Shown: positions 1 to 64,000 of the stretch, in pieces | How the letters are laid out: each line of letters begins with the position of its first letter | Position numbering within the stretch: the stretch's first letter is position 1 | Origin: Takakia lepidozioides | Taxonomy: Eukaryota; Plantae; Bryophyta | DNA length: 64,000 nucleotides | Direction of reading: 5' to 3' | NCBI GenBank assembly: GCA_030704615.1 | Contig: CM060731.1 | Span: 27,280,001 to 27,344,000, forward strand | The notes under the pieces: generated by a model | Told to the model about the DNA's origin: nothing | Database searches by the model: none | What the model saw: the letters and a program-made list of their open reading frames with translations, nothing else | Position numbers and translations under genes: made by a program

Positions 1-12
1 GCATGATTTGGG

Positions 13-513
13 ATGGTGCAGCGCACTGACGTCCCCAGACAACCATTTCCGCTTCCACAGCCTCCACCACCGACCCCTGTGAGAGCAAGAACAATGGGAG
101 GCGACAGCTCTAAGCATCCTACACACCGTTGGGGGAAACCGAAGAGGCGGCGACCTCCCTCAAAAGTGAACGAGACAAGGATGGGGAATGCACTTCGGAT
201 GAACTGTACAATCCAGAGCTCGACAGAAGTACCCTCACCAGGCTTCGGGCGTGTGTATCAAATGGCCACGACAGGCTCAGCTGTTCGCAATGAGGTGTAC
301 ACCATCACCATTTCAGAATTACCCACCTGCAATTGCACCGACTTCCAGATCATGGCGAACAAGGGGGCATCATACTGCCCTTGCAAGCATCTGTACTACG
401 TGTACCTATAGAGACTCCGGTGTAATTCCACAACTCATCACTTCATACATGCACCAGGGTTGAGCCCCCAAGAGGTGCACACTCTTCTGAATATGGATCC
501 AAGGGACCAGTGA
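13..513 (+). pseudogene. 3' end of a Mutator-like transposase gene with C-terminal SWIM zinc finger; premature stop at 409-411
   Basis: YTITISELPTCNCTDF...CPCKHLYYVYL is a SWIM CxC...CxH motif. The frame continues past the TAG as RLRCNSTTHHFIHAPGLSPQEVHTLL* (stop 511-513), matching the C-terminus of the 57899-58528 (-) ORF. Confidence 0.75.
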
Positions 514-765
514 GCTTGGCTTGCGGTCCCAACACAATGGTGCGCCCATCCTTTTCGGATAGTAGAACTGTACTGCTGCAAGTAGCTCTGACTCTGGCCA
601 CAGAAAGATCCGACTTATGTCTTGCCTACCAGTAACCTGTTTTGCTCGAACTAAGATAATACTATGTCATTCACTTGTGTTTCCACGTGCATGTATTTTT
701 GTGTGTTGGAGGGTTCATGTTTTTCTGCTCTCCCAAACTTTGCTTTCCTCATTCGACCCCGGCAA

Positions 766-1335
766 GGAAATGCGGCACCGCATTTCCAAGTAACGTCGTA
801 GGTACTGGTAGATGTGGCCTTCGCCAACGCCAAACCGCCCACAAATTTTGAACGTGCGAACCCTAATGCGGCACCGCATTTCCCAGTTGAGTCGCAAACC
901 TTTCCCGCCGAATACCCGAAGATGACAGAATTGTGAAGTACTGCAGACTCTATTGGTGCAGACGCTATTGGTTCAATCGCGGCAAAAAGGTCAGCTTCAT
1001 TCCAATGTTAAGGCATGTAAAACCGCGGAATACTCTATACAGGCCAGTATGCGATGTCTTTTTGCCGTGGTATACTGGATTTCTCGTTGCACAGTCACTC
1101 ATTTCCATGAGTGGATCTAAAAAACCATGAGCGGACTTGTTACTAACGACATATCTTCGCCGCATTACAGGATCTGGAACTTCCAAAAACGGCAAGGTCA
1201 AATAAAAAACTATTATTTTAATATTTGTTTAATCTGTTGCATTTCCAAATTTGGAGGAGTCCGCTCATGAAATCCGCATGTCTTAGACTTCGGCTCACCG
1301 CTCATGCGGCTCATGCGGCTCATGGCTCATGGCTC
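766..1335. repeat. Subterminal repeats of the MULE-like element: ATGCGG-ca-CCGCAT palindromes and GCTCATG(C) tandem units
   Basis: GGAAATGCGG-CA-CCGCATTTCC at 766-787 (perfect 10-bp arms); AATGCGG-CA-CCGCATT at 865-880; GCTCATGCG/GCTCATG run at ~1300-1340. Confidence 0.6.
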
Positions 1336-1389
1336 ATGGTTTCTACTCATGAAATAGTAAACCTCGACTCAGCTCAAGGATCTAATGTC

Positions 1390-4035
1390 AAAGGGGTACA
1401 TCCGGCCGAGTAAGTCACCTCACGGAGCCCGGTGCTATTCGCAGACAAGAACGATGGGACGCTGCGGATATGTGTCAATTACAGGGCCCTGAATAAGGTG
1501 ACTATCAAGAACCGGTACCCTTTGCCAAGGATCGATGACCTCTTCGATCGGTTGGCAGGAGCGAAGTATTTCAGCCGGATTGATTTGCGCTCTGGGTATC
1601 ATCAGATCCGAGTGGCGGAAGGAGATGAGGAGAAGACCGCGTGCAGGACAAGATATGGTTTGTATGAGTTCTTGGTGATGCCTTTTGGGCTCACCAACGC
1701 ACCCGCAACTTTTAGCACGCTAATGAACAGCCTTTTCCAGGAGTGGTTGGACGACTTTGTGATCGTGTACATCGACGATATCTTGGTGTACTCGAAAACA
1801 AAGGAAGAGCACCTGGAGCACCTCAAAAGGGTGTTCCAGAAATTACGGGAAGGGAAGCTGTATGCCAAAGCTTCAAAGTGCGAATTCGGGGTCACAAAAG
1901 TGGAGTTCTTGGGGCATGTGATTACACAGGATGGGATCAAAATGGATGACAGAAAGGTGAGAGCAATCTTGGACTAGGAGCCTCCGACTTCGGTCCCAGG
2001 AGTGCGATCCTTCTTAGGACTCGCCTCCTATTACCGAAAGTATGTGAGAAATTTCGCCAAGATCGCGGGGCCGCTGTCAGACCTCTTATGTAAATCCAAA
2101 GTCTGGGTATGGAACACCTTTTATGGCCAAGCTTTTGCCGAGTTGAAGCAACGGATGGCGGAAGCTCCAGTCCTGAAAATCCCGGAGTTCGACCGTCCAT
2201 TTGAGATTCATACGGATGCGTCGGACTTCGCGATTGGAGGTGTACTCATGTAGGATGGACGTCCAGTGGCTTACGAAAGTAAGAAACTGAATGAAGTGGA
2301 GTGACGATGGCCAACGCACGAGAAAGAGATGAAGGCAGTGGTGCATTGCCTTGAGCTTTGGCGCCACTATGTTGGTTCCAACCCGGTGAAGGTGTTCATG
2401 GACAATGTCACGGTGAAGTATTTTGCCACACAGCCTAAGTTGTCCCCAAAACAACTTAGGTGACAAGACACTTTGGCGGTGTTCGACGTGGATATCCAGT
2501 ACAAACCGAGATGGGACAATGTGGTGGCCGATGCTTTAAGTAGAAAGCAGTAGCTTATGTTAGTGTACAAGGGCGAGACGGCGCTCCAGAGGAAGATCCG
2601 GAAGTCTTACCAGAAGGATGAGATGGCGAAGTCCGTGATGCGGGACTTGAGGATGGGGGTTAAATCGCAGTTCCACTTGCAAAATGGACTGCTCCGGTAT
2701 AAGCAAAAACATCTCTATGTGCCGATGGGAGGGATCAGAGATAGTCTCTTAAGAGAATGCCATGATGGCCCGCTTGCGGGCCACGGCGGAGCCAAGCGCA
2801 CCGCGCCACTCTTGAAGAAAGAGTATTTTTGGCCCAAACTGAGGGAGGAGGCCGATGAGTATGTCAAGACATGCACCACATGCCAACAAAACCGGAGCGA
2901 GTACAAAAAGCAAGTCGGGCTGTTACAACCCTTGCCGATTCCAGAGGGGTCTTGGGAAAGTGTCTCGATAGATTTCATGACTGTTATGCCGCTATCAAAA
3001 GGATTCGATGCAATCATGGTGGTGGTGGATAGGTTCAGTAAAATGGGCCATTTCATCCCCACCAAGGAGACGGTAACGGCGTAGGAAACGGGGCGACTTT
3101 ACTTTGCCCACGTCTTCAAGCATCATGGACTCCCGAAGGATATTGTCTCGGACCGCGATCCAAAGTTTACAAGTAAGTTTTGGAGGGCACTTTGGAAGAA
3201 AATGGGGACGAGGCTCAAAATGAGCACCGCCTTCCGACCTACGACGGACGGCCAAACGGAAAGGGTGAATTCCGTGGTGAAACAGATCTTGTGGAATTAC
3301 GTGTCGGCAGATCAATCGGACTGGGTGGAGCACTTGGATGCGGCAGAGTTCTGTTATAATAACACAAAATATTCCGCAATGGGAGTTTCCCCTTTTGTAT
3401 TGGTCTATGGAAAAGCACCTCTGGTGCCGACAAGTTGGGCCGCCCAAGACGTTGAGGAACCGGCAGCAACGGCAGTGCTGGAAGAACGCGAGCGTTTGTT
3501 GAAGCTCGCAAAGCACAACATTGCCAAAGCTAGGAAACGGTATGAACGGCAGGCGAATCGGAAGCGGAGGGAGGTTAAGTTTGAGGCAGGCACGGAGGTC
3601 TGGTTGAACATCAAAAAAATTCGACTACCTCCGGAAATGAGTCCGAAGTTCGTACCTCCGTATGCAGGACCCTTTCGCATCCGGAAGGTTATGAATGAGG
3701 ATGTGTATGAATTGGAGCTGCCGGCAAACAGCAAGGTGCATCCGGTATTCCACGTCTCCTTTTTGAAGCCTTACTTCAAAGATGAAGCGCGTCCAAATCG
3801 GCCTCAAGTGTTGCGTCCGCCACCTATGCTGTTGGATCATGAAAATGAACCTCAGTACAAGGTGGAGGCAGTGCTTAAGTCGAGGAGGTTCAAGAATCGA
3901 GAAATGGAGTATCTCGTGAAATGGAAGGGCTATCATCATGTGGAGGCATCTTGGGTGCGTGCCTCAGAAATGGGGAACGCATCCGAGGCGGTTGCAGCTT
4001 TCGAAGGGCGACCTCAAAAGCGGAAGAAGCGTTGA
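1390..4035 (+). pseudogene. pol remnant: RT (YIDD), RNase H (HTDAS), integrase (HHCC + DDE), chromodomain
   Basis: ORFs 1432-1977, 2002-2253, 2557-3084 and 3202-4035 share one frame and are split by single stops. Chromodomain YKVEAVL...YLVKWKGY...SW; ends in KRKKR. Confidence 0.93.
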
Positions 4036-4069
4036 TGGGGACATCAACCTTGGAGCGTGGGGGAGGAAA

Positions 4070-5676
4070 TGCATGCTTAGCCCGGCTTAGCTAGCTCAGG
4101 AATCCGATTGCAAAAACTTGTATTGTACAAATTTTGTTATAAAGTTTTCCAAATATTGTGTATTCATATTTTATTTGGAATGGTGATGCATGGTATGGTT
4201 GGCTAAGTGTGTAGAATGCATACTAGCTTACAAAAGTGGGAGAGGTAAATTGGATTAATCGTGTGTTTGCGTAGTGCCGAAATCGGGTGACTCCCATCCA
4301 AGGGGCAAGGAAACTTGCACCTTCGTTGGGAGTTCACGTGCTAGTGCGCACCTGGCGCGTGCGAGTACTATAACTGCGCTACCGAGGGGGTTGCCTTGTA
4401 GTGCGGGCTAACGCGGAAGCTCCGTGCTTCCGTTCACGTACTATAATCGTGTAGCCTCGAGACGAAGTCGTAGTGCGGCTTCGGCGTGTTCCCATACCTC
4501 AGGCCAGCATTCCAAGGCGGACCCAATTGTAGTGATTGGGGCGCACGGTTGGTTCAAGGTTATCTTCCTAGTAAAAAAGGGTTCAAGGCGAACCCTTGCT
4601 CAAGGTGATGCCAAAAGCGACATCACGAGCGGTCGCAAGCAAATGTTGTTGCAGTAAGACGATTCGATCCTCGAGGAGGATCGTTCCTTGGCCTTGAAGT
4701 GGGTCAAGAAGAGTGCACTGGGAGGAGCTTGAGAGGCTCCACCCTTGGCCGAGACTTGGAGGAAGTCGGCCGAACTAGCTAGTGGAGAGTAGAGTCAAGT
4801 GGGGGTTTGGTTCTTTGCCATGAGACGCCATGGTACGGAAACAAACTCCGTGATGTGAGATGCCACAACTTGGATGTTCGTTTCTACAAAATGGACAAGT
4901 CGATGAGGACATCGACTCCCTGTTGGTAGGGGTGTGTGTCGCAGCCCTTTGCCTTGAGGGCAGGGGGTCGGGACGCAGAGGGGCTGCCCTTGTGGTGGGG
5001 GCGGTGGCAGCAATAGGTACGGGGCGGGGGGGGGGGGGGGGCTGAAGCAACCTTGAGTGCCCAAGGCACTCAAGGAGGCGGAGGCACTCACTAGGTGGAG
5101 CCCTGCACACCGGGTTGCGGTGGGGGTGGCTCCACAAGGGGTGGTGGTAGCTTAGTGGGACTTACTGGGGGTGACATAGGACTCACCATGGGGGCGGAGA
5201 CCTTGTGGTAGGAGTCGTGGGGAGTCTTGGGACTCATCACGGTCCAAGGGGACCGTGGTGGGTGGGCCAAGATTCACCGCGACTCATCACCGGGAATCGA
5301 GGTTTTCGTGGTGGTTCGCCATAAAATGGTGGTGTTGTTTGCGAAACCCCCGCGGACAGTCACAGAAGTATATATAGGGAGTAGTAACCCCGAGAACAGT
5401 GCAAGCCCGTTGGTGACCAAAAACTAGTGAGTAAGCGTGCGAGCCGGAAAGTGACCAAGGTGTGGGGAGCTATTCCGGATTGCCATCGACCAAAGGGAAT
5501 TTTCACTAGGCCCAAATTGGGAGAGGGTCTTGTGGAGGAGTAAAGGGGGACCGTTATGTCCCGGTGAGCAGCCGAAGCTCCAAGTTGGCCCGGCGGCCAG
5601 TTAGGGAGTTAGGCGCACGCACCAAAGCGAATAACTATGACTTGAAGGGGAGTTTACCGAAGTGAGGTGCGCGACA
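4070..5676 (+). repeat. 3' LTR of the chromovirus (~1.6 kb)
   Basis: Follows the PPT, starts TG and ends ...GCGCGACA. TATATATAGG at ~5369. Its 3' ~460 bp has a homologue at 39313-39780 (-). Confidence 0.75.
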
Positions 5677-6299
5677 TACAAGCCCTCTTTCTTGTAAAAC
5701 CATGTAAGCTTTGTGATGTGAGGGCTCTCTCCTTAAGAGCTCCACCTCTATAGAGTAAAGTAATGCTTCTCAAACCCTAACATCCATGTTCTCCACGCCA
5801 CAAGGATTTTCCTTTGCAATACATGCAACACCTTGCAACTCAAGAGCTCTCTACCAAGCTCCCTTCAACACTCAAGTGCTAAACTAATCTTTACACTCCA
5901 CACTCACAAGCATAAGGTGATCTTCTTATAGTGAAAAGAGTTGAGAAATGAGAGAAGTGAAAGACCATCAAACCACTCTCATTCATGAAAGAAAACACAC
6001 TAAGACCACACCCTAGTCATTTCAAGTGTGAATCCACTCCATCACTCATATATAAGTCAAGCCAAGGGCACCTTTGCTAAAGGAATCCACCCTACTAACC
6101 CTCACACTCTCTCTCAAGAGCTCAGGCTATGGAGGCTCAACTAGAAGAAGATGAGCCTTCCCAAGCCTCACGTGGAGATAACCCACTCCACATCCCAAGT
6201 GAGATTAGTCATCTCACTTGGCACATGGAACCTAATGAAGTCCCAATGCACAAAATACCAATATAAATATCTAAAATGTCCTAGTTAACTAGAAGTAGG

Positions 6300-6700
6300 T
6301 AATTCTAGTTAACCATGACTAAAACCATGACAATGATTTTGAAGATGAATCAAAATAGGATGATGAAGAGAACAAGAAAAATCAAAGAAGATAGAGAAGA
6401 CAAAAAATGACAATTATGATAAAATGCTAGAGAGGATGATGAAGAAATATGCCACAGAAGCAGCAACACACTCGAGGAGAAATACCTCTTGTCAAAAATG
6501 CCAAAATGAATGTCATACTATGACAGAGTGCCAAATGAAGGAAAACATTGTGCTATCTGTCGAATGAATAACCATTCCACTAGGAAGTGTTATTACAATA
6601 GGAAGACGTCAATAAAAAAGAGCATAACTTTGGATGTGCACCATGTGCAAGCCTAGCCAAGAAGAAATATTGACCAAGGAAAATGCCAAATGATAGCCGG
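6300..6700 (+). mobile_element. Degenerate gag zinc-knuckle remnant of another LTR element
   Basis: CQKCQNECHTMTEC and CAICRMNNHSTRKC are CCHC-like motifs in broken frames, preceded by LTR-like sequence at ~5690-6300. Confidence 0.4.
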
Positions 6701-7299
6701 CTTTGACCAGAGTCTTCTTTTTATTCTACAGTCAAGAAAATCAGTCACTACTTAGTGGGAATGAAGTTAATGTTCATAGTTGATCATCTATCCTAGCAAG
6801 AGAAAAGACTCTACCACTAACACCCTATTTTTATCTATTTTCTAAGGTTATTACCTATTAGAAATAAATTTCTAAGAGAAAAATTAAAAAATACTATTTA
6901 AGTATGTTTTCGTAACATGAAAACAGAAATATGATTTATAAATTATGATATTACTATTATCTAGCAAATTTCTAAGCATAAAATCTAATTTATGATTTAA
7001 TAATGCAAAAAAATCTCTAAATCTAGACAAATATGCATTAGATAGGGAATCCTCCTAGCTTTCCAATGAACCAAAGATCAGGCAGACATCCCGCACCTAC
7101 ACTAATTCTTATATATCTAAGTAGGTCTCGTTCCTGCATCTACTACATAATATGTCCAATTATTTTTTCATCCCGCGGTTACTACTGCACAAATCAAACA
7201 AACACTGAAATTTCGGTATGGTCAATACATGGGCAATCAACGTTGTTGTTATTATATCCTAACAAACACTGTACGTTATGGTAAACCCAAAATCCCCAA

Positions 7300-7950
7300 A
7301 TAGACACATGGCCACACTTACTTCTCCACTGCAACCACCCCATAATTCATGAACTTTGGGTAACTAGACATAACCAAGGGGTGAGACAACTCCTCAAAAA
7401 TTTCACTTCACATCCGAAATCCAGATGGCCATGGTTTAACCTCATCAATGCAGGCACGTTCCAAGGTCGACCACCGGACCACACTATACCCCCATGGCTA
7501 TTACCGTGTGTATGTCCCTAAGGGCGTCCATGTCTTTGTCCGGCAAGACTCTGCCCATATATTTTGCTAACTATCCAAGAACTTCATATATTGGCATCAC
7601 CGTCGACAGTACCGCTTTCATCCCTTACAATATATTTTTTGGAGGTCTCATTCTGTCATGATCAATATCTAGATCATTAATCAATTCTGTATAAATATGA
7701 GAAATATGACCCAATCATGCAGGCTCTTCATCAACGAGGTTGGAACACAACACCTCTGACCGTCATTACCGCGGGTGTCAGGGGTGGTGCACATATCCAT
7801 AATATCCAATGTTTGAAAGATAATCTCAACCTACCACTCAAATACATTACGCCTCTCCTACGAGCCTTGCAGTACTTCACAACAACTACATCGCTCACAT
7901 CCCTAAAACTCAATAAACGTAAGATTGAAAGTGACCAGTTAGCAACGGTG
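7300..7950 (+). mobile_element. 3' fragment of a non-LTR retrotransposon with restriction-like endonuclease (RLE)
   Basis: RLCPYIL..FLEVSFCHD..EKYDPIMQALHQRGW..VITAGVRG fits the RLE pattern. Related copy at ~25960-27035. Confidence 0.55.
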
Positions 7951-8371
7951 TGGCAGGTTCCGGTGCGGATAGAGCCCACCCCTGAAATGGGGCAGTACCC
8001 ACAAGGGGAAGAGGCTCTTACTTACGGTAGCTTCGGTTGGCGTCATATATATATAGATCAGCCCCTAGATGTGTCCGCAGCCTCTCCATCTTGCCAAAAA
8101 AACTCAAACCCGCATATGAAATTCAATATAGGGAAACCGCCCAAAGGGTCGTAATGCCTTCCTAAGGTCCTCAATACTTAATTCCAGAACCCTAGGCCTC
8201 GAGTTCAAGCCCCCACTGGGCTGGTCTGCAATTTCATCCTGTGAATGATAAATTGCCGCCCCCAACAAATATTCATCCATCCAATCAAATCACATGCTAA
8301 ATGGGGGATCCATTGTCAACTCCCTCGATCCCCCATAACTTGCTTGGCTAAAGTCTATTAAATCCTAAATT

Positions 8372-8443
8372 TGCGTCAAAGTAGCAGGATTTGACCCCAT
8401 AATCATCTAGGTGGCACTCATTGTACTAACCAACTAAGCTACT
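8372..8443 (-). mobile_element. tRNA-derived SINE head (degenerate)
   Basis: Minus strand has A box TAGCTTAGTTGG and B box GGGTCAAATCC, with no complete cloverleaf. Confidence 0.45.
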
Positions 8444-8478
8444 GACTTAAATTGTTTGTAAATAATAATGTGACGACT

Positions 8479-8630
8479 TATGTGGGTGTTGACGCCCACA
8501 TGATTTATGGACCTCCCGCAAGCTTTCCAATGAAAAAAACAACAAAACCGAAAGTTTCAATTTTTTATTTTATTTTTAATATGAGGACTATGTGGGTGTT
8601 GACGCCCACATAATTCATGGACCTCCCACA
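8479..8630. repeat. Two ~42-bp direct repeats, each containing the hairpin ATGTGGGTGT-TG-ACGCCCACAT
   Basis: Copies at ~8479-8520 and ~8589-8630, probably subterminal repeats of a DNA transposon. Confidence 0.6.
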
Positions 8631-9819
8631 AAATTTCTCCATTTGATTTTGGGTGGCCATATATGCCCGAAAAGCCCCGAAAATGAATGCCAGTGCAAAC
8701 ACTGACCAAAACTCCTCAATTTTGGTCACAAATTCCCTCGTGATACCCTTAAATGCTCACCATTCTGCAGGTCCATTCGATTCAATCTCCAACCATGAAA
8801 AAACTCTGAGCCACAAATCTCGGCGGAAACGTTGCTTCCATCGCGGAGCCAATTATTGGGGTGTAGAGAGATCAACGCTTGGGCCTAAATCTTCACATGC
8901 ACCGTTTTGCCCCACCATTAGACACTCCATTTTTTTTTTTTTCCACCAACAACACTCGATAACGGCTTCATCCTATAAGTTTTAGATCCTTAACACAACA
9001 AAATCCCAATCGACGACTATCACTGGATAAAACCTCTTTTGGATTTTAAAGGGAGCAACTCATTGAATTGAACTCACACATATGGACGCGAATAGCCGCC
9101 TTGGAAAAAAGATCGATTGCGGGCGAACCCTGCGGATTTACGTTTTCTATTGTACCCTCTCAGATGAGTTATGATCGAGTTTTATTCAAGACTTGGTATG
9201 ATATTTCATAGACATTGAAACCAACAACTCTAATCATATGAAAATATGGTCAAGCTATTGCTAGAACAGAAAATTTGGCGTAATATGAGAGTCACTATGC
9301 TCCTCGCCTAATAAGATAAAAAAAAACTTTGAAACCCATCCACTCCCCCTCTTCGGAGAGAGTTCATATCCCCTAAGCAGAAACCCAAATAATAAATTTG
9401 TAAGAACCATCCCCTCTTCTTCTTCAGAGAAAGTTCGAGTCCCCAGGATAATAAATATTTTCAAAACCGCCATTCTCCCCTACCGGACTCGCTTAAAATT
9501 CCTATGATAGAATATGTAGAGACGCGAGGCTCCGGGCTGACCAGCTCAGACAATAACTGTGCCAATAAATTGGGCTATAATAGTAAGACCTAATCGGCGT
9601 GTATGAAGATTTTACGAATAGAATTTAAATGATACATAAAACGTACTAGGTATATTACTCTCTATAGAAAGTTCACTTTACTCAGCATGACAGCCAGCAT
9701 GTAGCCCAGTGGTAATGGCACATACCACGTTGGATGTGCTTGTGGGTTCAAACCACGGTCTGGTGTGTCATAAGGTGTCCACCTTCCTAGCAGAAGGCAA
9801 TAGCCCTTCGGAGTGAAGT

Positions 9820-10176
9820 TTCAAGTTAAATAAGCACAGTGTGAAAACAACTAGAATAAAGCTAGTTATTTGTATTTAACACTTGGATTTAGGTCAAGTG
9901 TTAAATCAGGTGTCAAGTTTAGTTTGACACCTGAACCGCCTTATCTTCACAAGAGCGGCAGTCGCGTAGCTCATCTCTCTCGAGTTGAGCCTGCGCGACC
10001 GAGCTCCTTCATGCGTTTAGATCTGAGTGTGCTTATGATGGGAGTGTAGGTTGTTGTGGGGTGGAGTCCCCATAGCTTGGGGTGCCCCTGGCTCGACTTC
10101 TATTTTAAAGAGTGATAGCGATGGATTTCATATTTCTTGTGTTGAGAGTGTGTGTCCTTTTAGCTTTTGTTTATCA
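9820..10176 (+). repeat. Terminal repeat A1 (3' part of the LTR)
   Basis: ~357-bp direct repeat of 21185-21542 with about 8 differences by eye; ends TTTATCA. Confidence 0.95.
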
Positions 10177-10196
10177 CTCGAGAGAGATGATGCTAC
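10177..10196 (+). promoter_or_regulatory. Self-priming primer-binding site complementary to LTR sequence 9966-9984
   Basis: CTCGAGAGAGATGA-t-GCTAC immediately after the LTR CA end is the reverse complement of GTAGC-TCATCTCTCTCGAG. No TGG tRNA-type PBS is present. Confidence 0.8.
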
Positions 10197-10876
10197 CTAG
10201 TTTTTAGTGCTAAGCTAGATACAATGTTTTTTTAGCACTATTATAATATACATCTTGGGGCAGGAGTCCATCTGGCCCTACTGTTGCCATGGGCTGTGCG
10301 CGCAGATCTAGTTGTCGTCTCTGCTCGTGAGTTTAAAAAAAAAAAAACAAGAGGTGTGGAGGTTGGAGACTTTGATAGTTGACCACAAGGTCTTGGTGAT
10401 GGAGTCTTGCAGTGACCATTGAACTGTCTGCCTGCGCGATTGCGCGATGGGCCCATGGGAGGCGGCCAACATTAGCCATTTCTCTCATATCTGGGATAAC
10501 GAGACACTGCTTTCTTCATCTAAAGCTACAACTGCTCTCTCCCGGCGAAGGGCCCGCGCTGGCTGGGATTTGGTGACCAGCGATATTCCGCCAGCATGAG
10601 TGGGACTGGCTTCCGTTCCATGCAATATTAGGTCTCTCCCGGCTTAAGTTAGTTCCAATTTGCAGGGCAACAAGTCTGCATTGTTTGCTGTCTCTCGCAA
10701 TGGCCATTTGCTGCAGGGTTGGAAGTTCAAGGCACCAGTTACCTTCGCCAATGTGAACGCATTTGACTTCCGGTCACAATGAAGGAGACGAACTTCTGAG
10801 GAATGCTGATGTCGCTGAGATTCTGCACCGGACCACTTTCCCTCGTTCAGTCAAGCTTTCGGGAACAGAGCTCCTT

Positions 10877-11065
10877 GAGACATATCTGCACCGAATCGGT
10901 CGAAGCGGGCGGTTTGGTCGCAAAGGTGCTGCTTTCAATTTGTTGCTCACAGATCAAGATGAGCGAAACGTCACGAAGATTCAACGTCATTTTAACAAAG
11001 TGATTTCTGAGGTGGCATGGAATGATGATGTTGCAATAGAGGAAGTCTTGAGGGATGCAGGCCTT
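10877..11065 (+). pseudogene. Captured fragment of a DEAD-box RNA helicase (Dbp5/DDX19/LOS4-like C-terminus)
   Basis: [23 protein letters not shown] (motif VI)...KIQRHF...EVLRDAGL. Upstream helicase motifs are absent. Confidence 0.8.
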
Positions 11066-11649
11066 GCAAGAGCCTCCCTACACAGGTCTGGTAAAACAAG
11101 GCTTTCATGTGGCAGATCTTGGAGAGGGTGAAGAGCAGACACACATGTGTTTGCTTCCATTCTTCTTGCAGACAAAGGTTCTCGAGTGGCCAAGAAGGCT
11201 GCCAAAAAGCGAAAAGCAGCATTTTAGTAAGCGTTTTTGATGTATCGGTGCGCTCAACACAGTCATACTGGGTGACTGTCACATTTCATACCACTCCATA
11301 AAGTCTTGATAGCTGGGAGTTTTCTATCCAAGACCACTTGACGGCCCGTAAGGAGTGAGAGCAAATGGGCATGGAGTATTGAGCTGGAGCAGATCTCTTT
11401 GGATGAGTGTGCATCACAACAGTTCTTTTGCACACTCATGTTGCAGCATGAAATTGTGAGCACTGCGGGTGGCATTAGAAGGAATGCTGCACTGAGAGGG
11501 AGGTGAGCAGGCACATGAAAAAGAGCGGGAGGCAAAGAAGACGGGGCCCATTGCAGAGCAAGGGAGCTCCATGCTATGAGTCAGTTCTTGCCTCGTCCTG
11601 CTGCCGCTCACTGTTGCAAGCTCCATCTTCAGCCGCAGCGTGCAGGCCT

Positions 11650-11795
11650 AGTTCGAGGAAGAGGAGCAAGAGCGCAGGAGTAGATCCGCCATCGCCAGAG
11701 CTAAGATGCCCCCGCCATCGGAGAAGATTCACAGGCTAGTTGATGAAATTTCCAGCCTCACTCTACTTGAAGTTTCGGATCTCACAACGCTGTTG
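11650..11795 (+). pseudogene. Captured fragment of organellar ribosomal protein L7/L12 N-terminal region
   Basis: MPPPSEKIHRLVDEISSLTLLEVSDLTTLL from ATG 11706 (below the ORF-track cutoff) matches the L12 dimerisation helix motif LTLLEVSDL. Confidence 0.7.
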
Positions 11796-12200
11796 AACTC
11801 AAATGAAACGGAGGGGAACAGCACGCACGTGGCCAGGGAACCTAGGAAACCATATAGAACTTAGGGAACCGGGAACCAGTTACCAGATATTTTGGGTGCA
11901 ACTTTAAATTTTTAAATTTGAAAACCTTAAAAAAAAAAAAAAATGGCCTTTGATCTAATTTGAATGATTTAGAGCCAAATTGGTCATATTTTTGTCAAAT
12001 GGGCTCTGTTTGACTCAGTTTTTGAGGGGATAGCTGCAGAAAGGGGAAATCTACCAATCTAGATCTGGTTTTTGTTTTTAGGACTCTGCTAAAAATCTAT
12101 GGAATTTTAGAGTGTGAGTGTGCCATGAAAGATCCACAATTCTGTTTCTAGAACCTGTGCTGGTCTATATGAGAGACAAATATGTGGATGTACTCCTTGT

Positions 12201-12950
12201 ATGGCTGGGGGAAATGAGGACGTAATTGAAGGGCAGGTCTCTTCTCTTAGCCTGTGCACACAAGGGGACAGGATTTATGTTTCCCAAGGAACTCAGACTG
12301 ATTTGAGTGGAGAACAGTTGGACGAGTTGATTGCATACTGGGAGTCAGGCATTAGCAGTGGACAACAAACTGCTGTAGTTGGCGTTGAGGGCCTCAATAT
12401 TGCTTTGGACAGTCAGAACACTGTTGGAGCCAACAGTTCTGCAGCTGTAGGTGAAATACCAAAGTGGGTGAAAGCTAGGCTTGGAACACAGCCAAAGACA
12501 GCCCCGGGGACCAAGGTGTTTAGCCACAAGGCCGTGGTGTACTGGAGTAGAGGAGCAGGAGCTACACAAGTTTGTGCAATCAGACAGCGTTGCAGCCGGA
12601 CACGCTCTGCACAAGACAACCACGAGCGGGGGTTCATTAGCGAGGACAAGTTTGTTCTGTTTGAAGGAGATGCAATCATTCGCAATGAGGACACCCGCAA
12701 CCGTCTCAAAGCTTTTGAGTTGAGAGACTATCAGACCTTACCTTTGTTTTCTTTAGTGTTTAGTGAGCGGGAGATAGGGGAGTATTGCTTTGTCTCTACT
12801 TGGCAGAAAGAGGAGGAGGGTTGGTTAGAGCGAGCTACTGTAGCTTGGGACAAGGTTAGTGGCAGGTTTCTGGACATAGATATACCTCCTACACCTTACC
12901 ATCATGCAGAGCGAGGCACTTTGAGAGAAGTCTGGCAGTTGATAGCATAG
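12201..12950 (+). CDS. Extra 249-aa ORF of unknown function upstream of gag
   Basis: Intact ATG-to-stop ORF inside the element; no domain recognised. Confidence 0.55.
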   Translation: MAGGNEDVIEGQVSSLSLCTQGDRIYVSQGTQTDLSGEQLDELIAYWESGISSGQQTAVVGVEGLNIALDSQNTVGANSSAAVGEIPKWVKARLGTQPKTAPGTKVFSHKAVVYWSRGAGATQVCAIRQRCSRTRSAQDNHERGFISEDKFVLFEGDAIIRNEDTRNRLKAFELRDYQTLPLFSLVFSEREIGEYCFVSTWQKEEEGWLERATVAWDKVSGRFLDIDIPPTPYHHAERGTLREVWQLIA

Positions 12951-13468
12951 ATCAGGATTAGATCTTGCTTGGTCGGGCTTCTATTCTTCCCCTCCATCTC
13001 TGTACTATTTTCATTACCTTGTACTTGTAGTTGCCAAAGCCTCTCTTGGTGGAGGCCAGTCAGTCCGGGGTTTTGGGCTGGGATATTCTGCAGGATCAGC
13101 ATTGCAGCTGGATTTTGGTGTGGGGTGTTGATGTTTTGATTTCTTGTGTTTGGATCCCCCCCAACACTTGCATGCTTGACTGTGCGCCATGTTGGTTTTG
13201 TGTGGGCGCTTGCTTTCATAGGGATTAGGCCGGATTTGATCACCGGTCAATCCTAGAGTATGCTGTCGGTGGTGAGGCTGGAGTGATGACCAGCAAGACC
13301 ACCAGTGTTTCTTCTATGGTGAGGCTGGGTTGATGACCAGCCAACCATAGGAGTTCTTGCGGTGGATGCAGGTGCAGGTGCCCTGAGCCATTGGGATATG
13401 ACCCTTAAACTGCAACAGGTGCCCACCCGTGTCACTATTAGAATTAGTACTAGAGCCTATAGTGTCAC

Positions 13469-15000
13469 GTGGGGGAGGTGCACATTGTGAGTGTCATCAC
13501 GGAGTTACCCAAGGGTTTTGAGGGGAGTACGGCTACAGGCAGTAGCAGTGAGAGTGGGTTCACAGACGAGGTATTCGTTTTCAGACCACCTTCACCTCCA
13601 CCCTCAACTAGTGCAGAGTCAGACACAGACTCGGAGGCTTCATCAACAGGTGTGCAGTTTCATTCGCCATTGTTGTGGGACGACATGGAGGAGATGTATG
13701 GAGCTACCAAGGGGCCTCGTAGGTACTCTGGAGCTGTGGGCACAATCGAGTTGGATGACTTTATCCAGGAGTTCGACAGCTGGTGTGATTTGCAGCAGAT
13801 GCGCAATCCACAGCTATTCCCATTCATGGCGTGGAAGGGACTGTTCCAGCATTTGGAAGGCCCGCCTATGGACGATTACCACGAGTTCAGGCGAGGACAT
13901 GAAGCAGAGATTGAGGAGTGGAGGATGTATTGGTCACCTGACTACGTCTCCATTACTCGAGGCACGACGCGACCAGTAGCTGCATCAGTACCAATATCTC
14001 CCACTGCCAGCACTAGTAGTGGAACAAGTAGTGCCGGTACTTCTGCAGGTGGTACCAGTTCAAAAGGTGCTACTACTCCTCCTGCCACGACTACAACACA
14101 TGTGCCTAGATTCAACCCGGTGGTGGAGTTCTTCCAGGAGTTGCGGAGGAACTACCAAGGTGTACGGACAGAGAAGCTGCGAAGTTTGCAAGACTTCCAG
14201 CGCAAACCCAGTGAGAGCCTGCGAGAGGCGTACACTCGTATGAGGCGCTTGATAAGTGTGACCCAAGGGGTTACTGAAGCTCAGGCAATCCAGTTTGGTA
14301 TGGAATTTTGGACAAGGAGCTCAAGAGAAGGGTGCGGGATGCAACCCTGTTACAAAGCCCAACCCACATTAGCAGATGTGTTTCTGCTGGCTGAGCGGAT
14401 TGAGCTCAACATGGTGGAGGAGCGAGTTGTTACCATTGGATTTGGCAAGGACATGCCTGCACGAGGCGCAGCTGCCAGCCCACAGGCACAAGGGACTGCC
14501 CAACAGCGTGGTCAGGGGGCAAAGTTTCCCAACCCAAGTTCCATGGAGCTTACAGGGGACCTCAGGTGCAGAGGCCCGTGGCATCTTTTGCAGGCCAACA
14601 ACAACCAGGGTGATATGTTGGACATGTGGAGGACCCCATGTCAAGAGAGATTGCCCAGAGAGTGGCAGAAGGCCGGCACAAGCACAGCCTGCACAGTTGC
14701 AGTGTGGGCATTGTGGCAAGTATGGGCATGGAGATGCCCAGTGTTATGACTTGCATCCTGAGTTGCGCCCAGGCCAGTTCCAAGGGAACAATGGTGGCCG
14801 GGGCGAGGTGGACCAGCCCAGAGAGGACGAGGTGGTCGGGCACGAGGTGCAGGCCAAGGGCAAGCTCAACATGGCCAAGGACGCGGAGGTCAGGGTGTTG
14901 ACCAAGGCATGGCCAACCGGCTTCAGCAGCTAGAGCAGAGGCTCGCTGCAATGGCTATAGCTCAGGCGGTACCGGCTCCCAGGCGGGATGGTCCACCTCC
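13469..15000 (+). pseudogene. gag (capsid-like region plus two zinc knuckles), frameshifted
   Basis: LDDFIQEFDSWC...FQRKPSESLREAYTRMRRL; CWTCGGPHVKRDC and CGHCGKYGHGDAQC. Confidence 0.85.
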
Positions 15001-15679
15001 TGCTCCTGAGGGAGGAGATATGGGAGGCATGGGATTCATGTGCGGAGCAGCACTACCACTAGAGCAGGTGGAGTTTGCTGCAGCCGTGACTCGAGGAGCA
15101 GCACGAGTTCCTGAGCCACGAGGTGCAGAGGTGGAGTTGGATCCACAACGTGGAGAGGCAAGCCGTCAGGTGAGGCTGCCTCAGTCATTCACCTTGGCGG
15201 AGACAGTGTCAATGCCATCCATGGCACCTAGTTCTCGCCCGATTGTTACCGAGGCGGAGGTTTCTATGCCATTGGGGAGAGCTACACGTGCAGCACTGAC
15301 ACCTGCTGCCAAGGCTAGTGCAGCCGGTGTGTTGTGGGGGCAGCCACCTCTGTGTGTCAAGCCCCACTGTTCTCGGCAACCATGATTGCGGCGCCGGGGG
15401 TAAGACCAGCTGCAGTGTTCAGACTAGCAGCAACACTCTGTGAGAGTGGGGAGGTAACTTCATCTTCTGCGGAGTTACTGGAAGGTGTAGTGGCAGAGGG
15501 ATCCTTGGATTTGAGGGTCAAGACTGCCACGGCTGCGCCATGGCAAGCTGCAGCTACCAGGTTGACGGAGCTGCCAGCTAGGCCAGCCTTTGAGCGCGCC
15601 ATGGTGACACCTGGAGTTGTCTGTTCAGGATGATATTTTCTCTTTGAGTGGACCGGCAGGCAAGAAGTACCGGCCACTG

Positions 15680-15960
15680 CGGGTCTTGTTGGACTCGGAG
15701 CTCAGCCACTGATGTTGGGCAGAGCTGCTATTGCAGGTTTGGGCCTCATGGCGGCGGATATGGAGCCTTGTCCTTTCCAGATACAGACATCTCTGGGAGG
15801 ATCAGAGCAGGCTCGGGGCATGACACGGCATCAGTTGGCCATTAGACTGCAGCCGGATCATCCTATCGATGGCTCAGTAATGCGAGCCAAGGCCATTGTG
15901 ACAGACGCGGTCTCTTACGATGTCCTCGTTGGGGGGCAGTGTTATACCCCATGGGCTTCA
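15680..15960 (+). pseudogene. Retropepsin-type aspartic protease
   Basis: RVLLDS(G)AQPLMLG (1-nt deletion) ... YDVLVGG. Confidence 0.8.
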
Positions 15961-16399
15961 CCCTGGACTTTTGGGAGGAGTCAGCATTCTACAGGCGTGG
16001 ATGGCAGTCAGGGGATGGTCGTCGTGGATAGCTCCCTGTGACATTCATTGGGGTATTGCGGCTGCCCAACGGGGCAAGATGCCAACACTAGCCGCCTTTA
16101 CAGCTGCAGTTAGTTGGCCTGGAGAGTTGCTGGAAGGCAATGCCCATGCAGAGGATGTGCCACCTCCAGCAGAGCAGGATGACATGCATGGTGTGGCGGA
16201 GTTGCCTGCCATGGTTGCTCACACTCCATTGTGGGGTACGAGCAAGGATTTGCAGCAGGGCTGCTGATCGACGGGTGCAACAAGCCTGGGTAGAGGCTTT
16301 TGTACCGTCAGGAGAGGAGGAGAGTGCGGGTATTGCACCAGGACCACCTCAGTTGTCACCATTGGATACCACACCTATTGTGTGGCAGTATCCGGATGA

Positions 16400-17150
16400 A
16401 GGCATTTGCCTTCTGGACTTGTTTGGCGGGATCAGCACCGGATTGGCTGCTGTGCTACAGGCAGGTGTGCAGGTAAGGCGTTACCTGTATGTGGAGAGGG
16501 ATGAGACTGCACGACGCGTCTCACTGCGCCATGTTGCTCAGTGGTACAGCAGTACCCTGCTTTGTTGCAGTGTCTGCAGTTCGTGGATACCAACAAGCTC
16601 TGCATTCGTGGATACCAACAAGCCTTGCCAGCAGATATTTCGTTGCTGGGGGCGCCGGATTTGGAGCAGGTTGGCTCCATTAATCTGGTAGTGGCAGGTT
16701 GGCCCTGCCAAGGGCATTCATCAGCCGGCATGGCAATGGATTGCGAGACTCGAGGACAGGTCTGTTTGGGAGATGGTGCGGATTTTGCGCTACTTGCAGC
16801 TTCATCAAGCTGTATTGCCAGCATACATCTTGGAGAATGTGCCACTGATGGGTGATTCTCGGGCCAGGGTGATGGCCAGTGTGCATCAAGTCCGGTCGTG
16901 GCTTGGGTTAGCAGTGCTGCTAGATGCAGCTGCAGTGGGATCACGGGCTCATCGTCCACGGCTATGGTGGACTAACTTGATGCCACCCGCACTGCTCAAG
17001 CGTGCAGCGGCCAACACACCTCATAGTGCAGCATTGGACACAGGTAGCAGTCTCAACGTGTGAGACACGATGACCGTTCACCTTTGGCAGTGGTCACAGG
17101 GTGGGTCAACCACGAGCAGCGCAAAATGGATCTCATGCAAAATGGATCTC
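16400..17150 (+). pseudogene. C5 DNA cytosine methyltransferase domain (DNMT3-like) within pol, frameshifted
   Basis: Motif I LDLFGGI (16413), motif II YLYVE, DI, motif IV VAGWPCQG (PC at 16703-16708), motif VI YILENV (16833), motif VIII AHRPRLWWTNL (16947). Confidence 0.9.
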
Positions 17151-17599
17151 ATTGCTCGACCTGGAATTACAGCTTGGCTATGGCTGAGCAACTTATAGAG
17201 TGCGGAGTGAAACACTTGCCCTTGACGTCTCTCTGCCTACCGGGATGGTACAGCCGCGAGTGGGGGCGAGCCGGTGAGGACCATGGGGTGTATACATCCA
17301 TGGCACACGTGGGAGGTGCTCGAGGTTCAAGGGAGTTTGGCAACCACGGCCGCTGTGATGGGATGATGTTGGGGATTCTTCTCGGGATAGGAGGGTTTCG
17401 CAATGATAGATGAGGGAAGATACAATTATAGGCCTTGTCATTGACTGAGCAAGAAGGGAGTACTACTCAAGAGTTTGCAGCATAGCAACCACAGTTACGC
17501 GTCCTCTACCCTCTAAGCCTACTGGACTTAAGGTTGCAGTTATGGAAGGAACAATTGGGAGCCTGACAAATTGGACCCAATTGTCCCAGGAGGAGAGAG

Positions 17600-19070
17600 A
17601 CAACGTATGCGCGGACGGTTCTTGAAGGGCTTACAGGAATTGCTTGCTTCAGTTTTGAAGGACTTGGGAGTCACTTAAGGGTCAAGAGATCCGTATTGAG
17701 TTGGCCACTGACACGCCAATCTTTCGGAGACCCTATAGATAACAGTGAACTGGGAGGGTCTTTGATTCAGATGATGACTCAGATCTCTGGGAGGCAGGTT
17801 TGGTGGAGTCTCTCATTGTGGAGAGTATGCTTCAGCCACAGTGATGTACCAGACCAAGAATGATGTCTATGGCAAGAAATTGGACGGAAGAGACGTATGT
17901 CCGGTGATTACCGGCCTGTAAAGCCATCAGACCAAGTCCGAAATCGGTATGCCATGCCCACACCATAGGTAGATCTTTGATGCCATTGTGCATAGCAAGC
18001 CAAGGTCTTTAGCACTTGGACTTTTTACGATCCGGATATCACCACAGTTGCCAGATCAAGAGGCGGATAAGCAAAAGACGGCATTCTGGGGGATCAATGA
18101 GCACGGGAAGGATTGCCTATACCAGGGCGGTTCTTACTTGGGGGGGCTTAAAATACCGCTCCCGCTGAGTTTCAAATAGTCATGAAGGATTCTAGCAGGG
18201 TTGAGTTTTGCTCGGTGCTATATAAAGGGAAACATCACATCTTAGTGCTACGGTGAGGAGCGATGGAGACAACCTTCAGGGGGTATTTGAAGCGCTGAGG
18301 ACACACGGATTGAAGTTACAATCCGGCAAGTGCAGTTTTTCCACAACCGATTGAATTATCTGGGTCACATGATATATCCTGGAGGATTAGGGGTACATCA
18401 GACTAAGGTAGAGTCCATTGCCCAAAAAATTCCCGCACGGACCACGGATGTGAGCCGAGTTCGAGCTTTCATGGGTTAGCAAACTATTTACAACTACGAT
18501 TTGTTACAGGTTTAGTGCCATTGCAAAGGCTCTAACCAAGCTGACCAAGGTGGACCAGGAGTGCATTGGGAAGATGATGAAGAAAACAAAAAAAAGCTTT
18601 TCAGAGCTCAACAAGGCAAGGTTGACCTCGGCGCCCATTCTTTGAGACGACCTATCAGGGGGCGTCCTTTTCAGCTGCATACAGATTGGAGCATGCTGGG
18701 GCTTGGAGCGGTGCTCACACGCAGTGGAAGAGTGAGGGAAGAAAGTTCTTAGTGGCTTATCTAGCCGCTTCGAACCACGCTGCAGAGTCTAAGTATAGCT
18801 CATATTAGATGGCGAAACATGCTTAGCTTCAGTGTGGGCCAGTGCACAGAGAGCAAAGTTCAGGTGCTATCTATATGGCAATCTCTTCATCTCTTCACAC
18901 CTTGTCACTGATCACCAACCCACTCAAATGGTTGATGGAGTCAGACAAGCTTACGGGGAAGCTTGCCCGGTGGGCACTCATCCTTCATGAAGTAATGACT
19001 TTCAGGTGGTGCAGTCGACCGGGTTTGGTCCTCTCAAGTAGTGCAGATGGGTTGAGTCGCAATCCATGCA
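17600..19070 (+). pseudogene. Reverse transcriptase and RNase H, heavily frameshifted
   Basis: GDYRPV, GYHQL, DKQKTAFWG, LKLQSGKC; RPFQLHTDWSMLGLGAVL, TDHQPLKWL, KLARWALIL, ADGLSR. Confidence 0.88.
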
Positions 19071-19449
19071 CGAGCCAACAGGATGACACTGGAGACTCGG
19101 TGGCATGGTAGAGACGTGACGAGGAGATGAATGCCCGGATGGCAATGTCATCTGCATTTCTGTGTATCTTCTTGGCAGCGGAATGCCAGGTTGGACCTTC
19201 GACAGTGGATGACTGTAGATCAAGTGTCTGCGGACCCTGAGGCCAGCAATGAGCAAGGGGTCGTCAACACAGATATCCATGAGGATTCAGTTGTTGTTGA
19301 CAATACCTCTGCACTGGGAGACCAACGGCTCCTTAGGGGTGTGATTGTGCCAAGGAAAGATGGATCGGATCCTACAAACGGGCCAAGAGGTTCACATTGG
19401 GAGGGGACACACTTGTGCTCCGAGTGGGGTGGAGTGGTCGAGTGAGGAT

Positions 19450-20260
19450 TGTGCCTCACCCAACACCAGGGGGCAACGGTTAAGTGCGCCTGGGGGCCCA
19501 TGAGGAAGTTTTGGGGCATTTTGGATGCGACGCACTCATAGTCTACTGCAGGGGGGCAGTATGTGGGGCGTGTGGTAAATGCACACGAAGTTGCACAATT
19601 TGTGGCTAGGTGCATGGGTTGTGACAAGGGTGCGTGCTTTGGGGTCATCAAACCCCTTACTCCAGGCATTGCAGCACCCTCTCGTTGTTAGCTTTGAGCC
19701 GATCATGGGGATTGGGCTACAGGGTGAGTCTTGACTTCGCAGGGCCATTGCCATGTAAGGACCATAGGAAGCTAGGGCACACAACAAGTACACGTGTTTG
19801 TTGATGGTGGAGCACTTCTCCAAGTGGATTGAATTTGTTTCCTTGCCGATTATAAGTGGCTAGTGAGGGAGCTGCGTATGCTTCTTAGATTGTGTGCTTA
19901 GCCGATTCGGTTGCTCCAGCTGAGGCCTCAGGAGATACCACGGACCAAGGGAGAGAGTTCTCGGGGGAGTTTTCAGGCTTTGTGTGACAAGGCTATTGAT
20001 AGACCACCGCAACCCACTTCCTCGTGGAGCATCCTGAGGCCGCTATGGCTTGGCAATAGGAGTTGTTCAGCACATACAGAGGGGTTTGCGTAAGTATGGC
20101 TAGCAAATGACAGGGAACCTGGATGGAGATTGGGACCTTCAGTTACCGGCTGTTAGCCCATGGGCTACAAGGTTCAGCAAAGCAATCATCACTGCCTCCT
20201 TCTCGGAAACACAAAATACTTTCTTCAAAAACTCTTTGGGCGCGAACCGATTTGCCATAC
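19450..20260 (+). pseudogene. DDE integrase (HHCC + catalytic core), frameshifted
   Basis: HEE..GHFG, C..CD, LDFAGPLP, VEHFSKWIE, TDQGREF, WDLQLP, LFGREP. Confidence 0.85.
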
Positions 20261-20692
20261 TCCATTCGCAGAGAAGCTGCTACAGATTCTTGACCTTGAC
20301 GATCCGGACGTGTGGGCACGTGCATGTGAGCAGCGTGCAGAGTTGTTCAAGAGAGTCATGGAGCCCATGGGCTTTTGAGAACCTTTCCATTGGCACAACA
20401 CCGGATACATTGAGGTATGCTAAAAGACCATACGTGTGGGGGGGGGCTATCGTCCTGGGGTTGAAATTCAACCCTGGTGACTATGTCTATCTGCAGCAGA
20501 CTGCTCCTACGACCCTGGATGTGACTGCATGACGTGTTATTTGAGGGTTCGGAGGTCTTGTCCCTCAGGCGTTTTGGTCTTGGAGGGTCGGGATGGCATA
20601 ACTTGGAAGACCTGTGCGTTATTGTGCGCCATGTCACGTCTGAATGTCGATGGCAGATTGAACCCAAACTGCAGTGGTCCTGCAGGTTGAGG

Positions 20693-20837
20693 TGCATGTT
20701 GTGTGGGTCTGCTAAAGGGGCAGCCACCATGCTGGTGTGTGATCGATGCTCTAGAGGTTGGTATATTGGGATGCTTGACTCCACCTCTTGAGATGGTTCC
20801 GGATGGGGATTGGTTATGTCCACATTGCATTGGATAG
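20693..20837 (+). pseudogene. C-terminal PHD finger of pol
   Basis: CMLC...MLVCDRC.RGW(H>Y)..CLTPPLEMVPDGDWLCPHC* with one frameshift; C4HC3 pattern. Confidence 0.85.
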
Positions 20838-21097
20838 TGGGAGTGGATATAACCATGGAAGGCTAACAAGAAATGCAAAGCCAAGCTACTAGGGGACCTT
20901 GAACACACGAGGTCTTGACTCAAGTTCATAGATTGCAAGACGGCGACTAACGATGGGGCTACTCTTGTACCCGGCCTCTTGGTCTATAGAGTTTGAGTAC
21001 AATAGGGACAGTGATAGAGGACTTAGTACGGCTGTGGCTATTACATCTTGTAGCTATCTGGAGGTAGAGGGACCTATCCACCAGCTAGGGGGGCGAT

Positions 21098-21628
21098 TGT
21101 GGCAGACTACTTTATTGTGCATATATGTGTGGTGTGGTTTGGACAGCGATGTAGTTGTGTAGCGATATGTATGCGCACGACAGCTGTCAAGTTAAATAAG
21201 CACAGTGTGAAAACAACTAGAATAAAACTAGTTATTTGTATTTAACACTTGGATTTAATTCAAGTGTTAAATCAGGTGTCAAGTTTAGTTTGACACCTGA
21301 ACCGCCTTATCTTCACGAGAGCGGCAGTCGCGTAGCTCATCTCTCTCGAGTTGAGCCTGCGCGACCGAGCTCCTTCGTGCGTTTAGATCTGAGTGTGCTT
21401 ATGATGGGAGTGTAGGTTGTTGTGGGGTGGAGTCCCCATAGCTTGAGGTGCCCCTGGCTCGACTTCTATTTTAAAGAGTGATAACGATGGATTTCATATT
21501 TCTTGTGTTGAGAGTGTGTGTCCTTTTAGCTTTTGTTTATCATTGTGGCAGACTACTTTATTGTGCATATATGTGTGGTGTGGTTTGGACAGCGATGTAG
21601 TTGTGTAGCGATATGTATGCGCACGACA
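21098..21628 (+). repeat. 3' terminal repeats B1 (21098-21182), A2 (21185-21542), B2 (21544-21628)
   Basis: B1 and B2 are identical 85-mers. The B1-A2 junction is the palindrome GACAGCTGTC (21179-21188); the A2-B2 junction is CA-t-TG. Confidence 0.95.
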
Positions 21629-22812
21629 GAAGTGACTCCATAAGTTATGCTTCCTTCGAGAGGCGTCATACTTTACGTTACTTTACTCAGCAGCTGGAGA
21701 TTAAGAATGAATGGAAAGTTCATCTAGGAGGGTGGAGCTAAACTTAAATCTGAATTTACTCCACCACTCTCATAATAAAATGGAATCAAGCATGGATTCC
21801 CCTATGTTTTGATTTACTAAAACAAACGACGTTGCGTCATGGCTCAGATGCATATTGTCATAGTAAGACAAATTGTAAGATCAGAGATAATTCCCCCCAT
21901 CATTTGGAGAGTCTGCATGTCCATAGTCATTTTTATAGCTTCCAGTTTGAACCAGGTCAATAGATCGAAATCAATGGTAAAGTCAGACCATGTTTTAGTA
22001 TTGGTACCTATGGTTACAGAGTTGTGAAACTAGTGATTCAGGGTTCTTTCACCCTCGGGACGAGTGTTCCTCATTGGTCGCCATATGTAAGTGTATAAAT
22101 TAATGCGCAGATTAAGATTGAGAGTTTTTGAGGACCAAGAGAGTCAAGCTGTACGTAAACAGTGCAGAATCAAGACCATTTGTTACAAAAACGGTGAAAC
22201 ACTGATATAGCTATTAGTATCACCCACAAATAGAAAAGTTTGCGACAACCATTAAGCAAAGAGAGCTCAGACGTATATACTCCTAGGGTGTCTGCTAAGA
22301 GCAGCAGTTGAAGGCGTACAGTCGTCGATTGCGCATTTTTTGTGGCTGGAGATTTAGTTGCTTTAAAGAAAAGCGTTGGAACATAAGGATTAACGTATCA
22401 AACATATAATAATAGATGTGCATATAAACAAATAACTAAACATTATAGTTTATTTTATAATAAACTCTTCAATGTAGTTATGCATATATTGTGATATAAA
22501 TATTTTTTATTTTCATTTTGATAAATAAATATTTGCATATAAACACTTTTAAGTTATCAAATATAGATAGTGTATCTGAGCAAATAACTATAATCTATTT
22601 AAATGATAAATTATTTATATGGTTATGTGATTTCTAAAGTTACGAATGATATCCAAAGCTAATTGTAGTAATGAAAATTTATATCTGATTTTGAAATGCT
22701 TTCAGAAATTAATTATGTATATTTATTGTTAAATTACAAGCTGAATCTTTGTTAGTTATATTCATGGTGGTCAAACACATGTGTTGAGTTTATGCTTCTT
22801 TATTTGATACAG

Positions 22813-23490
22813 GTATAGATTAATACAATACGAAGTACTCAATTTTCATGTTTTGGGAAAAGGAATCGCTTTTCGAAATTTACTTGAGACGCTTGTTTTG
22901 TATAAAATTGGATCACAGGTACATTAACCATGTAATATATATGATTATTTATATTTACGCTAATTCACTTAAATGATGATAGGTGTTGTAATTATATTAA
23001 AACGTATTTGATTGTCTGCTCAATGTGTTTTTTTAAAATCATAAACATATATAATATAATATAATCTTATTATTATGTTCATAATTTTTCATAGTTGAAT
23101 TTAGCCTTGAAATACAAATCAATGCTAACTACTAAATAAAACTATTTATTTTGTATGTTACATTGAATTTATGTTAAAAAACTAGTCCAAAATGTTTTAG
23201 TTTTATGTAAGTTCTAGTCAACTAAGAATCTATATAATTAGATTGGACCAAAATGAAAGAGTCTATTGTTGAACTCCGTTTTATGTTATTTGTTTAACGC
23301 TAGCTTCTCAACAATTAATACTACAAATAGCTCAAAGTGCAATAACATTTGCATTTGTTTCAACTATTTTAGAAATTTGTTTTAGGGACTTGAACTTGCA
23401 CTTCGAATAGCAAGAGAGAAACAACTCAAAGACATATATAGGATTGGTGCTACAATCAAGATCCAAGCTGCCATTCGGCGATATTTGATG
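22813..23490 (+). pseudogene. Two phase-compatible exons encoding an IQ calmodulin-binding motif (probable decayed multi-exon gene)
   Basis: AG/GT-bounded exons 22813-22918 and 23386-23490 splice to YRLIQYEVLNFHVLGKGIAFRNLLETLVLYKIGSQ|GLELALRIAREKQLKDIYRIGATIKIQAAIRRYLM. Upstream candidate exons (~21700-22395) contain stops. Confidence 0.5.
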
Positions 23491-23989
23491 GTAAAAAGAA
23501 ATATATCTTAATTACCACGATCGACGTAAAGTTGCAAGTATCAATTTAGTATGTTAGCAAATCAATAGATACATCAAGTTGTTGTTGGTTTCATTTATGT
23601 CTTGGTAAAACATCTTAAATGCACAATTGTACTGCATCAAATTGCACGCAAGTCCAAGGGCTCTTGAAAAAATAAACAATCTATAGTATTGTACTAGGCT
23701 ATTATATATTGCTGAACTATCACAATACTATAGTAGTCAACAATTTCATATGTAAACCTTATATATTTTTTGTGCAAAATATTTGTGAAAACATTATTGA
23801 AATTATTCTCCATCAAATTATCTTTGATTACTAGAGATCGAAAACATGATAGATTAGTATATTATTAAGCAAATCTTATGTAGATCACATTGCACATTGC
23901 ACCTAATATTCCATGCACAATATTTATTTTTGAGGTTTTATATATATGAAGGAAGCCAGTTTGTTTGTTTTGATCTGTTTTGTTTTGTC

Positions 23990-24620
23990 ATGTTGAGATG
24001 TCCCAAACTGCGAGGCCCCAGCCCTGGTGCTTGATACCATTAAAAGCCCTCAACGAGGAGGGGTGCACGGGCTTGGTTTCATGATTTTTGGACCTACGGT
24101 GTGGGAGATGTGGAATTCCAAGTACTTTTGGTCCCTGGATATTCACGAAAAATAGCAAAGTGGGCATTCCTGGGACAATGGCTGGAGCCTCGACAGGAGA
24201 GATTTCAAGGGAAAGCTCTCCTCTTCAAATCTGATATATCAATAATGATTGGATATATTACTACTCAATAAATTCATGGAAAAAAACTAATCGGCCCTTG
24301 ACATGGGAGACATACTTGGATACATAGGAGATTGCACTTGGGCTTAGATGACACTTGACACTTGGGCCTCTACATGGGAGATGCATTTGATACATAGAAG
24401 ATTGCAGATGGGCCTCGACATAGAAGACGCACTCGGATACATAGGAAATTGCACTGTCTTAGATTTCAATTCTTCACACATGGGCCAATGGCCTAGGCTA
24501 CCCTAGAGGTCGCACTTGGGCCTCCACATAGAAGACGCATTGGGATACATAGGAGATCTTGCACTTGGGCTTAGATGACATTGGACACTTGGGCCAACGG
24601 CACAGGCTACCCTAGTATAT
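23990..24620. repeat. Dispersed repeat with internal tandem units (GGATACATAGGAGATTGCACTTGGGC...)
   Basis: Four to five degenerate copies between ~24295 and 24615; likely a non-autonomous TE. Confidence 0.55.
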
Positions 24621-25959
24621 ATCTAAAGATTGATACAAGATTCATTATTTGGTCACATCCACGATTCATGACCACATTTGAGAGAGGAAAAAAGGACTCC
24701 GGCCATGGCCGACATTATTAAGAGCCACTTCACGTTTTGGTTGTGCCTTTTTCAGTGGTGGGCCTTACAAAGTGAGCTCTTAATGAAGCTTAACCAACTC
24801 TTAACTTATGGTGTCACTTGACCCTAAAGGGCTATTATCTTTTGATGGTAAGGTGGAGACCTTTGTGACATCCAACACACCTATTTGGTTTTGAACCAAG
24901 AACCACCACTATTGAAATGGTATCATACCCTAATAACTAGACTATCTATTGGATGTTTGGCCTTGTAAACTATACATGAGTTTGTATATTGTAGTAAATT
25001 GATTTTTTATAGTTTATGCTCATTGGTTATGATAGAGCTTTGTAATGGATTGGATGGTTGTAAGATGTACCATACTGGCCGAGCTTATTAGGCAATAATT
25101 AATTCAAAACCAAGTGCTTAACTAAATTTAAAACATTTTTGGAAAATGTGCCTAAAACTTGGAAAAAATCCTGAGAAGTGCCTAATTGCTCGAAAATTAT
25201 GAAAAAATAACCAAAATGTCCAAAGATGTGGAAAAATGTATATAAGATATTATCTAAAGCAAAAAAATGGCAAAAATGCCTACAATTTAAAATTTCATGG
25301 ACACACAACTTCCAATGGGCCGTGCATTGATAGTAGTTTTTGAGGGAGGTTAAAAAAAATTGTTGAGGTAATATCTATTTTCAAAACCATTATGTTTCTT
25401 AAAAGAAAATTACCTCAACAATAGTTTTTGAGGGAGGTAAAAAATAATTGTTCATTATGCTATTTTGTTATGGACGTAGTGCCTTTGGATAAGAACCGTA
25501 GATCCTTGATAAGAGTGGATGAATGTTTTCTCAAATTAACTATATTAAGGCTCAACATAAGATCTAACAAACTATGGAGGTGTGCTAACAAAGAGGAGAG
25601 CCATATTTTCATAAAACATATCAAATAACGCTCTAGTCACGCCATTTTCAAGTGGAAATTTTTACATAGCAAGATTTTTATAACATTAAGGGTGACATAA
25701 CAAAAAAGCACGTAACATTTATCCACGGTTGATTGTAATACATGCCTAATGCTTGGAAATTACCATTCCATTTTTATTAATTATTAGGCACGGAAGTACC
25801 TAATAAGCTAGGTCAGTACGGGATGTTTTTAAAATTTGAGGTAATTGTACGGTGAGAGTCACATTCAATTATCAAATAGGCCTCCGTAACAATATGATTA
25901 TTCCCTCAACACAAGATAATCACCGTGACCGCTGCTCATCGCAATCATCATATATAGCT

Positions 25960-27035
25960 AAATAAGCAGCTCTACAAACCCACATACACTTCCTAAAAGT
26001 CCGCTCCTATACAGACATTTCAGATATGAGGTAGCTAACAAGTTTGCATAGGCGGACGTGTCCCTCTTACCTTCAAAACCTCCCCTTGACCCCATCCACA
26101 GTGCTCACACCCACCCATTCTGGCTTTCGGCCACCAATAGTACACCCACAGAAATAGCTCGCCCCATCAAGAATCTAGACAAATTCCTCTACAAAGAAGC
26201 TCAACAATAACCCTCCCAGTCCCTAACACGCACCAAGACTCGCATCCAAAAATGGACACTCTCCAATGTACTAGACCACAAACTCTCCAATCACTTTTGT
26301 AACACCACAGCTCCTATTGACGCTCAAATCATACTTGAACCCTACAAGTTTGATATGTCGAGTCAACGTAAATACACATTTTGGCCCACTCTAATTTTCA
26401 TTCCCCTTTCTGTACCCGATGTCACACCAACTCCCCCCTACATGATACCTAACTACAGGTACTTAGCCAATGCATGCACTCTGTCATCCATGACTTGCGT
26501 ATTACTAGACACAATCAAGCCGTCTATCGCCGTCATAAACTACTCTTATAACATTAGGAAACAAGATGGTTCACCCTCATTAAAGCGGCCGCTCATCCAT
26601 ACAGTCCCACCGTGGCTCCTCCCATGCACATGCCCCTTACATTTCTGTCCTGCCCATCTCTTCACCTCCCCCACTCCTACCCACCCACGACCTTACCATT
26701 CAGTACTTCATATAATTCATTTATCGTTGCCCCATAGCAACCATTCTATCTAAAAGAGAAAAATATGGCCCACTTATCCTCGCATCCGGCTTATCCTTGC
26801 ACTCAGAAACAAGGGGTGGGAGTTGGGCCCGCTGAACATCATCACTGCTAGAGTCCGGGCCCGTGGTGGCATTTGACACACATAAAGCCATAACTCCCTA
26901 AACTGAAACCTCAATGTTTCCCTCAAACATATCACTAAATGTTTTAAGAAAACCCCCCTCATTGCAATCCGCTCTCTCACAACCATAATCATTAACAAAC
27001 AAAAACTTGAGATCAAACAACCAACTAACTTAAAA
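25960..27035 (+). mobile_element. Second degenerate RLE-type LINE 3' fragment
   Basis: REKYGPLI...RGWELGPLNIITARVRARGGI...NLNVSLKHIT...NKQKLE parallels 7700-7935. Confidence 0.5.
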
Positions 27036-28135
27036 TGTATGATCACTCCTCCCCCTTATGGCTTTTTTATAAAAAAACATCCATAACAGGGCCATAAAGT
27101 GAAGTGGCTCTGAGTTACGTTTTGAGGTAAAAATACAGGCCTATTTTCCCACATGGAATACTCCAACTTACTTACCCAATTAGTCACAGTTGCTTGAATA
27201 TAAGATGTGAAGAGTGAAACAGCTGCAGCGGAAGATAAAATCATATCACCCTAAATGTTACAATCTACAACGTTGGGACCAATACACCATAAAAAGTGCT
27301 TAGCGGCATGCCAACTATGTCTGTCCCATACTAGTCAAGACATACCAATACCTATGTCAATGCTACTGTTATGATCACCGGGTTCCTAAATTCATGAATT
27401 GTTGTCTGCTACCATTTACGATTGATTATCCAATGACACTATCACTACCATGGAGTAGAGTGGCCACGTTGTTTTGTGAGTTCTATACTTTATCCCCCGT
27501 CATTTTGATAGTATGAAGCCACTCATGTTGACCCAGTGGTTAGTGTAAATAACTGCAACACACGTAGCATTGGAGATCTATGTGTTTGATATGTCTATCA
27601 TTTGTGCACATAAGCCTTTCTAATCATTATTGCAATGTCCCACCAAAACAAAACAGAGCAGTTCGGCTGAGTATTATTTTTCCTCACTTTGTAGGTCTAT
27701 GGAAGTTGAGCAAGCAGTACCTTGCTTGTCTGCCCCTTGCAATCTAATCCATGTCAGATTGCAAAGAAGGTGAAGAGAGTACTCCTTGATCGTGTATAAA
27801 CAGAGCAAGGGTTCCAGGGTTGTGGCATATTCAAAACCACAACAATAAGGTATACATTGAGGGAGATGGTAATCCAAAATAGGTCAAAGTATATTAGCAA
27901 TGTATCCTTCTTCATCACCTGTGGCGAATAATCGCCAGATTTCGACGGGAAATGAGGCTGAAAAATGCAAACTTTTCACCAAAACCTGATTTGGTGGGCC
28001 CACCAAGAGGGAGGCACATGGCACCATATTGTGAAGGCAATTTACAACAGAGGAGCCAGATCCCACCAACCACCTGCAGGACATCGCCCGTTCCGAGTGG
28101 GCGGGAGGACGTGGAGCCAGCTATGCTTCCCATTT

Positions 28136-28138
<3 letters not shown>

Positions 28139-28167
<29 letters not shown>
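28139..28167. repeat. (TA)n microsatellite
   Basis: Direct observation. Confidence 0.95.
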
Positions 28168-28170
<3 letters not shown>

Positions 28171-31011
28171 TAAGTATAGTTTGTATAGATACACTTTGTA
28201 GTGATAAATTAGCAACATGTATATGGGAAGCTTAGCGGTAGAGAACTCCCTAGGTAGCCATTTGACTTGCTGTTCAATTCCTAACACCTCAGTATTTTTT
28301 CGATAGTAACCTGGTTTGGATGATTAAGTTCCTAAATATGAAAAAGGTGGCCGCGGAGGAGGGCAAAAGGGTGACTGTAGAGGATGAGGATAATCAAAAG
28401 GGTGGCAGAGGTTTACAAAAACAGAATGAGAATGTCACTTATTCATTTTTTTGGTGGTGTTTGCCATAATTTCTGCCTAGTCTCCATGTTGAGAGCCTCC
28501 AATTTGCTATGTCAATTCTGGGTTATTCGCCTCAGCAAGTCTACTAGGTTTTAGGTTCATTCGCCCAACACCCATTCAAAATCTCATATTATCGCCAGCA
28601 ATTTCGACTATGTATTTTGTACCAGCACCATACGTGCTCCTCTAAGGTTCTCATGGATGCCACTTGAGCTACAATGTAAATACCTTAAAAGAAACGCTGG
28701 TGGGGGTATGGAAGAACCATCATCTCTCTCCTTATGTACACGCATATTCTAAATATGTTTGTTTCATAACCCTAGAGACAAATGTCGAAGAGTTTTAGAT
28801 GTCTAAGCTTTTCTAGGGGATACTCTCCTCACTCTCTTCATTCATATCGTGAGGTAAGCTAGGAGCTATTTCAAAAGCAGGGAAGCAATATATTACACGC
28901 ACAGCTTCCTGAGACCTGCAAAAGAATGGCTGCTCCCGCGGCTGGATGCTAGGGCTCTCCATTATATGCGGTAAATCCTTTTCCACGCGTCCATTACCTA
29001 GTTCTTAATAACAAATAAAAAGGTGGGTGCAGATTTTGCAGTCAAGAGTGGTATTTTAGGGGAAAGACATTTGAGTTTGATAGACCAAATTTATGGTCAA
29101 CCTTTGTTGATGGGCATGATATCTACAAAATGAAGTGGTATTTTCCACCAACGTAGTGCATAATTACATATGGCACATATAACAGAGGGTGCTTTAAGAC
29201 CATCTACATACGACACTCTTTCACTTTTCTCTATTGTAAGACTCTGGAGAGTAAAACACACGTAACAACAAAGAGAGACACAACAGGGCTGTGTCGTGGT
29301 GGTAACTTAAGCCACTCGTGCATTGGCCTGTGGGTATGGGGTTTATAGTTTATACCCTTGTGATCTGTCAATGCCTCCATGGCTGAGAAAGGGGGGTTTA
29401 TTTTCCCCCTCAAGGCCCAGTTGCTGGGGCTAGTGTTCCCTTGGAAGCAAGAAAAAGAAAAAGAAAAAGAGACATAACATTAATACAGGGCCCACTAAGT
29501 TCATGTTCTTGGACAAGATTGTCTGAAGTGATTCATTTAGTACCCAGATAAATGACACACGGGCACTGTGAGCTAGAAAGGTTAAAAGTTGAAATAAAAA
29601 AGAATCGGTTGCGTAAATTAGTTTCTTGGCTTAGCACTGCAGAAGAAGAGGTAGGGAGATAAAACGGTATGTCTGAGGCATATGCCCGCGTACAATCATA
29701 CTGGCAAGAGTATCATTCGCTACGTGTCTTTCTTCCCTCACTCTTCTGCTTCGCTTTCAGATTCTCGGTCTTGATACCCGTCAGATTCGTTACTGTGATT
29801 CCCTGGCGCATCGGGAATCCATCTCTTGAATCCTCAGAGGTTCTTCCTGGTTTTCTCGATCCTTGACCTGTTTCCGGTGTTTTGTGAGTTTGTGTTATGG
29901 AGTTTGGGACTTAAGTTCTGCATTTGTTCATTTTGTGTGGCCTGTTTTTCGCTCTGTGGATAAGTTGTTGCAGAGTTTGTTGCGCATCAATCTCATTGTT
30001 CGCATATTGGTTTATTACCGTGTTTCCCTGTTTCCTCACTGTGTTTCCTCCCCCATTTTCGTCTATTTCTTAAATTTCCCTTCTTTTCTCTGTGTTTGTC
30101 TCTCCCTTTCTCTCTTGCTTAGTGGAAATCCGTCTTTTTCATTCTCTCTTTGGTGTCTCACTGGAGCTCCTTACTGCAGATCAAATCGTCTTTCTGTCTG
30201 TCTTCTGTTGTCCTCTATGTTGGGTTGAGTGACCTTGAAATATTTCCTCTTATGATATCTCGTTCCCTTTCTCTGTGATTGTTCCAAGCATAGAGTCCAC
30301 TCATTGCATGTCAACCATTTTATCTCTGTAAGTCTATTATCTATTCCACTGTCTTCAAGGCCATCATCATCCTTTGTCTCTAGTGAAAGCTCACCGTTCT
30401 CAACCTGCCCTGAATTGCTTGTCGCGGCTTGTGGAGACCTTCTGTTAGGTAGCAAGTGAGAAAGTGAGGCAAGAATGGACGGAACCAGGTCCCATAGGAA
30501 CAGCAGGGGTTTCGCACCTGATGTAGGGTGTTGAGGAGGATGGCGGGTTCAACTTCTGCAGACTCGTCCATTATCCTGATCTCGTTACCTGCCCTTTTCT
30601 CCTCAAGACTTTTCTACAGACAGGTTCTGAGCCAACACTCATTCTACCTCCACGGATTTCCGAAGGCCAGCAAACCACATGATAACATGTTTGAGAAAAG
30701 TGCAAGCATATGTCGAAACTCTATCCTCAAATAAGTTAACTGTCCCAAAACATCAATCTCTTGCAACTGCAACCCTCAGAAGGAGTATCTGGTTGGAGTA
30801 CTGGTTGGAGTACTGTTCGTGCTTGCATCATATCTGGGTGTTTTCACCCTCTTTTTTTGCTTGGAATGGTGTTATGTAACCAGATCACGTGCTGCGCGTG
30901 AATACTGAGAAAGCAAAGGGTCCACAATCCTTGCGGAGTAGAAACATCAATTTGTACTCTAACGCTAGGTTTTCACATCGACATTGTGCAATCTGAATAG
31001 AGGGAGAGACA

Positions 31012-34000
31012 ATGTATCAAATGAAGAAGTATACAAGCCCAGGCCTCATCCCGCACCGGACACAAACATCTTCATCACATCAAGACCGGTCATCACTATA
31101 TGGAACCAGTCTTTCTGGAGATACACAGGGAGCGGCGTGTGCTGATCCAAAGCCACGGTTGCGGTGGACCCCAGAACTTCATGAGCGTTTTGTGGATGCA
31201 GTCACACAGCTGGGAGGCGCTGATAGTAAGTTCTTCTGTGCATGTTGCCATTCAGTTCCCCAATTTTTCACTGACACCAGAGCTGGCCAAATTTGTGCCA
31301 TCACGGGTTTTCAACCCTAGTGCTGGCGAAGAGCTCGCAGTACATGACTGTCCGGGTGGTAGGTACACGTATGTAATTGTTGAGTGATCTCAAACTGAAC
31401 GAGTAGGTTTGTCGTGCCCAATTGGTGGCAGAGGTGGACCTGTTAGCTGTTGCCTCAATCTTGCTGCTCAGAGTTGCTACAAGAACTCCGGAGGCTTTCC
31501 TGCATCAAGTCCTGGGTACATGGGATTTGGGTCTATACAGCACATGGCTCATATTTCTGTGTTCATCAAGTTCAGAACGCAAAGCTTGACAGACACATAT
31601 TTTGACTAATCCAACTTTAATAAATTCAGGGAAGAGCTATGAGTGTACAGCTTACACAGAGGCCAATCTTTGTGGTGACCACAGCTTGCTTTATTCACAG
31701 CAATAATGGCCGGAAGTATATCCTGCCAGGGTCAATTCTTGTAGATTAAAGAACAGAAGATGGGAAGGGCTAGCATGCTATGATGTATTTTTAGCTGGCA
31801 TTGTGTTGAGTTAGATCTTTCTCCTTTGGGGTGCTCTGTTGTCTGCTGTTTGTTGTTGCACCTCACCTTACTCCTCTCAAACACCGCTGAAACAACTTAA
31901 TGTCACTTGCCCTCGCCTCCTGCTACTTTACAAGTCTGACCATCGATAGTGTAGTCTTGTACGTGGAGGGACAATCGGTCACTGCTGCTTTTCAATCTTT
32001 TCTTGTATCATGTTCCGTTTTGCATTTGAAGTACAAAAGGCTTTATTGCCATGTATTAGTGCAAGGTCATCAGTCTCTGGATACTCGAGGCAAACAACTA
32101 GTGAAGCCTGGAAATCTGGAACACACCTGTTAGGTTTTCTGCAAGCTCTGTAGAATGGGAGAAGCAGGTGATGGCATGGTGCTGCCTGGAATGGCGCAGC
32201 CAATTCAATCCTGTTCGAGAACTGATAGTGTTGGCATGCTCTCAGGAAAGTGTGTAGCTAAAAGGGTGTGTACAAAGCTGTATGTGCTTCAAGGAACACA
32301 GCTTGGTATTTGGGATTTTTGTACGGAGGGACCCCACCAGTCTGATCCTATGTTACTTAAGTTAATCAGGTAGAGCGCTGTCTTCTGCAGGCCTGTAGGC
32401 ATTCTTAAGTCTTTTGTCATCTGATAAATTTGCAGAGGCCACACCAAAGTCAGTGATGAGAGTTATGGGCGTGAAGGGCCTCACACTGTACCACCTGAAA
32501 AGTCACCTTCAGGTTATTTTCTGGCATTTCTGCAAAATTATTGAAATGTATCATGTTGTAGTGATGGCTTGGATTATGGGAGAGGTGCAAGCAATAGAGA
32601 GATAGGATGTTGGTTGCCGTGGCTGTACATAAAATGGACAGTCTTTGCCAGAAGGGGACTCACAAAAAGCCGTGACAACGGTTCAAGAGTTCTTTTGGTT
32701 GCATCTTATGAGAGTGTATGATTGGATGGAGGTAGATGTCTGTTGCATGCACAAATTGTTTTTTGGTATGTGTGTTCTTTTAATCTGTTTTAGGAATTAG
32801 TCTATGTTTATTAGACATACTCATAAAAGCAGCAAGCAATTTTCGCACTGGGTTTTTGGCTTGCAGAAGTACAGGCTTGGGAAGCAGCTCCACAGAGAAT
32901 CAAGTGTGCATGAAGCCAATAAGGATGGCCCTTTTGGTATGCATACTCTCATGTTGATGTCAATCTCATTGTTTGAGTCAGTTTAATGAGTGCTGTGGGC
33001 TGTCTTACCGGGACTCACAGAACTGCAAGAATTTCTTGCAAGTTAGTGTCTTTGCGTTCAGAAGCTAGCTTGGCTTTTGGCACCTCACTCACCAATGCTC
33101 CTGGTCAACCCTTGCCAAGGGCTGTTGTCAGTCACTGTTAGGAAGGTTTAGCAGCTAATTAAAAGCAATCTCACTGGTTGGGTAGGATTCTGAAGGCATG
33201 GTTGGTGGAATTGGAATTGTGATGGAGTGTTTGACTGCATGTTGGTATTATTGTTGAGATGGAGTGGGTAACCTATCTATGGCCATATATGCAGCAGAAA
33301 TTCAATCATCAGCTGCATACTACTGAAAATTCACCTGTGCCTTACAAGAAAGCTATGAAGATTAATTTCTTCTCATTTGGGCATTTTGAATATGTACTCA
33401 GTTTAGTTCAGGCTCACTCGATTCATGACGGTTTACATGTTGGTGTGGGGGCTCTTCAGACATCCAAGCGACAAGCGGTGCTATCTCTGATAGTGTGGCT
33501 ACAACAAAGACACACAATCCACAAGAGTATGTGACAACATTTTGCCACTTCTGGTGGTGATCTGATTCAGACAAAATTGGACCATCTTGAACACTTAGGC
33601 ATTAAGTTGACTCGTAAATAGTCTCAGCAATGCAAAGATAAAAGTTCACAGTTTTAGGCTTTCCTGCAGCGGTTGGAGGGTTTCCCCTGTTGATCCTGCC
33701 ATTGTGTGGATTGAGTCAGTACTGTTTTGTTCACAACTCAGCTGATAGCAACAGAATTTAGAAGACGAAATTAGTATAAGAAGTGCTGAGGTGTTCCCTG
33801 GACGTGAGTATTGGAGGGACTTGCAGGGTTGTCAGTTGCTGAAATCTGGCCAAGCAAATATGAGCTGGAATATCTATCCTCCTTTGATTCTGCTTAGTGT
33901 CATTACAAGGTCTATAGCCATGGTGCCGGGAAGGGTTGGTTAAAGCTTTTTAGTTCCTGTAAAAGATGCACAACACAGAGTTTGCAAAATGTGAATTGTT

Positions 34001-35108
34001 GACCAAAATTATCAATGTACCACAGCAGAACTGACCAACTAGTGCTCGTAAGTGTGTGCCCCACTAATTCACTGACCACCGAACATCCTTGAATAGATTT
34101 TTACATGCGATCAATCTCAAGATATTCTGCAAGCTGGAATCATGTGTCAGTCCAGGGAGGCAAGGCTCTCAATCGGAGGACTTTGGGTTTTTGTGTTCTG
34201 CTGTGGTTGTCTCCAGGAGCTTGCAAATAGGTGAGGCTCTGCGGTTGCAAATGGAAGTGCAACGTCGGCTACAAGAGCAGCTTGATGTATCCTTCATTTC
34301 ATATCCTGACTCCTGATATGGCTTTTACAATGTTTTCATACAAAAAATCAACGAGTTTTCCAGCAAGCATCTGTGAGGGGAAAGGTTGTAGGTGTTTTAT
34401 GGCTGCTGTTGCTGGGTGGAATGGGAGTAGAATGGTCGATTTCAATTCTAGACAGTTGCAGGCAAATAGAGGATGGGAGGTATCATGCCTGGTTGCACCA
34501 ACCAAAGTGCACAAGATGTCAGTTGTTTTGTCATTATGCAATTTGTTGCGTGCTATGGTGAACGAGTCAATTGATGTGGGTGGCAATGACTGCAGGTTCA
34601 GAGACACTTGCAACTTCGAATTGAGGCCCAGGGGAAGTACTTGCAATCCATTCTGGAGAAGGCAAAGGAGACACTAGCCGGCCATACTGCAGCAGCCCCA
34701 GGGCTGGAAGCTGCTCATGCTGAGATCACTGAGTTGGCCTCCAAAGCTAAGGAGGGACTCAACCCTTCATTCTCCCAGTTATCTCTGCCAGGGTTGACTC
34801 CATTGGAGATGTCTGCACATGGGAGTGATGCTAGGGGGGGCGCGCCACTGCCACGCCAGCAGTCCCGAGTATCAGACTCCTCATCACCAAAGAGCTACCT
34901 TACTGGTGTTGCAGCAACACCTGATGACAGTCTCAGGCCTTCTGGGAGCAGGGAGCAAGTGGCAGCAACCGGTAAGACAAGACTCCCAGACCCTATGTAC
35001 GTTCACAAGATCCCCTTTAGGGAGGACAGGGAGTCGCAGAGCTCCAAGAGATCAGTGCTAACTGCTTTCAATAACAGGAATCAGGTAATACTAGGCTTGG
35101 GGCTATGA
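31012..35108 (+). CDS. MYB-CC (GARP G2-like, PHR1/PHL family) transcription factor. Exons 31012-31225, 32436-32512, 32867-32936, 33460-33526, 34217-34286, 34596-(34971 or 35108); 3' end uncertain
   Basis: [54 protein letters not shown] and coiled coil [41 protein letters not shown]. All GT-AG junctions are phase-consistent. Confidence 0.93.
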
Positions 35109-35559
35109 CCATTCTTGAGGGCAGAACCAAAAGGAAGTTGCCCCTCATGTGGGACACAGCCCAGAAAGGGAGGGCTTCAGTCCGTGGTGGGATGTCATGA
35201 GGGAGGGTGGTGACAAATCTTCCTTTGGGGAATATTGAAGGGGGGAACTGATTTGGGTAATTTGTTTAAACCCCTTTGTGCTGATGTTGGTGGGGCACCC
35301 CGATTTGGAGCGGTGAAGCCTCAACGTGGCTGATTCCATTATTTGCAAATAAGTGTTGTTGCTATGATTGTTAGTAAGGGTGGTGGTGGTGTGTCATCTC
35401 TGCAGGAAAACTACAGAGTTGATGTAGCAGGATTCCATATGTGAGGCCCAGTGCTGGTCAACTTTCGGAATAGGAGTGGATGGCCCTCTTGATTTCAATC
35501 ATGGACATGTTCCAGAAGCAGTGAGGTAGACTGTAATGCACATGGATAGGATAGATGAC

Positions 35560-37300
35560 CTCACTTTCCTACCACTTAGCTGCTCAGGAGTGTCCATGAC
35601 AGAATCTGCTTATACCTTGGAGAGAGCACTCTGATCTTCTTCTGCCACTTGCACCTGATTGTAACCACTAAAGCCATCCATGAATGAATACATTTCATGG
35701 CCTGCTACAGTATCTAAAGCTGCTTCTGTGAATGGCATGGAAAAGGATCTTTCTTGGTGCTGATTCAACTTTTTATAATTGACACAGACTCAGTTTCCCA
35801 TTGTTCTTCAGTACTATCACTGTGGGTGATAGCCATGTAGTATACTCCACTGGGTATATAAATCTGGCCTCAGCCAGCTTCTTGATTTATTCTCCCACCT
35901 TCTGGGTCATTCTGTATCTTGCTTGTGTGATTGGGACAGAATTTGGTTCCAATTCAATCTTATGCTGACAAATCTCAGGAGGTATCCCTTTCAAATCACC
36001 ATAACTGCATGCAAGTACATCTTTGTATTTGATGAAAAGACTCTTTGCTTCTTCAAAGAATTCTGGCTTCAACCCAGCTCCAACTTTAACCATCCAAGAG
36101 ACAACCTGGCGAGGAAGATGCAAAAGCGATTCCCGTAGTAGCGGCGAGCGAAATGGTACCTCCTCATTACCCACATTTACTTATCTTATTCCTTCTGTGA
36201 CAATCCACCCAGCTACATCTTCTCCTTGTAAACTGGCGGTGGTTGGCTCCTCCTCAAGTATTCCACTTCCTCCTCTCTCTCTTCATAGGAGTGAGGTGGG
36301 TAATTACCTTATTCTTCTACTGGAGTAGCAGTTACTGTTCCACAGCATATTCCTTGTAAGTAGCTCAGTCCCTCCAGTTGCATCTTTGCAACCTGTTCCC
36401 ATTCCGGGTGAGCAGCAAACAAGGTGGCTTTTTGTTCTTCATCAAGCCCTCCCGTCCAGTCATACTCTCTGATGCCCCGGGGCCTTCGTGTTGCAGGAAG
36501 TATACCAGACTTTTTGGTTGTGACTTGTATCTTATGTGCCTCTTGGTGCACAGTCAAGAGTTGGGAATTCCAGTCATGGAATACCTTGGCCTGTTTCAGC
36601 CATGGTCGGCCCAGTAGCAAGGAATAGGCTTCCATGACATCATCCATCTTTAACACTGTCACTGTGATTTTAAAAATCAATTTTTGTATTGTTACTCCTC
36701 TTATCAGTCCTAAAGGCTGCACACTCCTTTTGATTTGCCATGGTTACTGTGAATGGAGCTGGTTCCATTTTGCTGGAGCCCAATCTCTTTCTTACTTGGT
36801 TTGTCATGATATTTCACTCCCGATCCACCATCAATTAGCACATCTGTAAAGACTGTACCTCCAATTTTTAATTGGATTACTCGCATGGCATCATCATAAT
36901 CCATGACTCCTTACCCTTTTTTCTCTCCTCTAGATCCTCGGGGAATTGTACAATTTGATAATTGATTGGTACAATTTTTGCCTGCACTGGGGTGCCACTG
37001 CTAGCAGAGGCACCCCGATGGTAGTTTCTGCCTTTGAATGGCATATGATCTCTGCCAACGCTTTCTCTGTCTTAAGCATTGGTAGTGCCCCTTGGATTTC
37101 TAGTTCTTCTTCTTCTTCTTCTTCACCTTCCGAGTCAGATGACGCTACTGCAGTGATTTTAGAAAGATTTTGCCACTTGTGTAATTCTTTCTCTTTCTCC
37201 AAGCTTCCTCATCCTGGGGGGTTTCAATTTCATCTTCATTATCTTCTTTTGAAACTTCTTCTTTAGGCTGCAGCTTAGCCTCAAGAACTCTAGCAGAGCA
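35560..37300 (-). mobile_element. Non-chromovirus (Tat/Athila-like) Gypsy fragment: protease and N-terminal RT
   Basis: DVLIDGGSGV, YSLLLGRPWL, DLKGIPPEICQHKIEL, GHEMYSFMDGFSGYNQV. Confidence 0.85.
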
Positions 37301-37479
37301 ACCACCTTTGGTATGCAACATGGCATCACCATGTGAGCTGTCACTACTGGGCCCTCGATCATGGGATTCCCCATCTCATTTTGGTGTTTTATCCAGAGGG
37401 GACATGCTAACTTGCGATGGGTCTTCCATAGTTGCCTTGGTCAGTATTTCTTCTTGGCTGAGGATGCAGAAGCCTTAGG

Positions 37480-38330
37480 GAGCAGAACTACACCTAAATG
37501 GGTTCGTATCTGCAACAATTGCAATCAAGAAGGGCACATTGCTACCACAAGTCTGCCGAGAAGAGCACAGATCACATGTGGGAAATGCCACAAGACTGGC
37601 CACTGGACGGAGATGTGTGAAGTGAGATGTTCATTTTGCAAAGTGTTGGCTGGAGAGTGTATGTAGTCGTAAACTGGAGCAGGTCAATGCAGGCACTTCT
37701 GGAGTTAACCTTGTTGAGGTTTATTGTGAAGATGAAGATGAGGTCTTGGCAGAAATGACTGCCCTTATGAAGGAACAAGACGTTAACGAGATCAGACTGC
37801 CAAGAAATCGCACGCCGCTGCCTTTACCATCATCAGGAAAACCCAGACGATCGGAGCATGACCAGGAGAGTAACGAAGAACCTGCTACCTCTAGTGGTGA
37901 AAAGGGAGCTTCACGAGCACCAAGAAGTGTGGAGGGAGGTATAAAGTCAAGGATCTTTAACCATTTTTACAAGGGAGGATTTCACTGTCCCCTATGGATC
38001 TCATAATGTCTGTGCCAGGAGAACTAGAAAACCATAAGGGTCTGGTCAAGTTGTAGGCCACAAACATGGTGTCCATGGCCACGACATTGGCAGAACATTC
38101 TTTGGTGAAGTCTGCTGAGAGGTCCAGAGGTTCATATGACTCAAGTTCTAACGTATCCTATGCCTCCACGGGGGCAGGGTGAAGGCACTACACGCCATGG
38201 TTGCCATCGGCGATCACCAAGTGCTTGGATAGGTTGACATTGGGGCCATGCTTTCTGTTATCTCTGTGAGCACTGTAAGGGACCTTGGATTAATGGGATC
38301 AGTGGTCAGTGCGTTTGTACGTTGAGGTTT
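37480..38330 (+). mobile_element. Gypsy gag zinc knuckles and protease remnant
   Basis: CNNCNQEGHIA, CGKCHKTGHWTEMC, VDIGAMLSVISVSTVRDLGL. Confidence 0.6.
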
Positions 38331-38899
38331 GAGTGTTAGTTCATCCAAATTGGTATCCCACTAAACCAATAGTTATGTGCCACATAATCAAATAGGGGAC
38401 TCTGGGTTGGAACTTGCTAGGGGAGAGCGGAGATCCTGCTACTTTTAGCTACCTGGACATTTCTCATGTCTTTCTGATGTATTTTATGCTTTCTTTTTAG
38501 CTGTTTGAGTAAACTGGCGTAGGTTTTTGACTTAGCAAACGCCACCGCCATAGCTTCTCTACTCTCCTTGTTATGCTGTGGAGTTTCTACTGCTGCAATG
38601 GTGAGGGAGTGAGGCTCCTCACCGTTAATGCCCATGTCCAATATCCGTGTCTATCTTGTACGCTTCTTTTGAGCTATCCCTCGTTAGTTTTGATTGTAAT
38701 TTTTTCTCAGTGCCTCTCATTTCAGACTCCTACCTATGGGCTATCATCTTTACTTTTCTGCGTTCTCTTGTTGTCGTGATGATCGTAGAAACCTTACATA
38801 CAACATTAAGACAATACTTGCACCGCATGTTGTTTCCTAAGCCATGCATCTTTGCTCTCTACATATTCCATAAGTTGTTTCAGTTTGGGGAGGAAGGAA

Positions 38900-39780
38900 A
38901 GGCTCCCAACGATTTTGATATTTTCAAGAATCTGCAGAGACTCAGGTTGTGCTCGGGTGTGTGGTGCCATGGGTATTGTCGTAGCTACATTGTTGATGAT
39001 GTTTCTTATGGCCCCAATTGTGGTTACTGCTCCCCTCTACAAGGCTACTCATGCATGCACGACCACATGTAGCTCCGTTTATCAACCGACCGCCCATAAC
39101 AGCTTCCCAGCTCGATGCTCACCAAGGCCTAGTACCAAGGCCTAGTGTTCTTATCACACCAGCCCACATGGGTGTTGAAATCAATGACATGCTTCTTTTG
39201 GGCATGTCATGCTTTGGCTATCACCAAGTCATATTTGGGAGCTTGGTAATGTCAAAGCTCAAGTTCTCACGGTACTCTTGAATGATCAATTGGAGACTAT
39301 GGATCCATTTACATCGCACACGCACTTCGGTAAACTACCCTTTATGTCATAGTTACTCGCTTTTGTGTGCATGTCTAATTCCCAAACTGGTCATTAGGCC
39401 AACTTAGAGCTTCGGCTGCTCACTAGGACATATCGGTTTCCCCCCTTTGCTCCCCCATGTAACCCTCGACTGCACGGGCTGAGTGGAAATTCCCATGGTT
39501 GTATGCAGTCCGGAATAGCTGGCCAGACTTGGTCGGTTTCCGGCTCGCTCGCTTGCTTCACGAGCTTTTGGTCGCTTAACGGGCTTGCACCGTTCTTGGG
39601 GTTACTATTCCCTGTATATACTTCTGTGACTGTCGGCGGGGATCTCACAAGCAGCCCATGTCGATTTTGGTACAGAACCACAGTGATCCTACACTCGTTG
39701 TGAGAGTCGTGGTAAACCTCGGCCCACTCCCCGTGACCCCATTGCCCCACGATGAGTCCCGAGAGTCCCCCACGACTCCC
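38900..39780 (-). mobile_element. Partial LTR (39313-39780) homologous to 5215-5676, adjacent to a protease-like remnant
   Basis: The reverse complement aligns by eye with the chromovirus LTR 3' half (shared ACAGTCACAGAAGTATATA, AGCAGCCGAAGCTC, AGTTTACCGAAGTG). IQEYRENLSFDITKLP lies downstream on the minus strand. Confidence 0.75.

Positions 39781-39821
<41 letters not shown>
39781..39821. repeat. (AG)n microsatellite
   Basis: Direct observation; another (GA)n at ~41286-41306. Confidence 0.9.
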
Positions 39822-39823
<2 letters not shown>

Positions 39824-41824
39824 CTAGTTATGTCAAGACTAGTAAAAAAATTAGTCTGAATCAGACTGCTTCTTTTAAGTTAAAGACATCATCATCCTTG
39901 AAACAAGGCCCCATCAACAAACTCCAGTAGCGACAGGTATGTACAGATCAAGTCATAGTGAGTAAGTAGGTGGTGACTAGAACTCCACCTAAGAAAACCA
40001 CACAGAAAACAAAAGTCTTTATGTAGACCTTATGTGGAAAGAGAAACCAGCTTTCTTTTTTGCTATTATCCAGGATTAAGTAGGTGGGAGGGTGACTAAA
40101 AGTCACACACCCATCACCTTATGTCTAGGAGGGAACCACCAATCTAGAAGGGCACCAAGTATATTAGGTCAGTAGATACTTTTTGTGATACCAACATACC
40201 AATACAGATTTGAAATAATAGTACTTCTGAATTAGCCAAAGGATCTTGATATGATACTATCATGGTTCTCTTCCTCCCTAAGATAGAAATGTCAATTGAG
40301 GACAACCACCACTACATCTGAAGGGTGTGGTCAACCCTATTGAAGCTCCTAAGTACATCAACATGCAACAAGAACTGAGGACAGTAAATACCACAAAGAG
40401 GCAAAGCATTAGCCTCTTTGAAGTCTCTTCCGTGAGCCTGTAGAGGAGTCAAGCCTAAAAGAAAGGGCTGGAAAAGAAAGGGCTGGAACGTCACCTGGTC
40501 CCATCACAAGCACCCACACAACCAACAAGTTAGTGACTGTTGTGGAATACCAGGCTTTTTAAGCCCATCCCACTTGTTATCGATTTCCACTTTAACCAAG
40601 CTTATCTACATGCAGTATATAGAAGAAGTCCTCTAAGAAACATCATTTCAGAGATAGAAGCTCTAAATGATGTCAACTACTTCCAAGCACATCAACTTGA
40701 GATGGTGAGAATGCATGCAATGGCAATATATCTCATCAAGGACCAAACTGGAGAGGTAGGGATAAAACCTTGAAGTGTGTCATTCTCCCAACAGGCTGTC
40801 CCTCTTCCTGCTCAGCCACTTCACTTGCAGAAGATGGCTAGGAGTGAAGCCCACTACCCTTTTTATACTGAAGGTTATGGCTCATTTCCCTCCTTCTAGT
40901 CAATAGGGTGTTGTAGTAGGGAGAGCCAAGTGGCCAAGGGAATTAATTGCAAGAGGAGGCCGGTGTAGCTCTGCAATTATGATAGGAGCTTGGCATTTGC
41001 TCAAAAAGAGCTGCCAAACTAAATCATAACAAGCCATCAATGGTGTTATTGTAAACCTTTGGAATGCCACATGTTTAGTACTTTAGCAAAGTACATGAAT
41101 CTTGGGAACTAGGACATTAAATAGCAACCTCAATCAAAAGGTTTCAAATAGGTAATCATCCAACTCTAGGAAAGAACGTTTACTTTTCTTGTAGGTGCAA
41201 CTAAGTAGCAACACTCCATGGTTCTTTGAGGGCATCAACAAGCATCAGACCCTTAGTAACCTAGAAATCCAATCGAGCAAAGGGGGAGAGAGAGAGAGAG
41301 AGAGAGGGGCCCACCACCAACCCCCGGTGGACATGACTCCAAATGAGTGAGTGTGGTGTACACTCACCCAAAGGGAGTGTACATCAGACTCAAACTCAGA
41401 GATATCTTTCTCACTCTACTACTATATTCATAGATTGAATACAATCCCTCAACCCTGAACAACCAAGACAGAACGAGGCCCAACTTGCTATTCTCCAATC
41501 TATCTATCAGCCGCCAATCCACCTTCAGGCCAAGGATTAGCCATCCCACCCCACCCAAAGGTACTCACAAGGATAGAAGAAGGAGGGTATTTGATGAGAC
41601 CGAGAAGGGACCTGAAAGTTATTGAAACTGACTGCGAAGGTTGCACATGTAAGGAAGGACCAACAAAGCGCAAGAATGTAAGGAGATTGCCAGTGGAAGA
41701 GATGACGGATCTCACGGAGCAAACTCAAAACATAGCAACCATAGGAAAACTTGATGAGTTGGAGACATAAGTTGATCACCTTTATTTGTAGGTGGATCAA
41801 GTAACAATGGATAGTGGTCCAAAC

Positions 41825-42644
41825 CAGTGTGGGACTGGTATATAGGGTCTGGCCGGGTATCAACCAGGGTATTGAATAACCGACCCGGCTGGTATTGGCT
41901 TTTGTAATACAATGGTTAATAACCAACCGGGCGGTATTGGCAATTCCATTACTATGGTTGATTACCGGACCGGCTGGTATTGCCAAGGCAATTACCTGGG
42001 TGCATACCCGTACTATGGGCAAAAACAAGGACTATACCATGGTATGAATAGGACCAAGTGGAGGCTGCATAGATTACCATTATTTGACATTGACCGGGTG
42101 CACAATATGTCAGGGTTAGGTAAGAGGGTGCACATGGTTAGGTAAGAGGGTGCACATGTCACGAAGGGCATGTCCAGCCCCAAGGGCCCGTCACTATGCT
42201 TCATTTCTTACCACATGTAGGGCAGGCCCGCCCCTACATATATATATATTTTTCGCACATGTAGGGTGTCTTATGTGAATGCAATCAGTCTTCTTTTAAC
42301 TAAGCTTGCTTCAATTTGGATACTAAAATCTGCAACATTGTTATTATGTAATGCTAATAATTAATTTCTTTGTGAAATCAACTGAAATCTTCTAAATTCA
42401 ATACATATTAATGATTTAGTGGCTATTTTGATTTTGATTTTTTATTATTTATACCCGGGTTGATAACCGGCTCGTATTAGATTGGAATACCCATCCGCAA
42501 ATCGAAAATCATACTACTATTGAGAACCGGCGGGCATTAAAATTAAGGGAATCTTTCAATACTATGGAACCGGCTGGTATAATTTTTTTTCAATACCCGG
42601 ACCCGGCTGGTATTAGAAAAAGTAATGATACCCGCCCAACACTG
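41825..42644. mobile_element. hAT-family MITE / non-autonomous DNA transposon
   Basis: TIRs CAGTGT(T)GGG.../...CCCAACACTG; 8-bp TSD GTCCAAAC at 41817-41824 and 42645-42652; internal CCGGCTGGTAT subterminal repeats. Confidence 0.85.
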
Positions 42645-42927
42645 GTCCAAACTGGCTTTTGTGCAAGAGGAAGAACTCTTGCAGACCTTGAATTTGGCAC
42701 CGTATTATACCCGTGTAAATAGGGTGACATGATTAAAATTAAGGGAATCTTTCAATACTATGGAAACCGGCTGGTATAATTTTTTTCCCATACCCGGACC
42801 GGCTGGTATAGAAAAAGTAATGAATACCCGCCCAACACTGGTCCCAAACTGGCTTTTGTGCAAGAGGAAGAACTCTTGCAGACTTGAATTTGGCACCGTA
42901 TTATACCCGTGTAATAGGGTGACATGA
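42537..42927. repeat. ~195-bp tandem duplication covering the MITE right end and its flank
   Basis: 42537-42732 is repeated at 42733-42927, differing mainly by 1-nt indels. Confidence 0.85.
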
Positions 42928-43748
42928 CCTTCATTCAACATTTGTCTGTTTCCGCGAAGCTTTGTCTGAGAGGCTTGTGTATGGACAGGAGCTGTTAATG
43001 TTTGCATATTTTCCCGTTGATTCTAGGATTACTGTACCGTTTGTGCAGTTTTGAGCTCTTCTTTAGCGTGGCTGCAGGATCCCATTGTTTTGGTGTGACA
43101 CTTGAAAGAACTTGCTATTGCTTGCGGTTCCCTATTGCTTGCGGTTTGCTATTGCTTGCGGTTCCCTCACTGTTCCTTCTTCATATTTGCTGTCGGAGGT
43201 TCCTCTCTAACCGCAAACACCTACCCAATGCCAAATGCAGGTTTGAATCCCTCTATGTGAAGTTGTCTGTTTGCAATCGAGACTTCGATGGCTGTGGGAG
43301 CTATGGGAATTGGCATTGCAGCGGGTGTCATGACAAAGCATACGCCTTACTGGCGGAAGTCTGTCTGCGGTGTTGCAGGTGTCATGTTTTCTCAGAGAAA
43401 TTGCAGCTGATATTTAATCTCCCTAGCGCCATTCTTTGCTCTTCTCCTCCCCCCTAAATTTTCCGTATGGCTTGTGTACAGCTGATGTTAAGCCGGCCAC
43501 AAGCAGATTGAGTGGTCTGGCGCTTACGTAATTGTAGAGACCAGCATCTGTTCAGAAAGCTTCTTCTCAGAATTCTTCTCTCTGATTCTTAGTTTCTTCT
43601 AAGAAAGCAAGTTGTGTTGTAGGCCGGCTCCTCAACCCACAAATATCCTTTGACTCGGATAGCGGGAAGTCCGAGCGTCATCACTCTGTATGTTCGGTTC
43701 CTTAAGCTGTCAACTCTTCAAAATGGCAAGGCCCTCATCTTGTCTGCA

Positions 43749-46700
43749 ATGCCCGTGCATAGAGGGGATGCTAGTGATTCAGCCGAAAAGGGCTCGACCA
43801 ATACTGCGGCTACGGCCTCTCTAGAACAGGAAAGTAAAGTGAGGGGGCGCCCCCCTAAGAAGAGTGCTGGAGATGCTTCGGCGGTAGGCCGCCAATCAGA
43901 CGCCGGCAGTTCGACCATCCCAATGTACGTAAAGGCAACGCCATTTTAAATTTTCTCCGGCCAGATATGTGGGCTTTCTTCAGTTATTGTCAAATGTTTG
44001 TAAACACTGGCGAAGAGCTTCATTGCAGGGAGAAGAAGGCAGAGACAAGGCAGGTACTGAATGGGCTCCATCAAGACAATGGGGAAGTGGAGAGCATTGG
44101 GAAGGAAGAGAAGCCACGGGGTGCCCATTTGTTTCAGTATCCAGAAGGTCCCTCAGAGGCCTCTCTCTTAGTCTATGACAGTGGGTCTGGGGTCTCAGAT
44201 GCTGTAGCCAACCGTGTGGCTCTGTTATCAAAAGAAGGAATACGCACACGGGGATGTTTCACCATTGTTTTGTCAGGAGGTTCTCTTGTGAAGGTATGGG
44301 AAACTTGCATTTGTGGTTAGCATAGATATGTCCGAGCATTATAGCTGAGTGGAGCACTTCTAAAAGCTGTCTTTTTCCTTCCCTCCATCCCTTCCTAGGG
44401 CTCCTGCCTCTATGTTCTTGTTTATCATCCATTTGTCTCAAAACACATCCTATTCAACGTTTTTAGAACACTCATTATGTAGGGATGAATTCCATCAACC
44501 TCCCTGCTTACAGTGTTGGGTCTAAAGCCTTAAATTTATCAGACTTGCACACTTCTTGTTTCTGCAGTGAAAAGGGTTAGAAAACACTTTCACCAATTTC
44601 GTAGACTTCAGATTGTCAAAGAGTCCATGTAACGCAAAGTGTACATCTTATCTTCATGTTTAGTTTTGTAATTGTGCTGAACCTACCACAATTCACTCTT
44701 AATATGGTCATTTGGTACAATAAGAAGGTCTTGACCCTAAGTTACCATTTAATGTCCAGGTATAGGGCTGTAGATTTAATGTAGGATGCTGTAGTGCATG
44801 ACTCATGTAGCTGACCGTCTTTAAGGTGGGTGCAGGCATTAGCGCTGCTAGCTGAGAAGCCACACGTCAGCAACATTGGGTGGGATAGATGGCACGTATT
44901 CTGGGTGGATGAACGCATGGTGCCCCTCTCTCATGCTGACAGTAACTACAGACTTGCTAAGGTCTGTTTATTGCCTTCCTTACTTTCTCTACTTGTTGCA
45001 TAATTTATGTGTGTGTTATGTTTTACCTTAGATTTTGCAACTACATGTTATATAAATTGCAATTAATGTAACACAATGTTTCAGCCCAACCAGCATAGTG
45101 CTCATTCACAGCCAACAAAAATCTGTTCAGGAGGAACCGAGTGAGGATGTATGTGTTAGCCGTAGGAGGAATATGCTTGCTTCTGCACTGCTGCTCTGGC
45201 CCTCCATGTGGTAGTAGATGTGACTAATTTGGCTATGGTTGCTCTGCTAGTGACTGTGTCTGTGTGTATGAGAGAGAGATATAGAGGCAATATAGGTGTA
45301 AGTTGTTTTAATGTACAAGGTTATGGATACTGGCAGGAGGAGTTTTTGTCGAAGGTTCCTGTGCCACAGGATCAAATTCACACTCTGGATGATTGGGATG
45401 TGACCAGTGCAGCAGCTCAAGCGTATGAGCTCACTCTCAGGTTGCTCTCTCCCTCTTCCCTCTTTCTCTATCTCTAGCACCCAGGGTGATTCCTGGGAAT
45501 TGGTTACTTACGCCAAATCTGGGGCTTCATGTGTAGTTTTTGGGGTGAATCCCAGGATGGACAATTTGTCCTTTAAAACTACATGCTCCAGCTTAGGCTT
45601 GGATTATATGGCTAATGGTTCCATCTCGAGACTTGATAACAGAGGTACTTTGAAGGTTGTAATGCCCAAAAATGCTACTAATAGAGTCTCACATCAATTC
45701 AATCTCAAAGACGTTCATCCCTTCACTGGCTGGAGAGCGGTCTTAGACGTTAGTCAGCCCTGAGAAATTGGAAGTGCCCAGCCGCAAGCCAGCCCTTTGC
45801 ATATGAATTGTTTGTCGTCTATGTAGCTTACGGTTGCTCTTGGACGGCCAACCGTTCTGCACAGGGGGGACAATTACCCCGTGTGTAGATTTTGCTCGTC
45901 TTGTGTAGACTTTAAGGATTGGTAAACCATTCAGAGTACCAAATCCTTCAGTCACACGACGCTCAGGCTCAGCAGTCTTAGGGTCAGTTTGTCTGTCTGA
46001 CTGCTTGGAATCAACCTCATCCAGTGCATCAAACCGGTTAGAAACTATCAAGTTGAAGTCCTTGCCCTTGGTTGTCTTCCTGGAGCGCCTCATTGAGTCA
46101 CCAATGCAAAGGAAACAATTCGAAGTGGGACAAGTTCTTCGGGCAAATGATATTCACATCTGTGCTGGGCAAGAGACATGGGAAACTTCGGACAAACTCG
46201 TTGGAGATGTCAATGGTTATAAATGGATAGGTAAGATGTGCGCTCTTAAGGCAGTCTCTGCCAAACGTGGTCAAAAAGGGGTTGGCTTCTTTGTCCGTGA
46301 TTTCGTGTGTGACAATTGTGAAATTATCAGCAAGGGTTTGCGGCATGAGCACAGTATTTGGCAAAAAATGGAATTGAAGGGCGGCGTGAATACGAAGGAC
46401 CCCTTTGTGGGTTGTGTTTACGTGCCCACAGAGGGGACCCTTAGTGCTGGCGCAGACAGCCTTCGAAGACGTAAAGCTGGACTGTGATAAGTTGCTCACC
46501 AAAGGTCAGGTGGTCCTATTGGGTGACTTCAATGCCCGGGTGGGCAAAGGTCTTCATCAGGATGATACCATTGGACCTTTTGGTGAGGACGAGCTGAATT
46601 CTAATGGTAGACGGTTAATAAACTGTCTGGAAGACTTCAGCTTTTGACCTTGAATAATAGGTCAAAAGGAGACCAAGTGCAGTGGACTCGTGAGAAAGCC

Positions 46701-49700
46701 CAAACTGGGGGACGTTCCATTGTGGACTATACCATAATGGACCAGTGTGTTGATTGACAGAACTGATATTGGTACCCCTGACCACTTCCTGGTTTGGACT
46801 GAGATCAAAAGGTGTTTTCCCAACACCAAGAGATCTGTGAAACGTTCGATTTGGAAGTGGCGCATAGAAAATTTCCAAAATGAAGAGCTGGCAATGCAAG
46901 AAATGAAGTTGAAAGAGCAGTGGATTCATGGGAGAGTTTCGTCTCCTCTGTGGCTGACAAGCTAATTGGGAGGAAACTAATTGTCTGCGGTAGAATTGTG
47001 GGCTAAGTACTACCAGATCCGCAAAGATATCAATCAGCTTGTAAGGAAATTATACTGGGACAAGCTATACAGTGAAATAAACTCAAACCACCATGGGGGT
47101 AATGACGAGAGATTCTGGTGGCCCTTCAACGTTTGTACAAGCTGAAAAACTATCAGCAAGTACAAGCGCTAAGGACTACTAAGGGTGCAGTGGTGACTTC
47201 AACGGTTGACATTGTCAAAGCCTTTGAAACCCACTGGAGTATCCTTGGCAAAATCTCTAGGTCTAACAGTGAGGGGTTCTCTGAAGAATAGAAGGACACA
47301 GTTGGAAAAACTGTTCCTATGATTCAAGACAGCCCTGATGAATTGGAGTATATTTCAAAGGCTTACAACGGTCCCATTAGTTCTTCTGACATTGTGGAAG
47401 CCATTGAGCATTTAAACGGATATAAAGCTGGTGGACCTGATGGCATAGTCAACGAGCTTATTAAGCACGGTGGTGATCCCACTAGAGAGGCCCTTGTACT
47501 TCTCTTTAACCTTATCTGGAGGACTGAAATGATTCCCTTTCGATGGCGACAGGGGGTCATTGTCAATCTATACAAGAAGGGTGACAGAGAAGAACCGGGG
47601 AACTACCGAGGCTCATGCTCCTCAATGCAGTTGGCAAGATCTATTGCAGAGTTATAAGTACTCGTCTCGAGGTTGATCTGGAATCTAGAGGTTGTTTCCA
47701 CGAAGGCCAAGCTGGCTTTCGGTGAAACAGGGGCTGTGTGGGTCATATCTTCACTCTAAGCCAGATTATCCAGGGAAGGAAAAAAGAAGGGAAACCCACT
47801 TTTGTATTTTTCTTGGATGTCAAAAAGGCTTATGACAGAGTGTGGAGAGACGGTCTATGGCTCCAACTCTGGTCATGTGGGATCAAGGGAAAGATGTGGA
47901 GAGTTGTCCATAACTTGTATGCTCACACCAAAAGTTGTGTCACTGTTAATGGACAGAAGTCTAACTTCTTTGACAAAGATCAAGGTGTAGCTCAAGGATG
48001 TACCCTCTCCCCTCTGCTCTTCAACTCCTCGAGGATGTGGAAAGTGAGGGATTTGGGTTAAGGGTGGGTGATGCCACCATACCAGCCGTTATGTTTGCGG
48101 ATGACTTCGCAGGCATAGGGGAGACTCCTTCCAATCTCCAGGAGTTGAGATTGATGGTGCGGAAGATACTTTGACCTTTGGGGGCTAGAGGCTAATGTAA
48201 GTAAATGTGCATTGGTGACATTCAACGACCGAGGAGAGGGAGAGGGAGGAGGTGATCTCTAGTGGCAGTGGGGAAGCCAAGAGATTCCGGTCCTTTCTTC
48301 CTACACATACCCCGGCGTTGAGTTTTCGTCCAACTTGTAATTGGGATGCACATATTCAGAAAGTTGTTCAAACTGGCAAGCGCAAAGCGCTGGGTCTCAC
48401 TAAACTTTTCCACTGCAGAGGGATCAACTCTGAGGTAGAAAAACCATGCTTTGTCGAGTTATTAGACCTGCCTTGGGAGATGGTGGGGTCAGCTGCAACA
48501 TATGTCCTAAGTTAATCGACTCTATATCCTGGAAGCAGGATAGGCTAAGTCTTGGCGGAAGAGAGTAGAGATTCTCAAGGATCTGAATCTTGGCCCGCAA
48601 GTCTTGACCCTGCTGGATAAATCTGACTTGGAGGCTGTAGTGTCCAAAGCCATGTCTGTTGCCAGGAAATTGTCTGATGAAAATGAAGTTAGGCAGAAAA
48701 CTGCCCTGAACTTGTTTCCAGTCTCTGACATGGGGGAGGACATCATGGATGACCTCAACTGTCTTCCCACTCTCGGCACTAGACTGAAATTTAAACTCAG
48801 GGCGGGAAGCCTACCTTTGAACAGCAAACAGAAGCAGAGAGGAAAGGGAGAGTGCAATTGCCCGCTGTGTGGGCAACCTGAAGACAATATTCATTTTCCG
48901 ATTCATTGTCCGGGGTTCTCTCACTAGAGAGACGCTCTCTTCAAATCTATCAAGGGAATTGTGCCTGTACCTCTGTTTACCAACTTTGAAAGTTCGAGGC
49001 TGAGCCAAAAGCCCAGGCCCTTTTGGGGCCTGGACAAACCACATACAGCAGGTTGATGCTTGTGTAAAGGGATTTCTAGAGGAAATCTGGAAAACCCGGA
49101 TCAATAGTTTATTCCAAGGTAAGTCTTACTACCGGCGTCAGCCCCTGACAAAGGTAGGTTCTGTCCCTTTGTGTTCCGCTCAAACTGGGCGCGGGGTCAA
49201 TGGCCACAAGGCTACGGCAAACGACGTCTTATGAGTACATTCTATCTCTAGCACACATCTGTTGATGCTCTAGTATGGAATGAGATGAGGGTTGGGTGCG
49301 CTTGGTAGGGATCTGGTGAAAAAGAAAGTTCTACCTGCAACCACAGTCGGTTGGAGAAAGTATCCGCGGTTTGATTTGGTGAGCATTAATCTTTCCTCCT
49401 TTTCCTCTGTCATGGAGCTTTTTTGTTCTTGTGCTGCTTTTCCCAAGCATACCGTTGGTACATATTGGTTCTTCTCCCAGTGATCGTGCGTGTACCTATG
49501 CTTAACTCTTTTGTGTGGAAGGATGCATATGGTGTGCAGGTATGGCATCCAAAATGGTGTGTAGCTTTACTTTCCCATTTGTGCAGAGCTCCAAGTTGTG
49601 GGTGGGGCTTTTTCCTTGCCAAGCCAATTTCTCAACAGCCTTCAAGTCCTTAGGGAGCACTAGGCACCATAGATTGGAACAAATCTCCATAATAAACACA

Positions 49701-51115
49701 TTACATCAACAAATATCAAAAAAATTGTCATGTTCAAGACATAAATACCTTCATGGGTCTTGTTTGGAAGAGCAAACTAGCATCAAGGGAGTGGTTCTAA
49801 CAGTTCAAGGGTGGACAGTCAGCTGTCCATCTCCAGCTTTTGGTATGCTTATTGTTTGGTGTTGAACTGTGGCAGATATTGCTAGGCATTGGACCAGATG
49901 GGCATATAGCATCGTTGTTTCCCAACAGTGCTCATTTAGCAGAGACCAAGCGGTGGGTGGTCCCCATCACCAAGTCGCCCAAGCCACCATCTCGGAGGAT
50001 CTCCCTGACACTACCCTGTATCAACTGCGCTGCAAATGTAAGTTTTCTTTCTTTCTCTGTCTTTGTATTTCCGAGTCGGACTCTTTGATTTGGGGTGGGA
50101 TGTTATCTCCGTGCTGAATGCTGAATGATGGGATGACTGGATGTCAAATATGTATGGCTTTCAGGAGCACTGACAAGGACCAGAACTACCTCTTTCCCCC
50201 TATTTTGCAGTCACGGTGAAAATGCCCCAGAACAAATAGAAATAATTAACCTATTTCACAGTGTTGGCATGCAAAGAAACTTCCAAACTCTAAGAATCTG
50301 GACATGTTAAACAGACAAGGAGACGTCGAAATTGAAGTATACCAAGGGAAGAGTGGTCAGATTGACTGTGCTCTAGAAATGACCAAGGGAACGAAACCAT
50401 AATAGGGGCTGGTTAGCATCTTATATAGCCCCAAGCAGCCATGCCAACCAAGATGCTTGGAGGTATGGGTGGACAAATCAAGACAAGTGGCAAGGCTATC
50501 TTGCAGGAAAGTAATTGATGAAGAGCATTGGGACAGCTACCTGCATGGCCAGTGAGGTGCAGCCATTAGCATGGTCACCCTTTTAAGACTGTTAGCATCA
50601 GCATACTTCACACTTTCTTTTTTCTCCTTCTCAAGCAGAATTGTTGAAATGCCATTGGCAATCTTAGGATGGGTCTCCGGCCTGATGTGGTGGGACCCTG
50701 GAACCAGGTTTGGGAGGGTTAATATCTAATGGAACTATGCCCCATGTCAATGTTGCAGACCTTTACAGATTACCTCTCCCTCAAAAGGTATGATTAGTAA
50801 TGAGTTCACAAGGTTGCTGCCAATGTGTCAAGCAATTTTTTCCCCTGAAATTTAGTTGATGCCTATGTGCTTGGATGACAGGTGCTATTTGTCGTCTTGG
50901 GGGCTAGCAAGGCTGAAATTTTACAAAGAGTTTTTGAGCGACCTGCACTGCCAGGGGCTTTACCTGCCCAATTGGTGAGACCATTTGATGGTCAACTAAC
51001 ATGGTTGGTTGACAACGAGGCTGCATCACATTTGTCAATAGAGCAATGGAATGATCCAAAGAAATTTCCTTTCTGTAATTGGAAGCAGAGCAGGGCTAAT
51101 GTCGGCTCCCACTAG
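43749..51115 (+). CDS. PGL: 6-phosphogluconolactonase. Exons 43749-43924 (start uncertain), 44029-44293, 44836-44961, 45337-45440, 49309-49378, 49876-50037, 50882-51115
   Basis: [75 protein letters not shown]; splice phases are consistent. Confidence 0.92.
45481..49240 (+). mobile_element. APE-type LINE (endonuclease, RT, C-terminal Zn finger) inserted in a PGL intron
   Basis: 14-bp TSD TCTATCTCTAGCAC at 45467-45480 and 49241-49254. [15 protein letters not shown]; [36 protein letters not shown]; CPLC..HF..HC. Multiple stops and frameshifts. Confidence 0.92.
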
Positions 51116-52009
51116 GATGTATGACACTGTTTTGAAAGCTGAATGTCATTCCAATGGAGTTCCTGTTTTTTGTGATCACATTGAATTCAGAGTCCTATTT
51201 TCCTCATATGGGTCCCATACACCTTGAGTTTCACTGCCAGGCTCATTGCAAGTTAATCCTTTTACTCCCTCTCCTTGACTGTCGCTTGAGGCTGTCACTT
51301 TCTTCCATGGAAATATAACACAAGCACCATGGTGGCCATGTAGTGGCAGCCTTGAAAGATGGAGTACTTATGTTCTTACAGACCTTCATTATGAAACATA
51401 AATTGCACTTGACTGTGAGTGGCACCTTGCAGTGGCAGCTAGTGATTTCTGTGATATTGTCTACAGGGGAGATATTCTTGTTCATTATTCTGCTGGCAGA
51501 CTAAATATTATTCTTTAATGCAGATACTGAGTTCGGGACATCTGACAGCCTAGCCTTCATTCTCTTAGTTCTGCCAACCTTGTGGCTGTGATAGACTAGA
51601 ATATGAAACAAGCTTCTGGACCTATAATGGCTCCACCCTCCAATATAGAATATATAAGACAACACTAATGTGAATGATGATATTTGACAACATGCCTTGG
51701 CAATTTGAAAGCTATGTATATGGGTTTGTGGTCTATCCAATATGCCTCTGTACTCCGATGTGTATTGTTGGTTTGGTGTATTTGTCCAAAAGTGATCCAA
51801 TGGAACCATATATTGTAATAGCTTGCATAAATTGAAATGTCATGTTGATCGACTCATAAATTGTAACCGCTGTTTTGACAATTGATGAATTATTTCTAGT
51901 ATATTAATATTAAAAACACCCTCAATAATGGCAGGACAAAAACTTGGTATGTCATCAATAATTGTTTGTAAATATGATAAAATCATGTTTTTTTTTTTTT
52001 TGGTGGGTG

Positions 52010-52930
52010 CAGGACAGGGGACAGAGGCCCTGCCAGGTTATATCTTTATTAATAATTATTTCGTTAAAAAAATTAAAACCCCTATTACACCATGAGGGAC
52101 ACACACCGTAGTCAGTGAATAAATTCACTACACCTCCTAGAGTAGGAGAGACGTCTAAAGAAAGCAACTGTCTTCTACAGAAAATGCTAAAGGCTGGTTA
52201 GGTGGACAGAGTCTCCCATCATAAGAGCGCTTTAAGATGTTTAGGAAATGATGAAAAAGTCCTGGTAAAGCATGATGTTGACCTCTGTAAACGCTAATCT
52301 ACTCTATCTATAATGGAGCCGTGAGGGCTTAGCTATTGGTTTCAAGTGTTTCCAATCAAGATCCCGTTCAAGCTCTGGCGATACTGTGGAGGGTCGCTCG
52401 GTGATCACGCCAGCACGGGGGAGGGAGCTCGGCCCAGGAGGCAAGATAATTCCTTGGAAGCCCCAGGTGTTTGGAAGTTTGCATGGATGGCTGCAGCGCT
52501 CTTTGAGTTCCGCTTGATGTCTGCACAAGTTTTTGACCAAGCTTTACGTGACTTAGTACTAAGGTCGTAGAAAACATTTGACAGTAGAGTAGATACATTG
52601 GAAGGTTCCCCAGAGAAAGTTTTCCCGCATCGTGCCAAAGTGTTGACCCTCTGAGGGTTTCAAAGACGGGACAGTTCAGAGATCTTTGCTTGGTAGCAAG
52701 GTCATAGTTCAGAAGTAGATCCCACTGGTATAAGAGGTTTTTGATTCCAATTACCATAGAAAATTTTGACCAAAGGCCAGGCAGCTGGGGCATGACAGAG
52801 AAGCAGGCAGTGTTCTACTGATTCCACGACACCACCTGCACAGCAACCACACAGAAGTGCTTCCTGAAACTGTAACCATTCCCCCACCTTTGGATATTGA
52901 AAGTGATGGAGGTTTGTAAATGATAACAAT
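52010..52930 (-). mobile_element. L1/Tx1-like LINE 3' fragment
   Basis: zf-RVT-like CGCC...ESVEHCLLLC..W and ETLRGSTLW. Confidence 0.55.
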
Positions 52931-52944
52931 GTGGATAGCTCTTC

Positions 52945-53235
52945 TTATATTTTCTTGAAAATGGCCATTATATATTCAGCACCAGAACATGAAAACATTT
53001 CATAAGATGTTAACGATATTGTTTTGTCGTACAATAGCATTGTACCATGGCTACCATGAAGAGCCATATGCGAATATTTTGTGGTATCTATGAATAAGTT
53101 TATTTCAGAAGTTTCAGGATGAAACTGTATTTCATTGAGACATAAAATATGAGCTTGTAAATTGTTGTTTGCAAATACATCTTTTTTATGTAATAACAAG
53201 GATCTAATATTTAAATGGTGTAAAAGAACATGTGA

Positions 53236-53275
<40 letters not shown>

Positions 53276-54680
53276 GAGACAAAATTGTATAACTTAAGCC
53301 ATGTTTATGTATTCCTGTTGGATCAAACGCCAAATAGTCTAAAGTTACACCTTGTGAACAATGTATAGTTCTAAATGAATAGGAAAATGTGTTCTCGTAA
53401 TTATATGTGATGTATTGGATCCTATTTGAATTTCTTTTGTAATTGGTTGAATTGGAGTCCAGAACTCATTTATTGTTGGGTTATATAAAAGAATATTTTT
53501 GCACGTGTAGCAACTCCAAATTTTGGATTATTAAATTGTATCCATATTGAAGGCATTGAGTTTGTTAACACTGAAATATGTTTAAATTTACCGTTCGCTC
53601 CGTTTCCTAAACCATCATGTGTTGCATAGTTTCTCGCACATAACTTTACTAATATCTTGTTTAACACGAAGAGTTATATGTAAGCCAGCTATATTGGCTA
53701 TATTATCTCAAAGCTTAAAAGTGGATGGACATGTATCATTATGCTTATCAATAGCTTCACAGATATATATATACATCCTTTTAGTTTGATTATGGATTAA
53801 CATAGATTTGTTTGTAAAATACAATTATGGAAATGTTGGATTGTTAGGAGCAAGACGACAACATTGTCGATTTATCATATCAATCAAATTGAGATGTTAT
53901 TGCAATTCACAGTCTATTTAAGATGGCAATGATTTCATTGTGTGATTGACACATTACTTGATTAAGTTCGTAACATTTGATATAATCTTACCAAAAACTA
54001 GGTACTAAAGCATCCGGACCTTCATTTTTCTTCTTGAAAATCCATGAATGTTGCACTGGCAGCGCTTGATAGAATCTCCAATGATAATAACATCAAAATT
54101 ACCAAAGTAAGTATTATGAATTGGTTTTATTGATCTCAGTAGTTGATCAGTAAATGTATGCATCCTTTTACCTACAGGAGATCCGAGACACTTCATCTAA
54201 GACCATAAGTTGTAGTTCGTCAAAAAAAAATTGTAATGTGTCTAGTTGTTTAGAACCTAGCTATGACAAATCTTTGCAATTAAGAGGTATGCTTAGTCAC
54301 GAAGGGATTGTTGTTCAATCTACATTGAACGTAACCTTTCCAGTATATGCTATGAGAATTTATTTTTGTTTATGTGTATCAGATTGTGGATGTCTATTGT
54401 AAAATTTCAATAAACCTTGAATAATAAGCAATAAAGTAAATATTTTTCTAGTTCTTGCTCTCCAAGTTATGAACAAGTGCAAAGGTTTATTAGGAAACAA
54501 ATGTTGTCTGTATATACAATCATCAAAATTTGTGTGTTGCTCTATATTAAGTTTTCACAGTTGTGCATAAAAGTTTGTCGTGGAAATAATATTATTATGC
54601 GCGCAAAAGAGATGTTTGTATTAGGTGTTGTAAGTAAACCCATTTCAGGGTGCAAATGGAATTCAGTAGCCATATCATAT
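52945..54680 (-). mobile_element. Degenerate Helitron/Helentron RepHel remnant (PIF1 helicase plus APE-like endonuclease)
   Basis: VGKRM..DQLLRSIK..YFGNFDVIIIGD and NYATHDGLGNGANG (PIF1); HILCLNE..HGTMLLY (endonuclease); (TA)n at ~53239-53272. Confidence 0.75.
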
Positions 54681-54688
54681 GGTTCTAT

Positions 54689-55170
54689 CAGTGTCGAGCG
54701 GGTATATTATATACCAGGGTCCGGGTATAAAACATAACCTGGCTCGCCCCTTGCATGATATCTTGACCCGGCCCTACTGGTCGGGTATTTAATCTTATCC
54801 TACTCCACTCTCTGATCCACCCTCTCTCCTGTTGTCTGACCTTCTTCAGGTTGTAGGTGATACTAGAATAGTTTGATTTATTTCTTTGTGTTAATATATC
54901 TAGTTCTACGAGCTTTGGTTGTTTCCTTTTGACAGTTACACCCATTTGTAAGTATGCAGGAGAATGCTTCAATGGAAAAGTGCGCAGATCAATATCATTT
55001 TGGTTGCATGTCCTTTAAGAAAGGTATGGTGTACCTAGGATATTGTGGCCCCATGTACATGGACCCTGACCCAATGTGACAGGTAAAAATGTGTAGAGGC
55101 CGGGTATTTTCACACGTCTGGGTTCTTGATAGGACACGGGTACGAGGGGAGGCGAGATGAAGCCGCCCCA
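54689..55170. mobile_element. Partial copy of the hAT-MITE family
   Basis: Begins CAGTGTCGAGCGGGTAT and carries CCGGGTAT repeats like 41825-42644; right TIR and TSD not found. Confidence 0.45.
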
Positions 55171-55179
55171 GCAACCTCT

Positions 55180-57255
55180 ACCCGACGTAAAATAGATTGA
55201 GCTTAAGCCTTTTGCAAAGCAACAGAAAAGCTACAAGAACAGAGGCGTATGGGCTTCTAAGGCTTTTGTTTTTTGCTGCACGATGGGCACATGTGCAAAG
55301 GAACTCGTTGAACTGATGATGCAAACAACCAAAGATCTCGACTGCCGAAGGAAGGAATGTGTCTGTGGAATGACGTGCCCGATAGTCATGCTCATTTCCC
55401 TGCGTAACTATTGAAGCGGCAACTCCCTATGATGAGGTTGTGCCGGGCAGGAGATCCGACCTATTAGGATCAGCGATGACAACGTCCGCCAATGTACGCA
55501 GTCCATCCTGTGAGAGAACAATGTCGTGGGTGGATGGGAGTATGTGCACCTGCTCTCGAATGACATGTATCCCAACATCACGAGCAACCGCAGCTGCTGC
55601 ATCCCAGACGACGTCATGCGTCGCAGTGCGTTCTCCACCGCAGGGGCAACGAAGAAGATGTACAGCGAGTGAATCGAGATGATGGCGACAAATACATTGT
55701 TGTAGTCCTAACACAGAGGGATGCGGAAGACCCATTCAAACTCGTAGGGAGGTGGTAAATACAGCTGAAGACATGCGGAAGGGTGCAATGGTTGGTCGTA
55801 CCGTGAGCCACGCGCCTGCTCCGGGCCCTGCGCACAAGAGAAGTCTGGCCCGATGTGTATCTGAAGGAGCGTCGAAAAGCATGCTGGCAAATGAGTGTCG
55901 GTGCACGCGTTCCATGATAGTATCATGTAAATGCTCCAGACCCTGAGTGACCAACTGTTCAAAGGGTGGCAGACAATCCCGTGCTGGTGTTGGGATGAGA
56001 TCTTGCGCTGAACGAAGATGTTGCTGGAAGGACAAAGAGCCATTGTTGATATGGGCAGCCACCTCCATGAGAAAAGGGCGTTGCTGACACATAAACCGAG
56101 ATGCCAAGGTTGGAGTGACTAAAGCCCAACTACCTAGAAAGGCAACAGGGGCAGTGATGAATGTGGATAGTAAACCCACTCCTCCAGAAGAGATCGGGAA
56201 GGTAGCCTGAGGACATGCCAAGGGCCCCTGCTCACTATCAAATGCACCTGGGCCTAATAGACGACCAAAAATCCCCCTAACAGTCGTATAAAAAGAAGAC
56301 AGAAGCTCCACAAACTGGGGAGTTGAGGGGGAAACAGTAAAAGATAAGAAGGTCGCTGTAAAAAGCATTTAGTGAGAATGCCATGGGCTACCTGCATATC
56401 CCCTAGTTTGGGAAGAAGCTCTATATGGCTTGTATCCTATATTCCTACTTCGGACTGGATTACTGTAAGATCTCCGGTACGGGTGTGATGACTGTAAAAC
56501 AAAAGGATGGAGGAAGCATAAAACAATCCCACAAAGGGAATGAGTTGATGGCATGCGCCGCCGGCTGATCGCAGTTCCTGAAATATTGCTGATCTGGACA
56601 CCGTGTTGAAGGCGTTGGTCACATGCACCTGAAGGACGACCCATTTTGGATGAAGGTCAAGGGAAGCCCGAATCCCATGCACCACCGCTTCACAACCTCC
56701 CGGAGTAGCGACCCCAAACTGATGTGGAGAAAAGTGAGAAGAAATGACCTCCCGAAACTGGATCCAGATAGAGCGGCTCACCAAGCGATATAGAACCTCC
56801 CCCACTGCAATAGGACGAATCCCACCTGTGTTCTTGGACATGGCCAAGAGCCGTGCTGCTCCAAACAAACGTGTTACTGGGGTAGGTATATGTCCCATCG
56901 CAATGAAAGAGCAAACTTCGAACAGCTGGGAAAAGCCACTAGCAGAGTCATGTGGATCGAGACAGTCGCGGAGATGTTCATACATCAAACTAGACGGACC
57001 GGCTGTTGCAAGATGAGGGCTACGAGTGAATACTTGTATGAAAGTATCGCGATCCAATTGAAGGTCCTCATCAGGTTCAAAGTCCTCCACAAAGGAAAGA
57101 AGGATGTCGTCCGCACTGGGGTGGAGATTCTCCAAAGCTGTGACAGTATCAGCCGAAGGCGGTGCTGGGGTAAGAGGAGCAAGAGCTTGAGCTGCACGGG
57201 AATACTCTCCTGCCCGGCCTAGCATAAGACTCCGACGAAGACGCATGTGGATAGA
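55180..57255 (-). mobile_element. CRE-like (RLE-clade) non-LTR retrotransposon, 5'-truncated and frameshifted
   Basis: GGIRPIAVGEVLYRL, QFGVATPGGCEAVVH, TNAFNTVSR, SSGGVGL, GAGAWL, HLLRC..GERTATHD, LADVVIADP. Confidence 0.85.
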
Positions 57256-57259
57256 TGGA

Positions 57260-57490
57260 GTGGCCTGGTGTGGGCCAACGACGCAATGGCGTGAGCGTTG
57301 CACGTGAGCGCGCGAGCGTACGCTCACGCAGGAGTGACGTGGCGTGAGCGTACACTCACGCCAGCTGACGTGGCGTGAGCGTCATGTCAGCATGCTGATG
57401 TGGCGGTAAATGATGACGTGGCACTGTCCGTCAACTGCCACGTCAGCATTAACATGCGCCGCCTATAACCGTGGATGGTCCTATGACCGT
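57260..57490. repeat. Palindrome- and repeat-rich terminal region of the MULE-like element
   Basis: Repeated GCGTGAGC and TGACGTGGC; hairpins GGCGTGAG..CTCACGCC and TGACGTGGCA..TGCCACGTCA. Confidence 0.6.
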
Positions 57491-57898
57491 GGAATTAATG
57501 CAGGGAATCTTGCCTAAATAGAATCAAGACGAGCGTTGAGGCCTACAATTGCAGCATCCAACATTGTGCAATTACAAATGCTTGTTTCACTTTTACAATT
57601 ACGAAGACGACAAAATATCCTCACAAAGTGTGCGCCATAAAGGCTGCCACGAGAAGACTTCCTCCCTCCTCAAATAACAATGAGAGTTATGATCATCTTC
57701 AAAAGATGATTGTAGTGCATAGCGACAGCAAGACATGTAGACTTCGAACGGTGCAATGACAAATGTGCACTACCTAAAAGTTGTCACTCTGAGCTCACTC
57801 CGTATAGTTGGAGGCCATATCATTGCACAGCCGACGAATTGATGTGAATTACACATTTCAAATCATGGTCATCCACATACCACATTACATAGTTCATG

Positions 57899-60800
57899 CT
57901 ACCCATGTGTTGTATCCCGCTGCAAAAGAGTATCGACCTCGTTGAAACTCATAGTGGCCTGGTGAATGAAGTTGTCACGTTTGGGATCGCAAACCATCCT
58001 CCTCAAAAATATGAAATACAAATGTTTGCAGGGTATGAATTTACCTCTCTTGCCCAAACTGGTTGATAGCATATTTACAAAATCAGGACATGTGCAATTG
58101 GGGAAATTGGAAACCGTGATGTCGTAGGTCCTGTCATGAACAGCAGATGTGGAAGTGATGATTGTGAATACCCGACCATATCCTGGATCGGGTACTTCCG
58201 TGGTGCTTCCGACACGAGCTTGGAGCATTCTTGCGGACTCCACTTTGCCAAAGTGTTCAGCGGTTGGAGGGAAACGCCGAACGAGCTTTCCATCTCGTTT
58301 GGTTGGCCACAAGTCAGGATTTGCTGGGGGGACCCGGGAGGACGCAGAAGTAGTAGCACATGCATGGAGTTGGGGTTGTCTCGCAAGGGAAAAACCTGCC
58401 TCCTCCAGCATTTCAATCTCCTGAAAGCTGAGATGTGTTCCCACCTTCACGGGCCAAACGGTTGGAGGAGATGGCTTCATCACTACGGAAAGGACGCACA
58501 GTTCCATGCACACATCTGGCACAATCATCTGCGCAGAACCAGAACTTGTGGTTCTTGGCTTCTGGTTGACCGTATGGACGCATCAAGCCCGTGAAAGTCG
58601 GAGCAGGAGTTCGGGCACCACCTCTGGATATAGATGAAGTGCACACTCTCGAAATTAGTTGCCCTGATCGCTGTACATTTCACACGAGACCCGACACTTG
58701 TGCGTTCTATGTGCCAAACGTGGTCGGGGCATGCGGACTCAAGCACATCAAGGGGGTTGTTTCTCTCCTGCACCATTTCAGTGGCACGGTTTGATGCTGG
58801 AGCTTGCCGTCGTGTTGGAGGTTCCTCCACAATGGAGGTTCCGGACATGGAGCTGTCATGCAGGGAACACGAGGCTTCGAGAAGTTATCACGGTCTGCCC
58901 TGTGGGAATCTGAATCCGAACCAGGTGGAGTGTTCAATTTCCTCTTACAGGAGCCGAATCTCTCCTCCCCTTCAAGATGTGGAACTCTAGAAACAAGTGG
59001 CGTTCCCTGGGCATACATGCTCACCGCCCGTGCTATCTTGATTGGATCCCCAGATCTGTTTGCAGCACGCAACATCAACTCCCATTTGTCCGGACCCTTG
59101 CCACCAACCCCACCTCGTAAGAAATCACGGTATCGGGTTTGTTGTTGCAAGGCACGTATCAAATCATCTGTTGTTGCCACATACAAATCCCGACCTCGTT
59201 TCCCAGACTGCTGCAACCATGCATTGTGCACAGTTTCTGCCAAATTGCAAGATGGCATGTCCGCCATTTCCTCAATGGACATGTTCTGCAAAGAGGATAA
59301 CCACACTTCAGAACAGTGCACAGGAAACAACATAAAGAAAGCAATGAGTCAAAAATATGGAAAGCAAATGTATGAATAAAGCATGAAATAGAAGCCTCGT
59401 ACCATTGTCATGGCTGCTCCCCACTGTCTATATCGGAAGTGCCAAAACGCCAGCCAATCTTCCAATGCTCTCATACTCTCAAGTGATGCAGCTCCAGAAG
59501 AGAACCACCAGGCACGAATTGTCTGGAACAAAGTGTCCGCCTCCTTCATTGTTCTAGCATCTTTGTACTCTTTGCACAATTTACGGTGCTGAGTCTGCAT
59601 CTCTGGTTTGATGTCCGACTTTGTATGTTTTTCCAGAGATTGTGTCCAATGGAATAGACATGTACGCTCTCTTCCTGGCATAGGCACTTTTGGGTCGCCC
59701 GATCCGAAGACAATACGAATAGCATTGAAATTTGCTTGAGCACTATCCGCCATGAAACCTGCGAAATTTGGAGATGGCAGCCCATGACACGTATCAGGGA
59801 ATTCCACATGAGCTTCTGGGATTCCGTATCCTCGGATTGCATGTCACAAACTGCAATTGTCATAACTCGTTGGTACACTGGATCGTAGACATGACAAGCC
59901 ATTGTCGTCCAATCCTTCACTCGTTTCACATGATCAAACATAAGAAAACAGTTCTGCAAGTCCCCAGTCTTCTGCATCCGCTTCACGAGGCTAACCCCAC
60001 TGCCCTCCCCAACAGTCGACATTTTGAAAAGAAAAACTTTGATGGCACCTTGACCTGGGAATACATTGTCCTGGATGTAATCGTACTTGCTCACTCGTTT
60101 CAATTCCAAAATATTGTCTATGTAGCCTCTGATCCCAGAGCCCATTCTCAATGCATTGATCTGATGCCGAATGTTAGGTGAACTTAAAGTGGAGAAATGA
60201 TCCATGACCAGGTCCAATGCTGCACCGTCAAGTTTAGTCCCCACAGAATCTCCTTCACTCAAAATATGGCTTTCCAAGAAGGACTTGCTTGCGCCAAGAG
60301 CAATTGCAGATGTTGTTGCGGATGGGTTTCTCCCGAACTCCTGTTTGATCAACCTCGATACTGTCTCAACACTCTCCCTGTAATCCCCCTTCGAGACAGG
60401 ATGGTTATGGAATCCAAAATGCACACAAGCTCTCGTCATTGTATTCAAACGGTGGACAACATAGTACATTCTTGCTCCGCAGAGCGCCAAACAGGATGGC
60501 ACAAGTTTGCAGAATTTGCAGACGAAAGTGTTTGCCGGTGGAGGGGCAGTCCCAGGCTGAAATGGATTCTCCGCCAGACCCTCCCATTCGCTTTGATTAT
60601 GAACCCAGACTGAAGAAAGTGTCTGCAATTCAAATTATCACACCTAAGGTGTCCATTGCAAACTGTCCTCCTGAAAACAAGCTTGTCATCATTCTGAATA
60701 TTGGATGTTTTTGTTCTGCACCACGGGTGCCCGTCGTGTTTCTTGTCCATTCCATGCATCATGATTGTTACACCTCCAACTCGCGGAGGAGGAGGCAGCT

Positions 60801-61404
60801 CGAATAGGATATCGCCATCAAAAGTCTCCGGCAAGAACTTCACAGGCACCTGCTTCAAAGATTCCCAATCAATTCCCCGCAACTCACTTTTGAATCCAGC
60901 CATTCCTCCCATCGCCCGCAATTTTGGAATGACACTACAAATCTCTTCTTCATCAGCTTCTGCAACCACAGTAGGAAGGACTGGATTTGGAATTTCACTT
61001 ATGTCATCATCGGAAGAATCCGAAAGCTCAACGATTGGAGTGGAGGAAGTCTGTTCTTTTTTCACCACCACCTCCCTCTTGTCTTCAACGACCGAAGCAG
61101 CAGTCCCGGGCGTCACATATGACCCAAGGGACTTTCGCCGAGGCTCTCCAAGTACTCTGTATCGACCAGGACGCACTCTCCACTGGCTGATATGAGCCGT
61201 CTCATCACGGTTTTGGAAAGAATATTTCACCAACTTCCCTTTCAGATCGTAAACCTCTTTCTCCAAAAAGATGGAGCCATTCTGCAGCTGAAAACGGGTA
61301 GCCAAGACATGTTCCAGAACAATTGCAAATCCATTGTCAAGGACTTCCTGGGAGAACGGCACTGGTTTGTCGTCTGAGAAGAACTCCGCTTCAGAGGAAG
61401 CCAT
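57899..61404 (-). pseudogene. Mutator-like transposase: GCM-like Zn domain, DDE core, Cys-rich region, SWIM finger; intron ~59286-59402; several frameshifts
   Basis: WCRTKTSN..CNGHLRCDNLNC..CKFC..C..HFGFHNHP; LMFDHVKR, FMADSAQAN, CLFH, NLAETVH; NCTCPDF..PCKH. Confidence 0.8.
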
Positions 61405-62257
61405 CTTCCTTCCTCGAGTATGTTTGTACCTTGCTATCGCAGATCTAGTGTAAATCGGTTTACTGCTGTCTCCAGAACACAGTTGAAGAATGAGCAGAGA
61501 ATATGGCGGAGGAAGCTCAGATAACGACTGTGCATATTATGTTATTCTTTCCAGATATGCAGCCGTCCATTTTAATTACTTTTCTTGTGGGCCCAGTGGT
61601 CAGAGTATCCCTAGGGGCAGTGTCGGCAACTGTTAAACCGTTAATCAGAACCTCATCAATAAACCCAATAACAAAGCCGACTTCCTGGAAGCATGCCACA
61701 GGATCTGAGAATGGGATTGCAGATTAAGTAAATGTATCTATATACTACTACCAATGATCATGCGCACCTGGAAAGTTCCAAATGTGAAACGAATGTGGGG
61801 TTTGGCTAACAAGGATGACCGTGTATGATATTCCAAATTTGTCATCAAACTCTCGTTCATTTATATTTATTTGTTTAAGACTGCGCATCAATTTCTGGGA
61901 TTCGCTGTTCTTTTTAAATATTGAACCCGTTCTAATAAAGAACACGCCGTTTTTTTTGGGCGGCACACGTCAGACATCCATAACTGAATACGAACAGCTG
62001 TACACCAATTGCTGGCATGTGCACTAATAAGGAAACGACTATGTGTAACGGTCACGCGGGAGGGAATCCGATGCTTCTAGAGACACGCAAGAACGCAGGC
62101 AATCCCGCAAGAAATCGGGAGTCACTGCGTTTTTCTACTTTTCGCGCTTAGAGGGAGAGTGGTAGTCAAGCTGGAGAGGGTTCCTTCTAGAATACGAAAG
62201 AGAAGAAAGTCTCTTTATTTTACTTCCCTTAGAGAGAGACGCAGAGCAAGAGAGAAA

Positions 62258-63910
62258 ATGACGAGGCGTCGTTTGTTGGAGAACACAGGGCCAAGGCAGC
62301 AGGTGAACGCGGAGACTGATTCACAAGAGCAGACGGAGACTGAGGCAGCGGCTGCGACACAGTCGGCGATAAGAGTGCGCCAGCCTGTGGAGGCAGAGAT
62401 GATTCGCAGGGACACTGAAGAAGGTGGAAGCACGCGGAACGCCGAACCTGGAGAAGGTCAAGAAACCCTTGCGCAGACAGAAACTCCAGCAGATGTGAGA
62501 GGGAAGAGGAAAGCTGCAGAAGGGGATCAAATTTCAAAACCTAAGAAGGTGCCAGTAAGTTTTATCATATAGTCTGTCTGATTGCCTTTCAAGGAGTCCT
62601 TCCTCTTCCCTTCTTTAGCAGGAACTACTGATTGCGAGCGTCGTTAACGCCATTCGATTCTCCTCATGAGATTTATGTACCTATGTGTTTGAAGAGAGAG
62701 TCTGCACTTACTATTCTCCCTAAACTACACTGAATGTCGTTGCCGCCAATCAGTTGCACATGTATGTCATTACACAACACCGATCCGGCAGGTCGTTATC
62801 TTTTGTGATTGTCGTTAACACCGTTCGCTATCGCTCTCGCTTTTGTTTTGAATACGGCAGTCTCAGCTTTGCATGTGTAGATTGTGCTGAATTCTTTCAC
62901 ACCATTCATGGTGAGTTTCCTTGATACAGAGTGATGGTCGTTACCGCCATTCACTATTTGCAAATCACTCAGTCAGAACTGAATGGCATCGTGCAGAAAA
63001 CTGTGAGGTCGAAGCCTACAGGATCAGAGGGGAAAGGATCTGGAGATGGGGACGAGTCCGCAAAAAGCTCAGAGAATACAGATGAAGCAGATGAATCCGA
63101 AGTGCACTACCTTGACAAGGTGAAAGAACTCATGTCATTCCAGAAGGTAAACTCTCAGGAGGTTATAAGGGACATGCTCGTATCTGGAGGGCGTCTGGAC
63201 ATACCTCTGTGCCGGATGATATCAATGCCTGTTGTGCGTCCACCTCTTTCCCATGACATAACAAAATTGGAGAGTGATTTTGTGCATGGATATAGACTTG
63301 GTGCACAAGTTTTTATGTGTCACTGACGGATATAAATGGGAAAAGCACATTAGTGTCTCCAGAGATCAGTGATAACTGGGATGAGTGCTGGAAAGATGCC
63401 AATGAGGAGTTCGAGCTGGGCCTCATGATGGGAAAGAACACCCACAATTCTGCAACCACATGTTCTACGTCTGGGACGGCAACCACCGATTGCTGGCATG
63501 GATGGGATACATTCAGAAACACCATTCGAAAGACAAAGACAAGCATGTTGCTGTGGAGGCAATGGTTTTGGATCCAGGAAACGACATCGCTAGGCTTCTT
63601 ACAGCTATGCACGACGTGAACAAGTAAGTCATCCAGGAGATTTCATTCCCTCTGTAGTGTCTTGTTAATCCTCAAAAAACAGTGTTAAGGAATGCAATGT
63701 TTCCAATGTTTTTGCAGATCGACAGAGAAATCGCATGTGACAACAAGCTTGGTTCACACACTATTCCGAATTCAGAGGATTGGTCTGATGAAGCTGGATG
63801 ATTTTCGGACAGTACTACCACCCAATATCATCAAGAAGTGCGAAACAGGAAGAGCTGCAGGCACTTGGTATTCTTTGACACGAGAGGCGTTTCTGGAGTA
63901 CATGTATGCG
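62258..63910 (+). pseudogene. Spliced gene with ParB/sulfiredoxin-like motif (exons 62258-62554, 62997-63623, 63718-63910; continues beyond the window); two frameshifts in exon 2
   Basis: LDIPLCRMISMPVVRP..ITKLESDF..GY and FYVWDGNHRLLAW (DGNHR at 63475-63489); phase-consistent GT-AG junctions. Confidence 0.65.
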
Positions 63911-64000
63911 GTAAGCCCGAGTCTGTAATCTGTTTACTTTTCGAATACATGTTTGTAGTCCCTTCGGAGCTAATCACTACTTGAATGAATGCAGCAAGAA

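Follow-up and report, generated by a model that had tools for sequence, protein, structure and literature searches.

The retrotransposon Tf1 of Schizosaccharomyces pombe carries an 11-nt self-primer that is cut by RNase H (PMC7175516), and the release of this self-primer by RNase H is likewise reported in a second account (PMC4600332). Tf1/sushi elements are chromoviruses with a three-duplex structure (10.1101/2022.12.06.519325). For plants, the accessible text of PMC6317226 gives predictions of self-priming for Tcn1 chromoviruses and TAR copia elements only. Phygy, Selgy and Chlamyvir, unlike the element described below, have primer-binding sites (PBSs) of tRNA type (Trp, Ala, Met) according to the same source.

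Retroelements that carry a DNA methyltransferase (DNMT) form a separate strand of the literature. De Mendoza et al. drew KnitGypsy-Dnmt3 of Klebsormidium nitens as A-coding-B-A-B and called it DIRS-like, with no mechanism; the accessible part of their description, from which the label 'DNMT3-like' for its domain is taken, gives no PBS, polypurine tract (PPT), att site or target-site duplication (TSD) (PMC5890265). An opinion of 2019 held that land plants such as tracheophytes lack transposons with a methylase (PMC6338049), and the text available from two further sources mentions streptophyte DNMT3 retroelements without structure (10.64898/2026.05.21.726589; PMC12344493). In the accessible literature, outside subscription papers, Repbase, Dfam and some supplements, we found no account of priming, att site or mechanism for Gypsy-DNMT elements, and only two papers in which they are named. 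On the side of integration, a circle-junction model was proposed in 1984 (Panganiban and Temin) and later set aside for linear DNA (PMC11054761), and the integrase of foamy virus can cut a palindromic junction between two LTRs (PMC1180852).

Here we describe an element in 64,000 nt of Takakia lepidozioides contig CM060731.1 (GCA_030704615.1, positions 27,280,001-27,344,000), a stretch referred to as the window. Our reading, fairly probable when taken as a whole, is that of a self-primed Ty3/gypsy element with a DNMT and a PHD finger, whose end-joined cDNA is likely cut by integrase at an internal palindrome.

The element and its relatives

The element occupies 9819-21628 and is a decayed Ty3/gypsy retrotransposon with gag, protease, DNMT, reverse transcriptase (RT), RNase H, DDE integrase and PHD finger. 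Its leader and coding features are as follows.

10790..11122, + strand: captured host fragment in the leader, C-terminus of a DDX19/DBP5-type helicase (phmmer against PDB: DDX25 E 2.7e-12, DDX19B 4.1e-11)
11709..11855, + strand: captured host fragment in the leader, ribosomal L7/L12 dimerisation domain (N-domain; PF16320 E 8.6e-6)
13685..14804, + strand: gag with zinc knuckle, frameshifted (tblastn with Marchantia P0004; PF03732 weak, E 0.003)
15322..17060, + strand: aspartic protease and DNMT (C5 cytosine methyltransferase), frameshifted (tblastn; motifs)
17550..19093, + strand: reverse transcriptase and RNase H, broken (tblastn)
19507..20834, + strand: DDE integrase with C-terminal PHD finger, broken, no chromodomain (PHD match weak, E 0.006)

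The domain order gag-PR-RT-RH-IN with a DDE integrase is that of Ty3/gypsy and is shared with Tf1/sushi. A C5 methyltransferase lies within the gypsy polyprotein, as in streptophyte Gypsy-DNMT3, its motifs DLFGG, GWPCQ and ENV being in different frames. No tyrosine recombinase family was found in the element, and rve is present. The leader (10200-13460, 3.3 kb) carries both host fragments, and leaders in the family of one relative, L089, measure about 1.1 kb. The stretch 13400-21000 is heavily frameshifted despite identities of 97.8% between the two copies of repeat A and 100% between those of repeat B (see below), which may reflect a non-autonomous subfamily or assembly indels.

The gag ORF matched 14 proteins (13 from Marchantia polymorpha, one from Sphagnum fallax), ten of which contain PF00145, and the DNMT region matched 66 proteins, which are arranged either as Gag-PR-DNMT or as RT-RH-DNMT-IN-PHD. 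In L088, a relative that is intact, RT, RNase H, rve and PHD are present and Chromo is not; its pol has Ty3 Gag-Pol as best PDB match (E 7.8e-102), and its named relatives, among the best 120 of 3,469 matches, include Calypogeia, Riccia, Klebsormidium and Closterium. Chromo and SH3_Tf2-1 were both absent from L088, P0042 and P0054, in which PHD was present. A FastTree analysis of 152 RT-RH segments longer than 330 aa, which holds neither the broken RT of the window nor a named Tf1/sushi reference and is thus not a placement, gave a clade of 137 (support 0.957) that contains all DNMT-labelled sequences and leaves out the three chromodomain-bearing ones. The Klebsormidium RT+DNMT protein P0113 falls in the same RT clade.

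The element belongs with the streptophyte Gypsy-DNMT3 elements and not with Tf1/sushi. It resembles KnitGypsy-Dnmt3 in combining a Gypsy pol and a Dnmt3-like domain with A-coding-B-A-B repeats, but in the window the DNMT lies between protease and RT, and the hosts include liverworts and mosses. Unlike Tf1/sushi, it has a PHD finger in place of a chromodomain, a DNMT, permuted repeats and a probable internal att site. In the above tree, drawn without named Tf1/sushi, the RT-RH of its clade lies outside the chromodomain-bearing sequences. No three-duplex fold above shuffled sequences was found. A comparison of proteins P0032-P0065 with P0001-P0031 shows the DNMT at two positions in the clade, between protease and RT or between RNase H and integrase. 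In P0165, the Dam-type family PF05869 stands in place of the usual DNMT domain.

Probable self-primer and primer-binding site in the window copy

An earlier sequence-only reading had pointed to a 14-nt exact complement right behind the CA end of the LTR, and this we confirmed. The sequence CTCGAGAGAGATGA (10177-10190) stands directly 3' of the CA of repeat A1 (10175-10176), without a gap, and matches the reverse complement of 9971-9984 at every position. Perfect complements of at least 14 nt were found at 11 of 63,500 window anchors, each compared with its 357 nt upstream and the PBS site counted. The RNA fold of 9960-10210 reaches -97.7 kcal/mol (z -5.7), equalled by 0 of 200 shuffles. Past a 1-nt bulge, five further pairs join 10192-10196 with 9966-9970. 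The features of this region are as follows.

9966..9970, + strand: 5-bp extension, partner 10192-10196; copy-specific, with minority letters at 9967 and 10196
9973..9984, + strand: predicted self-primer, nt 1-12 of the predicted RNA; perfect pairing continues to 9971, and the start is a predicted one
at the predicted start of primer 9973..9984, + strand: initiator-like TCA(+1)TCT, from the sequence
10177..10190, core 10177-10188, + strand: primer-binding site directly behind CA; divergent contigs diverge past 10188 or 10190

This arrangement, a PBS behind the LTR CA that complements the part of the LTR where the RNA is predicted to begin, is that of Tf1/Tf2, Tf1/sushi and Tcn1. We also find a likeness to the TAR lineage (Houba, Osr-1; Ty1/copia), the accessible text on which predicts self-priming in plants (PMC6317226); TAR elements differ in having the copia domain order and ordinary LTRs. 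No TGG occurs in the first 6 nt past the CA of A1, no tRNA genes were found within the window, and 9700-10500 gave no Rfam match at E<=1.

We further examined variation within the family. Eight runs from five studies contain part of the element, none of them recorded as RNA, and the best runs contain 0.43 of its words. The contigs aligned over 20950-21545 numbered 5,713 in X1, 5,867 in X2 and 1,421 in X4 (one sample, perhaps the source), and 201 in X6 (another study). A run guessed to be RNA, X7, gave four contigs less than 90% alike, with the primer outside their coverage. In same-family contigs, 9967 is C in 95-100% and 10196 is T in 92-100% of summed contig depth, a measure that does not equal copy number, and 10191-10192 is variable, with indels. 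Among 40 of the 63 variant rows, no variant fell within 9969-9984 or 10177-10190 and no compensatory change was seen at 10194 or 10195. Several divergent contigs lose the match at 10188 or 10190. The core pairing is thus 12-14 bp long, and the extension is private to this copy or subfamily. The five additional pairs that the sequence-only reading had included therefore exist in the window copy but are not a family trait, since C at 9967 and T at 10196 dominate the contigs; the predicted covariation of the extension (9967-9968 matched by 10195-10194) failed in the same contigs.

Covariation of primer and primer-binding site in related families

An alignment of 18 Gag-PR-DNMT proteins led to 67 metagenome loci, most of which lack both element ends and are uninformative here. 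When genome-bin contigs were searched with the Gag-PR-DNMT alignment, five loci were obtained, namely one element (L124) and four Streptomyces matches. Viral contigs gave no gag match, and the alignments yielded in them only weak short matches of 24-51% identity, taken as phage methylases. L124 is a complete-looking element whose contig was assigned to the genome bin of a cyanobacterium, where it is likely plant or algal contamination.

Four further families retain the A end together with the PBS: L089, L083, L124 and L103. Over the 12 nt of the primer they differ from the window at 7, 5, 3 and 9 positions, respectively, and 23 of these 24 differences are compensated in the PBS. Watson-Crick pairing over the 12 nt is complete (12/12) in the window, L089, L083 and L124 and reaches 11/12 in L103, and cross-family combinations of primer and PBS pair at only 3-10 of 12. 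Between L083 and L124, two bases are swapped in the primer and likewise in the PBS. Contiguous pairing extends over 16 nt in L089, 15 in L083, 12 in L124 and 6 in L103, where one mismatch is followed by more pairs. In the window and all four families, the PBS begins at the first base past CA and lacks TGG.

Covariation of both segments across copies, which the sequence-only reading had named as a check, is thus seen in four related families, and it supports the tRNA-independent priming proposed there; the reported absence of a tRNA-type PBS also held in the window copy and the four families. We regard self-priming by the first ~12 nt of the element's own RNA as well supported and highly probable from these sequence comparisons. 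The description 'Tf1-style' is apt for the mechanism; as a statement of membership it does not stand, the element having no chromodomain.

Within the L089 family, nine distinct copies were compared; the primer is intact in six (9-16 contiguous pairs) and deleted in three, L060, L065 and L071 carrying deletions that span it. These deletions differ from each other (L060 8700-8760, L065 8660-8700, L071 8680-8720) and lie over the primer-bearing U3/R hairpin. They are perhaps template jumps across the hairpin that made dead-on-arrival copies. A more distant RT-DNMT-IN group shows a weaker signal: L102 has 14 bp without a CA border, L112 has 10 nt past CA, and L115 shows no clear primer/PBS pairing, while L107 and L109 end too early for priming to be judged.

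Predicted RNA start and folding

Core promoters commonly follow the YR initiator rule and a characteristic TATA-to-start spacing. Of ten relatives scored, eight have a TATA-like box 39-45 nt before the 3' end of the primer, and this spacing would place the start ~12-14 nt before the primer end; no clear TATA box was found in the window family, and none in L063. In the window (9973), L089, L083 and L124, the predicted start would fall on the A within a CAT. The RNA start is likely to lie at 9971-9973 rather than at 9966, because the extension is copy-specific and L124 pairs over exactly 12 nt; our best guess is 9973, giving a 12-nt primer.

Folding in relatives lends this predicted start indirect support. 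Six relatives were folded, and in five of them the last part of U3 has the sequence of the PBS and closes a hairpin on the primer; local hairpins that would bury the primer in an RNA begun further upstream, at -7.5 to -17.9 kcal/mol, are predicted for L089, L082, L063, L083 and L124. With an upstream RNA start, such a hairpin would prevent priming; it may also mask the second copy of the primer in the 3' LTR. A competing structure is predicted downstream.

9982..10100, + strand: predicted R/U5 stem, 9982-9991 with about 10090-10100, from folds; competes for the last 3 primer bases

In the fold started from 9973, 9 of the 12 primer bases pair with the PBS and the last three favour the U5 stem (P 0.00-0.04); such competition for the primer 3' end is also partly seen in L082 and L083. 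The Tf1 'pretzel', the three-duplex structure defined in the accessible text of 10.1101/2022.12.06.519325, includes two flanking duplexes; in seven elements, these did not exceed shuffled sequences (26-195 of 200 shuffles as good).

The alternative pairing predicted for the primer 3' end could suit another explanation, in which the duplex is a structural hairpin for packaging or translation control and a host RNA, such as a tRNA or half of one, serves as the primer. We consider this very improbable, since the five PBS sequences each fit only their own LTR and cannot match one conserved tRNA, TGG is missing, the duplex always runs from the first base past CA, and PBS letters occur in the junctions of cDNA ends described below. 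Self-priming remains our preferred reading of the duplex.

Permuted repeats and the palindrome at the inserted ends

The layout of the element is not LTR-internal-LTR. It reads TSD-A-internal-B-GC-A-T-B-TSD, with the following parts.

9815..9818, + strand: left target-site duplication GAAG, the same 4 nt as at 21629-21632
9819..10176, + strand: repeat A1, left inserted end, 358 nt; TG has become TT in this copy, ends in CA
21087..21096, + strand: polypurine tract, followed by one T (21097); the same G-run precedes B in relatives
21098..21182, + strand: repeat B1, 85 nt, TG...CA, 5' part of the reverse-transcribed LTR; identical to B2
21179..21188, no strand: palindrome GACAGCTGTC at the B/A joint, with predicted integrase cut CA^GC^TG; sole copy in the window
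21185..21542, + strand: repeat A2, TG...CA, from sequence comparison with A1
21543, + strand: A/B junction CA-T-TG, predicted joint of both cDNA ends; variable in the family, with PBS/PPT remnants
21544..21628, + strand: repeat B2, right inserted end ...CACGACA; 35 X4 contigs have unrelated flanks behind the same base
21629..21632, + strand: right target-site duplication GAAG, matching 9815-9818

A1 and A2 show 8 differences in 358 nt, and B1 equals B2. In standard LTR reverse transcription, PBS and PPT define the ends of the cDNA's LTR. The PBS adjoins the end of A and the PPT adjoins the start of B, so that by the standard scheme the LTR of the cDNA would be B-GC-A, 445 nt long. The segment that the sequence-only reading had called the LTR does end in CA, yet A (9819-10176) makes up no more than the last 358 nt of the reverse-transcribed LTR, the first 85 nt of which (B) sit at the far end of the element; the permuted repeats had been overlooked. 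The inserted ends thus lie inside the LTR defined by PBS and PPT, at GACA^GC^TGTC. Two full flanking LTRs with a TSD outside the PPT/PBS-defined ends were not found in the window, the TSD being located at the internal B/A joint.

Importantly, all six insertions with both ends available have a 4-bp TSD outside TGTCA... and ...ACA ends (TGTC...GACA type). The duplication is exact in the window, L071, L079, L089 and L099 (GAAG, TACA, CACA, AAGG, ATTA) and has one mismatch in L103 (GCTA/GTTA). A 5-bp TSD, GAAGT, had been considered for the window and was replaced by 4 bp after comparison with the relatives. Eleven loci, of both protein layouts and from across the RT tree, have the palindrome with no more than one change, 62-226 nt past the G-run, and eight exact copies occur in 602,940 nt versus 0.6 expected. 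In L100/L103 the palindrome has two changes, and it is absent from L106 in the 2,983 nt behind the coding region. In older copies (L065 181, L083 8656 and L100 17669), the CAG/CTG within the palindrome shows C>T or G>A changes; this is a context for CHG methylation, on which the element's own DNMT might act. From these comparisons the internal palindrome is very probably the att site.

The full form A-int-B-A-B is found in L089 and L100/L103, and its 3' end only in L065; L063 reads A-int-B-A before its contig stops, L079 has an internal deletion followed by a terminal A-B, and L071 and L099 have the form A-int-B. Of seven PPT-B ends in the L089 family, two continue into GC-A, four into flank, and one is at a contig end. 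The form A-B-A-internal-B was seen at none of 11 left ends, versus five with A-internal-(B)-A.

The A/B junctions often retain PBS or PPT letters, as joined cDNA ends do. The junction is CA-AT-TG in L089, CA followed by 9 PBS nt and filler in L079, and CA with letters from both sides in L100. Nine joints of A end and B start were obtained from X2, drawn from 12 of 15 rows and biased to contigs that differ from the window; four are CA-T-TG and five have extra letters or a change, two of them retaining the first PBS letters, one retaining 8 PPT letters, one having an extra A and one a changed base. In addition, 35 X4 contigs continue past 21182 into unrelated sequence (agreement 0.36), as is expected where the B end is an inserted end.

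An accidental origin of the window layout, by assembly error, tandem duplication or one-off circle insertion, would accord with the many frameshifts of this copy and the incomplete word content of the best runs. Its probability is negligible, however, as the same layout, cut point and TSDs occur in five other insertions from other datasets, and A-to-B joints together with many flanks behind B occur in the family contigs; assembly error and one-off circle insertion are ruled out by these five insertions and contigs.

Proposed route of reverse transcription and integration

Under the reading that we prefer, transcription would start near 9973 and the RNA 5' end would fold onto 10177-10188, whereupon RNase H would free a primer of ~12 nt, as in Tf1; an RNase H domain is present (L088). 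Reverse transcription of the LTR type would yield linear cDNA with the LTR B-GC-A of 445 nt, as the PBS and PPT positions predict. The ends of this cDNA would be joined, A end to B start, in a 2-LTR circle or head-to-tail, as suggested by the junction sequences, and the A/B joint would often be imprecise. The putative enzyme of the next step, the DDE integrase, would ignore the cDNA ends and cut CA^GC^TG in the palindrome on both strands, at the positions where the inserted ends are observed.

Processed retroviral ends carry a 2-nt overhang. The proposed cut would similarly give CA-3' ends with 2-nt 5' overhangs, to be inserted with a 4-bp TSD. A 2-base extension at processed retroviral ends is also described in the accessible text of PMC11054761. 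A 2-LTR circle opened at the 5' palindrome would become A-int-B-A-B, the only form that would preserve the two att ends together with the R repeat on which a next round depends, and a 1-LTR circle or a double cut would give A-int-B. Opening at the 3' palindrome predicts A-B-A-int-B, seen in 0 of 11, so the two sites would be used unequally or the joint would be made after the cut. Since cDNA ends would not be att sites, leftover primer letters would be harmless and might suit self-priming, a point on which we speculate. Joined cDNA is the likely precursor, judging by the junctions. We gave the circular contigs L115 and L124 no weight in favour of circles, as collapsed repeats yield such contigs anyway.

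The proposed route is like the circle-junction model and foamy virus in having integrase, here a presumed agent, act on a palindromic att site in circular DNA. It is unlike that of retroviruses, whose precursor is linear and whose palindrome consists of joined cDNA ends; here the palindrome lies within the LTR, and all mapped insertions end there.

A self-primed element cut at the palindrome could also dispense with a closed circle. Integrase would then cut linear cDNA, and the A/B joint would come from an end-to-end template jump of RT, a cDNA dimer or host repair after insertion. A double cut alone gives A-internal-B, in keeping with the four of seven PPT-B ends that continue into flank and with the TSDs of L071 and L099, and a preference for the palindrome nearer the DNA end would fit the lack of A-B-A-internal forms (0/11). 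Nevertheless, the short B piece would have to be held and joined every time, the window's B1 does not differ from its B2, as for a single molecule, and the junction remnants resemble standard circle junctions. We regard this alternative as unlikely; circle and no-circle versions are inseparable by sequence data.

Another possibility is that the split repeats are inherited via RNA in a manner like Ngaro, PAT or DIRS, by template switching over A and B, with the junction copied and not re-made. The accessible text of PMC5890265 shows the layout A-coding-B-A-B to be shared with SymbioDIRS and PAT/Ngaro, and the commonest junction is a fixed CA-T-TG. With the PBS at the A end and the PPT at the B start, however, both strands would start at the A/B borders and B2 would go uncopied; the PBS and PPT remnants in junctions, and the presence of a DDE integrase and TSDs with no tyrosine recombinase, also speak against it. 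We judge such inheritance quite improbable. The window element shares its layout with PAT/Ngaro/VIPER and SymbioDIRS, and differs from these tyrosine recombinase elements in having a DDE integrase, PBS, PPT and 4-bp TSDs.

Returning to joined cDNA as the preferred precursor, we are slightly inclined to extend the reading to a whole green-plant Ty3/gypsy clade, comprising liverworts, mosses, Klebsormidium, Closterium and unnamed algae, which would have moved its att sites into an LTR palindrome and made circularised self-primed cDNA an obligatory precursor. Retroelements with a DDE integrase would then truly follow the circle-junction path that was set aside for retroviruses. The elements would represent a third self-priming lineage in plants, one without a chromodomain, which suggests another origin. 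They would break the rule that reverse transcription sets the ends used by integrase. If joined cDNA is the precursor, they offer a natural system with productive circles and explain the DIRS-like repeats of KnitGypsy-Dnmt3. LTR finders would probably mis-date or miss this abundant methyltransferase-carrying bryophyte family.

Other features of the window

Two short perfect hairpins with 11-16-nt arms lie in the U3 part of A (9874-9934 and 21240-21300). Diverged LTR matches at 23127-23171 (83% over 47 nt) and 6050-6109 (76% over 63 nt, - strand) are perhaps old fragments. A separate chromodomain-bearing gypsy element with RT, integrase, SH3_Tf2-1 and Chromo, possibly Tcn1-like, occupies 1414-4035, its 5' end being outside the window. 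On the - strand, 55736-61536 holds a retroelement, possibly a LINE, in which a fragment of RT (PF00078) and a weakly matching SWIM finger are present. Host gene exons at 34590-35105 and 43859-44317 show the LHEQLE motif of MYB-CC and a weak match to glucosamine-6-phosphate isomerase/6-phosphogluconolactonase.

Follow-up and report, generated by a model that had tools for sequence, protein, structure and literature searches.

A bryophyte Ty3/Gypsy family with a DNMT3-like methyltransferase encoded ahead of a leaky-type stop codon

Results

The DNA analyzed here, called the window below, is a stretch of 64,000 nucleotides that carries two intron-split host genes on the + strand, a PHR1-like Myb-CC gene (31012-35105) and a 6-phosphogluconolactonase-like gene (44815-51112), with multi-kb introns. 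The top named matches of a Myb-CC exon came from Sphagnum (65%), Ceratodon (63%), Riccia (57%), and Physcomitrium (58%), seed plants scoring below these, and in a quick tree of this one short exon, for which paralogues exist, it grouped with moss sequences on a branch of its own (SH-aLRT 91). These matches agree with the land-plant host assumed in the first-pass annotation of the window and suggest that the host is probably a moss from outside the sampled genera. The window also holds a nearly intact chromovirus-type Gypsy pol at ~1000-4100 (+), with RT, integrase, SH3, and chromodomain and without a methyltransferase; SWIM-finger transposase-like frames at 57900-61540 (-) and 1-410 (+), probably of Mutator-type DNA transposons; non-LTR retrotransposon pieces at 45900-48100 (+), between exons of the 6-phosphogluconolactonase-like gene, and at 55700-57400 (-); and an inverted pair of ~470-bp repeats (5211-5671 and 39315-39779) with 76% identity, 34 kb apart.

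The element studied here occupies 9819-21628 (Table 1) and has the repeat layout A1...B1-A2-B2, TG/CA ends, and a 4-bp target duplication. Gag, protease, RT, RNase H, and DDE integrase follow one another in Ty3/Gypsy order, and a PHD finger, with no chromodomain, was found after the integrase. On the ORFs of an intact relative, L049, no tyrosine recombinase family was detected, and rve and H2C2 were found instead. Two complete identical terminal LTRs are absent and the repeats are permuted (A...B-A-B), so that the element is an atypical Gypsy, classed by its proteins. The same layout was observed in L031/L057 (one site), L039, L051, and L060, and A1 started with TG in 17 of 20 copies. In the window's organism, further copies also had their end at the CA that closes B2, and their flanks varied (11 and 16 contigs, agreement of 0.45 and 0.40); contigs gave no cover of the right flank past 21700. 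Among the seven distinct related sites with both ends, the 4-bp duplication was exact in five, matched at 3 of 4 bases in one, and was unresolved in one; a 5-bp reading of the duplication was dropped because the related loci decided for 4 bp. The few differences between A1 and A2, and none between B1 and B2, indicate a young insertion. The window element is thus a recently inserted, broken copy of a bryophyte Ty3/Gypsy family.

Table 1. Features of the element and its insertion site, in window coordinates
Feature	Position	Strand	Basis
Left 4-bp target-site duplication, GAAG	9815-9818		Same 4 bases at 21629-21632
Terminal repeat A1, 358 bp, ends CA; TG start now TT in this copy	9819-10176	+	8 differences from A2 in 358 bp
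Predicted transcript 5′ end, putative self-primer	9971-9984	+	14/14 complementary to 10177-10190
Primer-binding site directly after A1; does not start TGG as tRNA-type sites do	10177-10190	+	Pairing
Low-depth host-gene cargo	10191-11950	+	Summed depth 2-8 versus ~15,000, run X2
Extra open frame, 249 aa, upstream of gag	12201-12950	+	22 homologs, E<=1e-3; high depth
Gag with zinc-knuckle region, frameshifted	13463-15230	+	PF03732 E=0.0029; pieces with 59-69% identity to Marchantia P0022
Aspartic protease, frameshifted	15589-15936	+	PF13650/PF13975 in L049, an intact relative
Broken DNMT3-like C5 cytosine methyltransferase domain lacking the motif IX region	16401-17200	+	Homologs, structure matches, motif map, tree
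ORF1 stop in leaky-stop context, TAG CAA CCA	17483-17491	+	Homologous stop in 42/43 aligned loci
Reverse transcriptase and RNase H, heavily frameshifted	17626-19093	+	Many short L049 ORF2 matches, summed E 2e-73
DDE integrase (zinc finger, core, C-terminal part), heavily frameshifted	19412-20666	+	SLDFAG and TDQGREF pieces; rve and H2C2 on L049 ORF2
PHD finger, end of ORF2	20687-20828	+	PF00628 E=0.0022 (window piece), 2.6e-10 (L049)
Polypurine tract directly before B1	21087-21096	+	Conserved before B1 in related loci
Repeat B1, 86 bp, ends CA	21097-21182	+	Identical to B2 (0/86 differences)
Palindrome GACA-GC-TGTC at the B1/A2 border, predicted integrase cut site	21178-21187		Spacing in 10/10 junctions
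Terminal repeat A2, TG...CA	21185-21542	+	Repeat comparison
Repeat B2, right element end, ends CA	21543-21628	+	Other same-organism copies end here
Right 4-bp target-site duplication, GAAG	21629-21632		Matches left copy

The element interrupts a ~190-bp repeat (9675-9818 and 21629-21692) that is flanked by a 13-bp duplication and is probably a SINE; it presumably contains tRNA-like A and B boxes (not to be confused with the repeats A and B), and ARAGORN and Rfam found no tRNA in it. Targeting of this tRNA-like repeat as a rule was rejected because the flanks of other copies varied. A further form, with A only at the left and B only at the right and with target duplications, was seen in L016, L021, and L034 and could have arisen by recombination, from one-LTR circles, or by assembly collapse.

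Six-frame translation and motif mapping placed the methyltransferase motifs on the + strand at 16413-16433 (LDLFGGI), 16488-16502 (YVERD), 16697-16714 (GWPCQG), 16833-16841 (ENV), and 16947-16979 (AHRPRLWWTNL). The co-linearity of motifs I, IV, VI, and VIII claimed in the first-pass annotation therefore held for place, strand, and order (16413-16979), and the catalytic Cys motif IV is retained as claimed, but a common frame was not found: motifs I, VI, and VIII share one frame and motif IV lies in another. Compared with its relatives, the window copy changes frame in the vicinity of 16540, 16600, and 16730-16765; some 25 bp are tandemly duplicated around 16570-16620, and ~175-190 bp are missing after ~17110, which takes out the target-recognition part and motif IX. 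The unbroken piece 16692-17060 retrieved 41 proteins (E<=1e-3; best 6e-35, 70% identity), among them gene models of Marchantia polymorpha, Calypogeia fissa, and Sphagnum troendelagicum, and 29 of the 41 carried PF00145. The proposed PF00145 check gave a divided result, in that 8 of 9 scanned relatives passed the cut-off but the window's own piece fell below it (E=0.0087). At the level of sequence, chance resemblance is ruled out for the window motifs; the deletion of motif IX and the spread of the motifs over two frames indicate that the window copy, as assembled, is dead and could encode no working enzyme.

In total ~35 frame changes were counted (~22 in ORF2 and 13 in ORF1) versus no indel in 444 bp of terminal repeats, so either a defective template was copied by a helper or the assembly is noisy. 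It is less likely, though quite conceivable, that the breaks are assembly errors in a noisy repeat and that the genomic copy is nearly intact. This reading would account for the contrast between interior and ends; moreover, the best runs contained only 0.47 of the sampled window words, and at several places all aligned contigs disagreed with the window. However, base-calling errors do not typically remove ~180 bp or add 1.8 kb of host-gene cargo, a helper-copied defective template would also give matching ends and a broken interior, and the compared runs are contigs, possibly of another individual. The cargo, lying between primer site and gag, includes at ~10875-11128 what we take to be a C-terminal piece of a DEAD-box helicase-like protein (a motif label) and at 11724-11795 an N-terminal piece of ribosomal L7/L12 (PF16320 E=1.3e-5). 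Over 10875-11428 the cargo coincides with part of a 1659-nt contig from run X7, possibly an RNA run, which continues elsewhere. The low depth of the cargo indicates that it is specific to this copy or a few. Downstream of it, the 249-aa frame is open in an otherwise broken element. Its homologs are unnamed and ~200-236 aa long, and its model (pLDDT 75) has a C-terminal beta sheet. No match was obtained in Pfam, PDB sequence, PDB fold, or viral fold searches, no homolog was found in the leaders of bog loci (see below), and weak Atlas matches pointed to 2OG-Fe(II) clusters (score 0.86). It is possibly an accessory or anti-silencing protein.

A metagenome scan, the source of the bog loci named below, yielded 64 loci with the methyltransferase, whose ~66% DNA identity to the window indicates another lineage than that of the window. 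These and other relatives were used to examine how the element might be copied. The primer-binding site is fully complementary to a stretch inside A1 (14-15 nt), compared with a maximum of 11/14 for random 14-mers in 2001 trials. L051 has a 17-nt self-primer match in largely different letters, and in L051/L045/L048 the primer-site letters differ while the pairing stays the same, so that it is kept in two subfamilies. Of 20 bog A1 copies, two were without the end; among the 18 scored, the match was 14/14 in three (two distinct sites) and 13/14 in one, and the best match lay at the same distance from the A end in 12. The self-primer stands 174-206 nt ahead of the A end. Self-priming is known for Tf1/Sushi, Tcn1, and TAR. 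We infer from this pairing that the RNA start inside repeat A would serve as its own primer, with no tRNA.

Since B1 follows immediately on the polypurine tract and the primer site adjoins the end of A1, reverse transcriptase would make a normal cDNA with LTR = B+A. B thus starts after the polypurine tract and A ends before the primer site, which identifies A2|B2 as a join of RT-made ends, an exact one with zero added bases. The ends of the element correspond to the halves of the B|A palindrome CA-GC-TG minus its central two bases, and the CA-2 bp-TG(TA) spacing was found in 10/10 junctions, including clades with unrelated LTR sequence. The match between element ends and the palindrome inside the LTR suggests that integrase likely cuts there; HIV-1 integrase cuts the palindromic 2-LTR junction in vitro (PMC1905944). 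Rather doubtful is the alternative that A...B-A-B forms during reverse transcription by DIRS/PAT-like strand jumps from an internal B-A junction, without end joining and with integrase using ordinary linear ends. The layout is the same as that of PAT-like DIRS elements described by de Mendoza et al., and A-internal-B forms with intact duplications exist (L021, L034). Against strand jumps, the A end abuts the primer site and the B start abuts the polypurine tract, as in a normal LTR = B+A, the A2|B2 join has no extra bases, and neither end of the element retains the palindrome's 2-bp spacer, the outcome expected of a staggered cut; furthermore, A-internal-B forms are explicable by recombination or assembly collapse, and L021 and L042, with the same flank, differ in this form.

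The first-pass annotation had embedded the methyltransferase in pol. It is indeed flanked by protease and RT (beginning at ~17630), but an in-frame stop at 17483-17485 cuts it from RT, so that the methyltransferase ends a Gag-protease ORF1 and lies outside the RT polyprotein. In L049, ORF1 (1369 aa; gag, protease, and methyltransferase) and ORF2 (1047 aa; RT, RNase H, integrase, and PHD) lie in one frame with a single TAG between them, and L047 has the same junction. Among 43 aligned bog loci, the homologous place held TAG in 31, TAA in 11, and GAG in one. Many intact proteins terminate at the ORF1 stop point; P0183 and P0197 have methyltransferase and RT in one ORF. The pattern TAG-CAR-YYA, corresponding to the TMV readthrough consensus UAG-CAR-YYA (PMC3159437), fits the window as well as L047, L049, and L050, against a background of 5/1539 TAGs. 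It was exact in 0/43 bog loci, where the context is one base off: CAACCC follows the stop place in 40/43, and then ATG, which makes reinitiation at the bog-locus junction possible. A literature search on CARYYA with retrotransposon found no description. Retroelements use readthrough stops to obtain ~20:1 Gag to Pol (PMC2194720). As it precedes the stop, the methyltransferase would be packaged in excess, and it is likely made in bulk with the capsid protein.

Intact relatives were used to determine the enzyme type. A Calypogeia protein searched by sequence against PDB matched DNMT3A first (E 8e-11), then DNMT3B/3C, DRM (4e-7), and bacterial enzymes (4e-4). The model of the intact L049 domain (pLDDT 94.9) had DNMT3A as its top fold match (E=1e-19, TM 0.72/0.83), at a structural-alignment identity to DNMT3 of only 21-23%. 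In these rankings by sequence and fold, the domain of intact relatives stands closer to DNMT3 than to DRM, DNMT1, DNMT2, or bacterial enzymes, and the DNMT3-like nature proposed in the first-pass annotation was supported, DNMT3A/3B being the closest solved structures. P0010, P0022, and P0240 carry PF00145 only; the features of cellular plant DNMT3, a C-terminal DUF3444 (PMC6453930) and a multi-exon gene, are absent. Motifs I, IV (PC), VI (ENV), VIII (RxR), IX, and X were all present and unpermuted in 25 of 78 protein matches, many of which are fragments. The catalytic Cys was found in 63/66 loci, a count set aside as evidence because loci were picked by that motif or its neighbor.

dN/dS between near-intact L047 and L049/L050 (two pairs) was 0.08 for the methyltransferase and 0.04 for RT; among decayed bog copies the values were 0.63 and 0.41, and dS was saturated in window-versus-bog comparisons. 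As judged from coding sequence, the intact domain is under purifying selection. The CpG observed/expected ratio was 0.49-0.53 for the element, with CHG not depleted, compared with 0.92 for the chromovirus without methyltransferase in the same window (one comparison) and 0.73 and 0.65 in two other elements; other retroelements in bog loci were equally or more CpG-poor (0.24-0.58). Because of motif retention, selection, and CpG depletion without CHG depletion, we propose that the methyltransferase likely methylates CG sites of the element's own new cDNA inside the particle. Methylation of cDNA by a retroelement DNMT was proposed by de Mendoza et al. for DIRS elements.

It seems unlikely that the methyltransferase is kept for binding or structure and not for cDNA catalysis, be it as a bulk nucleic-acid coat, as a decoy for host DNMT3 partners, or for trans methylation of host chromatin or rival elements. 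Placement in ORF1 would yield far more methyltransferase than one cDNA requires, and the KnitGypsy-Dnmt3 domain of Klebsormidium nitens gave no methylation in yeast, a result its authors call inconclusive. In chlorophyte-type relatives the methyltransferase lies between RNase H and integrase, so its position is flexible. This alternative, however, is at odds with the retention of catalytic PC, ENV, R-x-R, and SAM-binding motif I across divergent clades, with the CG activity of a dinoflagellate retro-DNMT3, and with a CpG-poor element family that shows no CHG loss.

The methyltransferase segment was found in other copies and is not a single nested insertion: the protease lies upstream of it in 48/64 metagenome loci and RT downstream in 42/64. 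In two runs bearing the label of the window's organism, and chosen using this stretch, 53,106 and 57,141 contigs fell on the element; the summed contig depth in run X2, which is not a copy number, was 15,652-16,841 in methyltransferase bins and similar in gag (16,602-19,171). The element belongs to an abundant family. The idea that a host DNMT3 retrocopy or a separate insertion landed in one Gypsy copy carries practically no weight: the element does hold copy-specific host-gene pieces in its cargo, but the methyltransferase takes the same place in liverwort and moss proteins as in 42-48 of 64 loci, its depth is like that of gag, DUF3444 is absent, and conservation in several species already refutes the idea.

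The methyltransferase was further placed in a quick tree of 59 rows, which contains neither cellular plant DNMT3 nor named Klebsormidium rows. The window pieces fell in a 23-row clade (SH-aLRT 100) with 7 Marchantia, 2 Calypogeia, and 1 Sphagnum sequence, 5 bog loci, and 7 unnamed rows, and all named bryophyte sequences of the tree belong to it. The suggestion that such elements may persist in a land plant is supported by relatives in three bryophyte genera. No named Klebsormidium sequence was among the retrieved homologs. Among the more distant relatives are 14 proteins from the chlorophyte Hariotina reticulata; in the two distant relatives examined, the methyltransferase lies between RNase H and integrase. 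In viral contigs the window piece had no match, and an alignment query gave one distant phage-like match. Two other arrangements were observed among the homologs. P0200, P0195, P0190, P0188, and P0184 (some from Hariotina reticulata) represent a second architecture, in chlorophytes: Gypsy proteins whose methyltransferase separates RNase H from integrase. P0198 has a cytosine methyltransferase between a zinc knuckle and a Copia-type protease/pre-integrase region and is possibly a Copia element with its own DNMT.

Discussion

From the directly observed domain order, repeats, ends, duplications, stop codon, family distribution, and sequence conservation, we arrive at a reading to which we assign a probability of roughly two in three: a bryophyte Ty3/Gypsy family whose ORF1 combines Gag, protease, and a DNMT3-like methyltransferase would methylate its own cDNA, with self-priming, a leaky stop, and integration through the palindrome, and the window holds a dead recent copy. 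As reconstructed from the anatomy of the element, the RNA would begin in repeat A, and its first ~14 bases would pair just past A1 and prime RT without a tRNA. Most ribosomes would stop after the methyltransferase, and a few would pass UAG-CAA into RT, RNase H, integrase, and PHD, giving methyltransferase at Gag-like numbers. RT would then yield a normal two-LTR cDNA, LTR = B+A, whose RT-made ends would be joined, and integrase would cut CA-GC-TG in the upstream LTR and insert with a 4-bp duplication, producing A...B-A-B. In the least certain step, the cDNA would arrive premethylated and may evade foreign-DNA detection or set a chromatin state.

Taken more broadly, the data allow the tentative view, to which we give somewhat less than even odds, of an ancient clade of Gypsy elements in the green lineage, still common in liverworts and mosses today, in which an active DNMT3 encoded ahead of a leaky stop is packaged in numbers like those of the capsid protein, priming needs no tRNA, and integration routinely goes through an LTR palindrome. 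It would represent a distinct DDE-retroelement cycle that delivers premethylated DNA to land-plant genomes.

DNA methylation is the main plant defense against transposons, and Marchantia polymorpha is a transformable model. With the family present in this species, the role of retrotransposon DNMTs becomes open to direct testing. A dosage follows as a prediction from the leaky stop, and an unusual step at integration follows from the permuted LTR. Moreover, LTR finders that require two full terminal repeats may mis-delimit such elements, which are concealed among the Marchantia gene models under the name of hypothetical proteins.

Literature searches found no land-plant case of such an element, although subscription journals, Repbase, and the supplements of two papers that speak of "streptophytes" for such elements (Sarre et al., 2025, and a 2026 preprint) may include some; a 2019 opinion paper states that they are absent from land plants such as tracheophytes (PMC6338049). 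Likewise, no description of split LTRs in Gypsy was found in the literature. Troyka, a split-repeat Gypsy candidate with CG ends and 3-bp duplications in animals, was judged unrelated.

The closest known system is KnitGypsy-Dnmt3 of the alga Klebsormidium nitens (de Mendoza et al., 2018; PMC5890265), which also has, in a Gypsy element, an intronless, unpermuted DNMT3-type domain under purifying selection and, according to the paper and its review reply, DIRS-type repeats in which A1 and A2 flank the ORFs and two B repeats flank A2. Given this shared A/B layout and DNMT3 in Gypsy, we regard the two as the same kind of element, likened by description. The family described here differs in its land-plant host, in its apparently very high copy number, and in the stop that splits ORF1 from RT in the same frame, whereas KnitGypsy-Dnmt3, according to its authors, has the DNMT in one ORF with RT and RNase H; in the passages considered here, that account describes neither a mechanism of replication nor a target duplication, a primer, or a signal at the stop. 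With cellular DNMT3, known from human (DNMT3A/3B) and moss (PpDNMT3a/b; Yaari et al., 2019; PMC6453930), the family shares the catalytic domain, whose best PDB matches by sequence and fold are DNMT3, but the domain found here lacks PWWP/ADD and DUF3444, is intronless, and stands behind a retroviral-type protease.

The self-primed Gypsy groups Tf1/Sushi and Tcn1, which occur in mosses (Neumann et al., 2019; PMC6317226), likewise have a primer site that matches their own LTR and not a tRNA; they are, however, chromoviruses with ordinary LTRs, in contrast to the PHD finger, methyltransferase, and permuted repeats found here. The A...B-A-B arrangement recalls the split direct repeats of DIRS/PAT/Ngaro elements, but the present family has no tyrosine recombinase and makes a 4-bp duplication. 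As with HIV-1 integrase on the 2-LTR palindrome (PMC1905944), a DDE integrase can cut an internal palindrome, whereas here the palindrome lies inside the LTR and its cutting is seemingly the normal insertion route. The UAG followed by CAR-YYA is shared with the readthrough systems of TMV, Tca2, SIRE1, and MuLV (PMC3159437, PMC2194720), where it lowers the output of the downstream enzyme, but it stands after protease and methyltransferase and not straight after gag. Thus, the kind of element was known before from algal KnitGypsy-Dnmt3, and what is new here is the conserved in-frame, leaky-type stop after the methyltransferase.

Follow-up and report, generated by a model that had tools for sequence, protein, structure and literature searches.

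Among the closest described systems is Sola1-1_Ec32 of Ectocarpus, an element of 21.5 kb that carries, opposite its transposase, a 1104-aa fusion of a ParB-like domain and an N4mC/N6mA methyltransferase (PMC12477816), and that paper refers to Iyer et al. 2011 for comparable proteins of green and red algae. Likewise, the red-algal Plavaka genes PAG2 and PAG3 bring PF01555 methylase and ParB-like domains onto transposons of 17-19 kb, and both domains also occur on Chondrus Mutators and Zisuptons (10.1101/2025.02.11.637652). The function of these algal passengers is so far a predicted one, namely to bind and shield their own DNA, and VANDAL elements are presented in the same preprint as the only ones known to modify their own chromatin. 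In fungi, DUF3723 is a conserved passenger of Starships (10.1101/2021.12.13.472469). Mutator transposases, for their part, were shown to combine a WRKY-GCM1-type N-terminal domain with a C-terminal SWIM finger (PMC1702500). For plants, Table S6 of PMC12973397 lists ParB, with no species given and no comment, in 2 of 1,846 MULE clusters; neither N6_N4_Mtase nor GCM is listed there.

The locus considered here lies in a 64,000-nucleotide stretch of contig CM060731.1 of the moss Takakia lepidozioides (the window). At a probability of roughly 0.6, we read it as the left-hand portion of a Mutator-type transposon present in many copies, with a back-to-back accessory gene whose product (likely a ParB-like part, then a helical stretch and finally a methyltransferase-like domain) would bind the element's own repeats and aid its escape from silencing. 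A preliminary description had taken this gene for an undescribed accessory module; a ParB-like and methyltransferase passenger is, in fact, already in print for Ectocarpus (PMC12477816) and for red-algal elements (10.1101/2025.02.11.637652). What is new is the land-plant host and a GCM-Mutator vehicle missed by Pfam, and a literature search found no published land-plant report describing this element.

The element and its transposase

The window element belongs to a many-copy family and is repeated as one unit whose left end is fixed. In three of four read sets, read depth steps up at about 57.3 kb and remains high through both genes, the spacer and the introns to 64,000, rising from 11-17 to 5,300-14,900 in X1, from about 3,500-5,400 to 178,000-466,000 in X3 and from 7-19 to 139-366 in X6, summed contig depth not being equal to copy number. 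Cover of the element is patchy in read set X8, which is possibly RNA and is uninformative on expression. Contigs starting at 57276 have disagreeing flanks (10 in X3 and 4 in X6, with flank agreements of 0.44 and 0.54), the match between the window and contigs from other copies of the LINE breaks off at 57272-57275, and one contig joint places the left end of the element within another copy of it, at 63673. No read-set contig spans both genes. The depth step and the contig starts thus shift the edge of the element, previously set at 57899, to 57276 (Table 1).

Table 1. Features of the element and its insertion site (window coordinates).
Feature	Position	Strand	Basis or remark
Non-LTR retrotransposon (RT ORF), insertion target of the element	55736..57275	-	RVT_1, E 2.9e-6
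Transposon, left part (runs past the window edge)	57276..64000	.	Depth step, flat high depth; contigs starting at 57276 with mixed flanks
Left terminus (first bases CAACGACGC) plus subterminal region, probably forming an imperfect terminal inverted repeat	57276..57520	+	Read depth, contig starts; L023, L036 and L045 start alike
Array of palindromic units (GCGTGAGC-GTAC-RCTCACGC, period 31-32 bp)	57282..57405	.	Unit number differs between copies
Transposase exon 2, with the catalytic E region (NLAETVHN) and a SWIM finger at the C terminus; the window copy has three one-base indels here	57899..59285	-	31% identity over 479 aa to L023
Transposase intron, 117 bp, GT-AG	59286..59402	-	Gene calls of homologs diverge there too
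Transposase exon 1, encoding a small beta domain at the N terminus, a GCM-like zinc domain (about 60400-60740) and an RNase H core that contains two D and CxxH	59403..61404	-	74 homologs; P0004 model; residue conservation
Spacer, 853 bp, putative two-way promoter	61405..62257	.	Covered at element depth
Accessory exon 1: low-complexity, basic patch	62258..62554	+	ATG, GTAAGT donor; splice sites predicted
Three spaced 25-bp repeats with GTTAAC core, in accessory intron 1	62632..62953	+	Repeat family D1
Accessory exon 2: ParB-like domain with IPLCRM..VVRP, DGNHR (63475-63489) and MHDVN	62997..63623	+	Acceptor 62973 in frame too
Accessory exon 3: helical part past the ParB-like domain	63718..63910	+	In register with residues 384-451 of Ceratodon P0003
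Accessory exon 4 start (QE)	63995..64000	+	In register with QD of P0003; gene continues beyond the window

The window copy carries at least six one-base indels in its coding sequence, which are absent from many other copies, as well as a short gap near 59785. Its CG and CHG ratios (0.72 and 1.13) are close to those of the flanking LINE (0.62 and 1.08) and are therefore uninformative on shielding.

On the strength of structural modeling, the transposase is of the Mutator/IS256 type with a GCM domain. The top four Foldseek matches of the predicted structure of its homolog P0004 are all ISCth4 (E 3e-4 to 9e-4), and the same model matches the GCM domain 1odh with probability 1.00 (E 5e-3). The residues D, D, C and H are kept in 60, 57, 53 and 54 of 61 transposase homologs, respectively, the catalytic E is seen in exon 2 of the window copy, and the SWIM finger match of that exon (E 0.0029) falls under the cut-off. 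In agreement with these data, the minus-strand GCM/DDE/SWIM transposase proposed beforehand holds, with its ATG at 61404. The Pfam MULE family (PF10551) matched none of 10 homologs and none of 6 window pieces, which weakens the label of a typical MULE and leaves the structural assignment standing. A search with the window transposase returned no relative from metagenome contigs (0 of 58 stretches), and one with its alignment returned none from viral contigs (0 of 312). Among other transposon classes, CACTA/Plavaka is ruled out by the end CAACG and the IS256-type fold, and Helitron and Starship by the DDE transposase.

The accessory gene and its homologs

The plus-strand spliced gene noticed about 850 bp from the transposase is confirmed by homology, with 40% identity between the accessory protein and one from Ceratodon across 232 aa, and the distance between the two starts is 853 bp. 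In addition, the homolog gene calls P0001 and P0079 run into an intron at the very residue of the exon 3/exon 4 junction. Within the window copy, two one-base gaps (63309 and 63444) put FYVWDGNHRLLAW (63463-63501) and IPLCRMISMPVVRP...ITKLESDFVHGY (about 63201-63290) into different frames. Bare DGxHR was found in 26 of 60 shuffled windows, not above chance, and the extended pattern in 2 of 60; a chance origin of the ParB-like motif is ruled out by the homology to the Ceratodon protein.

The nucleotide-binding motif of the ParB/Srx superfamily is (D)GxxR, placed behind a beta strand, with a PR-type box upstream and an N downstream. Across 58 homologs, DGNHR is conserved at D in 45, G in 53, N in 58, H in 54 and R in 48, and VRP and a later N are conserved as well. 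These motifs, together with language-model matches, favor a ParB fold, and the protein may belong with the nucleotide-binding ParB/Srx folds. In the language-model atlas, the ParB-like part matches ParB_N at 0.91-0.92 (117-132 shared features) and, best of all, DUF3723 (PF12520; 0.96, 182 of 256 features), a family that Pfam matches to none of the 58 members. Sub-threshold matches comprise DUF1015 (3 of 58) and DndB (2 of 58). Alignment by hhalign to 35 bacterial ParB proteins pairs DGNHR with AGERR and MHDIN with IENIQ, at a score (9.3) within the shuffled range (mean 11.3, maximum 17.7); the predicted structure has a pLDDT of 40, from an alignment of only 4 rows. Pfam, NCBIfam and the PDB gave no significant ParB match for this part, no HTH was identified in the accessory protein, and searches of prokaryotic genomes (0 of 237) and of phages returned no relative. 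An eL24 match of the ParB-like profile (E 0.004) spans the helical insert only and is put down to chance. Surveys based on Pfam overlook a large clade of bryophyte Mutators and an accessory family (74 and 856 hit clusters, respectively, names having been looked up for 10 of the best 150 of the latter).

It had also been suggested that the gene might continue, past the window, into a DNA-modifying domain. Such a fusion is seen in the Ceratodon and Riccia homologs, which are 1147-1207 aa long and end in a beta-class N6-adenine/N4-cytosine methyltransferase-like domain; for the window copy, such an end is predicted to lie beyond 64,000. The ParB-like and methylase-like domains occur together in 5 of 9 long homologs, and a sixth has the methylase-like domain in the next gene model. 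Near-identical Ceratodon proteins bear locus tags on chromosome 1 in one isolate and on chromosome 4 in another. The methylase-like profile matches DpnA (E 5e-5) and CcrM (E 4e-4) over its full length, and PF01555 is above the cut-off for P0003 and P0088.

In a rival reading, the accessory protein would be an active N4-cytosine or N6-adenine methyltransferase that marks its own element with the ParB-like domain as guide, the mark blocking host 5mC or keeping the promoter active. The beta-class motif order (motif IV before motif I, in a Rossmann fold), the retained acidic SAM-binding position and the DxP(Y/F) motif of 4 of 13 proteins (DTPF, DQPY, DQPF) agree with such an activity, and bacterial-origin 4mC writers are reported to function in Marchantia and bdelloids (10.1101/2021.02.12.428880; PMC8885841). 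However, the PP of the catalytic (D/N/S)PP(Y/F), which is DPPY in DpnA and CcrM, is present in 0 of 13 proteins, the aromatic residue is missing in 9 of 13, the SAM loops are deviant (DLSASTG, DWSANTG or DLTTST, versus DPFMGSG), and the majority sequence of a related family (see below) reads DVPS. We consider an active enzyme unlikely and, from the motifs, class the homolog domain as methyltransferase-like rather than as a working methyltransferase. Under the favored reading, in which the accessory protein would help the element evade host silencing, this domain would more likely grip or shield DNA than methylate it, since its catalytic motif is eroded in most lineages, and it could act by analogy with VANC of VANDAL elements.

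A bolder version seems improbable: a working 4mC/6mA writer of a young moss Mutator, loaded on the element's own palindromes by a nucleotide-gated ParB-type clamp, would belong, along with DUF3723 of fungi and PAG3 of algae, to a single family of passengers hopping among unrelated giant transposons, and would be a candidate source of host 4mC enzymes. If true, land plants would have a second methyl mark that is written by a transposon. As a caution, transposon enzymes may be the source of 4mC/6mA signals in moss repeats.

A related older family and the linkage of the two genes

Metagenome contigs contain an older related family with the same left end as the window element (L023, L036 and L045). 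Mutator/MULE elements have long terminal inverted repeats, and their target-site duplications measure 8-11 bp, usually 9. Both ends are present in L036, one of these old copies; they agree at 9 of the first 12 bases and have subterminal repeats in common, and the putative duplication is 8 bp if exact or 9 bp with one mismatch, a single case within a telomere-like low-complexity flank. The related family is about 18 kb in size; by extension, the window element would move by cut-and-paste with an 8-9 bp duplication and would be near 18 kb. Old copies are strongly depleted in CG and CHG (0.24-0.39), so any shielding did not last. About 5 kb downstream of the methylase, the related family shows decayed minus-strand coding traces, with no Pfam match in 2 of 2 pieces.

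Palindrome arrays precede the ParB-like gene in the related family, in which all 8 of 8 copies have 14-27 RAGCTY sites in 2.2 kb and 3-12 in the 5 kb that follow; no such array was found in the window's spacer (61405..62257). According to the favored reading, the accessory protein would bind the element's own repeats, the palindromic arrays being candidate sites. The palindromic array at the element end would also suit a MURB-like transposition cofactor that takes no part in silencing and whose ParB-like domain loads on the ends and joins them or recruits the transposase; a small N-terminal domain is set apart in the transposase, and MURB is reported to bind the MURA N-terminus (PMC12973397). 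Yet the GCM domain may instead use the end arrays as its sites, and elements with unrelated transposases (Sola, Plavaka, Zisupton) are described as carrying the same passenger type, in keeping with a task that does not depend on the vehicle. We hold the cofactor role to be unlikely.

That both genes belong to one element, as previously supposed, is upheld by element depth over both, the fixed left end, the layout of the related family and its deletion derivatives, and depth also rules out a juxtaposition peculiar to the window. Contig L016 holds remnants of a transposase (opposite strand), a ParB-like gene and a methylase. Upstream of the ParB-like gene, among 11 independent loci with at least 6 kb, a protein search found transposase coding remnants in 2; of the others, 3 have transposase-side DNA, 4 the spacer only and 2 nothing in common. 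Downstream, methylase remnants occur in 7 of 14 loci with at least 4.5 kb. It is very improbable that the ParB-like gene was captured, or is a mobile unit of its own, in or beside the Mutator and was amplified with it as inert cargo: although transposase-side sequence is missing at 6 of the 11 long loci and active Sola elements in Ceratodon could carry its homologs (PMC12973397, Table S2), the head-to-head layout and left end are common to two families with exon-2 transposases only 31% identical, the left end and the ParB-like gene stay together in deletion derivatives, and GNH is kept in 53-58 of 58 homologs.

Comparison with known systems

The favored reading, a repeat-binding protein that helps its element escape silencing, can be tested in transformable plants with well-known 5mC silencing, given a young many-copy bryophyte family and intact Ceratodon homologs. 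With Mutator/MULE elements (MuDR, VANDAL, IS256-family ISCth4), the element shares a WRKY-GCM1-type domain, a DDE core with CxxH, a SWIM finger, an accessory gene and, going by one case in the related family, possibly an 8-9 bp duplication; it differs in that 10 of 10 homologs have no Pfam MULE match, the domain is nearest to GCM proper, and the ends begin with CA and are imperfect. The accessory protein is not known to be related to MURB or VANC. MpDN4MT1 of Marchantia and N4CMT of bdelloids, likened here by fold, also bring a bacterial-type beta-class amino-methyltransferase fold into eukaryotes, but they belong to the host, their motifs are intact (TSPPY in MpDN4MT1) and no ParB-like domain is reported for them. 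Starship DUF3723 is, as a lead only, another fixed passenger of giant mobile elements, although Starships use a tyrosine recombinase.

The algal systems come nearer. In PAG2/PAG3, as in the related family described above, inverted-repeat arrays adjoin the ParB-like gene; their domains are split over two genes and fused to SET and 2OG oxygenase, whereas here there is a single fusion and neither partner was seen. Sola1-1_Ec32, likened by its published description, comes from a brown alga and has a Sola transposase, as opposed to a bryophyte and a GCM-type Mutator. In domain order, size (1104 versus 1147-1207 aa), strand opposite the transposase and carriage by a giant DNA transposon, it is like the homologs found here, and all parts of the Ectocarpus-type layout (ParB-like, then methylase-like, opposite the transposase) are found in L016.

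Structure and unity of the element

The motifs quoted in the preliminary description are all found in the window sequence, and the gene structure (see the table) agrees with its pairing of a minus-strand transposase gene and a nearby plus-strand spliced gene, here called the accessory gene. Its assignment of both genes to one element is borne out by a common depth plateau and by a fixed left end at 57276 with differing flanks. Contigs from four public sequencing runs were placed over 54,000-64,000. At 57.3 kb contig depth, the sum of which does not equal copy number, rises from 11-17 to 5,300-14,900 in run X1, from about 3,500-5,400 to 178,000-466,000 in X3 and from 7-19 to 139-366 in X6, and in these three of the four runs it stays raised across the transposase, spacer, introns and accessory gene; the fourth run, X8, shows patchy coverage and no step at 57.3 kb. 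None of the contigs from the four runs joins both genes. Ten contigs in X3 and four in X6 start at 57276 with mutually discordant flanks, contigs of the interrupted LINE end at 57272-57275, and one contig joint places the left end within another copy of the element, at 63673. The left-end sequence is CAACGACGC, inward of which lie palindromic units that recur every 31-32 bp. The window copy carries six one-base coding indels that many other copies lack (at five sites the indel is missing from nearly all X6 depth, and at 63309 from about half), which reflect either errors of long-read sequencing or decay of that copy. The window element is a real, young, many-copy transposon of the Mutator type.

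Features of the window, with coordinates and basis
Feature	Position	Strand	Basis or detail
Transposase gene	ATG 61404 to stop at 57899	minus	sequence reading
Single intron of transposase gene	59286-59402	minus	predicted from GT-AG signals and homolog register
N-terminal beta domain of transposase, 85 aa	61140-61404		well predicted in model
Accessory gene, spliced	ATG 62258, runs beyond window edge	plus	predicted GT-AG splice sites and homolog register
Region with part of a second, distantly related transposase of this type	1-1400	plus	SWIM-bearing 3' end, about 73-510
Chromodomain-type Ty3/Gypsy pol fragments	1414-4032		RT, integrase, C-terminal YLVKW motif
Decayed Gypsy-type LTR element	9821-21542		direct repeats of 356 bp, 98% alike; gag, RNase H and PHD traces
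C5 DNA methyltransferase-like region of this Gypsy element	about 16400-17060		DLFGGI, GWPCQ, ENV, RxR; PF00145 E 0.009
Presumed host gene pieces	34590-35105 and 43859-44317		resemble MYB coiled-coil (PHR1-like) factor and 6-phosphogluconolactonase

Transposase homologs made up 74 of 1,234 candidates; no precomputed Pfam domain was attached to any of the 74, and none of the ten scanned matched Pfam MULE. A structural model of the homolog P0004, built from 61 sequences (pLDDT 81), placed the IS256/Mutator transposase ISCth4 at ranks 1-4 among its fold matches and also matched the GCM domain 1odh, and two aspartates and a CxxH are conserved in 53-60 of the 61 aligned rows. The GCM-DDE-SWIM layout is that known for MULEs (PMC1702500). 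The N-terminal beta domain, present twice in the homolog P0020, is a candidate partner-binding module. Pieces of the second transposase are 38-49% identical to the main one; downstream of it, GCTCATG repeats resembling the ends of a related family precede a Gypsy insertion near 1400. The decayed Gypsy element resembles KnitGypsy-Dnmt3, described from the alga Klebsormidium in PMC5890265; here the host is likely a land plant.

The accessory protein

The exon bearing the motif matches three of six candidates, including a 1,147-aa Ceratodon protein (P0003) with a C-terminal PF01555. Read across its breaks, the window protein is 40% identical to P0003 over 232 aa, and the start of exon 4 is in register with the next residues of that homolog. 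In a second isolate, the locus tag of a near-identical Ceratodon protein places it on a different chromosome; there is also a third paralog. The full homolog search found 856 clusters with E values of 0.001 or lower; among ten whose organisms were looked up, six were from Riccia and one from Ceratodon. Ceratodon supplies the nearest homologs with a species name, which points to a moss as the likely host.

Depending on the position, the DGNHR residues are shared by 45-58 of 58 aligned rows, and VRP upstream and N downstream are spaced as in ParB. Pfam gave five sub-threshold hits on the 58 members, only to DUF1015 and DndB, which are kin of ParB. Alignment to 35 bacterial ParB domains with hhalign fell in the expected register, at a score no better than 40 shuffles. 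A language-model atlas put the fungal DUF3723 first, at 0.96; ParB_N scored 0.91-0.92 there, on few shared features. We put a ParB fold at about 80% probability. The ParB-like part of P0003 (residues 215-455) scores 0.95-0.96 against fungal DUF3723 clusters in the atlas, which suggests that DUF3723, a fixed passenger of Starships according to 10.1101/2021.12.13.472469, is itself ParB/Srx-like.

The supposed fusion to a DNA-modifying domain beyond the window is found in homologs: five of nine long proteins with the ParB-like part carry a methylase-like part as well, and for a sixth it lies in the adjacent gene model. Judging from these, the accessory gene of the window family probably ends likewise. 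The methylase-like profile matches DpnA and CcrM, and the catalytic motif, as read in the homologs, is worn: DPP occurs in none of 13 proteins, DxP(Y/F) is kept in four and DxP(E/S/T) stands in nine, while the SAM loop differs from DPFMGSG. That the accessory protein is an active 4mC/6mA writer is, beside these motifs, unlikely.

Linkage in an older family

A search of metagenome contigs with the ParB-like alignment yielded 48 loci (49 of 226 stretches) in 30 clusters at 97% identity, from which L047 and L048 were dropped for lack of a match on re-test; L039, L040 and L044 are probably one place. The weak match of L047 (E 6e-4) lay on a phage-like contig with an ORF of 3,855 aa (L047:1436-13000). 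Most loci are one old family, about 70-85% identical to one another.

Among 11 clusters with at least 6 kb upstream, opposite-strand transposase remnants occur in two (L016, L023), one retains the first 150 bp of the transposase, and two (L036, L045) have lost the transposase and retain the left end; four have the spacer alone in common and two share no upstream element sequence. Methylase remnants occur in 7 of 14 clusters with at least 4.5 kb downstream, a majority sequence from 11 old-family copies runs from ParB-like through middle to methylase parts in order, and L016 holds remnants of the transposase, the ParB-like part and the methylase together.

Left ends in the old family agree with that of the window element. 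Its elements span about 18 kb. In L036, where both termini are present, TAAACCCC is repeated on either side, a single case in a telomere-like flank. Each of the eight copies examined has palindrome arrays upstream of its ParB-like gene; the window element has such an array at its end only. The roughly 5 kb that separate the methylase-like end from the right terminus (L038:14500-18900, matching parts of L006, L016, L027 and L036) carry decayed minus-strand coding traces with no Pfam match in the two pieces scanned, possibly a third gene.

Proposed mechanism and known systems

Mutator-type transposases bind element ends and move the element by cut-and-paste. In the reading we prefer, the window transposase would bind the ends via its GCM domain and mobilize the element in this way, and the accessory protein, expressed from the spacer common to both genes, may locate the palindromes through its ParB-like and helical parts. 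Its methylase fold could then serve to hold DNA or to shield it from host 5mC, by analogy with VANC for VANDAL. Among the rival roles for the accessory protein, that of a MURB-like cofactor is improbable and that of inert cargo very improbable. Old-family copies are depleted in CG and CHG, so such protection would be at best temporary.

The accessory module had been thought undescribed, a claim that does not stand: PMC12477816 reports for Ectocarpus Sola1-1 a 1,104-aa ParB-like and N4/N6 methyltransferase gene on the strand opposite the transposase, and points to similar algal proteins. Such an element goes unmentioned in the available portions of PMC6431247, PMC11735767 and PMC12344493. PAG2 and PAG3 are carried, alongside inverted-repeat arrays, by elements of the Plavaka, Mutator and Zisupton types (10.1101/2025.02.11.637652), ParB appears without comment in 2 of 1,846 plant MULE clusters (PMC12973397, supplement), and algal ParB-linked methylases come from phages, with few such enzymes in land plants (PMC4738411). 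Against these systems, what is new is the land-plant host and the GCM-Mutator vehicle, for a passenger of a kind already known.
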